Notes under the pieces: generated by a model
The model's input: only the letters and a program-made list of their open reading frames with translations
Told to the model about the DNA's origin: nothing
Database searches by the model: none
Part shown: piece after piece, positions 1 to 18,985 of the stretch
Layout of the letters: each line of letters begins with the position of its first letter
Numbering within the stretch: position 1 is the stretch's first letter
IMG/VR virus record: IMGVR_UViG_2734482774_000015
Length of the DNA stretch: 18,985 bases
Direction: 5' to 3' (one strand)
Source of the DNA: a virus
Lineage: Duplodnaviria; Heunggongvirae; Uroviricota; Caudoviricetes
Program-made: the position numbers and the translations under genes

Positions 1-513
1 GGAAGATGCTGACTGAGCCGACGACGCGGCCTGTCCGGCTGACGTGCTGGCTGCGCGTGCTGAGCCTGCAGCATCAGTCGCATGGGTTGCCGCCTCACGT
101 GCTGATGTGCCGGCATCGCTGGCTGACTTCTTCGCGGCTGCCGTGTTCTGTGCCACCGCGGACGCGTTACGCGCCACCTCTTCCACCATCAGTTCAAAAC
201 GGCGCAGTGCCTCAGGACGGGCATCATCCTCCGTCATGGCACCGAGAAAATCATTCAGCGTACCGGGTCGGGAATCTTCATACACGGTGATGGTCCCGGC
301 ATGTGACGGCGGGAATCCCTCCACCAACAGAATAACGCTGTACTGCCCGTACTCAACGTCCATGCTGTAACGCCCGGCTTCATCCGGATTTTCTGAGGCC
401 AGCGTGTTCACCACCACCGTGGTGCTGTTACGTTTTGCTTTCAGCTGGATTGTGCAGTTCTGTACCGGTTTTCCTGTGCCGTCTTTCAGTACACCTGAAA
501 TCTTTACTGCCAT
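1..513 (-). CDS. stf: Side tail fibre protein Stf, N-terminal 171 codons (partial; runs off window start)
   Basis: Minus-strand translation from the ATG at 513 reads MAVKISGVLKDGTGKPVQNCTIQLKA...NTLASENPDEAGRYSMDVEYGQYSV..., recognised as λ Stf (orf-401) N-terminus. No stop before the window edge, so it is absent from the ORF track. Confidence 0.85.
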   Translation of the reverse strand, partial: MAVKISGVLKDGTGKPVQNCTIQLKAKRNSTTVVVNTLASENPDEAGRYSMDVEYGQYSVILLVEGFPPSHAGTITVYEDSRPGTLNDFLGAMTEDDARPEALRRFELMVEEVARNASAVAQNTAAAKKSASDAGTSAREAATHATDAAGSARAASTSAGQAASSAQSASS

Positions 514-524
514 ATTCACCCCAC

Positions 525-552
525 AAAAAAGCCCGCCTGAACCGGCGGGCTG
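525..552 (-). terminator. Rho-independent terminator immediately upstream of stf
   Basis: Minus strand reads AGCCCGCCGG-TTCA-GGCGGGCT followed by TTTTTTGTGG: a GC-rich stem-loop plus U-run. Confidence 0.6.
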
Positions 553-573
553 TCATAACACTGTGTTACCTGG

Positions 574-753
574 CTACCAGCCGTCGCTCAGTTTCTGACG
601 AAACGCCGGGAGCTGTGTGGCCAGTGCCCGGATGGCTTCAGCCCCCGTTTTCACACGAAGGTCGATGCGGCGACCAAATCGTTGTAAATCCCCGTAAAGG
701 CAGATGCGCGCCATGCCCGGTGACGCCAGAGGGAGTGTGTGCGTCGCTGCCAT
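574..753 (-). pseudogene. I: Tail assembly protein I remnant: 59 codons, then in-frame TAG
   Basis: Minus-strand ATG at 753 gives MAATHTLPLASPGMARICLYGDLQRFGRRIDLRVKTGAEAIRALATQLPAFRQKLSDGW*, which matches the λ gpI N-terminus as recalled. The full protein is about 223 aa. The stop is followed directly by the pre-stf terminator. Confidence 0.8.
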
Positions 754-1427
754 TTGTCGGTGTACCTCTCTCGTTTGCTCAGTTGTTCAGGAATATGGTG
801 CAGCAGCTCGCCGTCGCCGCAGTAAATTGCGGCGTGATTCGGCACTGATGAACCAAAACAGCACAGCAGCACATCGCCCGGCTGTGCCGCTGACAACGGC
901 ACCTGATACAGCCCCGTCGCCTCCAGATTGCGTTTCACCCACGAAGCATGGCCGCCATTGTCACCAAGAAAATCCCCGCCCTGCGACATAGCGATGGAAA
1001 GAGCAGGTATTGATTCGTAGTACGCCAGCATTTCAGAAAGGATCGCATCCAGTTTCCTTATCGGAAAATAGGCCTGGTCATAGTTGCGATCCACCCGAAA
1101 CTGGAACTCGTGATAATCATCATCGAGCTGAATGAAGTATTTACACCCGACCAGTTTTGCCAGGTCGAAACAGGCATTACGGGCGTAAAAAATTGAGCGG
1201 CGGTCACAGAAATTATCGGCTTCGTCAAAACGACTGGCGATATCGGCTTTGGAAAACACCAGCACCTGTTCACCAAATTCAGCCATGTACTGATGCCGTG
1301 TCTTATCTTCATCATCAACAACGATAAAAATTTTCCCGGTATAGCCAGCACGACGCAACGTCCGGTAAGTCAGAACTTTGTCCGGTCGCCCGTGAGTCAG
1401 AATAAAGGCGCAAAAATCATCACGCAT
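651..1427 (-). CDS. Chimeric ORF: N-terminal GT-A-like (DxD) domain fused in frame to the C-terminal NlpC/P60-like part of λ tail protein K; probable deletion fusion
   Basis: The C-terminal ~90 aa (LEATGLYQVPLSAAQPGDVLLCCFGSSVPNHAAIYCGDGELLHH...AFTGIYNDLVAASTFV) look like the gpK C-terminus and overlap the I start as K does in λ. The N-terminal ~170 aa (FILTHGRPDK...GKIFIVVDDEDKT...IQLDDDYHEF) resemble a family-2 glycosyltransferase pattern. The likely start is the ATG at 1427 (MRDDFCAF), with GAGGAGGAGG 4 nt upstream and an ATGCGTGA overlap with the upstream gene's stop. Confidence 0.55.
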   Translation of the reverse strand: MRDDFCAFILTHGRPDKVLTYRTLRRAGYTGKIFIVVDDEDKTRHQYMAEFGEQVLVFSKADIASRFDEADNFCDRRSIFYARNACFDLAKLVGCKYFIQLDDDYHEFQFRVDRNYDQAYFPIRKLDAILSEMLAYYESIPALSIAMSQGGDFLGDNGGHASWVKRNLEATGLYQVPLSAAQPGDVLLCCFGSSVPNHAAIYCGDGELLHHIPEQLSKRERYTDKWQRRTHSLWRHRAWRASAFTGIYNDLVAASTFV

Positions 1428-2211
1428 ATTCCTCCTCCTCACCACCATGCATGATCTCCACCATGCGCTGCGTCATCCGGACAAATCCATTTTCAATAGC
1501 CTGCTGATAATCAATGATCACCAGCGCCGACTCCTCGAAAAAACACTGAATTTCAGCGGGGGCGTGAGCGTAATAGTCCGCAATTCTGCTGAAATTAAAC
1601 ACCGTGTGACGTTCTGCCGCACACAGGAGGAATTTCTCAATATCAGGCTCAAGGGAAGCCAAACGTATCCGGCTGATCAGCTCCTGCGTTTTCGTATCGT
1701 CGTACAGTTCACTGATATCCGGTTTACCGCCCGACGGCTCATAAACAGGCGTATCAATTTTCGTCGTATACGGCTCCTCCTCATTTCCTGTACCGGGCAA
1801 AACATCCGTCAACAGTTCATCAATTTCTGTCGGGATGAAGCCTGTCAGGGAGACATCAAAATCAGCATTGATTAGGTCCGACAGCTCCATCCGCAACAGA
1901 TCTTCATCCCAGCCAGCATTCATCGGCAGGCGATTATCTGCCAGGCGGTACGCCTTTTTCTGCTCATCCGTCAGGCCAGACAGAACAATGACCGGAACAG
2001 AATCCATTTTGAGCATTTCAGCCGCCATAACACGACCGTGACCCGCAATAATTTCGCCCTTTTCGTCAATCAGCACCGGATTAGTCCAGCCGAATTGCTT
2101 AATACTTTCTACCAGTTGTGCCACCTGCTCAGGGCTGTGCGTCCTGGCGTTGTGCGCATACGGTGACAATTCTTGTAATGGGCGATAGACTATCTTTAAT
2201 TTCTCGCTCAT
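1420..2211 (-). CDS. ParB-like nuclease domain protein (263 aa)
   Basis: The N-terminus (YRPLQELSPYAHNARTHSPEQVAQLVESIKQFGWTNPVLIDEKGEIIAGHGRVMAAEML) has the ParB N-terminal domain pattern including a GxGR arginine motif. AAGGA lies 4 nt upstream of the ATG. It sits in the post-lysis cargo position. Confidence 0.7.
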   Translation of the reverse strand: MSEKLKIVYRPLQELSPYAHNARTHSPEQVAQLVESIKQFGWTNPVLIDEKGEIIAGHGRVMAAEMLKMDSVPVIVLSGLTDEQKKAYRLADNRLPMNAGWDEDLLRMELSDLINADFDVSLTGFIPTEIDELLTDVLPGTGNEEEPYTTKIDTPVYEPSGGKPDISELYDDTKTQELISRIRLASLEPDIEKFLLCAAERHTVFNFSRIADYYAHAPAEIQCFFEESALVIIDYQQAIENGFVRMTQRMVEIMHGGEEEEYA

Positions 2212-2348
2212 ACATCCTTGCTTTATGAATAAAACGCACCCCAGCAGCCAGTGCTACTGGGGGCGGAGGTGTTGCTGGTAAAGTTAGGTATTGGATCAAT
2301 GAGTGAGTCAACATAATATTAAACTCACAATTATAAATCAGCCATATA

Positions 2349-3806
2349 TTAGGAGCGCCAAAAAAAACCTGAAAACAAAATAATAACAGGATAAATTTCA
2401 AGGCGACCAAGAATCATAGCTATGCACATTAAATATTTTGCAATGTCATTAAGCACTCCGAATGACGATGCAGTAGCCCCAAAACCTAATCCCATATTAT
2501 TAATACATGCAGCCACTGTTGCAAATGATGTAAGAAAATCATATCCCATACCATTTAACACCAGTATAAAAAACACCGTGAAGAGAGTATAAAGAAAAAA
2601 GAAACTCCATACAGACCTCATTACACGATCTGTAACTATCTTCCCTCCTACATTTACACTCAACAACGCTCTGGGATGAGAAAGCTGATTTATCTCGTGT
2701 TTGCTTTGTTTGAAAAGTATAAGAAATCGAAGTGACTTAATTCCACCACAAGTTGAACCTATACATCCCCCAAAGAAACTTGACAACAGCAAAAACACTA
2801 TCGTGTGCGTGGGCCAGCTTGCATAATCCTGCATAGCTAAACCATTATCAGTGAGCATGGAGCTGGCAAGAAAAAACGAATGAATAAAACTTCCATGCAA
2901 GTCATACATACCTATATGCCAGACCTGGAAAGAGGTAACAATGATCACCCCTAAGGCTATTAACAGAAAGAAACGAAGTTCAATATCTCTGATTAAAGGT
3001 TTTATCGTTTTCCTGCTAATAACAATATACCAAAGAGTGAAGTTGAAAGCCGATAGCAGGGAAAAAGAACCAGCCACCAGCTCAACCAAATAGTTATTAA
3101 AATATCCGATACTCTCGCTATGAGTTGAGAAACCACCAAGCGAAACTGTGGAAATCCCGTGACAAATAGCATCAAACAAAGGCATTCCTGCAAGTCTATA
3201 ACAGACAATACAAGCAATACCTAATAAAGAATAAGTTATCCACAGTGTCCGTGACGTATCGGCCAGGCGGGGAGTGAGTTTGTCATCCTTAAATGGCCCC
3301 GGCATTTCTGACTGATAAAGCTTTGCACCACCAATACCCAATAATGGCAATACAGCAACCGCCAGAACAATAACTCCTAAACCACCTATAAAATTTAACT
3401 GTGACCGATAGTACAAATATGCCCGAGGTAATGAACTAACATCATCAATTACAGTTGCTCCTGTTGTTGTTATTCCAGAAACCCCTTCAAACAGAGCATC
3501 AATGAACGTTAAATTAAGTTCTGAGTCAATCCATAAAGGGAATGCACTAATAACAGAAAACAAAATCCAAAACATTACAATTATAATAAACCCATCACGG
3601 GTACGTAATTGAATGCCAGATTTCTTAGTTGTATACCACGCTCCGCCACCAATGCAAAAAAATATAACGAAAGTTATAAAGAAAACGAACAGGCTTTTTT
3701 CTTTATAAAACAATGCTACAACCATTGGTGGCAACATTGAAAGACTATAGAGCCAAACCAGGAACCCACACATATGAGTAACAACTCTTACATGAGATGT
3801 ATTCAT
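2349..3806 (-). CDS. trkG: TrkH/TrkG-family K+ uptake transporter (485 aa)
   Basis: Multi-pass hydrophobic protein with repeated pore-like GxGG segments, recognised as E. coli TrkG (Rac prophage cargo). The region is visibly AT-rich compared with flanking phage genes. The track ORF starts 18 nt upstream at a TTG; the ATG giving MNTSHVRV is preferred. Confidence 0.88.
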   Translation of the reverse strand: MNTSHVRVVTHMCGFLVWLYSLSMLPPMVVALFYKEKSLFVFFITFVIFFCIGGGAWYTTKKSGIQLRTRDGFIIIVMFWILFSVISAFPLWIDSELNLTFIDALFEGVSGITTTGATVIDDVSSLPRAYLYYRSQLNFIGGLGVIVLAVAVLPLLGIGGAKLYQSEMPGPFKDDKLTPRLADTSRTLWITYSLLGIACIVCYRLAGMPLFDAICHGISTVSLGGFSTHSESIGYFNNYLVELVAGSFSLLSAFNFTLWYIVISRKTIKPLIRDIELRFFLLIALGVIIVTSFQVWHIGMYDLHGSFIHSFFLASSMLTDNGLAMQDYASWPTHTIVFLLLSSFFGGCIGSTCGGIKSLRFLILFKQSKHEINQLSHPRALLSVNVGGKIVTDRVMRSVWSFFFLYTLFTVFFILVLNGMGYDFLTSFATVAACINNMGLGFGATASSFGVLNDIAKYLMCIAMILGRLEIYPVIILFSGFFWRS

Positions 3807-3943
3807 ATCTAAATATTCTTTCAATTATAACCACCTTGCTGCAATATTATGATTATACTGTATAAAATTTAACTCCTCTTAGATCTTACTTCACTGTTCC
3901 TTATGAAACAATCATCAAAATGAATCATATTGTAGTTAAGATT

Positions 3944-4408
3944 TTACTTTAAACACTGTTCGGTTATGTATTGCTGAGCACCTTCAAGTTGGGCCTGCAT
4001 CATTACCAGTCGTTCCCGGAGGGTGAAATAATCCCGTTCAGCGGTGTCTGCCAGTCGGGGGGAGGCTGCATTATCCACGCCGGAGGCGGTGGTGGCTTCA
4101 CGCACTGACTGACAGACTGCTTTGATGTGCAACCGACGACGACCAGCGGCAACATCATCACGCAGAGCATCATTTTCAGCTTTCGCATCAGCTAACTCCT
4201 TCGTGTATTTTGCATCGAGCGCAGCAACATCACGCTGACGCATCTGCATGTCAGTAATTGCCGCGTTCGCCAGCTTCAGTTCTCTGGCATTTTTGTCGCG
4301 CTGGGCTTTGTAGGTAATGGCGTTATCACGGTAATGATTAACAGCCCATGACAGGCAGACGATGATGCAGATAACCAGAGCGGAGATAATCGCGGTTACT
4401 CTGTTCAT
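3944..4408 (-). CDS. rzpD: Rz-type i-spanin (154 aa)
   Basis: N-terminal TM segment ([20 protein letters not shown]) followed by a coiled-coil-like charged region. Its start overlaps the endolysin stop (ATGA). Matches DLP12 RzpD as recalled. Confidence 0.85.
4003..4188 (-). CDS. rzoD: Rz1-type o-spanin lipoprotein, embedded in the +1 frame of Rz (61 aa)
   Basis: Lipobox LVVVGC followed by a proline-rich segment ([15 protein letters not shown]), entirely inside the Rz gene. Confidence 0.85.
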
Positions 4409-4902
4409 TGCTGACCCCACAAACAGATTTCACGCTCAATCTCACGACGAGTCATGAGACCTTTCCATTGCTTACCGCCAGCATATGTCCAGCGACGTAG
4501 CTGATCACATGCGCCTTTGATATCGCCCTGGTTTATTTTGCGAAGAAGCGTCGATGTTCTGAAATTGCCAGCACCCACGTTGTAAACGAATGAGTAAAGA
4601 GCGCCGCGCATTGTTTCCGGTATATCGACTTTGATGTACGGGTTAATTTGTCTGGCGACCGTGGCAAGGTCTTTATTCAGGAGGGCTTTGCATTCTGCTT
4701 TGGTATACGTTTTACCGGGAATGATGTCTTTTCCTGTATGCCCGTGACATACAGTCCATACACCAACAATATCTTTGTATGGTATGTAGCTGACACCTTC
4801 CAGACCATCGTTACCACTTGGGCCAGTAATTAACACTGATGCTATAGCAATTGCTCCGCCACCAATAGCAGCAGCAACGGCTTTTCGTAATGATGGAGGC
4901 AT
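4405..4902 (-). CDS. rrrD: SAR endolysin, T4-lysozyme family (165 aa)
   Basis: N-terminal Gly/Ala-rich weakly hydrophobic signal-anchor-release segment ([20 protein letters not shown]) followed by a lysozyme-like body. Matches DLP12 RrrD / phage 21 R as recalled. Confidence 0.9.
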
Positions 4903-5117
4903 TATTCACCTCTCGCAGCCTTGCGCTTATCTTCTTTAATCTTGAAATAAAGGTTTGTCAGGTACGTCAGCAGGCCAAATACCAGGCTACCCAGCACACC
5001 TATTGCTGCCCACTGTGAGGGCGTGACTTTATCGAGCAGCTGTAAAAACCAGTAACCGGCACTACCTGCTGAGGTGCCATAGGCGACACCCGTTGTTAAC
5101 TTATCCATGGATTTCAT
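4902..5117 (-). CDS. essD: Class II pinholin of the S21 family with dual-start motif (71/68 aa)
   Basis: Starts MKSMDK, i.e. two in-frame starts separated by a Lys codon. Two TM segments and a charged C-terminus ([13 protein letters not shown]). Stop overlaps the endolysin start. Confidence 0.85.
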
Positions 5118-5704
5118 AACCCCACCTCGCAGACAAAGCGGGTGTAAATTGAGGGAATACAACGTATCGCAAAAAAGCAGAAACGTAACAGACTCGGAGT
5201 CAGTGAATAACTCAGGTATTGGGTTATCAGCTAATATCGAGACTCAAAAAATGGAAAAACCTGCTCGACGGCGGGTTTAAGCTGTGTGACGAAGTAACCA
5301 CTCTTAACAGCATAACCAATTTTTTACGTACGTAAACCACTAAATGATATTTGCGAGAATGCTACCGAGTATTGAAAACACCACTACAAATACATAAGCA
5401 AATCTCAACAAATAACCAACAAATAATTTCCAGCGTTATTTTTAGCTGGTTTAAATTGAACCTTCAAATTATAGAGCACTTATAAATAACAGCCATTAAT
5501 ATAAATTGGCTAATAGATTTATTTTTATTCAGCCAAGAGCCATGAATAGGATTCGATAGAAAAAGTTCAGATAAAAATAGAGATCTACTTCACAAATCAA
5601 ATGAGAAACCAAAACTTACATCTTGAAATAATCACATTGATTAGATGAATATTTATCGCGCAGTGACATCATTTTTTAATAATAGTTCAAAAAAAGGGCT
5701 CACG

Positions 5705-6787
5705 ATGAAAAAATTAACAGTGGCAATTTCTGCTGTAGCTGCATCAGTACTGATGGCGATGTCTGCTCAGGCAGCTGAAATTTATAATAAAGACAGTAAC
5801 AAGCTGGATCTGTACGGGAAAGTTAATGCTAAGCACTACTTCTCCTCTAATGATGCAGATGATGGTGATACTACTTATGCCCGTCTTGGCTTCAAAGGTG
5901 AAACCCAAATCAACGATCAACTGACTGGTTTCGGTCAGTGGGAATATGAATTCAAAGGCAACCGCGCTGAATCTCAAGGTTCCTCCAAAGATAAAACCCG
6001 TCTTGCCTTCGCTGGCCTGAAATTCGGTGACTACGGCTCCATCGATTATGGCCGTAACTACGGTGTAGCATACGATATTGGTGCATGGACCGACGTTCTG
6101 CCAGAATTCGGTGGCGATACCTGGACCCAAACAGATGTATTCATGACTGGTCGCACCACAGGTGTTGCAACTTATCGTAACAATGACTTCTTTGGTCTGG
6201 TTGATGGTCTGAACTTTGCTGCTCAGTATCAGGGTAAAAATGACCGCACTGACGTAACTGAAGCTAATGGTGATGGTTTCGGTTTCTCCACTACTTATGA
6301 GTATGAAGGATTCGGTGTAGGTGCAACCTATGCTAAATCTGACCGCACTAATAATCAGGTTATCTACGGTAACAACAGCCTGAATGCATCTGGTCAAAAT
6401 GCTGAAGTATGGGCAGCTGGTCTGAAATATGATGCGAACAACATCTATCTGGCTACCACCTATTCTGAAACCCAGAACATGACTGTTTTTGGTAATAACC
6501 ATATTGCCAACAAAGCACAAAACTTCGAAGTAGTTGCACAATATCAGTTCGACTTCGGTCTGCGTCCGTCCGTTGCTTACCTGCAATCTAAAGGAAAAGA
6601 CTTGGGTGCGTGGGGTGATCAGGACCTGGTTGAATATATTGATGTAGGTGCAACCTATTACTTCAACAAAAATATGTCCACTTTTGTTGATTACAAAATC
6701 AACCTGATTGATAAGAGCGATTTCACGAAAGCATCTGGCGTTGCTACCGATGATATCGTTGCTGTAGGTATGGTTTACCAGTTCTAA
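5705..6787 (+). CDS. nmpC: Outer-membrane general porin, OmpC/OmpF/NmpC family (360 aa incl. signal peptide)
   Basis: Signal peptide [23 protein letters not shown], Tyr/Gly-rich beta-barrel repeats and C-terminal ...VYQF. It is convergent with Q and antisense to the late operon, as in DLP12. The track ORF starts 60 nt upstream; the ATG at 5705 is preferred. Confidence 0.85.
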
Positions 6788-6802
6788 TTTGATTACTAAA
6801 AG

Positions 6803-6838
6803 ATATGTTGCGGGAGGCTTTGCCTCCCCAACATATAA
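6803..6838 (-). terminator. Long imperfect hairpin, candidate tR'-like terminator of the short Q-dependent late leader
   Basis: ATATGTTGCGGGAGGC-TTT-GCCTCCCCAACATAT dyad, followed on the minus strand by CTTTTAG. A second small hairpin GTGGCT..AGCCAC lies adjacent (about 6841..6858). Confidence 0.35.
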
Positions 6839-6916
6839 GTGGCTCCCTCAAGCCACTTCCTTTAGGAGCACAACCTTGCTTCTAACTATATAAACCTTCT
6901 GTTATATATTACCCTT

Positions 6917-6948
6917 TATTTTTGGGGGCGTCTCAACGCCCCATTTTT
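6917..6948 (+). terminator. Rho-independent terminator downstream of nmpC
   Basis: GGGGGCG-TCTCAA-CGCCCC stem-loop followed by ATTTTTAATAATTTTT on the + strand. Confidence 0.55.
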
Positions 6949-6975
6949 AATAATTTTTAGTAAACAATTGGCATA

Positions 6976-7359
6976 TTAATTAGAGTTATTAACAACGATA
7001 TCCATCTCTAACCGGATATCTAATGCCATTAACATCCCTTCAATTATGCCCTCAGCCTTCTGTAACCTTTTCCCGATATAACCATCAGAGCAGCAATGCT
7101 TACCTGCCAGTGACATGAATGTCATACCGACTACATAATAATCTACTAATAAATCGTGCAAATCGCTGTTGTTCTTTTTCAGACGGGCCATGCACCCGCA
7201 AATAATCATCGCGTCATCGTCACAACATTGCGGGCGAGATTTTACTTTTGAAGTAATTAATCCCTTAAAACCGGCGGCAATGGACGACCAGGTCACATCT
7301 TCATGATTATTAGCCGCCCACGCTCCCCAACGCTCAAGAACCATCTGAATATCACGCAT
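6976..7359 (-). CDS. quuD: Late-gene antiterminator Q (127 aa)
   Basis: [22 protein letters not shown]... with Cys-rich putative zinc-binding region ([16 protein letters not shown]). Lies between the nin region and the lysis genes. The track ORF starts 5 codons upstream at a TTG. Confidence 0.85.
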
Positions 7360-7444
7360 CAACTTACTCCACAAAAATCAGACCAGAACGCCAATTACAA
7401 GCAAAAATCAACGAAACAGTATTAGTTGATTGTTATCTCTGACT

Positions 7445-7585
7445 TCATACTCCTGCTCCTGTCAGGGTTTTGGCGTAATTCTTCAGTATTCGGTAATCGG
7501 TCAAAACAGAACCGGGGAAACGATATAAGCGCAGACGCCCCCAGCGGTGGCGAAGACGTTCTGCCATATAAAACTCAAACATCAT
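7445..7585 (-). CDS. ylcG: Small nin-region protein YlcG (46 aa)
   Basis: Below the ORF-track size cutoff. Minus-strand translation: [46 protein letters not shown]. Start overlaps the rusA stop (ATGA). Confidence 0.8.
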
Positions 7586-7944
7586 TCATTCCCCATTTCG
7601 GTGATGGTCAGTTCCAGCCTCCCACCTTTGGTAACAGGCATCTTCACAACGCGGTAATCAACGACCTGAGCATCATCCAGCCAGAAACCTGCTTTAGTGA
7701 GTGCGTCAAAAGCGGCTTTTTGCAGATTATCCAGGTCACGGCGACGGCGATCCGGCATGTGGCACTCAATGCGGATTTTCACAGGCATAGCCAAGCCGAT
7801 ATCCAGCATTGCGTTTTTAATGATTCGGGCGACGTTATCGCGGTATGCCTGCCCCTCTGCGCTGACGTGCGTGCGCCCGCGATTATGGCGGTAATAGCGA
7901 TTATTGCTCGGAGGCCAGGGTAATGTGATGCTGTAGGTATTCAC
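7582..7944 (-). CDS. rusA: Holliday junction resolvase RusA (120 aa)
   Basis: Full-length match to E. coli RusA as recalled ([37 protein letters not shown]...). Confidence 0.95.
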
Positions 7945-8231
7945 GCCTTAATAACCCCCTCTTTCAGCCAGATAACCTGTGTTCTCGCCATACCTTCCAG
8001 CGCGCATTCTTTTGCATATGCAGCATCGACAAAATGTGTGCGGCGGTCGATTTCGTCGTGGCAGGCAGAACATGCAATGGTGGCAATCAGGTCTGGCGGT
8101 TTGGTACCGGTGCCGCACAATCCAGTCAGCCGGATATGTGCCAGTACAGACGTTTCAGGGTTACCATTACATACGCCAGGGATTCTTACCTGGCATTCCC
8201 GACTACGCGCTGCTTTTCTCAAATCAGCCAT
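7941..8231 (-). CDS. ybcO: Nin-region putative nuclease YbcO (96 aa)
   Basis: [37 protein letters not shown]... with multiple Cys. Start overlaps the ninE stop (ATGGCTGA). The track ORF is extended upstream. Confidence 0.85.
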
Positions 8232-8394
8232 GATTCCTCCTTGCTGCCAGTCGCAACCATTTTTTATCAACCAGGCTGGCGGTATATCCGAGCAGTGTTG
8301 GTATTTCGGAAGGTTTCAGCTCCGGTTTACGCTTACGACGATTTGGTACTCTGTAGATGTGTCCGTTCATGACACGAATAAGCGGTGTAGCCAT
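8224..8394 (-). CDS. ninE: NinE (56 aa)
   Basis: Below the track cutoff. Minus-strand translation: [56 protein letters not shown]. Start overlaps the ybcN stop. Confidence 0.85.
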   Translation of the reverse strand: MATPLIRVMNGHIYRVPNRRKRKPELKPSEIPTLLGYTASLVDKKWLRLAARRNHG

Positions 8395-8849
8395 TACGCC
8401 TCCTGCTTGTCACGGAGCTGCTGGAACTCGCAGCTCTGCGGAATAGTCAGATGGCAGCCAATATTCACCGCCCAGGCTTCAACCTTACACAGGAAGACAT
8501 ACATCTCTCCGGTATCAAGATCGGAGGTATGGCGTAACGACTGGATAGTGGTGATATCACCGGTTACGACATCAACCAGGTCTTTGGTTTCATAACCGAG
8601 ATATGTGTGTTTGAGAGCATCTTTTACCCAAGCTGGAGTGGCGAACGTTTTACCCCTGCTGATGAGGTATTCACTGATTTCGCTGTACCACATGTGGCTG
8701 AGTGCATTCTGGGAAAGACTGCGTTTCTCACGCCACGGTTTAAGCACCATGCGAAAGCATTTGCCCTCCTCCAGATAAGGCTGGATCTGCCGACCGATAG
8801 CGGTGAAGTTACCGCGATGTAATTTTATGCCGTCTTGTGGGAGGTTCAC
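8394..8849 (-). CDS. ybcN: NinB-position protein YbcN (151 aa), GTG start
   Basis: [57 protein letters not shown]..., recognised as DLP12 YbcN. Confidence 0.85.
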
Positions 8850-9096
8850 GCTTCACCTCCGCAGAGGCCAAACGCTGGATGCAAAAAATCGCAGGTGCAT
8901 TTCTGCATCTGTGAATGGAGAAGATAGGTTGGTTTGTATGTGCGCATAACCCCAAATCTTCATACGTTACGGTATCAAGGTAATAATCACTATTTACCTT
9001 TAGCCATTCAGTAATAAGCCTTCTCTGGCGGTTTAATGAATCACCAGACATCTGACCTGGTGATGAAAATCGCATATATGCTATGGCTTTTTTCAT
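8809..9096 (-). pseudogene. ybcK: Serine recombinase (YbcK-like) N-terminal remnant: about 49 homologous codons, then unrelated sequence
   Basis: [49 protein letters not shown] carries the resolvase catalytic Ser/Arg motif. The remaining ~46 codons are not recombinase-like and overlap the ybcN start. A full serine recombinase would be several hundred aa. Confidence 0.7.
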
Positions 9097-9351
9097 GGTG
9101 ACACCTGCTAAAGTATGCTTTTATAAACCTTAGTGGTGAGATATGATTTTTGTTTAATTTTTATTTAAAAAGACAATTAAGGTCACATTATCTTGAATAT
9201 ACAACAATAATCGTATTGCAATTTTCTTACACCATAATCCTGAAAGCACAAAAGAATGAATAAAAACTAAAGACATTAACAAAAAGCATAAAACGAGGCC
9301 CATATAAATATACGAACCTCCATATTTTAGTCGTTTAAAAACAAATTATTT

Positions 9352-9684
9352 TTAATGTGGTGTGCTTCGTGACAATAAATTAATAACCAACACACCGGCA
9401 CAAATCAACATCATGCCTATAATGGCTGGCAGGTCCAACCGTTGGCCGAAAAATCCCCATGATAGTAAGCTAATCAGGACAATACCGACTCCTGACCAGA
9501 TAGCATAAGCAATCCCTGTAGGAATATAAGCCAGCGTCTGAGCTAATAACCAGAATGATGCACAATAACAAATAATTGTACCAACAGATGGCCATAACCG
9601 TGTAAAACCTTCTGAAAACTTCATTAAGGTTGTACCAATGACCTCTGCAAGTATTGCACCACCAAGATAAATATAAGGATTCAT
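9352..9684 (-). CDS. emrE: Small multidrug resistance efflux transporter EmrE (110 aa)
   Basis: MNPYIYLGGAILAEVIGTTLMKFSEGFTRLWPSVGTI... with four TM helices and the conserved membrane-embedded Glu. The track ORF is extended 18 codons upstream. AT-rich flanks. Confidence 0.95.
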   Translation of the reverse strand: MNPYIYLGGAILAEVIGTTLMKFSEGFTRLWPSVGTIICYCASFWLLAQTLAYIPTGIAYAIWSGVGIVLISLLSWGFFGQRLDLPAIIGMMLICAGVLVINLLSRSTPH

Positions 9685-9751
9685 AGCATATTCTTTCCTG
9701 TTCAAACTGGAGAGAATTGTACTACAGTTTGAACTCAACTCACCTGTTTCA

Positions 9752-10054
9752 TCATTGTGTACCCATTGATGTTCTTTTATATACCCTCAATACCCGTTTC
9801 ATCGCGGCACTCTGGCGACACTCCTTAAAAATCAAATTCGTGCTCACCTTTCCTTCCCATTCTTCTCTGGTAGCGAACCGATAATACACCGTTCGCCAGA
9901 CCTTACCATCAACGACCAGGATTCCTGCCCGCGCCATTTTAGCCGCAGCCTGATTTATGCTGGTTACCGTTGCGCCTGTTACCGCGGCAACGTCCTGCGC
10001 ACAGAATTTCTTATGAGTCCCCAGGTAATGAATAATTGCCTCTTTGCCCGTCAT
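9752..10054 (-). CDS. ren: Ren exclusion protein (100 aa)
   Basis: MTGKEAIIHYLGTHKKFCAQDVAAVTGATVTSINQAAAKMARAGILVVDGKVWRTVYYRFATREE..., recognised as λ Ren. Immediately downstream of P. Confidence 0.9.
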   Translation of the reverse strand: MTGKEAIIHYLGTHKKFCAQDVAAVTGATVTSINQAAAKMARAGILVVDGKVWRTVYYRFATREEWEGKVSTNLIFKECRQSAAMKRVLRVYKRTSMGTQ

Positions 10055-10752
10055 ACCCTTGCTCCTTTCAGCCCAAACTTAGCTTTGATTTCTGCGATCT
10101 TCGCCAGAGCCTGTGCACGATTTAGAGGTCTACCGCCCATGACAGGAAGTTGTTTTACTGGTTCAGGTATAGCCTCACCACGGTTAATTCGCGCGGTCAT
10201 ACAGGCCAGTTCATCGGCAGCCTTGCGCCGTAATTCCGCGTCAGTCAACGCATTGGCCCGCATGTTCTGGTACAGGTTGGTAACCAACCAGTAGTGCGCG
10301 TTTGATTTCCATGGATAAGACTCTGCGTCCGGATACAGGCCACGCTTCCGGCAATACTCGTAAACCATATCAACCAGCTCGCTGGCGTTTGGCAGCCCGG
10401 CTGTAACGGATGTTTCTTCCCGGCACCAGGCAACAAACTGCCCGGGTGATGGCAGGAATGGTCGATTCTGCCGACGGGCTACGCGCATTCCTGCGTTAAC
10501 CTGTTCCATTGTGGTGATCCCGTTTTCCCGGAAAGCCAGCACCCACTGGCGGCGGATTTCGTTCAGTTCGTTCTGGTCCCGGTTAGCCAGGCTCGCCGGG
10601 AAAGTTGCCAGTAACTGGCTGAACACACCATTGATGATCTGCGCTACCAGCTGTACCTGCGGCTTTTCGTCGTACTGTTCCGGCATGTTATTGGCGATCC
10701 GACGCATCTGCTCACGGTCAAAGTTAACCATCTGTGCGGCGATGTTTTTCAT
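10051..10752 (-). CDS. P: Replication protein P, DnaB helicase loader (233 aa)
   Basis: MKNIAAQMVNFDREQMRRIANNMPEQYDEKPQV...AKIAEIKAKFGLKGARV, recognised as near-identical to λ P. Confidence 0.95.
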   Translation of the reverse strand: MKNIAAQMVNFDREQMRRIANNMPEQYDEKPQVQLVAQIINGVFSQLLATFPASLANRDQNELNEIRRQWVLAFRENGITTMEQVNAGMRVARRQNRPFLPSPGQFVAWCREETSVTAGLPNASELVDMVYEYCRKRGLYPDAESYPWKSNAHYWLVTNLYQNMRANALTDAELRRKAADELACMTARINRGEAIPEPVKQLPVMGGRPLNRAQALAKIAEIKAKFGLKGARV

Positions 10753-11678
10753 AAATCCACCCCATAAATCCAGTCAGTGTTTGTCAGGTCGAGTTTTGAT
10801 TTTCCGGCTGTCACGCCAGCCTGTTGCTTGTTACGGTTGATTTCGAGTTGGGTCCACTTGTCGCGGAGTTTGGCCGGACATAGCACGTTACCGGACCAGA
10901 AGTTGTCCTGGCATGCCCAGCGGAACAGCACGCACATGTCGCGGTGGTTACGTCCGTCACGTTCACGCATCAGGCGGATATCGTTAGCCCACCCTGCAAA
11001 ATTCGGTTTTCTGGCTGATGGCGCGATGGTCTTCACCATGTCAAACATCCACTCTGCGGCGGTCAGGTCTTCTGCTGTCCCCCACTTGCTGCCGCTCTGA
11101 ATTGCAGCATCCGGTTTCACCACAGGAAGATCGTTTTCTGGCTGGTCAGAGGATTCGTCAGAATTCTCGGACGAAAAAGGTTTTATATTGTCTTTTGTTA
11201 GTTTGTCTTTTGTGTTTACCTGATTCGGGTAAACGCCTTTACCTGATTTGGGTAAACTTTTCTTACCTGATTCAGGTAAATTTACCTCTTTCAGGTAAAC
11301 TTTATTTTTCTTACCTGATTCGGGTAATGTTGACCATTCACTGACCACATTATTAATGCCGGTATTCCGCCCGCTCTGAATAAGAATCCCACGCTTTACC
11401 AGAACACTTTTTGCAGCAGAACACTTGTGCGGCAATATCCCGGTCAATTCGGACAGTTGCTCGTTGCTCACCCAATCCAGTTTTTTATTAAAGCCATATG
11501 TTTTGCGCATGACAGCTAGGAAGACCAGAAGCTGGTGCTGTGTTAATCCGGCCAGCATCACAGCTTCCAGCAACTCATTTGCAATGCGCGTATAACCATC
11601 ATCGAGATCTGCCACGCGCGGCTCCTTTTGTGCCGCATCCGGCACTGGAAAATTGAATATCTCAGCAGTGTTTGCCAT
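10749..11678 (-). CDS. O: Replication initiator O-like protein (about 309 aa); origin iterons lie inside the gene
   Basis: N-terminal domain ADLDDGYTRIANELLEAVMLAGLTQHQLLVFLAVMRKTYGFNKKLD... resembles the λ O DNA-binding domain. The repeated LPESGKK peptides reflect the iterons. ATG at 11678 is preceded by GGGAGG. The track ORF starts 30 codons upstream at 11768, which remains an alternative start. Confidence 0.85.
   Translation of the reverse strand: MANTAEIFNFPVPDAAQKEPRVADLDDGYTRIANELLEAVMLAGLTQHQLLVFLAVMRKTYGFNKKLDWVSNEQLSELTGILPHKCSAAKSVLVKRGILIQSGRNTGINNVVSEWSTLPESGKKNKVYLKEVNLPESGKKSLPKSGKGVYPNQVNTKDKLTKDNIKPFSSENSDESSDQPENDLPVVKPDAAIQSGSKWGTAEDLTAAEWMFDMVKTIAPSARKPNFAGWANDIRLMRERDGRNHRDMCVLFRWACQDNFWSGNVLCPAKLRDKWTQLEINRNKQQAGVTAGKSKLDLTNTDWIYGVDL
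11215..11328. repeat. Replication origin: five about 19-bp iterons (consensus TTACCTGATTCGGGTAAAC, each an inverted repeat TTACC..GGTAA) next to an AT-rich tract (about 11175..11214)
   Basis: Direct repeats at about 11215-11234, 11238-11257, 11263-11280, 11281-11300 and 11311-11328, inside the O-like coding sequence, with the AT-rich stretch AAAAAGGTTTTATATTGTCTTTTGTTAGTTTGTCTTTTGTGTTT alongside, as in oriλ. Confidence 0.8.
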
Positions 11679-11764
11679 AATTCCTCCCGCAATGAGTGTG
11701 TTACGATTTGCACCTGAAAGTCGGTTCTGTTCCAGCAGACCGGCTTTCGCCATTTCTGAACCTG

Positions 11765-12304
11765 TCATATCGCCCCCAGCATGGTAGTAACCATCGCCAT
11801 CAATGGACCAGCCAGATCTGGGTCCACACGAAACATCGACACAATACCTTCACTAATTTCCTTCAGTTTCTGGTGGCGTGGTGCGTTGAGAATGACAGCC
11901 TGTTTTGCCTCACTGAGTTCCTTTTCCATTTCAGCCAACCTAGCCATGAAGCTATCCTGCTCAACCAGGTAACCGCGATATTCCAGCGGTAGTACCGCCA
12001 GAATTGCCGGGGTCAGTTCACGCACGTTATTTCGGTATTTTTCAGAATCGAATTTGTTATCGAGGAAGCGGAACAGCTTCTGGCGTGCACGGCTGACATC
12101 ATCAGGGAAATCGATGGTGCCGCCGCCCTGCTCCCGATACTCATTCACAATGAGTGTGGCAACGACATCCTGATTATCTTCAGCCGACCAAGCGCGGACG
12201 GCATCACGGATTTTTTCGTGGCCTGGCACCTGTTTTGTTTGAGAACGATTTATCACCGCAGTCGGGCTAAATCCGCTAGTCTGTTGGTATGTAAGTGGTT
12301 GCAT
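11765..12304 (-). CDS. YdaT-like protein in the cII position (179 aa)
   Basis: ATG preceded by AAAGGAG. Located directly downstream of the cro-like gene. Weak recalled resemblance to the Rac YdaT family (IRDAVRAW..., ARQKLFRFLDNK...). Function not established here. Confidence 0.5.
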   Translation of the reverse strand: MQPLTYQQTSGFSPTAVINRSQTKQVPGHEKIRDAVRAWSAEDNQDVVATLIVNEYREQGGGTIDFPDDVSRARQKLFRFLDNKFDSEKYRNNVRELTPAILAVLPLEYRGYLVEQDSFMARLAEMEKELSEAKQAVILNAPRHQKLKEISEGIVSMFRVDPDLAGPLMAMVTTMLGAI

Positions 12305-12373
12305 AATTGACTCCTTTAGTTTGAATTGACTGTTAAGTTGATTGCTTATTGTTAAAGAGCGTGAAATGGAAAT

Positions 12374-12604
12374 TTAAGCTGCGTTCTTTTCGGTGTGTGG
12401 AAACAACTTCGGAAGATCCGGGCGAATCTGGTATGCCTTCACTACTCCACCAGTAGCCGTAACAATGCTGCCGACATGTTCAGGGGATACCTTTGCTTTG
12501 TTGTGAAGCCACTTATAGACGGCCTGCTGTGAAACTTCGCAAGCAGCGCCCAGTTTCTTTTGTGAACCAACGATATTGATCGCTGTTTTGATAGCTGGGT
12601 TCAT
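12374..12604 (-). CDS. cro: Cro-like HTH regulator, YdaS-like (76 aa)
   Basis: Divergent from cI across a 104-bp operator region. Putative HTH (QKKLGAACEVSQQAVYKWLHN). GGAGG lies 5 nt upstream of the ATG. Confidence 0.75.
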   Translation of the reverse strand: MNPAIKTAINIVGSQKKLGAACEVSQQAVYKWLHNKAKVSPEHVGSIVTATGGVVKAYQIRPDLPKLFPHTEKNAA

Positions 12605-12708
12605 AACAACCTCCGTGGTTAATTTGAATCAAGATTAAAACTATGGTTGTTTTTAGTCAACAACCATTTTCGTTTGATGGAATAAAACCTTGGTTGTACA
12701 TTTGGACT
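12605..12708. promoter_or_regulatory. oR-like divergent control region: pR for cro (minus strand, -35 TTGACT, -10 TAATCT) and a likely leaderless pRM-type start for cI
   Basis: Minus strand reads TTGTTGACTAAAAACAACCATAGTTTTAATCT, then GGAGG and the cro ATG. Dyad elements ATGGTTGT...ACAACCAT and TTAATTTGAATCAAGATTAA are present. The cI ATG at 12709 has no recognisable Shine-Dalgarno, as for λ cI. Confidence 0.65.
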
Positions 12709-13398
12709 ATGAAAACAACACTCTCAGAAAGACTTAAAGAAGCCAGATTAGCGCGAGGCCTTACACAAAAGGCGCTTGGGGATTTGGTCGGGGTTAGCCA
12801 AGCTGCTATTCAGAAAATCGAAACAGGGAAAGCTAATCAAACAACTAAAATCGTGGAGATCGCGAACGCTTTGGGTGTGCGCGCAGAATGGTTATCTTCT
12901 GGCGTTGGAAATATGTCAGACAGTACAGTGCAACCAATACAATCAACTGTCAGCCATTCCAAATACTTCAAGATTGACGTTCTTGATATAGAAGTCAGTG
13001 CTGGGCCGGGAGTCATCAACCGTGAGTTTGTAGAAGTTCTACGCTCGGTTGAGTACTCGTTTGACGATGCTCGTCACATGTTCGATGGTAGGAAGGCGGA
13101 AAATATCCGCATCATTAACGTGCGTGGTGACAGCATGTCAGGAACGATCGAACCAGGTGATCTGCTGTTCGTTGATATCACAGTTAAATCTTTCGACGGT
13201 GATGGTATCTATGCGTTTCTGTACGACGACACAGCCCATGTAAAGCGCCTGCAAATGATGAAGGATAAGCTGCTGGTCATCTCTGATAACAAAAGCTACT
13301 CACCGTGGGACCCGATCGAGAAAGACGAGATGAACCGGGTGTTCATCTTCGGTAAGGTTATTGGGAGCATGCCGCAGACATATAGGAAGCATGGTTAA
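12709..13398 (+). CDS. cI: CI-type prophage repressor with LexA-like S24 autopeptidase domain (229 aa)
   Basis: N-terminal HTH (LTQKALGDLVGVSQAAIQKIETGK), candidate Ala-Gly cleavage site (EVSAGPG), catalytic Ser in RGDSMSGTIEPGDLLFVD and Lys in HVKRL. The upstream ATG at 12643 would place coding sequence over the operators and is rejected. Confidence 0.9.
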   Translation: MKTTLSERLKEARLARGLTQKALGDLVGVSQAAIQKIETGKANQTTKIVEIANALGVRAEWLSSGVGNMSDSTVQPIQSTVSHSKYFKIDVLDIEVSAGPGVINREFVEVLRSVEYSFDDARHMFDGRKAENIRIINVRGDSMSGTIEPGDLLFVDITVKSFDGDGIYAFLYDDTAHVKRLQMMKDKLLVISDNKSYSPWDPIEKDEMNRVFIFGKVIGSMPQTYRKHG

Positions 13399-13520
13399 AG
13401 TGAGGCTAAAAAACAGTTACAGCAATAGGCCTGTTGTTTTTCTTTAAACACGCAGTGTTAAACCGCTCTTTGAGATGCGGAGTAATGAGATGGAAGACTT
13501 GAATCACATAAGGGTTAGTG

Positions 13521-14270
13521 ATGGAGTGCGTAGCGAGCAGCAATAGTGCAATACCTAATGTCGTTGAAGTAATACGTCGCATCAATGAAGGTTCCACTCA
13601 GCCATTTCTTTGCAAATGTGATGATGGGCAGTTGTATGTTTTGAAGTCAAAACCATCAATGCCCCCGAAAAATCTCTTAGCTGAGTTCATTTCGGCGTGT
13701 TTGGCTAATGATATCGGCCTTCCTTTACCTGACTTTAAAATCGTATTTGTGCCAGAGGAACTTATAGAGTACTCACCTGATCTGCAGCAACAAATTTGTA
13801 CAGGATATGCCTTTGCTTCATTGTTCATTGACGGTGCAATAGCGTTAACGTTTACGCAGTCAAGAAACGAAACGATCATCCCAGTCGAACAGCAAAAATT
13901 AATCTATGTTTTTGATAAATGGATATTAAATGCAGACAGAACGCTTACTGACAAAGGTGGAAACGTTAACATCATTTATGACATCAGTAACGATAAGTAT
14001 TATCTGATTGACCATAATCTCTCATTTGATCAGAATGCTGGACCTGAAGATTTTTCTGTGCACGTGTACGGCCCTGGTAACCGCAAATGGCAATATGATT
14101 TAGTGGATCGCGTAGAGTACCGCCAGAGGGTCGTTAACAGTTTACACAAGCTTCCTGCTATCCTTGACGAAATTCCAGAAGAGTGGATAGTAGATGAGGA
14201 GTTTTTACCTTTTGTCTGCACTACGCTAGACAAAGGTGATTGTGATGAATTTTGGAGCGCAATAGAATGA
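13521..14270 (+). CDS. Uncharacterised protein with HipA-like / kinase-like catalytic motifs (249 aa); first gene of the cassette occupying the rexA slot
   Basis: Intact ORF 120 bp downstream of cI on the same strand. Motifs FDKWILNADRTLTDKGGN and IIYDIS resemble the HipA_C catalytic and Mg-binding Asp loops. AAGGG lies 7 nt upstream of the ATG; an alternative GTG start lies at 13518. The family assignment is inference from motifs only. Confidence 0.65.
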   Translation: MECVASSNSAIPNVVEVIRRINEGSTQPFLCKCDDGQLYVLKSKPSMPPKNLLAEFISACLANDIGLPLPDFKIVFVPEELIEYSPDLQQQICTGYAFASLFIDGAIALTFTQSRNETIIPVEQQKLIYVFDKWILNADRTLTDKGGNVNIIYDISNDKYYLIDHNLSFDQNAGPEDFSVHVYGPGNRKWQYDLVDRVEYRQRVVNSLHKLPAILDEIPEEWIVDEEFLPFVCTTLDKGDCDEFWSAIE

Positions 14271-15094
14271 CAACTCCATGCCTATATAGCATCGTTCGCT
14301 ATGCGCCTTATGCGGAGACTGAAGAGTTCGCAAACATAGGCGTACTTCTGTGCGCGCCAAAAGAAAATTACTTTGATTTCCAGCTCACAAAGCGAAATGA
14401 CTCTCGTGTAAAGAATTTTTTCCATGATGATTGTATTTTCCCTGTAGCAAAAGACTCAATACAAAGAGAACTACAGTTCGCAAAAATGCATGCGACCCAG
14501 ATTGTTGGACATCAACAACTTGCACAATTCTTCAGATATTTTACAAACAAAAAAGAATCAATTTTTCAGTTCAGTTCTACGAGAGTGATTCTCAGCGAAA
14601 ACCCAAAAGAAGAGCTGGCCCGCATTTACAATAAATATGTAAACCACTCTGACTACACAAAAGAGCGCCGTGAAGATGTTCTAGCCAGAGAGCTAAAACG
14701 AAGTATCGATAGAATAGATGGATTGAAGAACGTCTTCAAACAAGCAACCATTGATGGGTATTTCGCAAAGTTCTCAATGCCATTGGTCGCCAAGAAGCAT
14801 GACAGGATCCAATGTGCCATCAAACCTCTGGCATTCACTCAAGCTGAACCAGGAAAAATGATGGAGCATAGTGATACTTGGGTGATGAGAATAACTCGAG
14901 CAGCAGAAGAAAACCTGCTTTCACTTGATGACATTTTATTCACAATTGAAACTCCTGAATCACCAAACTCAGGCCAAAGCAAAGTTATTGACATCATAAA
15001 GAGAACTATGGATGCTAAGAAAATAAATCATATACCTGCATCCAACCACAAAGAAACTATTGATTTTGCAAAAAAAATACTTCCCCAAGTTTAA
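14267..15094 (+). CDS. Uncharacterised protein with DUF3037-like N-terminus (275 aa); second gene of the cassette, translationally coupled to the first
   Basis: The ATG overlaps the upstream stop (ATGA); GGAG lies 9 nt upstream. The N-terminus CLYSIVRYAPYAETEEFANIGVLLCAP matches my recollection of the DUF3037 signature. Followed by a strong terminator. Confidence 0.65.
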   Translation: MTTPCLYSIVRYAPYAETEEFANIGVLLCAPKENYFDFQLTKRNDSRVKNFFHDDCIFPVAKDSIQRELQFAKMHATQIVGHQQLAQFFRYFTNKKESIFQFSSTRVILSENPKEELARIYNKYVNHSDYTKERREDVLARELKRSIDRIDGLKNVFKQATIDGYFAKFSMPLVAKKHDRIQCAIKPLAFTQAEPGKMMEHSDTWVMRITRAAEENLLSLDDILFTIETPESPNSGQSKVIDIIKRTMDAKKINHIPASNHKETIDFAKKILPQV

Positions 15095-15128
15095 AATTTA
15101 TTTTTGTATGTGATATTCCTTATTAATA

Positions 15129-15156
15129 ACCCGGCCACCGTGCCGGGTTTTCTTTT
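15129..15156 (+). terminator. Rho-independent terminator ending the cI-downstream cassette
   Basis: ACCCGGC-CACCGT-GCCGGGT stem-loop followed by TTTTCTTTT on the + strand. Confidence 0.75.
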
Positions 15157-15288
15157 GCCTCCCCTCATCACACAAACCGCTCAAAAAACCACCATAACCT
15201 CGCTTCAGTTATCGCTATGCGATTCAAGTCACAAAATAAATCCATCCTAAATACAACCAGTTATATCTAAAACAACCAATAAAACAAC

Positions 15289-15326
15289 TTTTGTTGTTGA
15301 CGGTAAAACAACTATAGTTTTAAATA
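15289..15326 (+). promoter_or_regulatory. oL/pL-like promoter-operator, a near copy of the pR core
   Basis: TTGTTGACGGTAAAACAACTATAGTTTTAAATA here versus TTGTTGACTAAAAACAACCATAGTTTTAATCT at pR. Upstream operator-like repeats ACAACCAG, ACAACCAAT and the palindrome CAACTTTTGTTG lie at about 15252..15296. Confidence 0.6.
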
Positions 15327-15723
15327 GGTTCATCGCAACAACACAACGATACGGCAACCACCTGATTCACCGTTGCGATGACCGCTTAGATCCGCAGTTT
15401 GAATTTCAGCAGGCTTCGGGGAGTGCGAGGGGTGAAACGGACGCGTGAACGTCGGTGTGACCAGCTGAAATCAACTCAACATTTCATACCTTAGTCGCTT
15501 CAACGAGGCGGCTTAGTTATGACAACCGGCGGCCATCCACCGCCTGAATACGCGCAGAAGTCTCTATATGTTCAGCAGCCCAGCTTCACAGCGATGCCAG
15601 AGTCTGTAGTGTCAGATGATGACCGTACTCAAACATCGGGTTGAGTATTATCTTACTGTTTCTTTACATAAACATTGCTGATACCGTTTAGCTGAAACGA
15701 CATACATTGCAAGGAGTTTATAA

Positions 15724-16005
15724 ATGAGTATCAATGAGTTAGAGTCTGAGCAAAAAGATTGGGCGTTATCAATGTTGTGCAGATCCGGTGTCTTGTCTCC
15801 ATGCAGACATCACGAAGGTGTTTATGTAGATGAAGGTATAGATATAGAGTCGGCATACAAATATTCCATGAAGGTTTATAAGTCTAATGAAGACAAATCC
15901 CCATTCTGCAATGTGCGAGAAATGACTGATACCGTGCAAAATTATTATCACGAGTACGGTGGAAACGATACTTGCCCTCTCTGTACAAAACATATAGATG
16001 ATTAA
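15724..16005 (+). CDS. ea8.5: Ea8.5-like protein (93 aa)
   Basis: Size and position (upstream of orf-55/xis) as in λ. Cys/His pattern (CRHHEG ... CPLCTKH) is consistent with a metal-binding fold. Preceded by AAGGAG. Confidence 0.8.
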   Translation: MSINELESEQKDWALSMLCRSGVLSPCRHHEGVYVDEGIDIESAYKYSMKVYKSNEDKSPFCNVREMTDTVQNYYHEYGGNDTCPLCTKHIDD

Positions 16006-16093
16006 ACCCAATATTACATAACAATCCTCGCACTCGCGGGGATTTATTTTATCTGAACTCGCTACGGCGGGTTTTGTTTTATGGAGATGATAA

Positions 16094-16261
16094 ATGCACT
16101 TCCGAGTCACAGGAGAATGGAATGGAGAGCCATTCAACAGAGTTATCGAAGCGGAGAACATCAACGACTGCTACGACCACTGGATGATATGGGCGCAGAT
16201 AGCACATGCAGACATAACCAATATTCGAATTGAAGAACTGAAAGAACACCAAGCCGCCTGA
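16094..16261 (+). CDS. Small λ-like hypothetical protein (orf-55, 55 aa)
   Basis: Below the track cutoff. Translation: MHFRVTGEWNGEPFNRVIEAENINDCYDHWMIWAQIAHADITNIRIEELKEHQAA*. Same position as λ orf-55. Confidence 0.65.
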   Translation: MHFRVTGEWNGEPFNRVIEAENINDCYDHWMIWAQIAHADITNIRIEELKEHQAA

Positions 16262-16278
16262 TGGCGGTTTTTTCTTGC
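16253..16278 (+). terminator. Terminator-like hairpin between orf-55 and xis
   Basis: GCCGCC-TGAT-GGCGG followed by TTTTTTCTTG. Confidence 0.45.
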
Positions 16279-16300
16279 GTGTAATTGCGGAGACTTTGCG

Positions 16301-16519
16301 ATGTACTTGACACTTCAGGAGTGGAACGCTCGCCAGCGACGCCCAAGAAGCCTTGAAACAGTTCGTCGATGGGTGCGCGAATGCAGGATATTCCCTCCTC
16401 CGGTTAAGGATGGAAGAGAATATCTGTTCCACGAATCAGCGGTAAAGGTTGACTTAAATCGACCAGTAACAGGTAGCCTTTTGAAGAGGATCAGAAATGG
16501 GAAGAAGGCGAAGTCATGA
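16301..16519 (+). CDS. xis: Excisionase Xis (72 aa)
   Basis: MYLTLQEWNARQRRPRSLETVRRWVRECRIFPPPVKDGREYLFHESAVKVDLNRPVTGSLLKRIRNGKKAKS, recognised as λ Xis. The 3' end overlaps int by 23 nt, as in λ. Confidence 0.95.
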   Translation: MYLTLQEWNARQRRPRSLETVRRWVRECRIFPPPVKDGREYLFHESAVKVDLNRPVTGSLLKRIRNGKKAKS

Positions 16520-17567
16520 GCGCCGGGATTTACCCCCTAACCTTTATATAAGAAACAATGGATATTACTGCTACAGGGACCCAAGGACGGGTAAAGAGTT
16601 TGGATTAGGCAGAGACAGGCGAATCGCAATCACTGAAGCCATACAGGCCAACATTGAGTTATTTTCAGGACACAAACACAAGCCTCTGACAGCGAGAATC
16701 AACAGTGATAATTCCGTTACGTTACATTCATGGCTTGATCGCTACGAAAAAATCCTGGCCAGCAGAGGAATCAAGCAGAAGACACTCATAAATTACATGA
16801 GCAAAATTAAAGCAATAAGGAGGGGGCTGCCTGATGCTCCACTTGAAGACATCACCACAAAAGAAATTGCGGCAATGCTCAATGGATACATAGACGAGGG
16901 CAAGGCGGCGTCAGCCAACTTAATCAGATCAACACTGAGCGATGCATTCCGAGAGGCAATAGCTGAAGGCCATATAACAACAAACCCTGTCGCTGCCACT
17001 CGCGCAGCAAAATCAGAGGTAAGGAGATCAAGACTTACGGCTGACGAATACCTGAAAATTTATCAAGCAGCAGAATCATCACCATGTTGGCTCAGACTTG
17101 CAATGGAACTGGCTGTTGTTACCGGGCAACGAGTTGGTGATTTATGCGAAATGAAGTGGTCTGATATCGTAGATGGATATCTTTATGTCGAGCAAAGCAA
17201 AACAGGCGTAAAAATTGCCATCCCAACAACATTGCATGTTGATGCTCTCGGGATATCAATGAAGGAAACACTTGATAAATGCAAAGAGATTCTTGGCGGA
17301 GAAACCATAATTGCATCTACTCGTCGTGAACCGCTTTCATCCGGCACAGTATCAAGGTATTTTATGCGCGCACGAAAAGCATCAGGTCTTTCCTTCGAAG
17401 GGGATCCGCCTACCTTTCACGAGTTGCGCAGTTTGTCTGCAAGACTCTATGAGAAGCAGATAAGCGATAAGTTTGCTCAACATCTTCTCGGGCATAAGTC
17501 GGACACCATGGCATCACAGTATCGTGATGACAGAGGCAGGGAGTGGGACAAAATTGAAATCAAATAA
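16497..17567 (+). CDS. int: Tyrosine integrase Int (356 aa)
   Basis: Full-length, recognised as λ Int with only a few substitutions (MGRRRSHERRDLPPNLYIRNNGYYCYRDPRTGKEF...HELRSLSARLYEKQ...HLLGHKSDTMASQYRDDRGREWDKIEIK). Confidence 0.97.
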   Translation: MGRRRSHERRDLPPNLYIRNNGYYCYRDPRTGKEFGLGRDRRIAITEAIQANIELFSGHKHKPLTARINSDNSVTLHSWLDRYEKILASRGIKQKTLINYMSKIKAIRRGLPDAPLEDITTKEIAAMLNGYIDEGKAASANLIRSTLSDAFREAIAEGHITTNPVAATRAAKSEVRRSRLTADEYLKIYQAAESSPCWLRLAMELAVVTGQRVGDLCEMKWSDIVDGYLYVEQSKTGVKIAIPTTLHVDALGISMKETLDKCKEILGGETIIASTRREPLSSGTVSRYFMRARKASGLSFEGDPPTFHELRSLSARLYEKQISDKFAQHLLGHKSDTMASQYRDDRGREWDKIEIK

Positions 17568-17655
17568 TGATTTTATTTTGACTGATAGTGACCTGTTCGT
17601 TGCAACAAATTGATAAGCAATGCTTTTTTATAATGCCAACTTAGTATAAAAAAGC
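17568..17655. other. attL: attL: λ P' arm with arm-type Int sites, plus the 15-bp common core at 17641..17655
   Basis: TTAGTATAAAAAAGC is the reverse complement of the λ core GCTTTTTTATACTAA. The phage-side arm TAATGCCAACTTAGTATAAAAAAGC...TGATAGTGACCTG matches the λ P' arm. The sequence after the core (AGGCTTCA...) is host. Confidence 0.85.
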
Positions 17656-17701
17656 AGGCTTCAACGGATTCATTTTTCTATTTCATAGCCCGGAGCAACC
17701 T

Positions 17702-18985
17702 GTGAATACATTTTCAGTTTCCCGTCTGGCGCTGGCATTGGCTTTTGGCGTGACGCTGACCGCCTGTAGCTCAACCCCGCCCGATCAACGTCCTTCTGAT
17801 CAAACCGCGCCTGGTACCTCTTCTCGCCCGATTCTGTCGGCAAAAGAAGCGCAGAATTTCGATGCTCAACACTATTTTGCATCCCTGACACCAGGTGCTG
17901 CAGCGTGGAATCCTTCCCCGATTACCCTGCCTGCGCAACCTGACTTTGTTGTCGGCCCGGCGGGCACTCAAGGTGTAACGCATACCACGATTCAGGCGGC
18001 GGTAGATGCGGCAATTATCAAGCGTACCAACAAGCGCCAGTATATTGCCGTGATGCCTGGTGAGTATCAGGGAACGGTATATGTCCCTGCCGCTCCGGGT
18101 GGAATTACTCTGTACGGTACAGGTGAAAAACCGATTGATGTGAAGATTGGGCTTTCCCTTGATGGTGGCATGAGCCCTGCCGACTGGCGTCACGACGTCA
18201 ACCCGCGCGGCAAATATATGCCAGGTAAACCAGCGTGGTATATGTACGATAGCTGCCAGAGCAAACGCAGCGACAGTATCGGTGTTCTCTGCTCTGCGGT
18301 CTTCTGGTCACAAAACAATGGCCTGCAACTGCAAAATCTGACCATCGAAAACACGCTGGGCGATAGCGTAGATGCAGGTAACCATCCGGCGGTGGCACTG
18401 CGTACTGATGGTGACCAGGTACAGATTAACAACGTTAACATTCTCGGTCGTCAGAACACCTTCTTTGTCACCAACAGCGGTGTGCAGAACCGTCTGGAAA
18501 CGAATCGTCAGCCGCGTACGCTGGTGACCAACAGCTACATTGAAGGGGATGTGGATATCGTTTCTGGTCGCGGCGCAGTGGTGTTCGATAACACCGAATT
18601 CCGCGTGGTGAACTCACGTACTCAGCAAGAAGCGTATGTGTTTGCACCGGCTACGCTGTCCAACATTTACTACGGTTTCCTCGCCGTAAACAGCCGTTTC
18701 AATGCTTTCGGTGATGGTGTGGCGCAACTGGGCCGCTCGCTGGATGTTGATGCCAATACCAACGGTCAGGTGGTGATCCGTGATAGCGCCATCAACGAAG
18801 GTTTTAACACGGCTAAACCGTGGGCCGATGCGGTGATCTCTAATCGTCCGTTTGCGGGTAATACCGGCAGCGTAGATGATAACGACGAAATACAGCGCAA
18901 TCTGAATGACACTAACTACAACCGCATGTGGGAATACAATAACCGCGGCGTGGGCAGCAAAGTGGTTGCAGAGGCGAAGAAGTAA
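17702..18985 (+). CDS. ybhC: Host outer-membrane lipoprotein YbhC, pectinesterase-like acyl-CoA thioesterase family (427 aa), GTG start
   Basis: Lipoprotein signal with lipobox LTAC and pectinesterase-like repeats. Recognised as E. coli YbhC, the gene flanking attλ on the gal side. Confidence 0.9.
   Translation: MNTFSVSRLALALAFGVTLTACSSTPPDQRPSDQTAPGTSSRPILSAKEAQNFDAQHYFASLTPGAAAWNPSPITLPAQPDFVVGPAGTQGVTHTTIQAAVDAAIIKRTNKRQYIAVMPGEYQGTVYVPAAPGGITLYGTGEKPIDVKIGLSLDGGMSPADWRHDVNPRGKYMPGKPAWYMYDSCQSKRSDSIGVLCSAVFWSQNNGLQLQNLTIENTLGDSVDAGNHPAVALRTDGDQVQINNVNILGRQNTFFVTNSGVQNRLETNRQPRTLVTNSYIEGDVDIVSGRGAVVFDNTEFRVVNSRTQQEAYVFAPATLSNIYYGFLAVNSRFNAFGDGVAQLGRSLDVDANTNGQVVIRDSAINEGFNTAKPWADAVISNRPFAGNTGSVDDNDEIQRNLNDTNYNRMWEYNNRGVGSKVVAEAKK

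Follow-up and report, generated by a model that had tools for sequence, protein, structure and literature searches.

A deletion junction between tail gene I and the side-tail-fibre gene of a cryptic lambdoid prophage integrated at att-lambda

The DNA analysed here, called the window below, is a stretch of 18,985 nucleotides (IMG/VR virus record IMGVR_UViG_2734482774_000015), which spans a prophage from int to the side-tail-fibre gene stf and ends inside the latter. Over its whole length it corresponds to a prophage located at the lambda attachment site, beside ybhC: at its int end the window runs into ybhC, and the sister elements are bounded by ybhB/bioA. The features of the region described here, all located on the minus strand, are remnants of the tail genes K and I, a short spacer with a hairpin, and the 5' part of stf.

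The gene I remnant (577..753) starts at the ATG 753..751 and reaches codon 59, TGG (579..577), after which comes the stop TAG (576..574), just as an earlier note on this DNA had described for gpI. Its product agrees with lambda gpI residues 1-59 at all 59 positions, both by tblastn and by direct comparison, and scores 53 bits against the Pfam family Lambda_tail_I (PF06805), the cut-off being 23.8. Only positions 2-45 of the 83 of the profile are covered, and only residues 1-59 of the 223 amino acids found in lambda are present, the complete domain being absent; the 59-codon ORF is a gene fragment. In the RefSeq annotation of relatives, gene I starts at an internal GTG which overlaps the K stop codon, 33 codons downstream of the lambda ATG (window 652-654 as against 751-753), and under this start model the remnant would comprise 26 codons only.

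The stop is followed by the 60-base spacer (514..573) which, in the gene order of lambda and of the related 6EVA prophage described below, separates lom from stf. Up to the stf ATG, 59 of 63 bases are the same as in lambda, and all four differences fall within a hairpin (551..530) which, together with the T run 529..524, makes up an intrinsic-terminator-like element at 524..551. Its stem of eight pairs, seven of them G-C, precedes TTTTTT and is the centroid structure, as found by hairpin search and folding; the post-lom hairpin has the sequence form of an intrinsic terminator and is a predicted one. The next ORF, beginning at the ATG 513..511, is the N-terminus of the side tail fibre (PF08400, 244.6 bits), of which 171 codons (1..513) are present before it runs off the window. 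Over the 153 residues compared, the product is 85% identical to residues 1-153 of lambda orf-401, and the allele is not that of lambda, since it shares 99.7% DNA identity with phage PhiR34_1. The earlier description of a terminator and the stf start codon straight after the stop, in a sequence resembling the region that precedes stf in lambda, was therefore accurate. No match to an Rfam family is above threshold at any point of the window, scar included, and a known RNA at this site was rejected on that ground.

The alignment to lambda across I-J-lom-stf, suggested in the earlier note as a way of defining the breakpoint and any microhomology, fixes the former to the base. With NC_001416 as the reference, blastn returns two blocks: window 929..567 aligns to lambda 14597..14958, the DNA of lambda 14597..14951 and window 929..575 being identical, and window 576..1 aligns to lambda 19587..20162, with 87.5% identity over the full 576-base flank. 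At the breakpoint, lambda gene I reads ...GGCTGG TA TCAGGTACGG and the lambda sequence after lom reads ...TTCTGAT TA GCCAGGTAACAC, while the window reads ...GGCTGG TA GCCAGGTAACAC. Thus, the I side ends at the TA of codon 60 (TAT; lambda 14950-14951), and the stf side opens with another TA, at lambda 19587-19588, separated by a single base from the lom stop (19583-19585), with 4,637 bp in lambda coordinates missing from the window. The crossover, to which no strand is assigned, lies at 575..576, with I-side identity extending to 575 and stf-side identity from 576, and hence within the TGG-TAG codon pair that had been proposed as the recombination point. The stop (574..576) was itself made by the junction, its T and A (576, 575) being common to both parents and its G (574) coming from the post-lom spacer. 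The I/stf join is marked by the 30-mer GAGCGACGGCTGGTAGCCAGGTAACACAGT.

As for microhomology, the only perfect match between the two sides is the 2-bp TA. The junction 10-mer TAGCCAGGTA (567..576, minus strand) corresponds to TA-TCAGGTA in the I-side parent, so that the hexamer CAGGTA follows TA in both parents, one base out of register. This imperfect short homology amounts to 8 of 10 bases alike when a gap or one-base bulge is allowed. The homology switch is abrupt, with its 2-base overlap and no insertion relative to the parents, which identifies a junction and not a point mutation.

A nonsense mutation in I, with J and lom located elsewhere in the element, could in principle produce the same stop, since TAT to TAG at codon 60 is a single-base change. 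Past the TA, however, homology to I stops and homology to the post-lom spacer starts, and no J or lom is found in the 19-kb window from int to stf. Indeed, tblastn with lambda J, Lom, L and M, and with the J, Lom, terminase, capsid and tube proteins of the 6EVA prophage, finds none of them in the whole window. A simple nonsense mutation in I is ruled out by the alignments, and this reading has practically no chance of being correct. The earlier note had allowed for precisely such a stop with J surviving elsewhere; instead, the junction is established by alignment, and the window contains no J, lom, L or M.

The best model of the parent is a near-complete sister prophage at att-lambda in E. coli 6EVA (NZ_CP138428.1; locus L014), which is used as a model and not as the actual ancestor. 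Its gene order runs from int through the cI-like repressor gene, emrE, ybcN, rusA, quuD, the porin gene, essD-rrrD-rzpD and trkG to a ParB_N gene, a glycosyltransferase gene, the terminase, portal, capsid and tail genes and K, and then through I, J, lom, stfR, tfaR and a GGDEF gene to ybhB and bioA. Three collinear blocks are found on L014: window 2300..928 corresponds to L014 221..1593 (1373/1373 bases), window 929..575 to L014 17679..18033 (355/355) and window 576..1 to L014 22755..23330 (575/576), from which it follows that the window is a 6EVA-type element with two clean deletions. The 6EVA prophage resembles the window element in integration site, gene order and the 99.8-100% identity of all three flanks of the two deletions, and differs from it in keeping the deleted segments of 16,086 bp (head genes to K) and 4,723 bp (I-J-lom), in its early-left region and in having ybcK.

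Between the breakpoints of the second deletion, which agree with those derived from lambda (14950/51 and 19587/88), L014 holds I, J, lom and stfR. Relative to this prophage, the 4,723 bp missing from the window comprise gene I from codon 60 to codon 223, all of J and lom, and a single base past the lom stop. Both alignments therefore support the proposed deletion of most of I and all of J, and the loss of lom, which had been suggested with the proviso that the gene was originally present, is borne out as well, since lom is present in the closest undeleted relative and absent from the window. In the 6EVA annotation, the tape-measure gene is frameshifted (L014 12947-16179) and stfR contains an internal stop (L014 22818-26216), so that this otherwise complete prophage may be defective too.

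Upstream of I, the K remnant (654..929, minus strand) consists of lambda K codons 108-199, the NlpC/P60 part, and is 100% identical to lambda. It was previously noted as a truncated K, and a fragment it is, but one fused in frame to a glycosyltransferase gene: the ORF at 651..1448 (minus strand), whose start lies at 1427 in the annotation of relatives, joins the N-terminal part of a TET-associated glycosyltransferase (PF20691) to the C-terminal part of K, as established by alignment and by Pfam matches to both TAGT and NLPC_P60. The fusion is the product of the 16,086-bp deletion, which spans from codon 167 of the glycosyltransferase gene, leaving the first ~166 codons, to lambda K codon 108, and has its crossover at 928..929 (no strand assigned) in a 2-bp microhomology, AA. 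This deletion removed all the head genes and the tail genes up to mid-K. The view that the scar and the truncated K together prevent the prophage from building a tail thus holds as regards the inability, and fails as regards the scar as main cause: the older 16-kb deletion is mainly responsible, for the head as well as for the tail.

Next to the glycosyltransferase gene, at window 1420-2211 (minus strand), lies a gene for a ynaK-like ParB_N protein, which matches the N-terminal third of the PADLOC profile 'MTase_II' with 130 bits. The adjacency of the two genes suggests that the late region may contain a module for DNA modification.

The order of the two events can be established from sister lineages. 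In strains UTME-7 and wlxctx60 (loci L002 and L003), a contiguous match of 99.8% identity to window 2300 to 567 runs across 928/929, where the junction is common to all three base for base, and both strains therefore carry the same 16-kb deletion. They are the only two with such contiguity among the matches listed from 5,426 complete E. coli genomes. Downstream, UTME-7 and wlxctx60 keep gene I to about codon 135, joined to mid-J with the loss of about 1.5 kb and with ACGGT at the joint, and a second deletion of 3,297 bp extends from the 3' end of lom into stf, whose 5' end is gone, with TATGC at the joint. The L002 joints are located at 11045-11056 and 13554-13558, each sharing about five bases (ACGGT and TATGC). 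Derivation of the scar from the state seen in UTME-7 and wlxctx60, or the reverse, was rejected, as each retains sequence lost by the other. Taken together, the shared 16-kb junction and the sequences mutually lost and kept place the I-to-lom deletion after the 16-kb deletion and independent of the sisters. It would then have arisen in the prophage state, in an element already unable to make particles, and the scar, coming after the 16-kb loss, would have no function of its own.

The exact junction was sought more widely. A 121-base junction probe finds no record with at least 80% coverage among the 5,426 complete E. coli genomes; the 20-base junction has no matches in species-representative genomes or in viral contigs, and the one match among metagenome contigs is due to chance, in a high-G+C contig unrelated to the window. 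No phage record has the two flanks joined. A look-up of the exact 59-residue product returned five short contigs from unrelated short-read assemblies (L004-L008), all of them ending exactly at ...GGCTGGTA, and these were rejected as instances of a shared junction because they are partial genes cut by the contig ends. The junction looks private to the source strain or to a narrow clone, and could serve as a lineage marker.

A junction found in no other record searched, between I and stf sequences repeated at a median of 3-4 places per E. coli genome, might be taken for an assembly or chimeric-read artefact between repeated lambdoid sequences. The common stretch is of only two bases, though, or 8 of 10 with a gap, far under any assembler overlap. 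Moreover, both flanks match one sister prophage at 99.8-100% and in the correct order, and comparable real deletions exist in the complete genomes of sister strains. An artefact is accordingly regarded as extremely unlikely.

By far the most probable explanation is a spontaneous internal deletion in a cryptic lambdoid prophage of E. coli, inserted at att-lambda, that had already undergone the 16-kb deletion. The ancestor would have had the order ...K-I-J-lom-terminator-stf-tfa, as still found in 6EVA. An illegitimate join linked the TA of I codon 60 to the TA one base past the lom stop with the loss of 4,723 bp, converting codon 60 to TAG and leaving the 59-codon I stub, the post-lom terminator and an intact stf start. 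The event was probably independent of RecA: the ends of a double-strand break could have been resected and then rejoined at a short homology, or replication could have slipped, and the imperfect TA(N)CAGGTA match between the parents probably aided misalignment. As a consequence, the element has lost J, which serves as tail tip and in host recognition, together with Lom and functional gpI, and stf has been brought nearer to the lysis genes of the late operon.

The mechanism is suggested by the joint itself. No direct or inverted repeats are present around 575/576, and no IS or element ends and no att site are found at the joint, which makes RecA-independent illegitimate recombination the most likely route; an IS- or integrase-mediated deletion was rejected on the absence of repeats and element ends there. 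In E. coli, illegitimate recombination has been described as break resection followed by RecA-independent joining on microhomology (PMC11372144). The lambda Spi-/lambda bio events are similar in forming a novel joint at non-homologous positions, with a short shared sequence and no mobile-element signature. Their junctions, however, typically carry about 9 bp of microhomology (PMC11372144), in contrast to the 2 bp perfect, or 8 of 10 with a one-base bulge, at the joint described here.

The weight of these short matches was assessed against chance, by sampling 200,000 random pairs of junction positions from the parent sequence. Microhomology of at least 2 bp occurs in 16% of the pairs, and the perfect TA is thus within chance. 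A 6-mer shared exactly within 14 bases, with the two copies shifted by at most 2 as for CAGGTA here, is found in 2%, and both features together in 0.4%; as the hexamer test is post hoc, designed after CAGGTA had been seen, these figures are only suggestive of a CAGGTA match beyond chance.

Recombination between two prophages, for example the att-lambda element and Rac, would instead make the joint an illegitimate exchange and thus a chromosomal rearrangement. Prophages at the Rac locus do possess the same trkG-ynaK-glycosyltransferase and stf modules, and the far side of the joint is unseen since the window stops inside stf. The stf flank, however, has 1/576 mismatches with the att-lambda sister as against 8/576 with the Rac-locus copy examined (L012), and both flanks are collinear with one relative (L014), in the same order and orientation. 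An internal deletion, moreover, takes one event and no rearrangement. Such an exchange is considered very unlikely, and the internal deletion is retained.

The comparison with Rac is instructive in other respects. The Rac prophages of E. coli K-12 and the Rac-locus variants of Z217-2 and AJ1 share with the window element a late module of trkG, a ynaK-like ParB_N gene, a glycosyltransferase gene, tail remnants, stf and tfa, which is the gene order of K-12 Rac. Their decay, too, has proceeded through large internal deletions in the interval from the terminase genes to stf, although different ones, from terminase to K in Z217-2 and from terminase to lom in AJ1. The joints in L011 (~11680) and L012 (~9375) share about 5-9 bases by eye, 6EVA being too polymorphic as a parent to fix their lengths. 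Unlike Rac, the window element lies at the lambda attachment site (ybhC to bio side) and not at the Rac site (pinR, uspF, ompN), and has DLP12-type early and lysis genes; its deletion endpoints, one at I codon 60 and the other immediately after the lom stop, match those of no relative examined.

Selection might have preserved the deletion, in which case losing J and lom while keeping stf-tfa would be a step of domestication; this would add to the mechanism given above without replacing it. The right end lies one base past the lom stop, sparing the terminator, the ribosome-binding region and stf, and tfa and parts of stf are kept in several relatives. On the other hand, the UTME-7/wlxctx60 lineage lost the 5' end of stf instead, stfR of 6EVA has an internal stop, and the junction, private to the window sequence, gives no sign of spread; selection is judged very unlikely. 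A broader form of the idea, in which the serial deletions are non-neutral, J, lom and the head genes being shed while stf-tfa (together with trkG and ynaK) are kept under a Q-dependent late promoter, is rated as very unlikely too. If true, the genes kept might act, for instance, as a tail-fibre store for recombination with incoming phages, and the position of the right end, directly behind the lom stop, would reflect that selection.

The deletion is best described as ordinary stepwise prophage decay, cleanly resolved, and there is no sign of a novel type of feature. Its importance hardly extends beyond annotation, where the 59-codon 'tail assembly protein' and the fused K should be read as gene fragments of an element which, from its gene content, would be unable to make particles. 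Together with the sister prophages, it provides a small, cleanly resolved series of junctions illustrating stepwise decay at one locus.

Finally, the element is not lambda. The I-J-lom-stf region is related to that phage through the K and I remnants, 100% identical, and the clearly homologous spacer and stf start, and departs from it in its stf allele and in the rest of the element, which combines DLP12-type with Rac-type genes in a mosaic integrated at att-lambda. Between window positions 2349 and 12304, the DLP12-type genes include emrE, ybcN, ninE, rusA, a quuD-type Q (6976-7374), a porin gene (5645-6787) and the essD-rrrD-rzpD lysis genes, with trkG (2349-3824) as Rac-type cargo. Compared with 6EVA (locus L013), a 2.65-kb ybcK region is absent from the window (at 8947-8949), a 5.3-kb segment including exo-bet-gam is replaced by about 460 bp (region 13397-16046), and about 1.7 kb of the window (15124-13397) is unrelated. 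At 13518-15094 (plus strand) lie a HipA_2-type kinase gene (PF20613, 257 bits) and an overlapping DUF3037 gene, a stretch for which megablast finds no match in the fetched 6EVA or wlxctx60 loci. The pair matches the A and B components of the PADLOC candidate defence system PDC-M66 and adjoins the gene for the cI-like S24 repressor (12643-13398).

Follow-up and report, generated by a model that had tools for sequence, protein, structure and literature searches.

A deletion scar in a defective E. coli prophage and the coupled ParB-like/glycosyltransferase cassette that it points to

An ORF in a defective lambdoid prophage at att-lambda of E. coli joins half of a glycosyltransferase (GT) to the end of the tail tip assembly gene K. 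The explanation that best covers the whole, to which we assign a probability of roughly 0.75, is that this ORF is a deletion scar, that the GT was formerly the second gene of an obligate, coupled cassette with a ParB-like partner, and that the cassette may have served in DNA glycosylation. The fusion itself is ordinary prophage decay, and the ancestral pair is a real module, widespread and uncharacterised. The window, the whole 18,985-nucleotide stretch of DNA that was analysed, contains the following features.

574–753, minus strand: N-terminal 59 codons of tail assembly gene I, cut by a second deletion (ORF and comparison with gene I of phage L003)
651–929, minus strand: remnant of tail tip assembly gene K, residues 156–247 (92 codons) plus stop, in frame with the GT fragment
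928–929, minus strand: deletion junction, a 2-nt 'AA' common to GT and K (three-way DNA comparison)
930–1427, minus strand: GT fragment, codons 1–166, a GT-A enzyme of the TAGT family; the nucleotide-sugar-binding half, with R14 and DDD102–104
1420–1427, minus strand: stop/start overlap ATGCGTGA, with the GT ATG at 1427–1425 and the ParB stop codon as the last three bases (1422–1420)
1440–1429, minus strand: Shine-Dalgarno-like GAGGAGGAGGAA, 5' of the GT ATG
1420–2211, minus strand: ParB-like partner gene, full-length ynaK, 263 aa and intact; ParB/Srx N-domain (aa 1–135), low-confidence acidic linker (aa 136–165) and conserved C-terminal domain
1423–1794, minus strand: partner C-terminal domain (CTD), aa 140–263, with the motif YTxKIxxPxYEP...AAERHTVFNF..IADYYAHA..SALVIIDY..AIENG
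2239–2262, minus strand: terminator-like hairpin between trkG and the ParB-like gene
2349–3824, minus strand: trkG, a potassium transporter moron, given as context; it lies between the lysis cassette and the ParB-like gene (annotation of near-identical loci)

The first-pass annotation had described a ParB-like gene overlapping a second ORF at ATGCGTGA, and the sequence and its ORFs contain both genes as described, on the minus strand. The motifs FILTHGRP, IFIVVDDEDKT and DDDY, on which a GT had been proposed, are all found in the translation of the second ORF. The surroundings are also as had been described, since an E. coli locus with 99.8% identity is annotated with lysozyme, Rz/Rz1 and trkG in the same upstream context. 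The mechanical ORF listing gives the fusion ORF as 651–1448; the real start is the ATG at 1427–1425, giving an ORF of 258 aa at 651–1427.

The fusion ORF matched the Pfam family PF20691 (TAGT) at residues 15–175, with 87.6 bits against a cut-off of 27.5 (E = 1.5e-24). This match is partial, covering only profile positions 4–151 of 205, and the catalytic domain is thus incomplete. The earlier call from short motifs was right as to the GT-A kind of enzyme, while the family is TAGT and not the proposed glycosyltransferase family 2 (PF00535). At residues 178–242 the ORF matched Pfam NLPC_P60, here only over profile positions 41–105 of 105. The PHROGs matches were phrog_842 glucosyltransferase (2.7e-55) and, at residues 173–265, phrog_30 minor tail protein (4.5e-54). 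Together with DNA homology to K of L003, the phrog_30 and NLPC_P60 matches identify the last 92 residues as the K C-terminus, so the K-like tail is not coincidental.

The fusion ORF is identical through R166 to an intact 310-aa GT of E. coli strain 135 and phage vB_EcoS-666R9, and is K sequence thereafter; the accession of the intact 310-aa E. coli protein is WP_001204031.1. Of the GT-A active-site motifs R...DDD...ED(Y/F) (bioRxiv 10.1101/2023.12.21.572611), R14 and D102–D104 are kept. Alignment with intact relatives placed the acceptor and catalytic motifs KRKAMN, INEDVN (E188/D189), GGMT and HH (H260/H261) past the breakpoint, and all are absent from the fusion ORF; the invariant residues K167, M169, D189, G222, T224, Y227 and H260/H261 likewise all lie beyond it. 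The K part lacks residues 1–155, including the first 40 NlpC/P60 profile positions, and is not full-length K. Because catalytic motifs are missing in both halves, we read the fusion ORF, from its sequence, as a pseudogene scar and not as a new enzyme.

How the chimera arose was determined with L003, a near-intact Rac-type phage, as the reference for deletion mapping. When the window was compared base by base with both the GT gene and the K gene of L003, the three sequences showed a single deletion of 16,088 bp (L003 positions 22187–38274) with 2 nt of microhomology. The in-frame chimera is thus shown, at the level of sequence, to be the product of an illegitimate-recombination deletion of about 16.1 kb, which removed everything from GT codon 167 through K codon 155, and with it terminase, the head genes and most of the tail genes. 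The intact 310-aa GT gene is followed by terminase genes in both E. coli strain 135 and phage vB_EcoS-666R9. Comparison with related prophages thus yielded the unfused second gene and mapped the K junction to the base. It had been asked whether a deletion fused an accessory gene to K or whether a stable pair had its second member truncated, and both hold. As for the possibility that the ORF is an ordinary intact phage gene, the opposite was found: intact phages carry the 310-aa form and not the 258-aa architecture.

The fusion protein is present, residue for residue identical, in at least 59 E. coli assembly blocks, and the GT–K junction is common to seven independent assemblies with nested further deletions. 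One of these, the second deletion of the window, joins gene I to sequence lying upstream of the side tail fibre gene, departing from L003 gene I after ...GACGGCTGGTA. This gene I junction is found in four related loci (L092 and L095–L097) and not in L002, L093 or L094. The two junctions together were present in draft assemblies and in no complete E. coli genome of the collection.

Could the 258-aa chimera instead be a functional new protein under selection, for example a UDP-sugar-binding module on a tail-tip fragment? The fusion is in frame, it retains its Shine-Dalgarno sequence and translational coupling, and it is unchanged in those 59 or more assemblies. However, an in-frame outcome is expected for one in three random deletions, and the catalytic residues are absent from either half. 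The carriers are near-identical, so the persistence of the fusion reflects recent common descent; moreover, the partners of K (L, M, H and J) are gone and the surrounding prophage is still decaying via further deletions. We consider a selected function for the chimera extremely improbable, and retain the deletion scar as its explanation.

The partner gene upstream of the scar is intact. In the PF02195 (ParB_N) search that had been proposed, the partner scored 28.9 bits, above the cut-off of 26.3, and phrog_620 (ParB-like) matched at 6.5e-90 over aa 1–250. TIGR00180 reached 38.5 bits, below its cut-off of 58.45, and covered residues 11–94 only. Foldseek searches with the AF2 model of the partner returned ParB, Noc, KorB and PadC at probability 1.00, with an rmsd of 3.4 Å over 141 columns for Noc. 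The N-domain (aa 3–141) also matched models of ParB–DNA methyltransferase fusions (phrog_498, 1.2e-50; PADLOC MTase_II, 2.6e-38). Nothing supported the label 'nuclease', a historical one, under which the protein had been described: the domain is a ParB/Srx NTP-binding fold, and no nuclease domain was found in the Pfam, PHROGs or TIGR00180 searches. Box II of the partner is GHGR (G57–R60), aligned to GERR of Noc, with the last Arg invariant and the Glu and first Arg replaced. From this alignment NTP binding by the N-domain is plausible, but canonical CTP hydrolysis is doubtful, owing to GHGR in place of GERR.

The most conserved region of the partner among E. coli, halovirus, Lactobacillus, Nocardia, Porphyromonas and Vibrio phages is the CTD. 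This domain of roughly 110 aa has 1183 representatives at 50% clustering, and a Pfam search with it matched no family. Residues 136–155 have a pLDDT below 50, placing the YTxKIxxPxYEP motif in a low-confidence, probably disordered stretch; Y148, P155 and Y157 are invariant.

The exact partner sequence was found on 749 contigs. PGAP annotates ynaK in near-identical loci as a C-terminally truncated pseudogene, a reading that we reject because the ORF is intact at 263 aa. We also dropped the identification of the second gene as K-12 'ydaY', as the annotation of vB_EcoS-666R9 puts YdaY in the tail-chaperone region. A literature search for ynaK and ydaY found nothing functional. The main practical value of the scar is as an annotation warning: in RefSeq it carries the name 'NlpC/P60 family protein' or 'GREB1-related protein', and the 263-aa partner gene, although intact, is entered as a pseudogene of 86 aa.

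The scar points to a two-gene cassette of almost invariant organisation in bacterial and archaeal viruses. A ParB-like ORF lies directly upstream of the GT clade in 88 of 89 viral or phage loci, and a CTD-bearing ORF is upstream of the GT in all 77 evaluable genome loci, from many phyla. Among non-redundant viral loci, 30 of 32 have a stop/start overlap of 4–20 nt, and L003 has the same 8-nt overlap as the window. In 26 of 27 loci the first large downstream ORF is the terminase large subunit, representing at least four Pfam terminase families, while the genes upstream of the cassette are those for lysis and the Q antiterminator. The apparent exceptions to pairing were resolved individually. 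Vibrio pv27 has a CTD-only partner, consistent with the CTD being the constant partner element and the ParB N-domain being sometimes missing. A second TAGT lies between partner and GT in L146, L160, L162 and L170, and a methyltransferase-like gene does so in L150; in L089 the TAGT carries a fused methyltransferase domain, and its partner lies 3 kb upstream. Since stop and start overlap, the two genes are coupled, and these genomic comparisons show the pair before the deletion to have been an obligate, translationally coupled cassette heading the packaging/late operon.

The carriers include viruses of Archaea (a halovirus), Firmicutes, Actinobacteria, Bacteroidota and Proteobacteria, hosts that have no envelope glycan in common. 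This distribution bears on whether the pair could serve lysogenic conversion by envelope glycosylation (O-antigen, teichoic acid), or whether the ParB-like protein could act in partition or as a nuclease, with no relation to the GT. The pair does adjoin the moron trkG, and bioRxiv 10.1101/2023.12.21.572611 cites prophage GT-A enzymes such as TarP that modify wall polymers. However, the cassette is shared by viruses of haloarchaea, Gram-positive bacteria, Bacteroidota and Proteobacteria, it sits in the late operon beside terminase and not as a moron expressed in the lysogen, and the stop/start overlap couples the two genes. The partition features that were looked for were not found: the partner has no HTH domain and no ParA-binding region, and the Rac-type genome has no annotated parA. 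Both versions are, in our estimate, very unlikely.

To examine the GT itself, structure prediction was run on the intact 310-aa relative, for which precomputed domains give PF20691. The AF2 model had a pLDDT of 74.9, exceeding 90 in the N-terminal half, and showed the anticipated GT fold to be GT-A. Foldseek against the PDB matched the GT-A enzymes K4CP, SpsA, glycogenin and SunS (E = 6e-6 to 1e-3), as well as ThuS, while matches in BFVD were phage TAGT proteins (TM 0.7–0.84). The PDB contained no sequence-level relative of the GT. A defence-related ancestor had been suggested, but the GT matched none of the PADLOC defence-system models.

The TAGT family was reportedly defined by Iyer et al. 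(2013), who are said to have noted associations with ParB. Its members include the T2/T6 enzyme by which glucosyl-hmC receives a second glucose, as well as phage GT-A enzymes for the glycosylation of 5hmC (PMC13216743; bioRxiv 10.1101/2023.12.21.572611). GREB1, a eukaryotic relative, is a protein O-GlcNAc transferase (PMC7968844). The cassette falls into the 'solitary TAGT' group, described in a 2026 study as being of undefined function (PMC13216743). A phage DNA-modifying enzyme can need a ParB-like protein as its activator, as in the case of a thymine dioxygenase acting on double-stranded DNA (PMC13229309); that paper cites Iyer et al. (2013) for the idea of ParB directing modification enzymes.

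From these comparisons, the most likely function of the cassette would be late, ParB-assisted glycosylation of phage DNA, which we put at about even odds. DNA as the target is suggested by TAGT membership and the GT-A fold, by an N-domain closest to those of ParB–DNA methyltransferase fusions, by carriers that span viruses without a shared envelope glycan, and by tandem-TAGT and methyltransferase variants like those of known hypermodification clusters. In the proposed mechanism, the cassette would glycosylate phage DNA after replication, just ahead of packaging. The ParB/Srx NTP-binding N-domain would load the partner onto DNA, and the partner would tether or activate the TAGT enzyme via its conserved CTD, the acceptor being something other than phage-made hmC or hmU. 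A phage thymine dioxygenase is enabled on double-stranded DNA by its ParB-like activator in this manner, and the ParB–methyltransferase fusions offer a parallel. In the window the system is dead, and at most the orphaned partner gene might still be expressed. Counting against DNA glycosylation are the apparent lack of the usual acceptor, described next, the action of GREB1 on protein and the Box II sequence GHGR, not GERR.

The acceptor is at issue because the hydroxymethyl-pyrimidine pathway appears to be missing. The annotations of three complete genomes, vB_EcoS-666R9 (Rac-type), Lactobacillus c5 and phi jlb1, include neither a thymidylate-synthase-like hydroxymethylase nor a TET/JBP dioxygenase, and none of their hypothetical ORFs is long enough to hide a hydroxymethylase or dioxygenase. 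TET/JBP and ThyA were also absent from the 25 most frequent families among flanking ORFs. These three carriers therefore lack the usual hydroxyl acceptor of DNA glycosyltransferases. We suggest, as a tentative and on balance doubtful proposal, that the cassette glycosylates DNA without a hydroxymethyl-pyrimidine precursor, at packaging and under the direction of a ParB-type NTP switch, the acceptor being a canonical base, a host-made modification or a DNA end. If so, this would be a new phage DNA modification chemistry in temperate phages of E. coli, gut Bacteroidales, Clostridia, lactobacilli and haloarchaea.

The missing pathway would also suit a protein target, either the partner itself, at the invariant Tyr/Thr of YTxKIxxPxYEP in the manner of glycogenin or glycocins, or a packaging or capsid protein; the window copy would be dead in this case too. 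The probable disorder and invariant residues of the motif fit such a target, as do the constant terminase-adjacent position, the activity of GREB1, and the PDB fold matches to glycogenin and the peptide S-glycosyltransferases SunS and ThuS. However, those fold matches are generic to GT-A enzymes and the linear motif could equally be a docking peptide, while the characterised phage family members act on DNA (PMC13216743; bioRxiv 10.1101/2023.12.21.572611) and the nearest relatives of the N-domain are fused to DNA methyltransferases. We regard a protein target as unlikely, and prefer DNA. Among the carriers are temperate phages of E. coli and Lactobacillus that are small, amenable to genetics and lacking the hm-pyrimidine pathway. 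This makes it open to experiment whether there is new DNA or protein glycosylation here, and whether the ParB-activator principle, so far known for one dioxygenase, extends to glycosyltransferases.

Compared with the TAGT enzymes of known systems (the T2/T6 beta-glucosyl-HMC-alpha-glucosyltransferase and the 5mYOX-associated phage GT-A enzymes), the intact relative shares PF20691, the GT-A fold, the R...DDD...ED motif and its phage origin; the trypanosome base-J glucosyltransferase and GREB1 are remote TAGT relatives. The cassette clade differs in being 'solitary', with no alpha- or beta-GT, TET/5mYOX or hydroxymethylase in the genome, and in being always paired with a CTD-bearing partner, while the copy in the window is cut short at residue 166. 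A tblastn search at E ≤ 1e-5 did not bring up T-even phages. With lambda gpK (MPN plus NlpC/P60), the fusion ORF shares the K sequence of its last 92 residues, but without K residues 1–155 it amounts to a remnant rather than a K protein.

The partner resembles prophage ParB N-domain–DNA methyltransferase fusions (phrog_498; MTase_II; PMC12704722) at aa 3–141. However, its N-domain is joined to an adaptor-like domain of roughly 110 aa, the enzyme being separate and translationally coupled; glycosyltransferases are not mentioned in that survey of ParB-CTPases (PMC12704722). A parallel in layout is found with 5mYOX176/ParB176 (PMC13229309). In that system also, the gene for the ParB-like protein adjoins one for a DNA-modification-type enzyme, and the protein consists of a ParB NTP-binding N-domain, a short helical segment, a disordered linker of roughly 30–50 aa and a helical C-terminal domain, with no HTH. 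The likeness of the two C-terminal domains is one of architecture, and the enzyme of the cassette is a glycosyltransferase where that of 5mYOX176/ParB176 is a dioxygenase.

The 263-aa ParB-like ORF ends in ...GAA TAT GCG TGA, and the start of the second gene overlaps it: an ATG at 1427–1425 lies inside ATGCGTGA, with GAGGAGGAGGAA preceding it. Since homologues begin at this ATG, the second gene encodes 258 aa. The coordinates, gene overlap and motifs quoted in the first-pass annotation were all correct in the sequence. The features of this region are:

4405–4902, minus strand, lysozyme gene
3944–4420, minus strand, Rz, with Rz1 alongside
2349–3824, minus strand, trkG, downstream of the lysis genes
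2262–2239, minus strand, terminator-like hairpin between trkG and the 263-aa ORF
1420–2211, minus strand, 263-aa ParB-like ORF (full-length ynaK)
651–1448, minus strand, mechanically listed extent of the GT::K ORF, a glycosyltransferase (GT) front fused to the end of tail gene K
574–753, minus strand, remnant of tail gene I, 59 codons
downstream of the gene I remnant, minus strand, start of the side-tail-fibre gene

The rest of the window holds a porin moron, the P and O replication genes, a YdaT-like gene, a cI-type repressor, an integrase and a flanking ybhC-like gene, showing a nearly whole defective lambdoid prophage. The lambda-type integrase, with its arm-binding domain, adjoins a pectinesterase-like gene that we take to be ybhC (16497–17567 and 17702–18985), and in related assemblies the opposite prophage end is flanked by a GGDEF gene, by a PBP-family gene that is likely ybhB and by an aminotransferase gene that is likely bioA. 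The prophage therefore appears to sit at att-lambda, despite its Rac-type trkG and ynaK. The porin gene (5645–6787, plus strand; Porin_1, E = 4e-153) is an nmpC/ompC-like moron; it separates the Q antiterminator region from the lysis cassette and is encoded on the opposite strand. Directly downstream of the cI-type repressor gene (12643–13398), overlapping HipA_2-like kinase and DUF3037 genes (13518–14270 and 14252–15094, plus strand) match the PADLOC candidate defence system PDC-M66 (A, 8e-15; B, 4e-16), and are probably a defence or toxin pair expressed in the lysogen. Lambda has rexAB at the matching position.

The second protein is chimeric. In Pfam, residues 15–175 matched PF20691 (TET-associated glycosyltransferase, TAGT; E = 1.5e-24) over profile positions 4–151 of 205 only, and residues 178–242 matched the C-terminal two thirds only of the NlpC/P60 profile. 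PHROGs, run on the mechanically listed ORF, gave a glucosyltransferase family at residues 8–174 and a lambda-K-type minor tail protein at 173–265. The unfused GT, a 310-aa 'GREB1-related protein' (WP_001204031.1), is encoded by E. coli strain 135 and by vB_EcoS-666R9, a near-complete Rac-type phage. There the lysis genes are followed by trkG, the ParB-like gene, the GT, a small ORF, both terminase subunits (small, then large), the portal, head and tail genes, and finally H, M, L, K and I. Base-by-base comparison put the junction between GT codon 166 (...GTGAAACGCAA) and K codon 156 (AATCTGGAGG...), where 'AA' (928–929) is all that the two sequences have in common; 16,088 bp of vB_EcoS-666R9 are absent from the window. 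Both alternatives offered at first pass hold: the accessory pair is a stable one, and its second member was truncated by a deletion fusing it to K. The fusion is in frame, and it lacks every conserved GT element past R166 (KRKAMN, INEDVN, GGMTELY, GTYVKSFY and RIHH) and the whole of K before residue 156. The best reading of it is a deletion scar; as a dead remnant, it is in itself an ordinary feature.

The identical 258-aa protein occurs in at least 59 assembly blocks; among the seven loci examined, all share the GT::K junction and an identical ParB-like ORF. A second deletion (520–620, junction near 575) cuts gene I after codon 59 and removes J and lom, joining the gene I remnant to a terminator-like hairpin (551–530) and the side-tail-fibre gene start. 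It is present in four of the seven loci, and J and stf remnants survive in others; the deletions are thus nested, the GT::K deletion having come first and decay having continued later. Many single-member E. coli protein clusters join the front of the GT or ParB-like protein to differing tail, Lom, tail-fibre or terminase fragments, reflecting either frequent, recurrent independent deletions in this prophage region or, for some, assembly chimeras. In Lactobacillus phage phiLdb the TAGT is apparently split into two proteins of 168 and 120 aa (BFVD), with a tblastn match to residues 4–134 only, and seems to be a further copy that decayed independently.

The two ancestral genes make up a true module, which belongs to a known but still uncharacterised kind. 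When phage genomes were searched by tblastn with the GT fragment, the same two-gene arrangement was found in unrelated viruses: Haloarcula virus HHTV-2, Lactobacillus phages phi jlb1 and c5, Nocardia phage NTR1 and a Porphyromonas phage. The ParB-like ORF was directly upstream of the GT in 88 of 89 loci (80 from IMG/VR plus phage loci). At 85% identity 32 loci were non-redundant, and in 30 of these the partner stop overlaps the GT start by 4–20 nt (8 nt in 14 loci, 11 nt in 12). Of 27 first large ORFs downstream, 26 encode a terminase large subunit, with at least four Pfam terminase families represented; the genes upstream were those of lysis, antitermination or replication. A further, independent set of loci was drawn from 80 species-representative genomes (Enterobacterales, Bacteroidales, Clostridia, Veillonella, Saccharibacteria, Chlorobi, Desulfovibrionaceae, Acidobacteriota, Planctomycetota, Verrucomicrobia and others), and every one of the 77 that could be evaluated had a partner ORF upstream of the GT; in the few where it was not adjacent, the gene in between was either another TAGT paralogue or a methyltransferase-like one. 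Modification of an envelope glycan by the cassette is unlikely, given this host range and the late-operon position.

Several cassettes are elaborated. A TAGT is fused to a SAM methyltransferase domain in one viral locus (L089, 5001–6719), two tandem TAGT paralogues follow the partner in four others (L146, 2160–3011; L160, 2153–3004; L162, 641–1489; L170, 2178–3011), and a class-I methyltransferase-like gene separates partner and TAGT in another (L150, 2159–2995). These variants suggest that some versions may build a disaccharide or a methylated product. In phage c5 (L090, 1–1713) an annotated cos site (1–11) immediately precedes the partner (90–863) and TAGT (835–1713), so that the cassette comes first after the genome end, ahead of the terminase genes. 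In phi jlb1 (L091) the 1.4 kb directly upstream of the partner (11350–12746) has no ORF above 73 codons and may contain a packaging site or RNA gene.

The 263-aa partner matched ParB_N just over the Pfam threshold and PHROG 620 across its whole length (E = 6.5e-90). Its N-domain has the predicted NTP-binding fold of ParB, Noc and KorB, with Box II reading GHGR where Noc has GERR, and by profile it is most closely related to the N-domains of ParB–DNA methyltransferase fusions (phrog_498, 1e-50; PADLOC MTase_II, 3e-38). Nothing supports the 'nuclease' label given at first pass, the domain being a ParB/Srx NTP-binding fold. Profile searches found no HTH in the protein, no parA is annotated in the Rac-type phage genome and the partition-protein model scored well under its cut-off, which together rule out a partition protein. 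The best conserved region across cassette viruses is not the ParB domain but the C-terminal ~110 residues (CTD), with YTxKIxxPxYEP followed by helices carrying AAERHTVFNF, IADYYAHA and SALVIIDY..AIENG. The ORF upstream of the GT is the CTD alone in Vibrio jumbo phages, and CTD-only partners of ~130 aa occur in at least eight genome loci. A Pfam search matched the CTD to no family; an exhaustive phmmer search gave 1,183 representatives at 50% clustering (996 below 1e-10), nearly all with the CTD ending proteins of 240–330 aa. In near-identical E. coli loci (L001 and L002, 6190–6981; compare window 1420–2211) ynaK is entered by RefSeq/PGAP as a pseudogene of 86 codons, 'missing C-terminus'. We reject this call, as the 263-codon ORF is intact and identical to a protein on 749 contigs; it looks like an annotation artefact, and our guess at its source is a truncated K-12 reference.

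The AF2 model of the intact GT (pLDDT 74.9 overall, above 90 over the first ~150 residues) matched only GT-A enzymes in the PDB (chondroitin polymerase K4CP, SpsA, glycogenin and the SunS/ThuS S-glycosyltransferases) and phage TAGT-domain proteins in BFVD (TM 0.7–0.84); a PDB sequence search found no solved structure related at the sequence level. The original glycosyltransferase call thus holds, with TAGT in place of GT2 as the family. To the leading alternative to DNA glycosylation, protein glycosylation, we give a low probability. Its target could be the partner's own invariant Tyr/Thr motif, which falls in a predicted disordered segment. In its favour, glycogenin and glycocin-type enzymes are among the fold neighbours, and the substrate of GREB1 is a protein (PMC7968844).

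One TAGT family member is the T2/T6 enzyme by which glucosyl-hmC gains a second glucose, and a 2026 study counted 'solitary' homologues, their function called undefined, in 288 of 753 GT-encoding phage genomes (PMC13216743). Phage GT-A enzymes that accompany TET-like dioxygenases glycosylate 5hmC, and GT-A genes beside ParB-like and terminase genes have turned up in database mining (bioRxiv 10.1101/2023.12.21.572611). Combining this and the ParB-activator literature with the pairing, position and fold data, we give a probability of roughly one half to the joint reading that the cassette is a late-expressed DNA-glycosylation module, in which the CTD would tether or activate the GT and the ParB N-domain, where present, would provide NTP-dependent engagement with DNA. 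The main difficulty for DNA glycosylation is the acceptor: three complete carrier genomes have no annotated hydroxymethylase or dioxygenase, nor any hypothetical ORF long enough to encode one. Two features make the cassette worth an experiment: the GT is strictly paired with a domain that has no name, and the cassette occurs where no hm-pyrimidine pathway is present. On double-stranded DNA, a phage thymine dioxygenase needs a ParB-like protein as its activator (PMC13229309), and the partner described here has the same architecture: an N-domain, a linker and a C-domain, with no HTH.

Follow-up and report, generated by a model that had tools for sequence, protein, structure and literature searches.

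When a prophage carries a potassium transporter gene after its lysis cassette and ahead of its packaging genes, the question arises whether it was inserted there as an independent cassette or belongs to the phage module in which it sits. This question was addressed for trkG in the viral sequence IMGVR_UViG_2734482774_000015, one strand of which was analysed over a stretch of 18,985 nt (the window), with the interval 2212-3943 under study. A first-pass annotation had described the gene as an AT-rich moron placed directly behind Rz/Rz1, in a lambda-integrated element that combined Rac-type cargo with DLP12-type lysis genes. Morons are accessory gene units in the late regions of lambdoid phages, and the term is employed here as it was for HK97 and HK022. 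Here, we report that the window gene is very probably the canonical trkG of Rac-type lambdoid phages, which moves together with their late module, and that the hybrid element would have arisen by recombination in the lysis cassette.

The minus-strand ORF of the interval extends from 2349 to 3824 and its ATG at 3806 opens a frame of 485 codons with zero internal stops. Six nucleotide differences from K-12 trkG were found over 1458 nt, and these change two residues only, T325M and C458Y. In a Pfam profile search the product matched PF02386 (TrkH) over residues 40-483 with 479.9 bits against a cut-off of 27, and TIGR00933 was matched with 412.2 bits, above the cut-off of 331.15. The protein aligns nearly over its full length to the solved Vibrio TrkH structures 3PJZ and 4J9U (E = 2.5e-120). 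Pore-loop glycines G116, G224/G225, G322 and G439 are all present and occupy invariant columns in an alignment of 18 clade sequences, and the same holds for the D3M2b gate segment from F344 to R360 (FFGGC.GSTCGG.K..R). The protein thus passes the profile cut-offs of the TrkH/TrkG family and carries its four pore loops with filter glycines and the D3M2b gate loop. TrkH, encoded by a core gene of E. coli and structurally known from Vibrio parahaemolyticus (3PJZ, 4J9U), shares the family (PF02386/TIGR00933) and the four pore loops, and TrkG is its paralog. Against the TrkH equivalog NCBIfam NF008020 the window protein scored 448.7 bits, far under the cut-off of 866, as expected because the protein is the TrkG paralog; judged by these profiles, the gene appears to be this paralog and not an ortholog of TrkH. 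Orthology to TrkG is indicated by the near-identity to the K-12 protein together with the same flanking genes. Potassium uptake by TrkG is Na+-dependent, unlike that by TrkH (PMC9898762), and TrkA-dependent K+ uptake has been demonstrated for the K-12 TrkG (PMC9898762 and references therein), from which the window allele differs by 2 residues. No trkA is expected within the window. When the PADLOC defence models were scanned with TrkG, no match was obtained.

The base composition distinguishes trkG from its neighbourhood. Its GC3 is the lowest among the 24 genes scored in the window, with emrE in the next-lowest range at 0.333, and the GC3 difference between trkG and Rz plus ParB corresponded to a z of about 6.5 in a two-proportion calculation. 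The GC content of the interval 2212-3943 is 0.372; the lowest-GC stretch of the same length (1732 nt) anywhere in the window has 0.368 and starts at 2271, inside the studied interval, while the lowest non-overlapping stretch (GC 0.391) is found at 13601. A change point in cumulative GC falls at 2278. The contrast in composition that the first-pass annotation had proposed is therefore real (GC 0.380 in trkG versus 0.52 in Rz and 0.50 in ParB), the upstream region 3807..3943 is AT-rich as had been stated (GC 0.255), and the 485-aa frame carries no inactivating lesion. These observations support the view of trkG as cargo of foreign composition, with the lysis cassette on one side and the packaging genes on the other. 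Codon usage, scored for each gene against the pooled others as a scaled chi-square, was unremarkable for trkG (0.278); as it varies with the length of the gene and is taken against a heterogeneous pool, this statistic is uninformative, and GC and GC3 were relied on instead. Further AT-rich patches occur elsewhere in the window, upstream of the porin gene at 5250-5700 (GC 0.28-0.34), in the emrE region at 9000-9750, and at 13500-15500.

Table 1. Features of the trkG locus and its surroundings, with positions counted from the first nucleotide of the window.
Feature	Position	Strand	GC	GC3	Remarks
Whole window	1..18985		0.457		
Contiguous Rac-type block (start of S, R, Rz/Rz1, trkG, ParB, TAGT 5' part)	928..5133	-			99.07% over 4207 nt to ON470595.1
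Deletion-fusion ORF	651..1448	-			N-terminal TAGT glycosyltransferase domain; C-terminal NlpC/P60 as in tail protein K
ParB-N domain protein (ParB-like gene)	1420..2211	-	0.497	0.553	263 aa; full-length form of K-12 YnaK; PF02195; next late gene after trkG
Downstream spacer	2212..2348		0.409		
Terminator-like hairpin and short T-run	2229..2265	-			87 nt past trkG stop, 27 nt ahead of ParB start
AT-rich insert tail	2266..2348	-			Downstream of trkG stop
trkG CDS	2349..3806	-	0.380	0.325	485 aa, intact; K+-translocating subunit of Trk system; 483/485 residues match K-12 TrkG
AT-rich spacer, Rz to trkG (upstream spacer)	3807..3943	-	0.255		137 nt; presumed promoter and H-NS target region
Rz (i-spanin)	3944..4420	-	0.520	0.516	Full length; PF03245, 179.5 bits
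Rz1 (o-spanin lipoprotein)	4003..4188	-			Embedded in Rz; PF06085, 69.5 bits
Endolysin R (lysozyme, phage 21/RrrD type)	4405..4902	-			Intact ORF; PF00959
Holin S (P21 S/EssD type)	4902..5117	-			PF04971

The spacers adjoining the gene, the upstream one at 3807-3943 and the downstream one with its AT-rich tail at 2266-2348, are each 100% identical to K-12 Rac. A consensus scan of the upstream spacer revealed one weak -35/-10 match, at 3953..3924, in a match count that was not above that of shuffles. The trkG promoter is presumed to lie in this spacer on the basis of K-12 experiments on the identical sequence, where the trkG promoter shows up within Rac as a peak of constitutive RNA polymerase binding (PMC5811629). 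Also in K-12, H-NS and StpA reduce trkG expression without silencing it, and a reporter shows promoter activity (PMC9898762). Since the spacer is identical, the same regulation would apply to the window gene. Downstream of trkG, a hairpin stem was found by scan at 2262..2239, with a modest T-run after it; on folding, the RNA gives a strong hairpin at 2239-2265 whose 13-bp stem has -25.2 kcal/mol (z = -4.5), a stability reached by 0 of 200 shuffles. A hairpin with a T-run, of other sequence, also precedes ParB in the trkG-less STEC308 prophage when the alignment is read by eye, and the window hairpin may accordingly belong to the phage backbone.

The extent of the captured DNA can be estimated from relatives that do without the gene. 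The Rz genes of DLP12 and phage 21 are homologous to the window only as far as 4019, close to where Rz1 ends, and the remaining 76 nt still code for a homologous Rz C-terminus in a diverged allele. A trkG-less Rz-to-ParB junction was sought in the phage collection, where every record with this ParB at high identity carries trkG. The trkG-less comparator, the STEC308 prophage, was drawn from the E. coli genome collection; in it the same genes for ParB, TAGT and terminase come after an unlike lysis cassette. Its homology to the window starts only at 2265, and as its lysis cassette is of another type it defines only the right-hand boundary of the insert. By this comparison, the AT-rich material specific to trkG-bearing phages would comprise about 2266-3943, or 1.68 kb. 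The presence and absence of an accessory gene at one position, as expected of a moron, is thereby seen, in that trkG is absent in STEC308 and phages of the DLP12/phage 21 type carry bor or other sequence past 4019. The distinct composition of a moron is equally apparent when trkG (GC 0.380, GC3 0.325) is compared with its flanks (0.50-0.52 and 0.52-0.55, respectively).

The first-pass annotation was also correct in placing trkG directly behind Rz/Rz1, since both spanins are confirmed by Pfam and lie on the same strand as trkG. This adjacency is shared with Rac. In K-12 the Rac trkG (b1363, NP_415881.1) has the same neighbours, with Rz/Rz1 upstream and ynaK/ParB downstream, and a GC content of about 38% as in the window. 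The K-12 order is rzpR' (a pseudogene)/rzoR, trkG and ynaK', and over 1958-4388 the window shares about 99% identity with this region. Whereas rzpR' and ynaK' are truncated in K-12, the window Rz and ParB are full length: the K-12 rzpR is a 5'-truncated copy of this Rz, and ynaK retains just the first 254 nt of a ParB gene that in the window is 99.5% identical to full-length Rac. The complete Rac prophage ON470595.1 ('vB_EcoS-683R6'), located at ttcA, has the order Q, tRNAs, S, R, Rz, trkG, ParB, TAGT-family gene and terminase; it retains terminase, head and tail genes as well as the integrase and immunity region of Rac. It differs from the window in having another Q region with tRNA genes upstream of S and in lacking the porin. 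As the order Rz, trkG, ParB occurs both in K-12 Rac and in full-length Rac, the Rz/trkG adjacency is native to Rac. In the window, the final 76 nt of Rz (3944-4019) match Rac only and represent the Rac-type allele.

The lysis genes themselves are of mixed descent. R is 98.4% identical to full-length Rac versus 96.0% to DLP12, and Rz over 4020-4420 is 98.8% identical to full-length Rac versus 96.3% to DLP12, while S is 98.6% identical to DLP12 versus 94.4% to full-length Rac. S alone is thus closest to DLP12 and the cassette as a whole is not of DLP12 type. Beyond the cassette, the window is 95-98% identical to K-12 DLP12 over 6746-10362 (nin region, Q and emrE) and 89-95% in the porin region. 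By mismatch counts per 100 nt, the switch from DLP12 to Rac falls within the lysis cassette, around 4800-5000, and this cassette is common to all three phage types at an identity of at least 94%. A lambda-type xis/int at 16301-17567 adjoins ybhC, which is the lambda attB, and the bio operon is on the other side in the closest genome; the lambda-integrated nature of the element had thus been rightly recognized. K-12 Rac, on the other hand, is located at ttcA with IntR. The ttcA/IntR location and the RecET/RacR early region of a Rac prophage are absent from the window, and the early genes of K-12 Rac found no match in it. The Rac-type parts of the window are only the late block 928-5133 and an stfR/lomR fragment at 1-576. 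These identities point to a recombinant of Rac, DLP12 and lambda with a crossover inside the shared lysis cassette, and we infer the direction and order of recombination from the identity patterns only. What had been described as Rac-type cargo joined to DLP12-type lysis genes therefore holds for the 5' part of S, the porin, Q and the nin region, which are of DLP12 type, but not for R and Rz, which are closer to Rac and to which trkG is natively adjacent.

Nor is the combination newly made, as K-12 Rac and ON470595.1 already have Rz-trkG-ParB and the hybrid is known from ETEC H10407. The H10407 hybrid prophage (NC_017633.1, about 862-903 kb) occupies the same site, with int adjoining ybhC at the lambda attB. 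Its gene order quuD, porin, essD, rrrD, rzpD, trkG and ParB is that of the window, to which it is about 97% identical over 928-8000. It is full length (terminase through J), has a lambda-like early/immunity region (cII, cro, cIII, bet, exo), and its TrkG does not differ from the K-12 protein. The late region of K-12 DLP12 (quuD, nmpC, essD, rrrD, rzpD/rzoD, borD) is 98% identical to the window in the nin region and Q; after Rz it carries borD on the opposite strand whereas the window carries trkG, and both have their moron slot after Rz. The window prophage appears to be a decayed relative of the full-length H10407-type hybrid phage. Its sequence at 928-1419 is 99.8% identical to the post-ParB gene of full-length Rac, and 567-890 matches, at 94% identity, the tail K/I region that lies about 16 kb further along. 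In the ORF at 651-1448, 5' sequence of the TAGT gene is thus fused to 3' sequence of tail gene K, with the loss of ~16 kb of packaging, head and tail genes. The late region of the hybrid (at least 80% of window 1-8000) is present in about 30 of 5426 complete E. coli genomes, and trkG in 1551 of the 5426, nearly always at an identity of at least 99% and in single copy. Among the Rac genes, trkG is one of the best conserved across strains (PMC5700373).

Homologs of TrkG with 61-79% identity are distributed across the Enterobacterales (among them E. fergusonii, Citrobacter, Pectobacterium, Pantoea, Enterobacter, Buttiauxella, Serratia and Xenorhabdus). Three contexts were examined, those of 70-79% homologs in E. 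fergusonii, Pectobacterium and Enterobacter, and all are ordinary stretches of chromosome in which phage genes are absent. The homologs have a GC content of 0.42-0.43 in E. fergusonii and Pectobacterium, and of 0.57 in Enterobacter, which equals that of the host. The non-phage loci and the host-like GC of the Enterobacter copy indicate that the family is cellular in origin and that a phage acquired the E. coli copy from an AT-richer lineage. A search for the donor among the contexts of the closest homologs found none with a GC content as low as 38%. The low GC content of trkG (38% versus 53% for trkH), its location in rac, its foreign origin and its Na+-dependent K+ uptake have been described previously (PMC9898762).

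The history of the element may thus be pictured as follows. In the late region of a Rac-type phage, a foreign, AT-rich gene of the Trk family very probably became fixed behind the spanin genes and ahead of the ParB-like gene, and has since travelled along with that late module. The module may then have been joined to a DLP12-like segment with Q, porin and holin and to a lambda-like integrase, presumably by homologous recombination within the lysis cassette that these phages have in common at an identity of at least 94%. The outcome would be a hybrid phage at the lambda attB, of which the window copy has probably decayed with the loss of terminase, head and most tail genes. Extrapolating from the K-12 experiments, TrkG would act as the membrane pore subunit which, together with the host TrkA, mediates Na+-stimulated K+ uptake. 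Transcription in the lysogen would start from the gene's own promoter in the AT-rich spacer and be partly repressed by H-NS, as in K-12, and in an intact phage the Q-antiterminated late transcription would also read through trkG.

The main alternative for the origin of the arrangement is that trkG is an autonomous cassette which entered a lambda-like prophage on its own and came to lie behind lysis genes of the DLP12 type. The DLP12-type S, porin, Q and nin genes and the compositionally sharp edges of the AT-rich block would agree with such an event. Direct or inverted repeats flanking the block were, however, found only as short AT-rich chance matches, and a transposon-like insertion was rejected in the absence of meaningful flanking repeats. 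Moreover, identity of the Rac type reaches well past the AT-rich block in either direction, amounting to 99.1% across a 4.2-kb segment that takes in R, Rz, ParB and 5' sequence of TAGT. The two junctions, Rz/trkG and trkG/ParB, match K-12 Rac at 100% identity, and trkG is always beside the same flanking genes among the lambdoid places examined. The insertion of trkG behind a DLP12 cassette was rejected because the Rac-type block 928-5133 is contiguous and the crossover is inside the lysis cassette, and we regard an autonomous cassette as extremely improbable. A different question is why the gene has been kept. It may have been retained chiefly for the lytic cycle of the phage, if late K+ content or membrane potential tunes holin timing or burst size, with a benefit to the lysogen being secondary. 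The gene is on the same strand as the late operon, straight after the holin, endolysin and spanin genes, its position is conserved in full-length prophages that are maybe still viable, and a Q-modified polymerase would be expected to pass the hairpin after trkG. Nevertheless, the literature found gives no experimental support for such a role, trkG persists in prophages that are unable to lyse (K-12 Rac and the window), its own promoter is active in lysogens (PMC5811629, PMC9898762), and related phages do without it. A primarily lytic function is therefore considered highly improbable.

The sole unusual detail of the window trkG is T325M, which lies beside the third pore loop, near its filter. 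In the clade alignment Thr325 is kept in 15 of 18 sequences, with Met in none of the rest, while C458Y introduces Tyr, the residue held by most of the clade. Only 3-4 of 1544 records contain the 60-nt segment with the Met codon, and these are the closest relatives of the window (UTME-7, 6EVA and wlxctx60). In a structural model T325 contacts D327, and mutation of D327 raises the Na+ requirement and implicates this residue in Na+ activation (PMC9898762). Owing to this contact, the T325M/C458Y allele may be a gating variant. That either the allele is a natural variant with altered Na+-dependent gating, or trkG stays in the late operon because late K+ uptake aids the phage through lysis timing or burst size, is a speculation to which we give little credence; the T325M allele could nonetheless serve as a handy natural variant for the study of Na+ activation in TrkG. 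The same substitution could also be taken to mean that the window trkG is an intact-looking yet impaired remnant, subject to neutral drift in a dying prophage and with its gating damaged by T325M. Packaging, head and most tail genes are gone from the prophage, and T325M is rare and affects a clade-conserved residue adjoining the third pore-loop filter, with the reported contact to D327 (PMC9898762). Against this, the frame is full length with all remaining pore and gate motifs conserved, merely 6 nt in 1458 differ from K-12, and C458Y brings back the majority residue of the clade. In addition, about 1500 genomes keep the gene at an identity of at least 99%, even when Rac itself is strongly decayed (PMC5700373), which argues for host selection. 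An impaired gene is thus unlikely, and the window trkG is best regarded as the canonical gene of Rac-type phages.

The reading of trkG as phage cargo is right yet long known, as its low GC, foreign origin, promoter, partial H-NS repression and Na+-dependent uptake have all been published, and the Rac/DLP12/lambda hybrid is likewise already present in sequenced genomes, including that of a reference ETEC strain. The importance of the locus beyond its correct annotation is consequently slight, and trkG remains a textbook example of a foreign gene that is carried by a phage, moderated by H-NS and adopted by the host. What the comparison adds is a view of the module around it: the rzpR', trkG and ynaK' of K-12 are the remnant of an intact module comprising S, R, Rz/Rz1, trkG, ParB, the TAGT gene and terminase, and it is this module that appears to shift among lambdoid phages with different integrases by means of recombination in the lysis cassette.

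Two substitutions distinguish the TrkG allele of this prophage from that of K-12. T325M is rare (only 3-4 of 1544 E. coli records) and lies at a residue beside the third pore-loop filter; T325 is reported to contact D327, the residue implicated in Na+ activation (PMC9898762). C458Y is due to changes at two neighbouring nucleotides and brings back the residue present in most of the 18-sequence TrkG clade. In the search of the E. coli genome collection, 15 of the 1558 places matching trkG were on plasmid records, and these matches could represent phage-plasmids or misassigned replicons.

Substitutions in TrkG relative to K-12, and further features of the prophage
Feature	Position in window	Strand	Remarks
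TrkG T325M	2833		codon 325; allele compared with K-12
TrkG C458Y	2433-2434		codon 458; allele compared with K-12
Deletion-fusion ORF, TAGT + NlpC/P60	651-1448	-	domain matches; cf. 23476-24408 in the comparison locus L003
Intact nmpC/ompC-type porin gene	5163-6787	+	between Q and S, on the strand opposite to them
emrE, small multidrug-resistance transporter gene	9352-9738	-	in AT-rich patch 9000-9750
HipA_2-like kinase + DUF3037 protein	13518-15094	+	two overlapping ORFs; profile matches

The tail region is marked by loss. The N-terminal ~165 aa of the fusion ORF derive from a gene of the TET-associated glycosyltransferase (TAGT, PF20691) family, and its C-terminus is the NlpC/P60 part of tail protein K. 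The TAGT-family gene of full-length Rac-type phages is paired with that of a ParB-N protein just upstream of the small terminase, and the two may function in modifying or packaging DNA. Positions 1-576 are 97.7% identical to the K-12 Rac lomR'/stfR 5' region and abut the remnant of tail gene K almost directly, while the match to the closest genome, UTME-7, starts only at 567; the joining of these segments thus indicates that more tail genes have been deleted here than in UTME-7.

The immunity and replication region (10051-13398) is mosaic too: like Rac, it harbours YdaS-type (cro-like) and YdaT-type genes, its O and P replication genes are of the lambda type, and it also encodes an S24 repressor. 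This cI-like repressor (12643-13398, + strand) lies directly upstream of the HipA_2-like/DUF3037 pair, which thereby occupies the slot equivalent to that of rexAB in lambda. The kinase ORF matched PF20613 at 257 bits, and in PADLOC the two ORFs matched PDC-M66A/B, a candidate defence pair (E = 8e-15 and 4e-16). The segment has a GC content of about 0.39-0.41 and is absent from UTME-7.

Whereas the corresponding porin gene in the DLP12 prophage of K-12 is broken by IS5, the copy found here is intact and shares only 88.6% identity with K-12 nmpC; a strongly AT-rich stretch (GC 0.28-0.34) lies upstream of it. In the DLP12-type early-right region, emrE has a GC3 of 0.333, nearly down to the level of trkG, and is a second AT-rich transporter cargo of the same prophage.

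Follow-up and report, generated by a model that had tools for sequence, protein, structure and literature searches.

We found that the stretch of DNA analysed here (the window, 18,985 nt) carries a lambda-type theta-replication origin located within its own initiator gene, in a lambdoid E. coli prophage beside ybhC, a reading to which we give a probability of about 0.9. Sequence comparisons indicate that the N-terminal domain of the initiator O and the iterons form one specificity module, distinct from that of lambda, and that the C-terminal domain of O together with P forms a second module, exchangeable independently, the two having been brought together by recombination at the conserved A+T-rich box or close to it. 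Far from being special as a mosaic, this is a very common module, annotated in named phages and present thousands of times among annotated sequences.

The O-type initiator gene lies on the minus strand (10749..11678) and encodes a protein of 309 aa whose start is homologous to that of lambda O (MANTAE... versus MTNTAK...), with a GGAGG motif 4 nt 5' of the ATG at 11678. In the reference annotation, the 339-aa form of O probably has its start (11768) placed 30 codons too far upstream. The ORF matches the Pfam family Phage_rep_O (PF04492) over residues 21-115 (1.9e-34; 118.5 bits, cut-off 28.7), TIGR01610 phage_O_Nterm (83.7 bits, cut-off 45.5) and, at full length, phrog_277 'replication initiation O-like' (3.7e-163). 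Homology and an AlphaFold2 model predict an N-terminal winged-helix DNA-binding domain at residues 1-115 (11334..11678, minus strand). The model has a mean pLDDT of 78.7, exceeding 90 across residues 41-110, and contains helices at 72-79 and 83-95 and a beta-hairpin at 99-108; the helix at 83-95 is the predicted recognition helix, bearing the type-specific HKCSAAKS at 84-91. A fold search of this model against the PDB returned CRP/FNR/MarR winged-helix domains as the best but weak matches (E 4e-3 and above, TM 0.4-0.5), which support the predicted fold class without pointing to a specific relative. No solved structure matched O by sequence, even at E <= 1. The C-terminal part (approximately residues 169-309; 10749..11173, minus strand) is lambda-like by identity and is presumed to be the P-interaction domain, a role taken from the literature (PMC6022878).

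The five-iteron array occupies 11216..11327, within the O gene (gene nt 352-463). Each copy of the repeat, which is ~19-20 nt long, is a dyad TTACC-N7-GGTAA with a 17-nt core, and in gene order the cores of iterons 1 to 5 are found at 11311-11327, 11282-11298, 11263-11279, 11239-11255 and 11216-11232, with start-to-start spacings of 29, 19, 24 and 23 nt. An earlier note on this DNA had proposed a five-iteron origin inside an O-like gene, and the five copies are indeed present in the ORF; the repeat that it quoted, TTACCTGATTCGGGTAAAC, is the copy at 11216-11234. Elsewhere in the window no match to the iteron core was found when up to 3 mismatches were allowed (0.04 expected by chance), and the observed count of iterons was matched in 0/200 shuffles. 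Next to the last iteron there is an A+T-rich box, the presumed DNA-unwinding element (11174..11215). GC content is 25-30% at 11160-11219, with strong strand asymmetry, and the box contains two 15-nt tandem units, each including ACAAAAGACA on the gene strand (direct repeat D5, 11183-11212). The offset from the first nucleotide of the last iteron to the ACAAAAGACA box is 19 nt, and the same box at the same offset is found in lambda, 933W, P22, HK97, SEN34, GZ7 and most of the 65 O-like loci that constitute our comparison set. In the same way, the spacing of iterons 2-5 (19, 24, 23 nt) mirrors that of lambda ITN1-4 (20, 24, 23) and recurs in P22, HK97, SEN34, GZ7 and most of the 65 loci. All five iterons are at the same positions in 76/78 parseable IMG/VR loci of the TTACC type, a scan that covers near-identical E. 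coli copies and is thus informative on polymorphism of iteron number, not on diversity; the latter was taken from a scan of GTDB species representatives.

The comparison with lambda reveals both a shared plan and a different specificity. As in lambda, the origin is inside gene O and is built of dyad-symmetric iterons of 17-18 bp with a 5-N7-5 geometry, spaced ~20, 24 and 23 nt and followed 19 nt on by the ACAAAAGA A+T-rich box; O has a linker encoded by the iterons between its winged-helix N-domain and its C-terminal domain; and P, ren and a pO-like promoter over the O start codon are in the corresponding places. By contrast, the half-site is TTACC/GGTAA here and TCCCT/AGGGA in lambda (TCCCT-N7-AGGGA), as the earlier note had suspected; lambda has four iterons and our locus a fifth, 29 nt upstream; the recognition helix is predicted to start with PHKCSAAKS and not with PVKRCNEAK; and the place of lambda cII, 5' of O, is taken by a YdaT-family cII analogue. 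When the two halves of O were compared separately with lambda O, the N-part was merely 44.8% identical (48.7% for the domain of residues 1-115), whereas identity reached 91.6% from the NTKD motif on and 97.6% in the last 125 residues, so that the lambda-like C-terminus that the earlier note presumed is present. At the nucleotide level, identity to lambda rises from ~40-60% to 92-100% at ~11175-11190, a breakpoint which falls in the A+T-rich box. The 50-nt block that spans it (11143-11192) matches lambda at 42/50 positions, from ~11142 down 46-50/50 nt match, and identity remains high through P and ren to ~9790. Considering the N-domain, the clustered intragenic iterons and the A+T-rich box, the gene appears to belong to the lambda-type O initiator family (Phage_rep_O). 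Its half-site and helix start are not those of the rep-lambda ori-specificity group (lambda, 434, 21, 933W) and, as the identity of the N-part also differs, the locus would represent another specificity group of the same O family.

The P gene (10051..10752, minus strand) encodes a predicted DnaB helicase loader of lambda type. It matches Phage_lambda_P (PF06992; 8.4e-62, 208 bits) and phrog_109, and shares 226/233 residues (97.0%) with lambda P, in line with the likeness claimed before. The start of P and the stop of O share 4 nt (ATGA, 10749-10752), and the two genes would be translationally coupled. The homologous C-terminus of O and the coupled Phage_lambda_P gene would make them a lambda O-P helicase-loading pair. 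A ren-like gene (9752..10054, minus strand; phrog_142 'Ren-like exclusion protein', 9.8e-42) closes the lambda-like block, with 84-94% identity to lambda (42-47/50 nt) down to ~9790. On the opposite strand, a promoter scan identified a putative antisense promoter (11653..11681, plus strand; TTGAAT-17-CATAAT with an extended-10 TG) whose -10 hexamer overlaps the O start codon, and which we term pO-like by positional analogy. According to the primer sequences in PMC3349717, the -10 of lambda pO is likewise CATAAT and covers the start codon of lambda O. A stable hairpin with a weak U-tract (11716..11748, plus strand) lies ~30-60 nt downstream of this promoter and could be the terminator of an oop-like RNA. 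The region 11688-11765 (plus strand) folds at -24.1 kcal/mol (z = -2.58), and 1/200 shuffles folds as well. An Rfam scan of the whole window gave nothing at the gathering threshold, leaving the oop-like element without a family match.

By analogy with the model described for lambda (PMC6022878, PMC7466680, PMC3349717), dimers of O would bind the five dyad iterons through the N-terminal winged-helix domain, and the resulting nucleoprotein complex would distort the adjoining A+T-rich box. The lambda-like C-terminal domain of O would then recruit the lambda-type P, itself bound to the host DnaB helicase, and host chaperones would free the helicase so that replication begins. Iteron binding, unwinding, recruitment of P-DnaB and origin firing are thus inferred for this locus from its phage lambda counterpart.

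The coupling and uncoupling of both modules can be followed across natural relatives. In the comparison set of 65 loci, the half-site of the iterons goes with the predicted start of the recognition helix, whose first residues do not vary within any one iteron type, and the C-terminal class of O goes with the downstream partner, which may be lambda P, a DnaC-like loader or a DnaB-like helicase. In the 48 loci that could be classified, Cramer's V was 0.87 between C-terminal class and partner class and 0.54 between iteron type and partner class; these loci are not phylogenetically independent, and the linkage of iterons and N-domain would by itself produce part of the correlation. Every well-sampled iteron type occurs with 2-3 partner classes. 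For example, Klebsiella phage GZ7 and Enterobacter/Kluyvera prophages contain the same iterons as our locus (five at the same positions in GZ7, nine in Kluyvera) and an N-domain 75-84% identical, but they differ in having an unrelated C-terminus (~30% identical) and a DnaC/DnaI-type AAA+ loader. Conversely, Salmonella phage SEN34 has a lambda-like C-terminus and P, but HK97-type iterons (TTAGC-N7-GCTAA) and an HK97-like HHTH helix start. The idea, put forward in the earlier note, that the O N-domain and its iterons co-vary as a unit is therefore borne out by these natural recombinants, as far as their sequences indicate. The O protein of phage D2 was also considered as a natural specificity hybrid and was rejected, since its junction has a second copy of helix 2 and a frameshift, as in a disrupted gene or an assembly chimera.

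What reads the half-site within the N-terminal module is less certain. The best candidate is the segment with which the predicted recognition helix begins (residues ~82-91, HKCSAAKS), mutual information with iteron type being highest at O residues 82-84. It is possible, and we propose it tentatively at somewhat less than even odds, that the O family follows a short and largely modular code in which the first turns of this helix read the half-site, pairing HKCSAAKS with TTACC, H-x-T-H with TTAGC, PVKRCNEAK with TCCCT and PRQKVN with GTCAC. The co-variation of N-domain and iterons may instead reflect physical linkage and no helix code at all, specificity residing elsewhere, for instance in the wing or the linker that the iterons encode. 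In this sense, the iterons begin ~10 nt past the end of the N-domain coding region and would be inherited together with it, and the mutual-information analysis is confounded by phylogeny. However, the SEN34-like proteins are nearer to the O described here than HK97 is (62% versus 43% core identity) and yet both their iterons (TTAGC) and their helix start (H-x-T-H) are those of HK97, that is, diverged backbones share helix start and iterons; and HKCSAAKS is invariant in 14/14 loci of the TTACC type, including proteins otherwise just ~65-84% identical. We consider linkage without a code unlikely. Far less probable still is that the repeats are kept as a flexible linker peptide, LPESGKK, and not as DNA-binding sites, the true origin lying elsewhere. 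The repeat region does encode, between two folded domains, a segment rich in lysine and of low complexity, and the peptide repeats noticed earlier exist, with LPESGKK present twice (residues 118-124 and 134-140) and LPKSGKG once (142-148); nevertheless, the remaining two iterons are read in the other frame, as VYLKEVN and VYPNQVN. Five repeats translated in two frames into unrelated peptides (three of the form LPxSGK, two VYxxxVN) suggest that the repeat is maintained at the DNA level, and for this reason selection for the peptide was rejected. Moreover, every repeat is a DNA palindrome, iteron types with unrelated peptide products have conserved the spacing as well as the distance to the A+T-rich box, and the homologous repeats of lambda are experimentally established O-binding sites (PMC8022706, PMC3349717).

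An origin genuine by descent could also be an inert relic in a decaying, non-inducible prophage, which we regard as improbable. The prophage may be defective: only 1.4 kb separate int from the DUF3037 gene, compared with ~4.2 kb in a related prophage, the ybcK-like recombinase ORF is truncated (8809-9096), and past the lysis genes the window contains trkG-like and other non-phage cargo in place of head genes. In addition, O has a private substitution, S267C, where all the relatives compared have S. On the other hand, O, P and ren are full-length and near the population consensus, the five iterons and the A+T-rich box are intact at their consensus positions, and the repressor, cro-like and cII-like genes upstream are also intact. 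Besides, pR, O, P and ori are all that is needed for origin function in lambda-dv plasmids.

Several known systems resemble this locus. The closest are the Escherichia phages 4A7, Lambda_4C10, 1W, 3W, Perceval (Bievrevirus) and the PhiR series, with a full-length O 97-99% identical in nucleotides and the same five iterons. These phages have the same order of P, ren and emrE and the same immunity-region genes, and differ by a few substitutions, S267C here among them, their O being annotated with 339 or 309 aa. The Shiga-toxin phages 933W and P27 also combine a lambda-like O C-terminus with P and, as in our locus, a tandem duplication has given them more iterons than lambda (six in 933W, five here; PMC7466680), but 933W keeps the iteron sequence and N-domain of lambda while both are of another specificity type here. 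Among classical phages, Salmonella phage P22 (gene 18/gene 12) has the closest N-domain (61% identical over the core), a related half-site (TTTACC...GGTAAA) and the same A+T-rich box and spacing. It differs in a dyad 2 bp narrower (TACC-N5-GGTA versus TACC-N7-GGTA here), in an unrelated C-terminus and in its partner, a DnaB-type helicase (gp12) instead of P. For the origin of phage 82 (Moore, Denniston & Blattner 1981; Furth & Yates 1978), classical genetics is reported to show an ori/O N-terminal specificity unlike that of lambda and an O C-terminus that works with lambda P, the same architecture as here, and it serves us as a lead; the matches in the phage collection by megablast, blastn and tblastn included no record of a phage 82 ori. 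The cryptic prophage DLP12 of E. coli K-12 is probably related to phage 82, and the nin-to-lysis region of the window (ybcN-like, ybcO, rusA, Q-family genes and porin) resembles it. The iteron string did not occur in the searchable literature, where the ori comparisons of 1979-1981 are represented by the papers citing them.

The locus constitutes a textbook case of modular exchange in lambdoid replication regions, follows the classical view of O as a protein of two domains (PMC6022878, citing Furth & Yates 1978, Wickner & Zahn 1986) and matters little for discovery. Its relevance may lie in its abundance. The TTACC-type N-half is found in 2297/5426 complete E. coli genomes (42%) versus 1324 (24%) for the lambda type, and this prevalent type appears never to have been studied biochemically. 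As the commonest O/ori type of E. coli is not that of lambda, conclusions on cross-talk, replicative exclusion and anti-replication drawn from lambda and 933W may not transfer to it. Furthermore, the table of half-sites versus helix starts offers a cheap hypothesis on the specificity determinants of a protein family without a solved structure. If the proposed code were true, origin specificity, and with it the cross-talk or incompatibility of co-resident prophages, would be predictable from sequence and could be re-engineered by a helix swap.

The O-type initiator ORF, at 10749-11678 on the - strand, encodes a protein of 309 aa. PHROG 277 'replication initiation O-like' matches it over its full length, and it also matches Pfam Phage_rep_O (1.9e-34) and TIGR01610, the phage O N-terminal domain. 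A repeat search of the window found five 20-nt direct repeats at 11215-11329 (+ strand coordinates), each of them also an inverted repeat. The 17-nt core TTACCTGATTCGGGTAA, allowing up to 3 mismatches, occurs at only five places in the 18,985-nt window, all within O, where 0.04 matches are expected by chance and the count was never as high in 200 shuffles. Counted along the gene strand of O, the cores begin at nt 352, 381, 400, 424 and 447, and every one reads TTACC-N7-GGTAA. The earlier note had described LPESGKK repeats in the protein, and these are real: the iterons encode LPESGKK twice and LPKSGKG once, while the other two, in another frame, give VYLKEVN and VYPNQVN. Since the repeats are translated in two frames, the repeat is kept at the DNA level and not at the protein level. 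Among 78 parseable IMG/VR copies, 76 agree with the window in having five iterons and in where these lie; in one, a degraded gene, deletion of a 24-nt unit leaves four, and an early stop truncates the remaining copy. Across genera, iterons of the window type (type A) number from 4 (Xenorhabdus, Pantoea, Providencia) up to 9 (Kluyvera), so five is not a special number. The nine of the Kluyvera sichuanensis locus (L092, gene nt 354-560) are three copies of a 48-nt two-iteron unit. Trabulsiella carries seven iterons of the P22 type, and two Arsenophonus loci carry seven each, of type A in L106 and of the lambda type in L158; among the loci listed for iteron number (L092, L105, L106 and L158) the count varies widely within one specificity type.

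The start at 11678 is homologous to those of lambda, GZ7, SEN34 and P22 and is preceded by a GGAGG Shine-Dalgarno sequence. RefSeq and several phage records use an alternative ATG at 11768 (-), 30 codons upstream, which overlaps the stop of the YdaT-like gene; the resulting 339-aa form, whose extension (11679-11768, -) also spans an oop-like hairpin, is probably an annotation artefact. Antisense to O lies a sigma-70-like promoter (11653-11681, +; TTGAAT-17-CATAAT with an extended-10 TG), with its -10 hexamer exactly over the O start, as that of lambda pO is. About 35 nt downstream is a stable hairpin with a weak U-tail (11716-11748, +; z = -2.6). A search of Rfam gave no match to this element. 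Promoter and hairpin, which lie in the 86-nt gap that separates O from the cII-like gene, together resemble an oop-type antisense RNA. Codon 267 of this O (10878-10880) encodes Cys, in NVLCPAK; the residue is Ser in lambda, 933W, 4C10 and all seven cluster members covering the position.

The annotated lambda iterons (39034-39118) are TCCCT-N7-AGGGA, in agreement with the claim that the repeats of the window differ from them, and start 20, 24 and 23 nt apart; the box ACAAAAGACA starts 19 nt after the start of the last one. The same box stands at the same offset in the window, where start-to-start spacings are 29, 19, 24 and 23 nt. Iterons 2-5 are therefore arranged as in lambda, with iteron 1 as an additional copy upstream. 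The A+T-rich box of the window (11174-11215, about 40 nt, 25-30% G+C) shows strong strand asymmetry and two 15-nt tandem units, and its lambda counterpart is the 'high AT-rich' region (PMC3349717). One of the 78 IMG/VR copies carries a 15-nt duplication inside the box that yields the peptide TKDKITKDKITKD and a 314-aa O; thus the tandem unit of the presumed unwinding element is itself length-polymorphic.

We aligned the cro-to-ren segment of the window with lambda 37800-41200 in 50-nt blocks. Identity is about 40-60% to the right of about 11190, and 92-100% in nearly every block from about 11175 leftwards to about 9790, a stretch that takes in the remainder of O, the whole P gene (10051-10752) and ren (9752-10054); the exceptions are two blocks, within P and ren, at 78-84%. 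With the halves of O aligned separately to lambda O, the N-part is 44.8% identical (48.7% in the winged-helix core) and the sequence from NTKD onward 91.6%, rising to 97.6% over the last 125 residues. P is 97.0% identical to lambda P (226/233 residues). Both the C-terminus and P are thus as lambda-like as had been proposed and, the iterons not being those of lambda, the mosaic interpretation stands.

Iterons, O domains and partner gene were first compared among six reference phages. In Klebsiella phage GZ7 the iterons agree with those of the window in type, number (five) and position, and the N-part is 79% identical to this O; the C-terminus, at about 30% identity, is unrelated, and O is partnered by a DnaC/DnaI-type loader. 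In Salmonella phage SEN34 it is the C-terminus that is lambda-like (83% identity over the final 125 residues and 79% from NTKD), as is P (80%), but the iterons read TTAGC-N7-GCTAA, as in HK97. These two cases bear out the suggestion that N-domain and iterons move as a unit. In P22 and HK97, O-like genes are paired with DnaB-type helicases. The comparison was then widened to 80 loci, taken from a set with one genome for each bacterial species. Iterons were sought de novo in every locus, and BLASTP against references from lambda, GZ7 and P22 assigned the O C-terminus and the gene after it to classes. Sixty-five loci sorted into six half-site types: A, TTACC-N7-GGTAA (this window); B, TTTACC-N5-GGTAAA (P22); C, TTAGC-N7-GCTAA (HK97, SEN34); D, TCCCT-N7-AGGGA (lambda); E, GTCAC-N7-GTGAC (Enterobacter, Pantoea and Erwinia prophages); and F, CTCTA-N3-TAGAG (two loci). 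Nearly all 65 share the spacing (19 or 20), 24, 23 and the A+T-rich box 19 nt on. Every well-sampled iteron type occurs with two or three partner classes. The lambda-like C-terminus goes with P (9/9 loci), the P22-like with DnaB (20/21) and the GZ7-like with DnaC (15/18), and partner is associated with C-terminal class at a Cramer's V of 0.87, and with iteron type at 0.54, values and counts that are descriptive only because the loci are phylogenetically non-independent. In this descriptive sense, the O C-terminal class predicts the partner and iteron type does not to the same degree.

In Escherichia phage D2 (L008, 2001-2932), the first 246 nt of O are of the window type and the remainder lambda-type with lambda iterons; the junction duplicates helix 2 and shifts the frame, and the annotation gives two O CDSs there. 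Either the recombinant is dead or the assembly has joined two prophages. N-domains with the same identity to the query as that of lambda (48-49%) also appeared on short, low-coverage contigs of unrelated bacteria (L141, L142, L147-L151, L154 and L169; Bradyrhizobium, Pseudoxanthomonas, Leeuwenhoekiella, Neobacillus, Oceanobacillus, Paenibacillus, Ruminococcus and Amphritea), which look like lambda control-DNA contamination of assemblies.

An AlphaFold2 model of O residues 1-118, from a 32-sequence alignment, has a mean pLDDT of 78.7, above 90 over most of residues 41-110, with helices at 29-42, 47-63, 72-79 and 83-95 and a beta-hairpin at 99-108. As modelled, the N-domain is a winged helix-turn-helix with residues 83-95 as recognition helix. 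A fold search of the PDB gave, at best, weak matches to CRP/FNR/MarR DNA-binding domains, and a sequence search found no solved relatives of O. Across the 65 aligned N-domains the start of this helix is type-specific: HKCSAAKS in 14/14 type A proteins, which elsewhere are only about 65-84% identical; H-x-T-H in 14/15 of type C, the remaining protein having HRTH; PVKRCNEAK in the lambda-like majority of type D; and PRQKVN in type E. SEN34 and its relatives are informative: although in backbone they stand nearer to types A/B (62% identity to this O) than to HK97 (43%), their TTAGC iterons and HHTH motif are those of HK97. Mutual information with iteron type, a measure confounded by ancestry, is highest at residues 82-84. 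These patterns suggest that iteron specificity sits at the start of the recognition helix; the link is suggestive and not proven, since the iterons are physically linked to the N-domain coding sequence, which contributes to the association.

From the sequence anatomy and homologies observed here we infer O binding, unwinding and origin firing at this locus. By homology with lambda, O dimers on the iterons would form an O-some (PMC6022878, PMC7466680, PMC3349717) that would stress the A+T-rich box; the O C-terminal domain would dock the P-DnaB complex, and chaperones would then free DnaB. The half-site differs from that of lambda at 4/5 positions, so this O should be inactive on ori-lambda, and lambda O on the window origin, while P and the O C-terminus should be able to replace those of lambda and be replaced by them. 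The predicted split agrees with classical analyses of lambda-82 and lambda-phi80 hybrids, which, as far as they are cited in PMC6022878, describe the same division of O specificities in general (Furth & Yates 1978).

The window belongs to a lambdoid prophage that adjoins ybhC and has its integrase, of the lambda type, at 16497-17567. At the position of lambda rexAB, directly beside an S24-family repressor, it encodes a HipA-like kinase (PF20613) and a DUF3037 protein (13518-15094, +); the pair, which may be a toxin or defence pair, also occurs in the strain YA-1 related prophage and phage Lambda_4C10. YdaS-like and YdaT-like genes occupy the cro and cII positions of the immunity region, and O, P, ren and emrE are followed by a nin-Q-porin-lysis region, which we take to resemble that of DLP12, the cryptic prophage of E. 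coli K-12, then by a trkG-like gene and other cargo. The small multidrug resistance efflux gene emrE (9352-9738, -) directly follows ren as phage cargo; the same order in phages Lambda_4C10 and D2 indicates that inducible phages of the group carry it. A 95-aa ORF (8809-9096, -) begins like the ybcK serine recombinase (MKKAIAYMRFSSPGQ...), has no Pfam match and is probably a ybcK gene that was truncated or frameshifted. Past the lysis genes (lysozyme, 4405-4902; Rz, 3944-4420), the segment 651-3824 (-) holds three genes in place of packaging or head genes: one for a TrkH/TrkG-type potassium transporter, one for a ParB_N-domain protein and one for a protein that unites a TET-associated glycosyltransferase domain with an NlpC/P60 domain. 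From integrase to DUF3037 gene (15095-16496) there is about 1.4 kb, against about 4.2 kb in the YA-1 prophage (L009, 3925-8084), where the interval holds xis, exo, bet, gam and kil. The window prophage seems to have lost recombination genes and may be defective; if it is partly decayed, as it may be, its copy of the origin could be silent.

A search of the available literature did not find the iteron sequence. The full-length O is present at 97-99% nucleotide identity in 15 sequenced phages, including Escherichia phages 4A7, Lambda_4C10, 1W, 3W, Perceval (genus Bievrevirus) and the PhiR series; in all 15 it is annotated as replication protein O, with P as the next gene, and in Lambda_4C10 the order continues with ren and emrE as it does here. 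About 300 public contigs carry the exact 309-aa and 339-aa proteins, and the 90%-identity cluster 'replication protein (O)' that holds both has 7,825 members. Phage 82 may have this type of origin. What the earlier note observed is confirmed and its interpretation supported; the feature is known, an ordinary origin of the lambda O/P family that has already been sequenced and annotated. The one mildly new result is the link between iteron half-site and recognition-helix start, drawn by comparison. Of 5,426 complete E. coli genomes, 2,297 carry the O N-half with its iterons, almost always at 95-100% identity, and 1,324 carry the lambda-type N-half; the specificity type of the window origin is not that of lambda and is the commonest in E. 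coli.

What the first reader, a model, noticed from the sequence alone, without database searches (positions are those of the whole stretch)
13399..15156. Uncharacterised two-gene cassette in the rexAB slot, co-oriented with cI: HipA-like kinase-fold protein plus DUF3037-like protein
In λ the cI transcript continues into rexA-rexB, an abortive-infection system expressed in the lysogen. Here the same slot, between the cI stop and the terminator before oL/pL, holds two different genes. They are translationally coupled (ATGA overlap) and visibly more AT-rich than cI and int. Gene 1 has HipA_C-like motifs (NADR...KGGN and IYDIS with candidate catalytic and Mg-binding Asp at about residues 139 and 154). 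Gene 2 opens with a YSIVRY...E.NIGVLL motif that I associate with DUF3037. Position, operon structure and a putative kinase make this a strong candidate for a prophage-encoded defence, superinfection-exclusion or toxin-type module. I cannot tell from here whether this exact pair has been characterised experimentally.
Basis: partly seen in the sequence, partly recalled or inferred. Interest (0 to 1): 0.9.

Follow-up and report, generated by a model that had tools for sequence, protein, structure and literature searches.

The report
Known HipAD anti-phage kinase cassette
The two genes after the prophage repressor are the already published HipAD (DS-6) anti-phage system, a small kinase and its DUF3037 partner.

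Summary
Two overlapping genes (13521-14270 and 14267-15094, ATGA overlap) lie between the cI stop and a strong terminator (15128-15149), upstream of oL/pL. They are more AT-rich than their neighbours (GC 0.41 and 0.39, against 0.465 for cI and 0.453 for int).

Gene 1 matches Pfam HipA_2 (E 1.8e-76) and its model has a kinase fold. Gene 2 matches DUF3037 (E 7.6e-24). Both match the PADLOC candidate system PDC-M66.

The pair is already characterised. Gene 2 is identical, and gene 1 is 248/249 identical, to DS-6B and DS-6A of the DefensePredictor study. That system was renamed HipAD and was also reported by Brenes & Laub 2025. GenBank phage PhiR5_1 annotates the same genes, 99.9% identical, as HipA toxin and HipD antitoxin.

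In the published data DS-6 lowers Bas1 plating by 10^4 to 10^5. In a homologous pair, deleting the DUF3037 gene is toxic.

The cassette (13395-15123) is a swappable insert. Relatives with the same cI have an empty slot or other gene pairs there.

Minor additions: the Mg-binding Asp is probably D164, not D154. The C-terminal domain of HipD has a restriction-endonuclease-like fold. Novelty: already known.

The parts
12709..13398 (+). cI-like repressor (context). The mechanical ORF starts at 12643. The likely true start is M23, at 12709.
   Evidence: HTH_3 plus Peptidase_S24. The RefSeq homologue WP_000858975.1 is 229 aa. The palindrome at 12643-12667 overlaps the longer ORF start.
13395..15123 (+). 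Limits of the exchangeable HipAD cassette, relative to a prophage with the same cI and an empty slot
   Evidence: Homology to E. coli 6EVA (L002) ends at window 13394 and resumes at 15124. In 6EVA, 119 bp replace the 1.73 kb.
13399..13520 (+). 122-bp spacer between the cI stop and the hipA start. It contains a Shine-Dalgarno-like AAGGG and no terminator.
   Evidence: Sequence. No terminator or strong promoter was found here. The only promoter candidate is weak, 8 of 12 matches, at 13470-13499.
13521..14270 (+). hipA (DS-6A): 249-aa minimal HipA_2-family kinase, the effector
   Evidence: Pfam PF20613, E 1.8e-76. PADLOC PDC-M66A, 8.6e-15. 248/249 identical to WP_000389051.1 / PhiR5_1 HipA. Model pLDDT 89, kinase fold. 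K42, E55, D139, N148, N150 and D164 are invariant.
14267..15094 (+). hipD (DS-6B): 275-aa protein with an N-terminal DUF3037 domain (residues 7-125) and a C-terminal restriction-endonuclease-like domain (about 132-275). Proposed antitoxin or regulator.
15128..15156 (+). Intrinsic terminator closing the cI-hipA-hipD transcription unit. It belongs to the conserved backbone, not to the cassette.
   Evidence: Hairpin AACCCGGCCACCGTGCCGGGTT followed by TTCTTTT. It lies inside the segment shared with the empty-slot relative.

Best explanation
This is the HipAD anti-phage system, also called DS-6 and matching PADLOC candidate PDC-M66. It is carried as a moron cassette in the immunity operon of a lambdoid prophage.

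**Shown by others for these same proteins.** Placed on a low-copy plasmid with its native upstream region, the pair reduces plating of phage Bas1 by 10^4 to 10^5. This needs the catalytic Asp139 of the kinase.

**Shown for a homologous pair.** Deleting the kinase abolishes defence. Deleting the DUF3037 gene is toxic. So the kinase acts as a toxin and the DUF3037 protein restrains it.

**Inferred here.**
- In the lysogen the two genes are co-transcribed with cI. There is no terminator between cI and hipA, and one shared terminator follows hipD. A weak promoter of their own is possible.
- The 4-nt ATGA overlap would couple HipD synthesis to HipA synthesis.
- HipA is a minimal protein-kinase-like enzyme with residues K42/E55, D139, N148/N150 and D164.
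- HipD holds HipA inactive through a complex. AlphaFold3 predicted such a complex in the published work.
- On infection by a sensitive phage the restraint is lost. HipA then phosphorylates a target that is still unknown. By analogy with HipA acting on GltX and HipT acting on TrpS, the target is probably a component of translation. This stops growth and aborts the infection.
- The C-terminal restriction-endonuclease-like domain of HipD probably binds DNA, either for autoregulation or for sensing. It probably does not cut DNA.
For: **Identity**
- Gene 2 equals DS-6B exactly. Gene 1 differs from DS-6A only at I152L (sequences).
- The region is 99.9% identical in DNA to phage PhiR5_1, annotated 'HipA toxin / HipD antitoxin'.
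- DS-6 is stated to be the same as HipAD of Brenes & Laub 2025.

**Function**
- DS-6 against Bas1: -log10 EOP 3.90 in the screen and 5.18 in the retest. D139A: 0.88.
- For the homologous pair next to Retron-Sda1, deleting HipA removes defence and deleting DUF3037 is toxic.

**Fold and residues**
- HipA_2, E 1.8e-76.
- The kinase-fold model matches PI4KII-alpha at 1e-6, CtkA at 3e-6, HipA at 2.8e-4 and HipT at 2.7e-3.
- The invariant residues are the canonical kinase residues.

**Operon**
- ATGA overlap. The 4-nt overlap is also present in the Pseudomonas pair and in the 44%-identical Salmonella/E. coli pair.
- The terminator comes only after hipD.

**Slot**
- The same cI occurs with an empty slot, or with GevT/GevA or other gene pairs.
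- A 44%-identical HipA_2/DUF3037 pair follows a different CI-type repressor in Salmonella and E. coli prophages.
Against: - The primary paper (Brenes & Laub 2025) could not be read here. What it shows about toxicity, abortive infection or triggers for this allele is not known to me.
- No kinase target, no trigger and no proof of abortive infection appear in the texts I could read. The DefensePredictor authors call the toxin-antitoxin / abortive-infection model a hypothesis.
- The toxicity of the DUF3037 deletion was shown for a homologue whose similarity to this pair I could not measure, not for this pair.
- Transcription from the cI promoters is inferred from anatomy only. DS-6 worked from its own upstream region on a plasmid, so read-through from cI is not required.
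- This window's HipA carries I152 where the tested protein has L152. The change is conservative and untested.
Confidence: 0.85

Rival explanations
1. Direct, non-abortive defence. HipA phosphorylates a phage protein, or a host factor the phage needs, and blocks the phage without killing the cell. HipD acts as specificity or sensor subunit rather than as an antitoxin.
For: Defence requires kinase activity, and no target is known. HipD is large (275 aa, two conserved domains) for a simple antitoxin. In the rows of Table S7 that I read, strong DS-6 defence appears only against Bas1. I did not read the whole 24-phage panel.
Against: Deleting the DUF3037 partner of a homologous pair is toxic without phage. 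This means the free kinase has a host target.
Confidence: 0.15
2. HipD is the effector. Its C-terminal restriction-endonuclease-like domain is an active nuclease, and HipA phosphorylation switches it on or off.
Against: There is no conserved acidic residue in strand 2 or two residues before K186 (the sequences there are 'MPLVA' and 'CAIKP'), so the canonical metal site is incomplete. Removing the DUF3037 protein is toxic and removing the kinase abolishes defence in the homologue. That is the opposite of what a nuclease effector predicts. Foldseek E-values are all 0.05 or higher.
Confidence: 0.05
3. The pair is mainly an addiction (post-segregational killing) module that stabilises the prophage. 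The phage defence seen on plasmids is a side effect.
For: It has toxin-antitoxin-like genetics and sits on a mobile element.
Against: An integrated prophage segregates with the chromosome and gains little from addiction. The slot also holds other defence-type pairs such as GevAT, and rexAB in lambda (lambda from established knowledge). The defence is strong (10^4 to 10^5) and depends on the catalytic residue.
Confidence: 0.05

Closest known systems
HipAD, also called DS-6 (Brenes & Laub 2025, Cell Host Microbe 33:1004; DefensePredictor, Science 2026, PMC13092281)
   Same: These are the same proteins: HipD 275/275, HipA 248/249. They have the same gene order and 4-nt overlap, and the same position after the same cI in phage PhiR5_1.
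   Different: The only protein difference is I152 here against L152 in the tested protein. This copy lies in a prophage at the lambda attachment site that lacks the kil-gam-bet-exo block.
PADLOC candidate system PDC-M66 and the HipA-like/DUF3037 pair next to Retron-Sda1 (PMC12548924)
   Same: Both proteins hit the PDC-M66A and PDC-M66B models. The two-gene architecture is the same. The kinase is needed for defence and loss of DUF3037 is toxic.
   Different: These are more distant homologues, with PADLOC E-values of about 1e-15. The Sda1 copy sits in a retron locus, and the C-terminus of its DUF3037 protein is reported to resemble a retron DNA-binding protein.
Canonical HipBA of E. coli K-12 (HipA kinase toxin, HipB HTH antitoxin)
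   Same: A protein-kinase-like Ser/Thr kinase toxin with a catalytic Asp, restrained by a partner protein. HipA structures are among the fold matches.
   Different: - No Pfam HipA_C or HipA_N hit. The protein is 249 aa against about 440 aa and lacks the N-terminal subdomains.
- The partner is DUF3037, not an HTH protein, and is encoded downstream rather than upstream.
- The target is unknown. For HipA it is GltX (as cited).
- The structural neighbours PI4KII-alpha and CtkA score better than HipA.
Lambda RexAB
   Same: Same genomic slot, between the cI stop and the terminator before oL/pL. Same orientation as cI, and the same logic of a lysogen-expressed exclusion module (lambda from established knowledge; anatomy here).
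   Different: The proteins are unrelated. RexAB is a membrane-acting pair, whereas this pair is a soluble kinase and its partner.
GevAT in phage PhiR47_2
   Same: It occupies the same slot behind a near-identical cI and is annotated as a toxin/antitoxin pair.
   Different: The genes are different: GevT is 357 aa and GevA is 125 aa. No relation to HipA_2 or DUF3037 was tested.

Membership tests
HipAD / DS-6 | Sequence identity to the experimentally tested proteins WP_000389051.1 and WP_000210934.1 | tested here: met
   248/249 and 275/275 identical. The sequences come from Table S of PMC13092281.
HipAD / DS-6 | Catalytic Asp139 of the kinase, required for defence | tested here: met
   D139 is present in NADR and invariant in 34 homologues. 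The published D139A mutant loses defence.
HipAD / DS-6 | Anti-phage activity of this particular allele (I152) in its own prophage | not testable with these tools
   This needs a plaque assay. The tested allele has L152.
PADLOC PDC-M66 | Adjacent genes matching both the PDC-M66A and PDC-M66B models | tested here: met
   E 8.6e-15 and 3.8e-16, genes overlapping by 4 nt. PADLOC's own system-level thresholds were not applied.
Pfam HipA_2 (PF20613) | Score above the gathering threshold over the full profile | tested here: met
   257 bits against a cut-off of 27, profile positions 1-239 of 240.
Pfam DUF3037 (PF11236) | Score above the gathering threshold | tested here: met
   84.6 bits against a cut-off of 22.6, residues 7-125. 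All 45 aligned homologues also match.
Canonical HipBA toxin-antitoxin | HipA_C / HipA_N domains | tested here: not met
   No HipA_C or HipA_N hit at E <= 1. The protein has only 249 aa.
Canonical HipBA toxin-antitoxin | Upstream HTH antitoxin HipB | tested here: not met
   The partner is downstream and is DUF3037 plus a restriction-endonuclease-like domain. No HTH family hit. The only upstream HTH protein is the phage repressor cI.
Protein-kinase-like fold | Bilobal kinase fold with a beta3 Lys, an alphaC Glu, a catalytic Asp and a Mg-binding Asp | tested here: met
   Model pLDDT 89.1, pTM 0.88. Twenty-eight PDB matches at E <= 1e-3; all of the top 50 listed matches, which extend to E 3.2e-3, are kinases. 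K42, E55, D139 and D164 are invariant.
PD-(D/E)xK nucleases (HipD C-terminal domain) | Restriction-endonuclease-like alpha-beta-beta-beta-alpha-beta core | tested here: inconclusive
   [not shown]
PD-(D/E)xK nucleases (HipD C-terminal domain) | Catalytic D...(D/E)xK residues | tested here: not met
   K186 is invariant, but there is no conserved acidic residue in strand 2 or at position 184.

The most novel reading that the evidence does not exclude
The C-terminal domain of HipD may be a degenerate NgoMIV/Cfr10I-type restriction-endonuclease fold. It has an invariant K186 and an invariant E200 fourteen residues later, but lacks the strand-2 Asp.

On this reading the domain acts as a nucleic-acid sensor. 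Binding of phage DNA, or of a replication intermediate, would release the HipA kinase. HipAD would then be a DNA-sensing kinase switch rather than a classic toxin-antitoxin pair in which a labile antitoxin is degraded.

Neither paper I could read describes this fold. They report only DUF1829 at 78% HHpred probability and an AlphaFold3 DNA contact.
Probability: 0.2. Interest if true: 0.45.

Novelty: already known. Interest (0 to 1): 0.15.

Why it matters
As a discovery it matters little. The pair was found twice independently and validated in 2025-2026, it has a name (HipAD/DS-6), and it is annotated in GenBank.

It is useful as a calibration point. Reading raw sequence alone, the first stage identified a real defence system, its slot logic and even the catalytic residue that was later mutated.

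What remains open for the field is mechanistic:
- the substrate of this minimal kinase;
- the phage trigger;
- the job of the two HipD domains.

The population data here give context for the rexAB slot as a defence hotspot. The cassette is always linked to one cI type, is present in 284 of the 1,520 complete E. coli genomes carrying that cI, and alternates with empty slots and other gene pairs.

Tried and rejected
**Literature**
- The primary paper (Brenes & Laub 2025) is not held under its DOI or PubMed id, and no PMC id appears in four citing papers. Searches for 'HipD' and 'HipAD' returned mostly unrelated abbreviations.
- No later mechanistic paper on HipA-like anti-phage kinases turned up.

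**Sequence searches**
- Sequence searches of PDB with either protein or either profile gave nothing meaningful.
- NCBIfam has no model for either protein. PHROGs gives only unknown-function families 3162 and 5137.
- Pfam scans of 45 HipD homologues found no family for the C-terminal domain. The DUF1829 link reported by others at 78% HHpred probability could not be reproduced with HMMER.

**Features looked for**
- An independent promoter in the 122-bp spacer: only a weak candidate with 8 of 12 matches.
- A put-like or other structured RNA between pL and kil: no Rfam hit even at E <= 1, and the fold z-score is -0.30.
- Minus-strand ORFs inside the cassette (93 aa or shorter) and a minus-strand terminator-like site at 14973-14954. 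I treated these as chance: 6 terminator-like sites were found against 2.8 +/- 1.6 expected.

**My own error.** I first took 17702-18985 to be int. It is the host gene ybhC.

Full report
**1. What is in the sequence**

The window carries a cro-like gene (12374-12604, minus strand). Facing it is a cI-like repressor ORF (12643-13398, plus strand) with HTH_3 and Peptidase_S24 domains.

After a 122-bp spacer come two plus-strand genes. Gene 1 runs 13521-14270 (249 aa from the ATG; a GTG lies one codon upstream). Gene 2 runs 14267-15094 (275 aa). The stop of gene 1 and the start of gene 2 overlap in ATGA at 14267-14270.

No terminator-like site lies between cI and gene 1. The best terminator in the region is AACCCGGCCACCGTGCCGGGTT plus TTCTTTT at 15128-15156, just after gene 2. 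It is followed by AACAAC/GTTGTT operator-like repeats and a pL-like promoter near 15296-15335; these two I read by eye from the sequence, and the promoter scan lists no plus-strand site there.

GC content is 0.408 and 0.391 for the two genes. It is 0.465 for cI, 0.453 for int and 0.452 for the prophage part of the window. The only adjustment is that 13399 is the base after the cI stop, not a gene start.

**2. What the proteins are**

- Gene 1 matches Pfam HipA_2 (PF20613) over the whole profile: E 1.8e-76, 257 bits against a cut-off of 27. It does not match HipA_C.
- Gene 2 matches DUF3037 (PF11236) at residues 7-125, E 7.6e-24. Its C-terminal 150 residues match no Pfam family.
- Both proteins match the two components of the PADLOC candidate system PDC-M66, at 8.6e-15 and 3.8e-16.
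- PHROGs places them in unknown-function families. NCBIfam has no model for either.

**3. The pair is already characterised**

Megablast against phage records finds Escherichia phage PhiR5_1 (PV340545.1). It is 99.9% identical over 94% of window 12300-15800, and the two genes are annotated 'HipA toxin' and 'HipD antitoxin' directly after cI. At protein level the identity is 248/249 for HipA and 275/275 for HipD.

[quoted passage not shown] DS-6A is a HipA-related kinase and DS-6B has DUF3037. The paper states that DS-6 was 'independently discovered ... (renamed HipAD)' by Brenes & Laub, Cell Host Microbe 2025. Its supplementary tables give the DS-6 sequences (WP_000389051.1 and WP_000210934.1, from an ECOR assembly). 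Window gene 2 is identical to DS-6B, and gene 1 differs from DS-6A only at I152L.

The plaque data list DS-6 against Bas1 at -log10 EOP 3.90 in the screen and 5.18 in the retest. The D139A mutant scores 0.88.

A homologous HipA-like/DUF3037 pair next to Retron-Sda1 defends against Bas51 on its own. Deleting the kinase abolishes defence, and deleting the DUF3037 gene is toxic (PMC12548924).

I could not obtain the Brenes & Laub paper itself.

**4. Independent checks of the fold**

I collected 71 HipA_2 homologues and more than 120 DUF3037 homologues. They come mostly from Enterobacterales, with more distant ones in Pseudomonas, Idiomarina and sphingomonads.

*Kinase.* In a 34-sequence alignment the invariant residues include K42, E55, D139, R140, N148, N150 and D164-H165-N166. 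These correspond to the beta3 lysine, the alphaC glutamate, the catalytic loop and a DFG-like Mg-binding Asp. The AlphaFold2 model is confident (pLDDT 89.1, pTM 0.88). Foldseek against PDB returns only kinases among its top 50 hits:
- PI4KII-alpha, 1e-6
- H. pylori CtkA, 3e-6
- Fam20C
- Shewanella HipA, 2.8e-4
- E. coli HipA
- Legionella HipT

The kinase fold is confirmed. The protein is a minimal relative of HipA, not a canonical HipA: it has no N-terminal subdomains, no HipB partner, and the toxin gene comes first.

The C-terminal domain has the alpha-beta-beta-beta-alpha-beta order of this fold. Invariant E136 lies in the first helix, invariant K186 in the third strand (AIKPLAF), and E200, H201 and D203 in the next helix. 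No conserved acidic residue lies in strand 2 or two residues before the lysine.

From memory, the lysine-to-glutamate spacing of 14 resembles NgoMIV (K187, E201). This is a lead, not a test. I read the domain as a probably inactive nuclease-like module that may bind DNA. That fits the AlphaFold3 DNA contact reported for DS-6B, ipTM 0.67.

**5. The slot is an exchange point**

The window is a lambdoid prophage at the lambda attachment site. xis lies at 16301-16519 and int at 16497-17567. The last 1.3 kb (17702-18985) is the host gene ybhC.

- E. coli 6EVA has a nearly identical cro-cI-O-P region, but homology stops at window 13394 and resumes at 15124. There, 119 bp stand in place of the 1.73-kb cassette. 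The terminator therefore belongs to the backbone, and the cassette sits exactly between the cI stop and that terminator.
- Phages with almost the same cI carry GevT/GevA (PhiR47_2) or other two-gene sets in the slot.
- In 5,426 complete E. coli genomes, this cI is present at 80% coverage or more in 1,520. The cassette is present in 284, at 99% identity or more, always chromosomal. The cI-plus-cassette query also reaches 80% coverage in exactly 284 genomes, so the cassette is always contiguous with this cI.
- The same module occurs in a prophage at tRNA-Thr/proA.
- A pair only 44% identical sits behind a different CI-type repressor in Salmonella and E. coli prophages. A Pseudomonas pair stands outside any obvious prophage. 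Both keep the 4-nt overlap.

**6. How it most likely works**

*Shown by others.* Defence depends on the kinase. In a homologue, the free kinase is toxic.

*Inferred from anatomy.* The genes are expressed in the lysogen as the distal part of the cI transcript, like rexAB in lambda. [quoted passage not shown] I found only a weak candidate, 8 of 12 matches, at 13470-13499. The overlap would couple HipD synthesis to HipA synthesis.

*Inferred by analogy with HipBA and HipBST.* HipD binds and silences HipA. Infection releases HipA, which phosphorylates a host factor, probably in translation, and aborts the infection.

*Rivals.* The alternatives are direct phosphorylation of a phage target, HipD as a nuclease effector, and a pure addiction module. 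All are less likely, for the reasons given in the rivals section.

**7. Verdict**

The pair is already known and experimentally validated, so interest as a new finding is low. What remains unknown is the kinase substrate, the trigger, and the roles of the DUF3037 domain and the nuclease-like domain of HipD.

Noticed in passing
window 12643-12709: The mechanical cI ORF (251 aa, also used in GenBank PV340545) begins inside a 25-bp perfect palindrome, ATGGTTGTTTTTAGTCAACAACCAT. This looks like an OR operator. RefSeq homologues start at Met23 (window 12709, 229 aa), which is probably the true start.
   Followed up: partly
window 15586-16046: Homology to PhiR5_1 and to the E. coli 6EVA prophage ends at 15586, and lambda ea8.5-like DNA follows. 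About 5.3 kb is missing here, including the kil, gam, bet and exo genes. The prophage therefore lacks its Red recombination genes and may be defective.
   Followed up: partly
window 16301-18985: The right end of the window is the prophage-host junction at the lambda attachment site: xis 16301-16519, int 16497-17567, then the host gene ybhC at 17702-18985.
   Followed up: yes
window 2349-3806, 5705-6787, 9353-9685: AT-rich cargo genes of the DLP12/Rac type lie among the late and nin-region genes: trkG (potassium transporter), an ompC/nmpC-like porin and emrE (SMR efflux pump). Local GC is 0.32-0.39.
   Followed up: partly
window 15296-15520: No N-like ORF lies between the pL-like promoter and the kil region, here or in PhiR5_1. 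The 186-nt leader gives no Rfam hit and folds no better than shuffled sequence (z -0.30). How early leftward antitermination works in this phage group is unclear.
   Followed up: partly
window 11765-12304 (-): The 179-aa protein in the cII position is annotated 'cII' in the phage record. RefSeq calls it a 'toxin YdaT domain-containing protein'. It is much longer than lambda CII.
   Followed up: no
[not shown]
   Followed up: partly
window 8941-8949: Relative to the E. coli 6EVA prophage, the window lacks a 2.6-kb segment (L002 9522-12168). That segment carries a hypothetical gene, a P22AR C-terminal-domain gene and the recombinase gene ybcK.
   Followed up: no
L003 1668-3096 (PhiR47_2); L004 1046-2501 (PhiR68_2): Other cargo occupies the same slot behind closely related cI genes. 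PhiR47_2 carries GevT/GevA, annotated as toxin/antitoxin. PhiR68_2 carries an unannotated pair of 341 aa and 149 aa.
   Followed up: no

Follow-up and report, generated by a model that had tools for sequence, protein, structure and literature searches.

A Defective Lambdoid Prophage in Which the pL Leader of an N-less Phage Family Has Very Probably Been Joined by Deletion to a Lambda-Type ea8.5 Module

Organization of the Prophage

The stretch of DNA analyzed here (the window, 18,985 nucleotides) contains a lambdoid prophage, with its genes in order from the late region to the attachment site (Table 1). The lambda-type int and xis genes adjoin the host gene ybhC, and the element therefore lies at the lambda attB site; positions 15590-18985 are 100% identical to E. 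coli chromosomes with the order ea8.5-orf55-xis-int-ybhC. The prophage is a lambdoid of the Rac/DLP12 type, with a QuuD-type Q and both the YdaS-family Cro and the YdaT-family protein at the cII position that belong to N-less lambdoids of this type. Downstream of the repressor gene, the HipA_2 kinase and the DUF3037 protein form a pair that corresponds to a validated defense system, HipAD (DS-6; PMC13092281).

The closest phage to this region is Escherichia phage PhiR5_1 (PV340545), which shares with the window the cro and cI genes, the HipAD cassette, its terminator (100% identity), the OL/pL region, and the leader that follows; between positions 12300 and 15586 the two differ at only two bases, both inside the hipA/hipD genes. 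The same N-less early-left arrangement of pL, leader, and kil is found in PhiR34_1, PhiR70_1, Perceval, 4A7, 1W, 3W, D2, and a prophage of E. coli UK_Dog_Liverpool. The latter is an intact-looking sister prophage located at the same ybhC site.

TABLE 1. Genes and other features of the window (positions in the 18,985-nucleotide stretch).
Feature	Position	Strand	Remarks
trkG	2349-3824
Rz	3944-4420	minus
Lysozyme	4405-4902	minus
Holin	4902-5162	minus
Q	6976-7374	minus	Phage_antitermQ
rusA, ninE, ninB, emrE-like gene, ren, P, O	between Q and the YdaT-family gene	minus
ybcK recombinase fragment	8809-9096		further decay
YdaT-family protein gene, cII position	11765-12304	minus	Pfam YdaT_toxin, 9.5e-30
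cro, YdaS family	12374-12604	minus	Pfam YdaS_toxin, 4e-17
cI-type repressor gene, intact	12643-13398	plus	HTH and S24 peptidase (Pfam); identical to PhiR5_1
HipA_2 kinase	13518-14270	plus
DUF3037 protein	14252-15094	plus
Intrinsic terminator, end of the cI-hipA-hipD (immunity and defense cassette) transcript	15128-15157	plus	8-bp GC-rich stem (15128-15149), then T-run to about 15157
OL operators and pL promoter	15250-15325	plus	AAAACAAC/GTTGTT operator repeats; direct repeats D1, D3
Putative pL -35, TTGACG	15297-15302	plus
Putative alternative pL -10, TATAGT	15313-15318	plus
Putative pL -10, TTAAAT	15320-15325	plus
Perfect inverted repeat, 10 bp, TCATCGCAAC / GTTGCGATGA	15330-15339 / 15372-15381	plus
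Leader: initial ~256 of the ~272 untranslated nt between pL and kil in the N-less phage family	15332-15586	plus	identical to PhiR5_1
31-codon arginine-rich ORF, TTG start	15399-15494	plus	in frame with annotated kil extension; judged non-coding
41-codon ORF	15519-15644	plus	22 in-frame leader codons fused out of frame to the lambda-type spacer
Deletion junction	15584-15586		3-nt microhomology CTT
Lambda-type ea22-ea8.5 intergenic spacer	15587-15723	plus	no mismatch to lambda and UTME-7
ea8.5 Shine-Dalgarno, AAGGAG	15711-15716	plus
ea8.5, now first gene 3' of pL	15724-16005	plus	Pfam Lambda_ea8_5, E 1e-48
Tandem terminator-like hairpins 3' of ea8.5	16023-16044, 16055-16074	plus	consensus scan only
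orf55	16094-16261	plus
Terminator-like hairpin, end of orf55, upstream of xis	16251-16270	plus	consensus scan only
xis	16301-16519	plus
int	16497-17567	plus
ybhC, host gene	17702-18985	plus

The Interval Between the Cassette Terminator and ea8.5

About 570 bp separate the terminator of the immunity and defense cassette from the ATG of ea8.5. The initial annotation had described this interval as lacking an N-like ORF as well as exo, bet, gam, kil, and cIII, a description that is borne out by the ORF list, the PHROG comparisons, and tblastn. The longest ORF in 15157-15723 has only 48 amino acids and lies upstream of pL. None of the ten small ORFs of the interval (each of at least 20 amino acids) matched a PHROG at E ≤ 10, and a tblastn search with lambda N gave nothing above noise (best E 0.64). 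Similarly, no boxA was found in 15157-15723 with up to three mismatches allowed, nor any boxB-like hairpin (5-bp stem, G-start, A-rich pentaloop). Between the terminator and ea8.5, then, neither an N homologue nor a nut site emerged from the searches of the left operon, and kil, gam, bet, and exo were not found either. Relative to the cI operon, pL is placed and oriented as in the lambda pL-nutL-N operon; unlike the early-left region of lambda, the window has no N, no nutL, and no cIII, and its immunity proteins are of the YdaS/YdaT type.

The absence of a boxA-like element noted in the initial annotation holds for this left operon but not for the whole prophage. A perfect 12-nt rrn-type boxA, GCTCTTTAACAA, is present on the minus strand at 12360-12349, in the 70-nt spacer between cro and the YdaT-family gene, and is the only match with fewer than three mismatches in the window (2 × 19 kb). 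This spacer occupies the position of nutR in lambda. No boxB-like hairpin follows the boxA, and the motif was rejected as a family-wide feature, as it is absent from heteroimmune relatives; this isolated boxA is confined to the immunity type of the window.

The promoter assigned to pL, with its two possible -10 hexamers and a putative transcript start at about 15326-15333, was recognized from its sequence and from its relationship to the other early promoter. A 30-nt core, GTTGTTGAC(N2-3)AAAACAAC(N)ATAGTTTTAA, at 15293-15322 matches the pR/OR region (12645-12664, minus strand), and further repeats of the AAAACAAC type lie upstream of it. That pL and pR/OR have this core in common supports control of pL by cI. 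A generic promoter scan of the window did not score pL, because its -10 deviates from the consensus. Conservation with heteroimmune phages begins at 15332/15333, close to the putative transcript start. The distance from this start to the ATG of ea8.5 is about 392-398 nt, which agrees with the 400-nt leader proposed earlier.

These features support the view that a cI-controlled pL is now aimed directly at ea8.5. The promoter activity, repression, and termination discussed here are predictions. As long as the intact cI is made, it would be expected to repress both pL and pR, closing pL through an operator that overlaps the -35 and is of the same type as that of pR. A derepressed pL would produce a composite leader of about 395 nt followed by ea8.5, and no intrinsic terminator is predicted in 15158-16022, including the lambda-type spacer. 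Beyond ea8.5 the situation is different. It had been suggested that pL drives the entire ea8.5-orf55-xis-int series, which is plausible for ea8.5; it is doubtful that pL transcripts reach xis and int, because three hairpins intervene and no antitermination device has been identified. Unless the leader confers resistance to termination, most pL transcripts would probably stop at the hairpins that follow ea8.5 and orf55.

A Probable Deletion Junction Within the Leader

Alignment with lambda and related prophages, as the initial annotation had advised, located the breakpoint of a probable deletion at 15584-15586. Identity with PhiR5_1 stops at 15586, and identity with lambda (lambda 29795-29797) starts at 15584. 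From there to 16600 the window matches lambda 28779-29795 at 99.2% identity; this lambda-type part starts about 50 nt past the ea22 stop and runs through ea8.5, orf55, xis, and int. In PhiR5_1 and its relatives, the leader runs on into kil, gam, bet, and exo, and in PhiR5_1 these are followed by orf60a, orf61, and traR-like and ea22 genes, whereas the window switches to the lambda-type ea8.5 module. The UK_Dog_Liverpool prophage, which is 99.6% identical to the window over 11067-15586 and 99.2% identical over 16024-18985, carries 4,003 bp between these two segments, comprising the genes from kil to one of the TraR family and a single ORF on the reverse strand; the window has 437 bp there.

Very probably, the locus consists of the OL/pL region and leader of an N-less lambdoid prophage that were joined by a deletion to the ea22-ea8.5 spacer. 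An illegitimate deletion at the CTT microhomology would have taken out the final ~16 nt of the leader and the ribosome-binding site of kil, together with kil, gam, bet, exo, and the genes that follow, to a point about 50 nt past ea22. We infer both the exact parent and the length deleted, roughly 4-5.4 kb, since no database record contains the kil module contiguous to the lambda-type ea22-ea8.5 module. The simplest reading is that of a private deletion in a prophage that once carried the series from kil to ea22 and ea8.5, but a history of several steps, in which an exchange of modules preceded the deletion, could also have led to this arrangement.

It is very unlikely that the junction is instead an ordinary mosaic boundary created by phage recombination. 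Lambdoid genomes are indeed mosaics, and the ea8.5 module is itself bordered by a mosaic boundary at 16024; here, however, a conserved leader is interrupted 17 nt short of kil, with the loss of the kil Shine-Dalgarno sequence, and the homology at the junction amounts to merely 3 nt. Moreover, the junction is absent from all collections searched: 50,697 phage records, 5426 complete E. coli genomes, IMG/VR, and JGI metagenome contigs.

Absence of N and the Defect of the Prophage

Both N and the recombination module are missing from the early-left operon, as had been noted, but the two absences have different origins. PhiR5_1, PhiR70_1, Perceval, and the UK_Dog_Liverpool prophage all contain cI, a variable cassette, an unannotated gap, and kil, with no N-like gene; the gap, of about 0.4-0.5 kb, corresponds to the cassette terminator, OL/pL, and the leader. 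In these relatives kil (phrog_294) is the first gene of the pL operon, the gene that in the window has been deleted while the leader was left in place, and cIII is also absent from the intact relatives. Comparison with these genomes shows the absence of N to be a family trait and not damage. Of the genes earlier listed as missing, kil, gam, bet, and exo are the only ones that this prophage has lost, along with the genes that lay past them.

According to the initial annotation, the lack of N should impair expression of Q and hence of the late genes, as would fit a cryptic prophage. That the element is defective is confirmed, and no N, nut site, kil, gam, bet, or exo is present between pL and ea8.5, as loss of N along with the recombination module would require. 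This sequence of events is nevertheless extremely unlikely: in the relatives without N, kil lies directly 3' of the leader, and the breakpoint, 17 nt before kil, is still inside the leader, which leaves no space for a lost N gene upstream of it. In addition, the relatives deposited as complete phages and the sister prophage are equally N-less; the viability of the relatives is judged from their GenBank records (complete genomes, laboratory hosts).

The defect is accounted for by the loss of morphogenesis genes, which the PhiR5_1-type relatives have. Rz is directly followed by trkG, a ParB_N/ynaK-like ORF, and a chimeric TAGT plus NlpC/P60 ORF, and no terminase or head gene was found in this region. 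The element is thus defective mainly because the head genes and most of the tail genes have been lost, to which the deletion from kil to ea22 is added. Such patchwork decay by deletions is also seen in DLP12, in Rac, and in the UTME-7 remnant at ybhC. Defective E. coli lambdoids share with the window prophage the right arm from ninB/ybcN through ninE-ybcO-rusA-ylcG-quuD-porin-essD-rrrD-rzpD, and trkG and ynaK, which here follow Rz, are Rac-type genes. UTME-7, a closely related remnant, has the same layout from the right arm to the tail remnant, with a different internal deletion that has removed its whole immunity region. In contrast to these other defective lambdoids, the window copy has a complete immunity region with its HipAD cassette, and a private deletion of its own.

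The Leader Is Not Translated and Kil Has 68 Residues

The leader is widespread. It occurs in 2230 of the 5426 complete E. coli genomes searched (about 41%) and is carried by at least 16 deposited phages, and PGAP places no annotation over it in 39 of the 40 E. coli matches listed. In some phage records, part of it is included in kil: the 22-codon leader stretch of the 41-codon ORF is annotated as the N-terminus of Kil. The existence of this 41-codon ORF, reported in the initial annotation, is confirmed, with coordinates 15519-15644, which lie 10 nt to the left of the 15529-15654 given there.

A protein encoded in the leader could take three forms, namely an arginine-rich, N-like 31-amino-acid protein (ARM), an N-terminal extension of Kil, or the 41-amino-acid fusion. 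The peptide MNFSRLRGVRGVKRTRERRCDQLKS... resembles arginine-rich motifs, most relatives have no stop codon in this frame before kil, and the Kil of Perceval is annotated with 139 amino acids. A comparison by codon position of 62 distinct sequences from IMG/VR and phage records leaves hardly any room for such a protein. In kil (68 codons), 19 of the 20 variable sites are at third positions, and diversity at first and second positions is 0.0002. On the other hand, the 21 variable sites in 15399-15518 and the six in 15519-15602 are spread across all codon positions. Of the 62 variants, 44 have CAG in place of the TAG stop codon at 15492, a stop/sense split of 18 to 44. A TCAAC pentamer occurs in two or three copies, which in four variants results in a 5-nt indel that shifts the frame, and single-base indels in other leader variants shift it as well. 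The 31-amino-acid ORF has no match in PHROGs or Pfam and no Shine-Dalgarno sequence before its TTG; an exact look-up of the 41-amino-acid product retrieved no record. Given these indels, the polymorphic stop codon, and substitutions without codon-position bias, the coding reading of both ORFs was rejected. Its substitution pattern and indels show that the leader does not encode a protein, and the 41-codon ORF is not a gene but an artefact of the fusion made by the deletion.

The start of kil itself leads to the same conclusion. In intact relatives, a strong Shine-Dalgarno sequence, AGGAG, precedes by 6 nt an internal ATG (MVHQHYG...), located 17 nt past the breakpoint. When Kil homologues from 13 other enterobacterial genomes are aligned, similarity starts only at residue ~22-33 of Kil as annotated in PhiR5_1, and in ten of these genomes the upstream ORF listings show that Kil begins at or near the internal Met, with MVHQHYGTQ... 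or close variants. The PGAP call in the sister prophage is likewise of 68 amino acids, with nothing annotated upstream. Kil is thus a protein of 68 amino acids, and the annotations of 96 and 139 amino acids are over-extended. Codon-position bias, indels, and stop polymorphism together indicate that the whole ~272 nt from pL to kil is untranslated.

Structure and Conservation of the Leader

Nucleotide diversity (pi) in the leader is 0.023, compared with 0.050 at the third codon positions of kil; as this is only a reduction by about half, constraint on the leader is weak. The inverted repeat reported in the initial annotation at about 15331-15381 is real, but it has a length of 10 bp instead of 9 and starts at 15330. 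A stem-loop formed by the repeat would stand at the very 5' end of the pL RNA. Both frequent polymorphisms within this stem (C/U opposite G and A/G opposite U) keep the pairing; no compensatory double change was seen in it. As a whole, the leader is predicted to fold no more stably than its shuffled versions (z = -0.88). No compensatory change was found among 65 predicted pairs in 47 sequences, which at a mean identity of 96% are too similar to decide; all five of the polymorphisms that are common in predicted stems are compatible with wobble pairing, and those that break pairs are rare. A search of 12200-16100 against Rfam at gathering and permissive thresholds returned no relevant match, and neither blastn-short nor nhmmer detected a second copy of the leader elsewhere in the window, including the pR operon. 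In other genera (14 loci), the regions upstream of Kil homologues proved unrelated, and no diverged form of the leader was recovered.

Possible Functions of the Leader

Terminator-like hairpins occur inside the early operons of this N-less family, in the left operon at positions 9534, 11409, and 12496 of PhiR5_1 (L001) and in the right operon at window positions 9320-9295. Some way of transcribing past them is therefore expected. In phage HK022, put RNA suppresses termination through the zinc-binding domain of the RNA polymerase beta' subunit. A cis-acting RNA of this kind, an analogue of putL that replaces N, could still allow pL transcripts to reach xis and int in the window, where the first 256 nt of the leader survive. 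The leader family resembles the HK022 putL and putR system in that both belong to N-less lambdoids and have a conserved RNA beginning at the start of the pL transcript (PMC9378689), a conservation that extends, as for putL, even to heteroimmune phages. The stem-loop predicted at the extreme 5' end and the wobble-compatible stem polymorphisms also fit this role, and the operation of put in other N-less lambdoids has been the subject of published speculation (PMC12315714).

The comparison with put itself is less favorable. A covariance model (R1), built from 21 putL and putR sequences that were retrieved from IMG/VR with the put core pattern, assigned 80 bits to HK022 putL and 88.7 bits to putR, but no more than 9.6 bits (E~3, for a site in gene O) to anything in the window, PhiR5_1, Perceval, or PhiR70_1. 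The leader is also about four times longer than put and much less constrained, and it lacks a paralogous copy in the pR operon. Taken with the fold score and the absence of compensatory pairs, these differences make a putL analogue rather improbable.

A second role, somewhat less improbable though still unlikely, is that the leader attenuates or insulates the toxic kil gene through Rho/NusG-dependent termination or translational sequestration, by analogy with kilR of Rac. This N-less prophage of the YdaS/YdaT type also has its kil gene after a long untranslated leader, NusG/Rho-dependent termination silences kilR (PMC5793797), and the small RNA KilS derives from the kilR 5' UTR (PMC8175672). 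An insulator would keep a leaky pL from expressing kil in lysogens; what remains of it in the window would serve no function. Over its first 78 nt the leader is rich in C and poor in G, but with a C/G ratio of 1.7, at about the 90th percentile of the window, this rut-like composition is unremarkable and decides little either way; a hairpin is predicted at about 15490-15515, over the region of the upstream ATG. The argument is one of analogy, and the two leaders are unrelated in sequence: no similarity to the upstream region of Rac kilS/kilR was found, and the Rac leader has an intrinsic terminator at its end, in contrast to the leader of the window, which is predicted to have none.

More generally, the leader may be a new cis-acting RNA that controls elongation, either as a processive antiterminator or as a Rho-dependent gate for kil, which is conceivable without being likely. 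A specific elongation-control role of any kind remains a tentative proposal, whose overall probability we place between low and, at best, doubtful.

Implications

Taken by itself, the locus is of minor importance: an ordinary private deletion scar in a prophage of a common and known type, which has kept its repressor and its HipAD system. For annotation, the comparison provides a correction, since the kil gene of PhiR5_1-type phages encodes 68 amino acids and not 96 or 139. The wider interest lies in the family, which is very common and has neither N, nor a left nut site, nor, by the covariance model, a put element of the HK022 type; for its delayed-early expression, the literature that we found offers only the speculation about put (PMC12315714). 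If the leader does act as an RNA, the remnant in the window would still hold most of it. The conserved leader and, in the immunity type of the window, the isolated boxA after cro are candidates for the elements on which delayed-early expression in this family may depend.

Remnant genes and the HipAD cassette

The coordinates of the features discussed here are collected in the table. Downstream of cI lies a cassette whose HipA_2/DUF3037 pair corresponds to an intact HipAD / DS-6 anti-phage system, and the activity of this system against phages has been validated by experiment (PMC13092281). Only two single-base differences separate the cassette from its counterpart in phage PhiR5_1.

The late region has decayed. 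The window has no terminase or head genes and has lost most tail genes; within positions 651-4420, a Rac-type trkG comes straight after Rz, and the ParB_N/ynaK-like and chimeric ORFs come next. The ybcK-like serine recombinase is represented by a fragment, whereas in PhiR70_1 this gene is complete and is accompanied by ybcL and ybcM. The related remnant in Escherichia coli strain UTME-7 differs in sequence from the window over positions 1-566.

Features of the prophage and of related records
Feature	Coordinates	Strand	Basis
Region from Rz on to chimeric ORF	651-4420	minus	gene content
Chimeric ORF: TET-associated glycosyltransferase domain and NlpC/P60 C-terminus	651-1448	minus	
ParB_N/ynaK-like ORF	1420-2211	minus	
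Serine recombinase fragment, ybcK-like, 95 aa	8809-9096	minus	
Terminator-like hairpin, 11-bp stem and T-run	9295-9320	minus	sequence prediction
YdaT-type regulator	11765-12304		
rrn-type boxA, 12 nt, GCTCTTTAACAA	12349-12360	minus	motif scan of window
HipA_2 kinase and DUF3037 protein cassette	13518-15094	plus	Pfam
TCAAC repeat of leader	15471-15480 (leader alignment columns 142-151)		
lambda-type xis-int	16301-17567		
Kil, PhiR5_1, 96 aa	L001 9220-9510		annotated
Kil, Perceval, 139 aa	L003 4057-4476		annotated
Kil, sister prophage, 68 aa	L198 4537-4743		PGAP
KilS, sRNA in kilR 5' UTR, K-12 Rac	L197 2406-2503		annotated

Leader and integration module

In the leader, the TCAAC pentamer occurs in two or three tandem copies among relatives. 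The annotated lengths of Kil vary, and the evidence favors the 68-aa form, which starts with MVHQHYG, over those of 96 or 139 aa. A search for sequence similarity between the window leader and K-12 Rac KilS, which terminates at an intrinsic terminator, found none.

The window also shows a hybrid combination, in which a lambda-type xis-int accompanies a YdaT-type regulator in place of the lambda-CII type found in lambda. In lambda, pI transcription of int requires CII.

Elements of the pR operon

The boxA is a perfect match located 14 nt past the cro stop codon, inside the 70-nt cro-ydaT spacer, and is the single match in the window with fewer than three mismatches. No boxB-like hairpin was found beside it. 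PhiR5_1 carries this boxA as well; PhiR70_1 and Perceval, two heteroimmune relatives in which the spacer measures approximately 25 nt, lack it.

The strong terminator-like hairpin lies further along the operon, upstream of Q, in the interval that separates the emrE-like gene from the nin region. In a family that lacks N, transcription would need to read through this hairpin in order to reach Q.

Follow-up and report, generated by a model that had tools for sequence, protein, structure and literature searches.

The question raised by this locus is whether a short sequence near 15.3 kb, which lies beyond the repressor gene and nearly repeats the sequence in front of cro on the opposite strand, represents a second operator-promoter region under the control of the same repressor. 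The locus is part of a lambda-like prophage, and "the window" is used here for the whole 18,985-bp stretch of DNA that was analysed, in which the plus strand corresponds to the "leftward" direction of lambda. An earlier note on this DNA had proposed two near-duplicate promoter-operator cores, one of them driving cro and the other acting as a repressor-controlled leftward promoter directly after a cassette terminator. The analysis presented here indicates that the 15.3-kb site is very probably the OL/pL region of a lambda-like (Bievrevirus-type) prophage, and the 12.6-kb site its OR/pR/pRM region.

The repressor locus and its relatives

Between 12300 and 15586 the window is 99.9% identical to phage PhiR5_1, whose record gives the gene order Cro, cI, 'HipA', 'HipD', Kil. 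The genes and the terminator that frame the two sites are as follows.

12374-12604, minus strand: cro, 76 aa, with a YdaS/P22-Cro-like HTH and the recognition helix VSQQAVYK (Pfam PF15943, 4e-17); annotated as Cro in PhiR5_1
12709-13398, plus strand: cI, 229 aa, with a 434-like HTH N-terminal domain (helix 3 VSQAAIQK) and an S24 autopeptidase C-terminal domain
13521-15094, plus strand: cassette comprising a HipA_2 kinase and a DUF3037 protein (PADLOC PDC-M66A/B; HipA/HipD in PhiR5_1)
15128-15157, plus strand: strong intrinsic terminator (stem 15128-15149 plus T-run), closing the cI-cassette unit

The cI product matches Pfam HTH_3 (5e-13) and Peptidase_S24 (1e-18), and the residues needed for self-cleavage are present: Ala-Gly (in VSAGPG), Ser (in GDSMSG) and Lys (in HVKRLQ). 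Its start is most plausibly at 12709 rather than at 12643. The records of PhiR5_1 and PhiR34_1 give a cI of 251 aa that begins with the ATG corresponding to 12643, inside the predicted pR and OR1-OR2; other records and the promoter geometry described below favour the start at 12709, which is probably leaderless. The Pfam assignments on the opposite strand (11765-12604, minus) place Cro in the YdaS family and 'cII' in the YdaT family, which are right-operon regulators of the Rac-prophage type rather than lambda Cro and CII.

Relatives of this cI are encoded by at least 588 IMG/VR loci, and the best 80 of these at least 588 are 100% identical to it. The same immunity is found in PhiR5_1, PhiR34_1, IdasGreatGrand, PhiR47_2, PhiR26_1 and Turner, in which cI, cro, OR and OL are 96-100% identical to those of the window; PhiR5_1 also carries the same HipA/'HipD' cassette. 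Operators and promoters are unannotated in the public records of the same-immunity phages, and full-text literature searches found no description of the operators of this immunity type and no report of their binding, footprints or transcripts.

In relatives the slot between cI and the terminator is either empty or occupied by other cassettes ('GevT/GevA', a lipoprotein and others), and in the alignment the terminator is kept in all of them, whatever the cassette. The window thus has a defence-type cassette in the slot equivalent to that of rexAB, between cI and the terminator and 5' of OL, a position in which it is most likely co-expressed with cI in a lysogen and insulated from pL. The cassette is flanked by a perfect 10-bp inverted repeat, GACTTGAATC / GATTCAAGTC (13496-13505 / 15221-15230).

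A near-duplicate pair of sequences

The near-duplication between 12.6 kb (minus strand) and 15.3 kb (plus strand) was borne out, approximately 28 of 33 aligned columns being identical with two 1-bp indels. Read from 12664 to 12628 the minus strand is GTTGTTGACTAAAAACAACCATAGTTTTAATCTTG, and the plus strand from 15292 to 15328 is GTTGTTGACGGTAAAACAACTATAGTTTTAAATAGG. A repeat search recovered the two copies as an inverted pair of 19 nt with 95% complementarity (12635-12653 / 15305-15323), adjoined by a second inverted pair of 23 nt with 74% complementarity (12656-12678 / 15279-15301). Within the 18,985 bp the 19-mer AAAACAACYATAGTTTTAA, which is immediately preceded on its 5' side by GTTGTTGAC in both copies, matches with up to three mismatches only at 12635-12653 (minus) and 15305-15323 (plus). 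As 0.03 matches were expected by chance, and two or more matches occurred in none of 200 shuffles, the duplicate is real and not a chance resemblance.

The 30-bp core to which the earlier note had drawn attention is therefore real, but the similarity extends beyond 30 bp: in a local alignment, read in promoter orientation, OL (~15244-15323) and OR are colinear over their full length, and the aligned stretch takes in a third TACAACCA site. The 17/18-bp spacer that had been counted within the core is off by about 1 bp, a trivial difference that depends on the placement of the -10.

Operators

The half-site suggested beforehand, ACAAC or CAAC-N4-GTTG, proved to be right. When the window was scanned for the 14-16 bp dyad AACAAC-N4-GTTGTT (AACAACNNNNGTTGTT), five of the six matches with up to two mismatches fell within OR or OL, control regions of about 100 bp each. 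One of the six (15283-15298) is perfect, and the others, with one or two mismatches, begin at 15307 (OL1), 12636 (OR1), 12659 (OR2), 12605 and 17225; the last lies inside int and is probably a chance match. The sites assigned are listed below, with scores out of the 12 half-site positions.

12605-12620: operator-like dyad 'OR0', AACAACCTCCGTGGTT, 11/12; overlaps the cro Shine-Dalgarno and abuts the start codon
12636-12651: OR1, AACAAC CATA GTTTTA on the cro strand, 10/12; no variation in the half-sites among 21 haplotypes
12659-12674: OR2, AACAACCATTTTCGTT, 10/12
12683-12698: OR3, TACAAC CAAG GTTTTA on the cro strand, 9/12 (three mismatches); overlaps the pRM spacer and -10
15252-15267: OL3 candidate, TACAAC CAGT TATATC; left half strong, right half weak, ill-defined
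15271-15276, plus strand: isolated AACAAC half-site, polymorphic and poorly conserved
15283-15298: OL2, AACAAC TTTT GTTGTT, 12/12, a perfect 16-bp palindrome and the sole site in the window with no mismatch; overlaps the pL -35 by 2 bp
15307-15322: OL1, AACAAC TATA GTTTTA, 10/12; falls within the pL spacer and extends into the -10

At the sequence level OR comprises three dyads within the 104-bp cI-cro intergenic region, overlapping the predicted pR and pRM, and a second cluster of the same operators lies beyond cI, where OL2 and OL1 overlap a predicted promoter co-oriented with cI. The start-to-start spacing is 24 bp between OL2 and OL1, 23 bp between OR1 and OR2 and 24 bp between OR2 and OR3; OR3 was also found as a direct repeat in the repeat search. 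The TACAAC at 15252 was taken as the OL3 candidate on account of its distance from OL2 (31 bp) and its colinearity with OR3, and it is nearly invariant among the haplotypes. The half-site at 15271 was not counted as an operator on account of its polymorphism and is probably non-functional. The 'OR0' dyad is situated 31 bp from OR1, and its right half contains two singleton polymorphisms. A lone AACAAC (15337-15342) occupies an analogous place 3' of pL, but within the leader that is common to both immunity alleles described below.

The variation within the immunity type was followed in 37 OL and 21 OR haplotypes. Half-site positions were variable in 4 cases out of 60, against 39 of 116 unassigned intergenic positions (Fisher p=3.8e-5, a value that is approximate as the haplotypes are related by descent). 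The central 4 bp of the operators do vary, as would be expected for bases without protein contact. As judged from these polymorphisms, the half-site positions are under purifying selection.

Exchange of the immunity modules

Evidence for the function of the 15.3-kb site also comes from phages of a different immunity. In an alignment of the terminator-to-kil region of seven phages, the site falls within a single discrete segment.

15238-15332, plus strand: immunity-specific OL/pL block, 95 bp, present in two unrelated versions between nearly invariant flanks

Left of cI, the two immunity alleles differ in no other segment. When the window is compared with the hetero-immune phages 4A7, Perceval and PhiR68_2 (Bievrevirus), only this block and 12306-12841 are replaced, the latter holding cro, OR and helices 1-3 of cI (the first ~45 codons), whilst the flanks (cII/O/P, the remainder of cI, the terminator, the spacer and the leader) are 87-98% identical. 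The differences between cI and the cI of 4A7 are confined to helices 1-3, the C-terminal domain and helices 4-5 being identical in the sister allele, and the change in the recognition helix of cI is accompanied by one in that of Cro: VSQAAIQK and VSQQAVYK in the window are replaced by VAQPTIWR and VAQPTVWR in 4A7. The sister allele has in common with the window the terminator, the spacer, the pL leader, the cII/O/P flanks, the position of the promoter and a 5+4+5 operator architecture; it differs in its half-site, ATAGC/ATACG as opposed to ACAAC, and in its pL hexamers, TTGATA and TATTAT. Its ATAGC-N4-GCTAT dyads are found at the same aligned place, inside TTGATA-17-TATTAT, and also in its own OR.

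Linkage between the two replaced segments was analysed in IMG/VR loci anchored on the shared leader, 116 of which were usable and 101 of which had a visible cI. Only two OL alleles exist among the 116 loci, and the pairing with cI is complete: 48 loci combine an ACAAC-type OL with a window-type cI, 53 are of the 4A7 type for both, and none of the 101 is discordant. The distance from cI to pL ranges from 0.9 to 2.6 kb and falls into many classes, some of them common to both alleles; the intervening cassette has thus been exchanged repeatedly. The block swap together with the lack of discordant pairs is characteristic of operators that match their own repressor. The proposal of a repressor-controlled leftward promoter at 15.3 kb is consequently supported at the level of sequence, since the site swaps with the repressor helices, remains linked to them across 101 loci and is co-oriented with cI.

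These results bear on two other readings of the duplicate. The first would have the similarity arise simply from two related sigma-70 promoters, the 15.3-kb copy having no operator role, and it can account for the TTGAC and the AT-rich -10 region that occur in both copies. It leaves unexplained, however, the perfect 16-bp palindrome of OL2, the conserved ACAAC halves beside variable centres, and the exchange of the block with the cI and Cro helices with 0/101 discordant pairs; we find it scarcely credible. The second accepts the location and function of the sites but takes the operator to be a dyad of lambda length, the 17-bp AAAAC-N7-GTTTT, with its centre shifted by 1.5 bp. Because three of the five operators have GTTTT for GTTGT in one half, this model fits about equally well, scoring by hand 10/10 for OL1 and OR1, 9/10 for OL2 and 8/10 for OR2 and OR3. 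Against it, the outermost positions that it adds to OL2 (15281 and 15282) are polymorphic whereas 15283-15290 are invariant, the N-terminal domain of cI can be aligned without gaps to the homologous 434 repressor, a user of 14-bp sites, and the 5+4+5 dyads of the sister allele favour the shorter operator. The 17-bp dyad is in our judgement improbable, and the 14-16 bp dyad AACAAC-N4-GTTGTT is retained in what follows.

Predicted promoters

The promoter elements that accompany these operators are candidates as to both their hexamers and their start sites.

12632-12637, minus strand: pR -10 candidate, TAATCT, with a 17-bp spacer
12655-12660, minus strand: pR -35, TTGACT, read from sequence
12674-12702, plus strand: pRM candidate, TTGATG-17-TACATT, its -10 invariant in the haplotypes
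15297-15302, plus strand: pL -35, TTGACG, aligned with TTGATA of the 4A7-type pL
15320-15325, plus strand: pL -10 candidate, TTAAAT, with a 17-bp spacer, aligned with TATTAT of the 4A7 type

When the two alleles are aligned, the hexamers of the putative pL, TTGACG-17-TTAAAT, coincide exactly with those of TTGATA-17-TATTAT in the sister allele, and none of the 37 haplotypes has a change in the pL -10; TAAATA with an 18-bp spacer is an alternative -10. The pRM start is predicted at ~12709, the A of the cI ATG, which would make the message leaderless and would place the centre of OR2 at approximately -42.5 and OR3 at approximately -18.5. Lambda cI is also leaderless, and positions of ~-42 for OR2 and ~-18.5 for OR3 are those of activation and autorepression in lambda and 434. 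With respect to the terminator, the 15.3-kb site does follow it, as had been proposed, but not directly: a conserved spacer of ~90 bp comes first and then the 95-bp OL block. The site lies ~150 bp beyond the terminator of the cI-cassette unit, in the same orientation as cI. A palindrome, ATCGCTATGCGAT, is found at 15211-15223, within the invariant spacer that separates the terminator from OL.

A generic sigma-70 consensus scan called neither pL nor pR, both of which have weak -10 candidates: TTAAAT is without A at position 2, and TAATCT matches the consensus at 3 of 6 positions. The scan also returned fewer promoter-like sites in the window than in shuffled sequence (7 vs 9.1) and is thus uninformative here. 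Its sole match at this place is on the minus strand, TTGCGA-16-TATAGT (15338->15311), with a -10 that agrees with the consensus at five of six positions, and it could be read as a promoter from which an antisense transcript of the HipA-like/DUF3037 cassette would issue under repressor control. However, TATAGT is no more than the centre of the OL1 palindrome, the scan that called it finds more in shuffles, and by inspection the 4A7-type allele has no minus-strand equivalent yet possesses a strong plus-strand TTGATA-17-TATTAT. The minus-strand promoter was rejected on this comparison and is considered highly improbable; the plus-strand pL is the preferred assignment.

The pL leader and the truncated pL operon

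Downstream of the OL block are the following features.

15333-15518, plus strand: pL leader, 186 nt, almost invariant across both immunity alleles
15519-15644, plus strand: truncated kil, the first 22 codons of which match PhiR5_1 Kil; junction at ~15584-15586

The leader has a completely invariant core (15438-15471), and its 3' part (15482-15542) matches HK225 and phi80. ATCGC and GCGAT occur again near the beginning of the leader (15332, 15375). This lineage is N-less: no N gene is found after pL, the first gene being kil in the relatives and, in truncated form, in the window, and no nut site was found after pL. Antitermination of the HK022 put type was rejected at the level of sequence, as there is no put-like sequence after pL and no second copy after pR, although a structural analogue dissimilar in sequence may exist. 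The putL of HK022 (located in NC_002166) aligned to the leader with a local score of 16, compared with a shuffle mean of 14.5 (sd 2.2), the comparison of HK022 put with the pR transcript gave no significant similarity, and the leader core occurs only once in the window. Rfam returned no match in the whole window at the gathering threshold and only chance-level matches in 15100-15700 in a permissive scan, and the leader has no significant fold (z-score -0.15).

A 31-codon TTG-initiated ORF (15399-15494, plus strand; MNFSRLRGVRGVKRTRERRCDQLKSTQHFIP) within the leader contains an Arg-rich stretch (KRTRERR) that recalls the ARMs of N proteins. The ORF is without a Shine-Dalgarno sequence and has 5 synonymous and 8 non-synonymous changes, a substitution pattern that is the same as in the other frames and hence gives no coding signal. 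The combination of a near-invariant leader and the lack of an N gene raises the possibility of a new N-independent element after pL, that is, a processivity or regulatory element in the form of either a cis RNA unrelated to put or the Arg-rich 31-codon ORF; a milder proposal is that the asymmetry of ACAAC and AAAAC half-sites sets an order of cI versus Cro affinities unlike that of 434 or lambda. We attach only a low probability to these suggestions.

In the PhiR5_1 group pL leads into an intact kil-gam-bet-exo operon, whereas in the window the kil-gam-bet-exo of the relatives is missing and the truncated kil is joined to lambda ea8.5-xis-int. From 15584 onwards the sequence is 100% identical to lambda ea8.5/xis/int DNA, and the DNA to which kil is joined at the junction is 100% identical to lambda 29795-29279 (upstream of ea8.5). 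It could therefore be asked whether OL/pL is an intact but functionless relic in a defective prophage that has lost kil to ea22, with pL leading only into kil'-ea8.5-xis-int. Both the interruption of kil after codon 22 by DNA of the lambda ea8.5 region and the absence of a match spanning the kil'-ea8.5 junction in any of 5,426 complete RefSeq E. coli genomes speak for such a fate. On the other hand, the free phage PhiR5_1 (PV340545.1; complete genome, host E. coli C) has an identical OL block, the window has intact ORFs for cI, cro, O, P, xis and int, and repression of pL would still be needed to silence xis and int. We regard a relic as unlikely, and this reading concerns the current use of the site and not its identity as OL/pL.

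A model for the switch

Repressor binding, its cooperativity, the activity of the promoters and looping between OL and OR are here inferred from sequence, and the following scheme is to be read accordingly. Dimers of cI would bind 14-16 bp dyads of the consensus AACAAC-N4-GTTGTT, and occupation of OL1 and OL2 would cover the -35, the spacer and the -10 of pL, such that cooperatively bound cI would exclude RNA polymerase. The three OR sites would occlude pR in the same manner and would in addition regulate pRM, OR2 being at the activating position of this putatively leaderless promoter and OR3 over its core. As the recognition helix of Cro is similar to that of cI, Cro would be expected at the same sites. 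Self-cleavage of cI, stimulated by RecA, would free both pL and pR, and pL would then drive an N-less operon, which here is truncated to kil' fused to lambda ea8.5-xis-int.

If correct, this scheme settles the arrangement of the control elements in an immunity type that is very common among E. coli prophages. Furthermore, the ACAAC-type and ATAGC-type alleles, with identical flanks and an identical cI C-terminal domain, form a clean natural pair for a change of specificity in a 434-type HTH.

Comparison with lambda, 434 and HK022

In lambda the gene order is cro/cI/rexAB/pL, and it is matched by the order cro<-OR->cI-cassette-terminator-OL/pL-> of the window. Lambda operators are multipartite, with 17-bp sites of which OR1/OL1 lie in the spacer/-10 and OR2/OL2 at the -35. 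The window resembles lambda in this placement, in the operator spacing of 23-24 bp and in the S24 domain of its repressor. However, it has 14-16 bp ACAAC dyads, a repressor N-terminal domain of the HTH_3/434 type, a Cro of the YdaS/P22-Cro family, and HipA_2 and DUF3037 in place of rexAB. It is also unlike lambda in having no N/nutL after pL, and the lack of N and nut likewise sets its pL apart from those of the 434, 21 and P22 type, whilst the lack of a recognisable put RNA sets it apart from HK022.

The closest relationship of the DNA-binding domain is to 434. Among solved structures, the cI N-terminal domain is matched best by the 434 repressor (1per_L, E=4.5e-9, no gaps), residues 5-68 aligning with 2-65 at ~37% identity by hand count, and BLASTP against the cI of lambda imm434 gave 3e-16. 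The equivalents of 434 Gln28, Gln17 and Arg10 are kept, the Gln that reads base 1 being conserved, whereas three recognition residues are changed (Gln29->Ala, Ser30->Ala and Gln33->Lys). The 14-bp ACAA-N6-TTGT sites of 434, as found in lambda imm434, are spaced by 23 and 22 bp at OR and by 23 and 31 bp at OL, as compared with 23 and 24 bp and with 24 and 31 bp, respectively, in the window. OL2 fits the 434 pattern exactly (ACAACTTTTGTTGT); OL1, OR1 and OR3 have TTTT for TTGT, and OR2 has ACGA. Unlike 434, the window has C at position 5 and, in the weaker halves, either C or A at position 2. In 434 the start site is occupied by OR1 and the spacer by OR2, whilst the placement of the window operators relative to pR is that of lambda. 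Fold and geometry are thus shared with 434 but the contact residues differ, and the immunity of the window is not imm434.

The C-terminal domain of cI is instead HK022-like, the protein being 41% identical overall to HK022 cI as compared with 29% to that of 434. Viewed as a whole, and as far as sequence can tell, the immunity architecture is that of an ordinary lambdoid phage and would function as the lambda switch does. Conceptually, nothing in it is new.

Follow-up and report, generated by a model that had tools for sequence, protein, structure and literature searches.

The lambda att/Int/Xis excision reaction is a well-characterized site-specific recombination system. Prophages lying between ybhC and ybhB have been listed for E. 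coli B (lambda-B) and Crooks (PMC3032704). In O104:H4, EAEC and ETEC strains, the dgcX gene is found beside lambdoid prophage DNA at attB, and the adjacent prophage varies between strains, comprising remnants of various sizes, one of them 29.9 kb (PMC4287979; PMC10459773). Loss of structural genes does not necessarily immobilize such elements: the defective lambdoid Sp prophages of O157 Sakai excise and circularize both with and without mitomycin C (PMC2669165), and Rac of K-12 is reported to do likewise (PMC4632033).

The window, meaning the whole 18,985-nucleotide stretch of DNA that was analyzed, consists of 17.7 kb from the right-hand end of a lambdoid prophage and, adjoining it, ybhC (17702-18985, plus strand, as annotated in matching genomes), which flanks attB on its B side in the chromosome. 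Phage homology ends at an att core, and the far side is E. coli DNA, namely the ybhC flank of attB. These features identify the site as attL, the left junction of a defective lambda/HK97-type prophage at the classical E. coli lambda site, ybhC/ybhB. With a probability of roughly 0.55, the site is best read as the attL of a defective lambdoid prophage of about 21.5 kb that is situated between ybhC and ybhB, belongs to the dgcX family, carries an HK97/lambda-type recombination module and would excise by attL x attR exchange once its repressor is inactivated.

The 15-bp common core, GCTTTTTTATACTAA, is identical to the core of lambda attP and attB and has a single exact match in the window (17641-17655, minus strand), where about 0.05 matches would be expected by chance with two mismatches tolerated. 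On the phage side of the core, three arm-type Int sites and the H' IHF site are present at lambda spacing, all on the minus strand and each with the exact lambda sequence: P'3, which overlaps the int stop codon (17564-17574), P'2 (17575-17584), P'1 (17585-17595) and H' (TATCAATTTGTTG, 17603-17615). The core-type Int sites C' (17637-17645) and B (17649-17657) and the 7-bp overlap region TTTATAC (17644-17650) occur as exact motifs on the same strand. The names and motif definitions of these sites (P'1-P'3, H', C', B and the overlap) follow the established literature on lambda att. Between the core and the int stop codon, P' arm included, there is no mismatch to lambda attP in 110-116 bp, and over 110 bp the match to HK97 and HK106 is likewise perfect. 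The original prediction of an intact attL with a well-preserved 15-bp core and P' arm is borne out by this complete B-O-P' junction. It had been assigned to 17568-17701, the intergenic DNA that separates the int stop codon (17567) from the first base of ybhC (17702); this interval does contain the junction, but its bounds are off, as attL begins 4 bp earlier and ends at about 17660, and 17660-17701 is ybhC upstream DNA only.

A chance resemblance or an assembly artefact can be given almost no weight, given the perfect identity to lambda attP over 110-116 bp beside int and xis genes that are 99% identical to those of lambda, and the recurrence of the same junction in many independent assemblies. 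One of the related assemblies (L017, GCA_021504255.1) has, within 8060-8210, an attL core with five A residues rather than six at the place corresponding to window positions 17648-17653, and is otherwise identical. This 1-bp core deletion either stems from a sequencing error in the homopolymer or is genuine, in which case it would prevent recombination with attR; it counts against the excision reading.

The enzymes encoded next to the site are equally close to known phages. The int gene (16497-17567, plus strand) encodes a lambda-type tyrosine integrase of 356 aa that is identical to lambda Int at 352/356 positions, and xis (16301-16519, plus strand), which overlaps the start of int, encodes a 72-aa excisionase identical to lambda Xis at 71/72 positions (G59S); both had been expected to be full-length and near-lambda, and they are. 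All six catalytic residues of Int (R212, K235, H308, R311, H333 and Y342) are present, and in an alignment of 105 sequences K235, R311, H333 and Y342 never vary, whilst at least 90% of the sequences keep R212 and H308. Pfam assigns to Int the domains Arm-DNA-bind_1 (residues 1-69), Phage_int_SAM_1/Phage_int_M and Phage_integrase (residues 179-345), and to Xis a full-length Exc domain (E = 3.9e-41). The int-xis module is nearer to HK97/HK106 than to lambda. For example, Xis is identical to the Xis of HK97 and HK106, and Int is one residue away from the integrases of the isolated phages HK106, Huey, 2B8 and JEP4 and two residues away from that of HK97. Three of the four differences between this Int and lambda Int are shared with HK97 or HK106, leaving K141N as the only one private to the lineage. 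The exact Int protein is found in many draft assemblies (183 index blocks), and the N141 allele is found in 2 of the 5426 complete E. coli genomes.

This private substitution bears on another reading, possible but clearly less probable than the preferred one, according to which the module looks intact because it is young or slow to drift and the element never excises, being a fixed island that carries dgcX, a porin, trkG and emrE. The cause would be either that Int K141N is impaired or that xis and int go unexpressed, there being no N and terminators lying before xis. Among the 105 full-length homologues, position 141 is K in 87, N in 13, R in 4 and S in 1. It is Lys or Arg in all aligned homologues that are at least 48% identical, and Asn is restricted to those at most 47% identical, a pattern that favors an impaired enzyme; on the other hand, Asn is the second commonest residue in the wider family (13/105), and the change is therefore not obviously inactivating. 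A literature search for Int Lys141 found no report. In addition, the unchanged state of all cis sites and a Xis that equals that of HK97 count against an element that has lost the ability to recombine.

Excision also requires attR, which the original prediction placed beyond stf. It is outside the window and was read in contigs identical to the window or one base off it (L004/L013 and L007), rather than in the source genome. These near-identical draft contigs were found by exact-protein look-ups. A 668-kb contig, DBBRHE010000001.1 (GCA_044945405.1), matches the whole window with one mismatch; its stretch L013 is 100% identical over 6497-18985, and its stretch L004 has one mismatch over 1-11427. 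Two further contigs are 100% identical to the window over 1-11427 (L009) and 1-9633 (L007). By comparison, the closest complete RefSeq E. coli genome covers 84% of the window at 98.8% identity. The prophage of E. coli B at this site was also considered as a counterpart and was dropped, since the collection contains no complete genome that matches the window in full.

In the near-identical contigs L004/L013 and L007, attR lies beyond stf, as predicted; it is 3.83 kb from the window start, past tfa and dgcX as well. An absent or mutated attR core had been named as the outcome that would speak against excision; the core there is present and exact, forms a direct repeat of the attL core and is followed by ybhB. 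From the coordinates of the near-identical contig, the core-to-core distance is calculated as 21,484 bp, giving an element of about 21.5 kb. Four relatives share one and the same attR P arm, which is 98.5% identical to the HK97 P arm and differs from lambda at 28/200 positions. Within it, the P1, H1, P2 and X1 motifs are unchanged, and the core of the H2 IHF site is kept. As judged from the window and, for attR, from near-identical assemblies, all sequence prerequisites for excision by Int, Xis, IHF and Fis are present.

Traces of the expected recombination products were sought in sequence collections. The P-O-P' junction of an excised circle had no match in viral contigs. With the P-arm variant of this lineage, such a junction was found in two metagenome contigs, each of which departs from attR at one position; the two positions are different, so every attR P-arm base is present in at least one of the contigs. 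The possibility that these contigs represent the excised 21.5-kb remnant was considered and rejected, since both are fuller phages. They consequently validate the att sequences and do not demonstrate excision of this particular element. The first contig (L021, SKEH01000629.1, 1-13983) has the order int'-attP-dgcX-tfa-stf-lom-J-I-K-L-M with an intact tail module, and is a much fuller relative, representing either the free form of a phage or a junction inside a tandem lysogen. In the second contig (L020), the junction lies at 2283-2332.

A junction of this kind is also compatible with an element that depends on a helper. Under such a scheme, the prophage would be silent on its own, and its attL and attR would be recombined by Int and Xis supplied by a superinfecting or co-resident phage of the lambda/HK97/434 type; the hybrid sites would in turn serve such phages as landing pads, generating tandem lysogens. 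Many isolated phages of the same Int specificity have att sites that match those of the element exactly or almost exactly, and the P-O-P' junction beside dgcX could itself have arisen inside a tandem lysogen. Nothing, however, points to the element's own int and xis being dead, and the window shows no second lambda-att phage. Dependence on a helper appears improbable as the whole account, and it would supplement autonomous excision of the dgcX-family prophage rather than exclude it.

The other product of the reaction, attB, was predicted by joining the B arm and core of the window to the B' arm of the relatives. This sequence is contiguous in 3487 of the 5426 complete E. coli genomes, three of which match it at 100% identity. 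It corresponds to the natural empty site in those 3487 genomes, so precise excision would be expected to restore a normal empty site. In the remaining genomes (about 36%), the lambda site is occupied or otherwise rearranged.

The element itself is defective, as judged from its gene content, and its earlier description as cryptic is upheld: the packaging, head and most tail genes are gone, and three deletion scars are visible. At the window start, the 5' part of the side tail fiber gene stf (1-519, minus strand) runs off toward tfa, dgcX and attR. Its continuation was read in L007, and the near-identical contigs contain stf (572 aa), tfa and a 443-aa MASE4-GGDEF gene, dgcX. In L004 and L007, dgcX is located directly inside attR beside ybhB, and its GGEEF motif is at residues 357-361. 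A scar at 567-576 marks the removal of lom, J and most of I, as judged against L021, in comparison with which stf is also shortened. It is followed by a chimeric ORF (651-1448, minus strand) that joins in-frame the N-terminus of TAGT, a TET-associated glycosyltransferase, to the NlpC/P60 C-terminus of lambda tail protein K (Pfam TAGT at 15-175 and NLPC_P60 at 178-242). This fusion shows that the packaging, head and proximal tail genes were all lost. In the assembly collection, 59 index blocks list the exact 258-aa version of this product; the 265-aa version is not on record. The 258-aa TAGT::K product offers a handy marker of the deletion lineage.

Beyond the chimeric ORF, the order is a ParB-like gene, trkG, Rz, endolysin, holin, porin, Q and nin-region genes, followed by a ybcK remnant, emrE, ren, P-like and O-like replication genes, and YdaT-like and YdaS-like genes. 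The HTH/S24 repressor, the HipA_2 kinase, a DUF3037 gene, the pL interval, a truncated kil, ea8.5, orf55, xis and int complete the map. The reading frames of Q and of the holin, endolysin and spanin genes (the latter three at 3944-5162) look intact. Several genes constitute host-like cargo, namely the TrkG potassium transporter (2349-3824), an OmpC/NmpC-like porin (5645-6787) and the EmrE efflux pump (9352-9738), and the ybcK gene (8809-9096) is a truncated serine-recombinase remnant. The early region (9779-15586) is 98.9% identical to the viable phage PhiR5_1, and the stretch from 15584 to 17655 is 99.2% identical to lambda, the ea8.5-orf55-xis-int block corresponding to lambda 29795-27724. 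Between them, a scar at 15584-15586 marks the loss of about 3.6 kb reaching from kil to ea22, which the relative L016 still has. The kil remnant (15519-15644, plus strand) spans this junction, and its start is as in PhiR5_1.

Many independent deletions have occurred in place at this site in the lineage, as would be expected of a long-resident, rarely excising element. That many sibling variants have decayed where they stand, with int, xis and attL kept, is what a permanently fixed island would also produce. In four variants (L002, L005, L014 and L018), a single deletion removed 11241-15584, including the repressor, the cro-like gene, the HipA_2/DUF3037 pair and pL, and retained xis, int and attL. 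The loss of the pL region together with the repressor agrees with a silent element, and it fits the notion that repressor loss alone would not be tolerated.

Persistence of perfect attL, attR, int and xis amid repeated structural-gene deletions would also be explained if selection had maintained a unit without virions. In such a unit, loss of repression would trigger excision, replication and lysis, making the element an SOS-triggered suicide or defense island, or a switch that controls the copy number or loss of its cargo. The former version leans on the HipA-like kinase/DUF3037 pair in the rex position, and the latter would have dgcX, the porin, trkG and emrE as its cargo. We consider maintenance of this kind very unlikely.

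The CI-like repressor (12643-13398, plus strand) has Pfam HTH_3 and Peptidase_S24 domains and a PHROG assignment as a transcriptional repressor. It contains Ala-Gly at residues 120-121 and the GDSM and VKRL motifs, which together with the S24 domain make RecA-stimulated self-cleavage plausible. The LexA-like character of this repressor suggests that the prophage may be under SOS control. Between the repressor and the pL region lie the genes for the HipA_2 kinase (250 aa) and the DUF3037 protein (280 aa) (13518-15094, plus strand), and a terminator at 15128-15149 ends the repressor-HipA_2-DUF3037 unit. This gene pair occupies the position of lambda rexA/rexB; it matches the PADLOC candidate defense pair PDC-M66A/B and is annotated as HipA/HipD in PhiR5_1.

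The presumed pL/oL interval (15150-15518, plus strand) contains AACAAC/GTTGTT operator-like repeats resembling those found between the repressor and the cro-like gene. Such motifs flank the repressor unit on both sides (12604-12710 and 15240-15330) and include the palindromes ATGGTTGTT-N7-AACAACCAT (12643-12667) and AACAAC-TTTT-GTTGTT (15284-15299); they are probably the operators of this immunity type. A candidate pL promoter on the plus strand would comprise TTGACG (15297-15302), a 17-nt spacer and TTAAAT (15320-15325), in which T replaces A at position 2 of the -10 element. A sigma-70 scan returned no pL candidate. The distance from the candidate promoter to xis is only about 1 kb. The segment 15100-15586 is 100% identical to the viable phage PhiR5_1, in which the interval likewise lies between the DUF3037 gene and kil.

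The route from this promoter to xis bears on the case for a silent, fixed element. No ORF of at least 50 aa that could represent N was found on the plus strand between 15094 and 15724, and none is annotated as N in the corresponding interval of PhiR5_1 or PhiR70_1. Transcripts heading for xis would also meet three terminator-like hairpins, one with a T-run just upstream of the gene (16251-16270, plus strand) and two others at 16023-16044 and 16055-16074. A put-like RNA antiterminator in the pL leader was considered as a substitute for N and rejected: the leader folds no better than shuffled sequences (z = -0.21), and a search of the window against Rfam gave no match. The hairpin immediately before xis is kept with compensatory stem changes, reading GCCGCC-TGAT-GGCGG in lambda and the window and GCCGCA-TCAA-TGCGGC in HK97 and PhiR70_1, which suggests a selected RNA or terminator element. 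In the viable phage PhiR70_1, a pL-kil layout that likewise lacks N is joined to a lambda-type xis-int segment and to this same hairpin, an arrangement that argues against silence of the module; as the hairpin is present in both PhiR70_1 and HK97, it is compatible with a working phage.

If the element excises as proposed, the process would begin with inactivation of the repressor, either through RecA-stimulated self-cleavage or through stochastic derepression. Rightward transcription from the pL region near 15.3 kb would then reach xis and int by way of the kil remnant, ea8.5 and orf55. Int would bridge the arm-type and core-type sites, Xis would bind the attR P arm with the assistance of Fis, and host IHF would bend the DNA at H' and H2. 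Exchange between attL and attR across the 7-bp overlap would generate a circle of about 21.5 kb bearing attP and would leave a restored attB in the chromosome. Such a circle would contain O-like and P-like replication genes and would lack packaging and virion genes, and hence it would yield no particles. Since Q and the lysis ORFs look intact and full SOS induction should turn them on too, it would probably lyse the cell more often than it would produce a cured survivor. Cured cells would come mainly from rare spontaneous events or from partial derepression. The original proposal that SOS induction could excise the element and cure the site is thus only plausible.

These results fix the right boundary of a 21.5-kb defective prophage, which matters little beyond annotation. 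With the lambda att site occupied, lambda-based integration tools would be expected to target the hybrid sites. Moreover, the dgcX, porin, trkG and emrE cargo could be lost or amplified through site-specific excision.

Several described systems provide direct comparisons. The Sp prophages and Rac (PMC2669165; PMC4632033) resemble the present element in combining multiple defects with retained int, xis and att sites; their excision is experimental, whereas that of the present element is deduced from sequence. Among dgcX prophages, the GGEEF position seen in the near-identical contigs fits the published E359/E360 mutants, and the variant described here is smaller than the 29.9-kb remnant. HK97 and HK106, which are temperate isolates of lambda att specificity, share their Xis and P' arm with the element; K141N is absent from both, and they are complete phages in contrast to a 21.5-kb remnant. 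The attL of a lambda lysogen has the same core, P' arm (P'1-P'3 and H'), B arm and ybhC/ybhB site, and its Int and Xis are 99% identical. Unlike that of lambda, the immunity region of the element is of the Rac/PhiR5_1 type, in which YdaS-like and YdaT-like genes replace cro and cII; the element also lacks N, the red genes, and the packaging, head and most tail genes. Published work already covers lambda att sites that are occupied, prophages that carry dgcX and defective prophages that excise, and nothing in the present locus lies outside this precedent.
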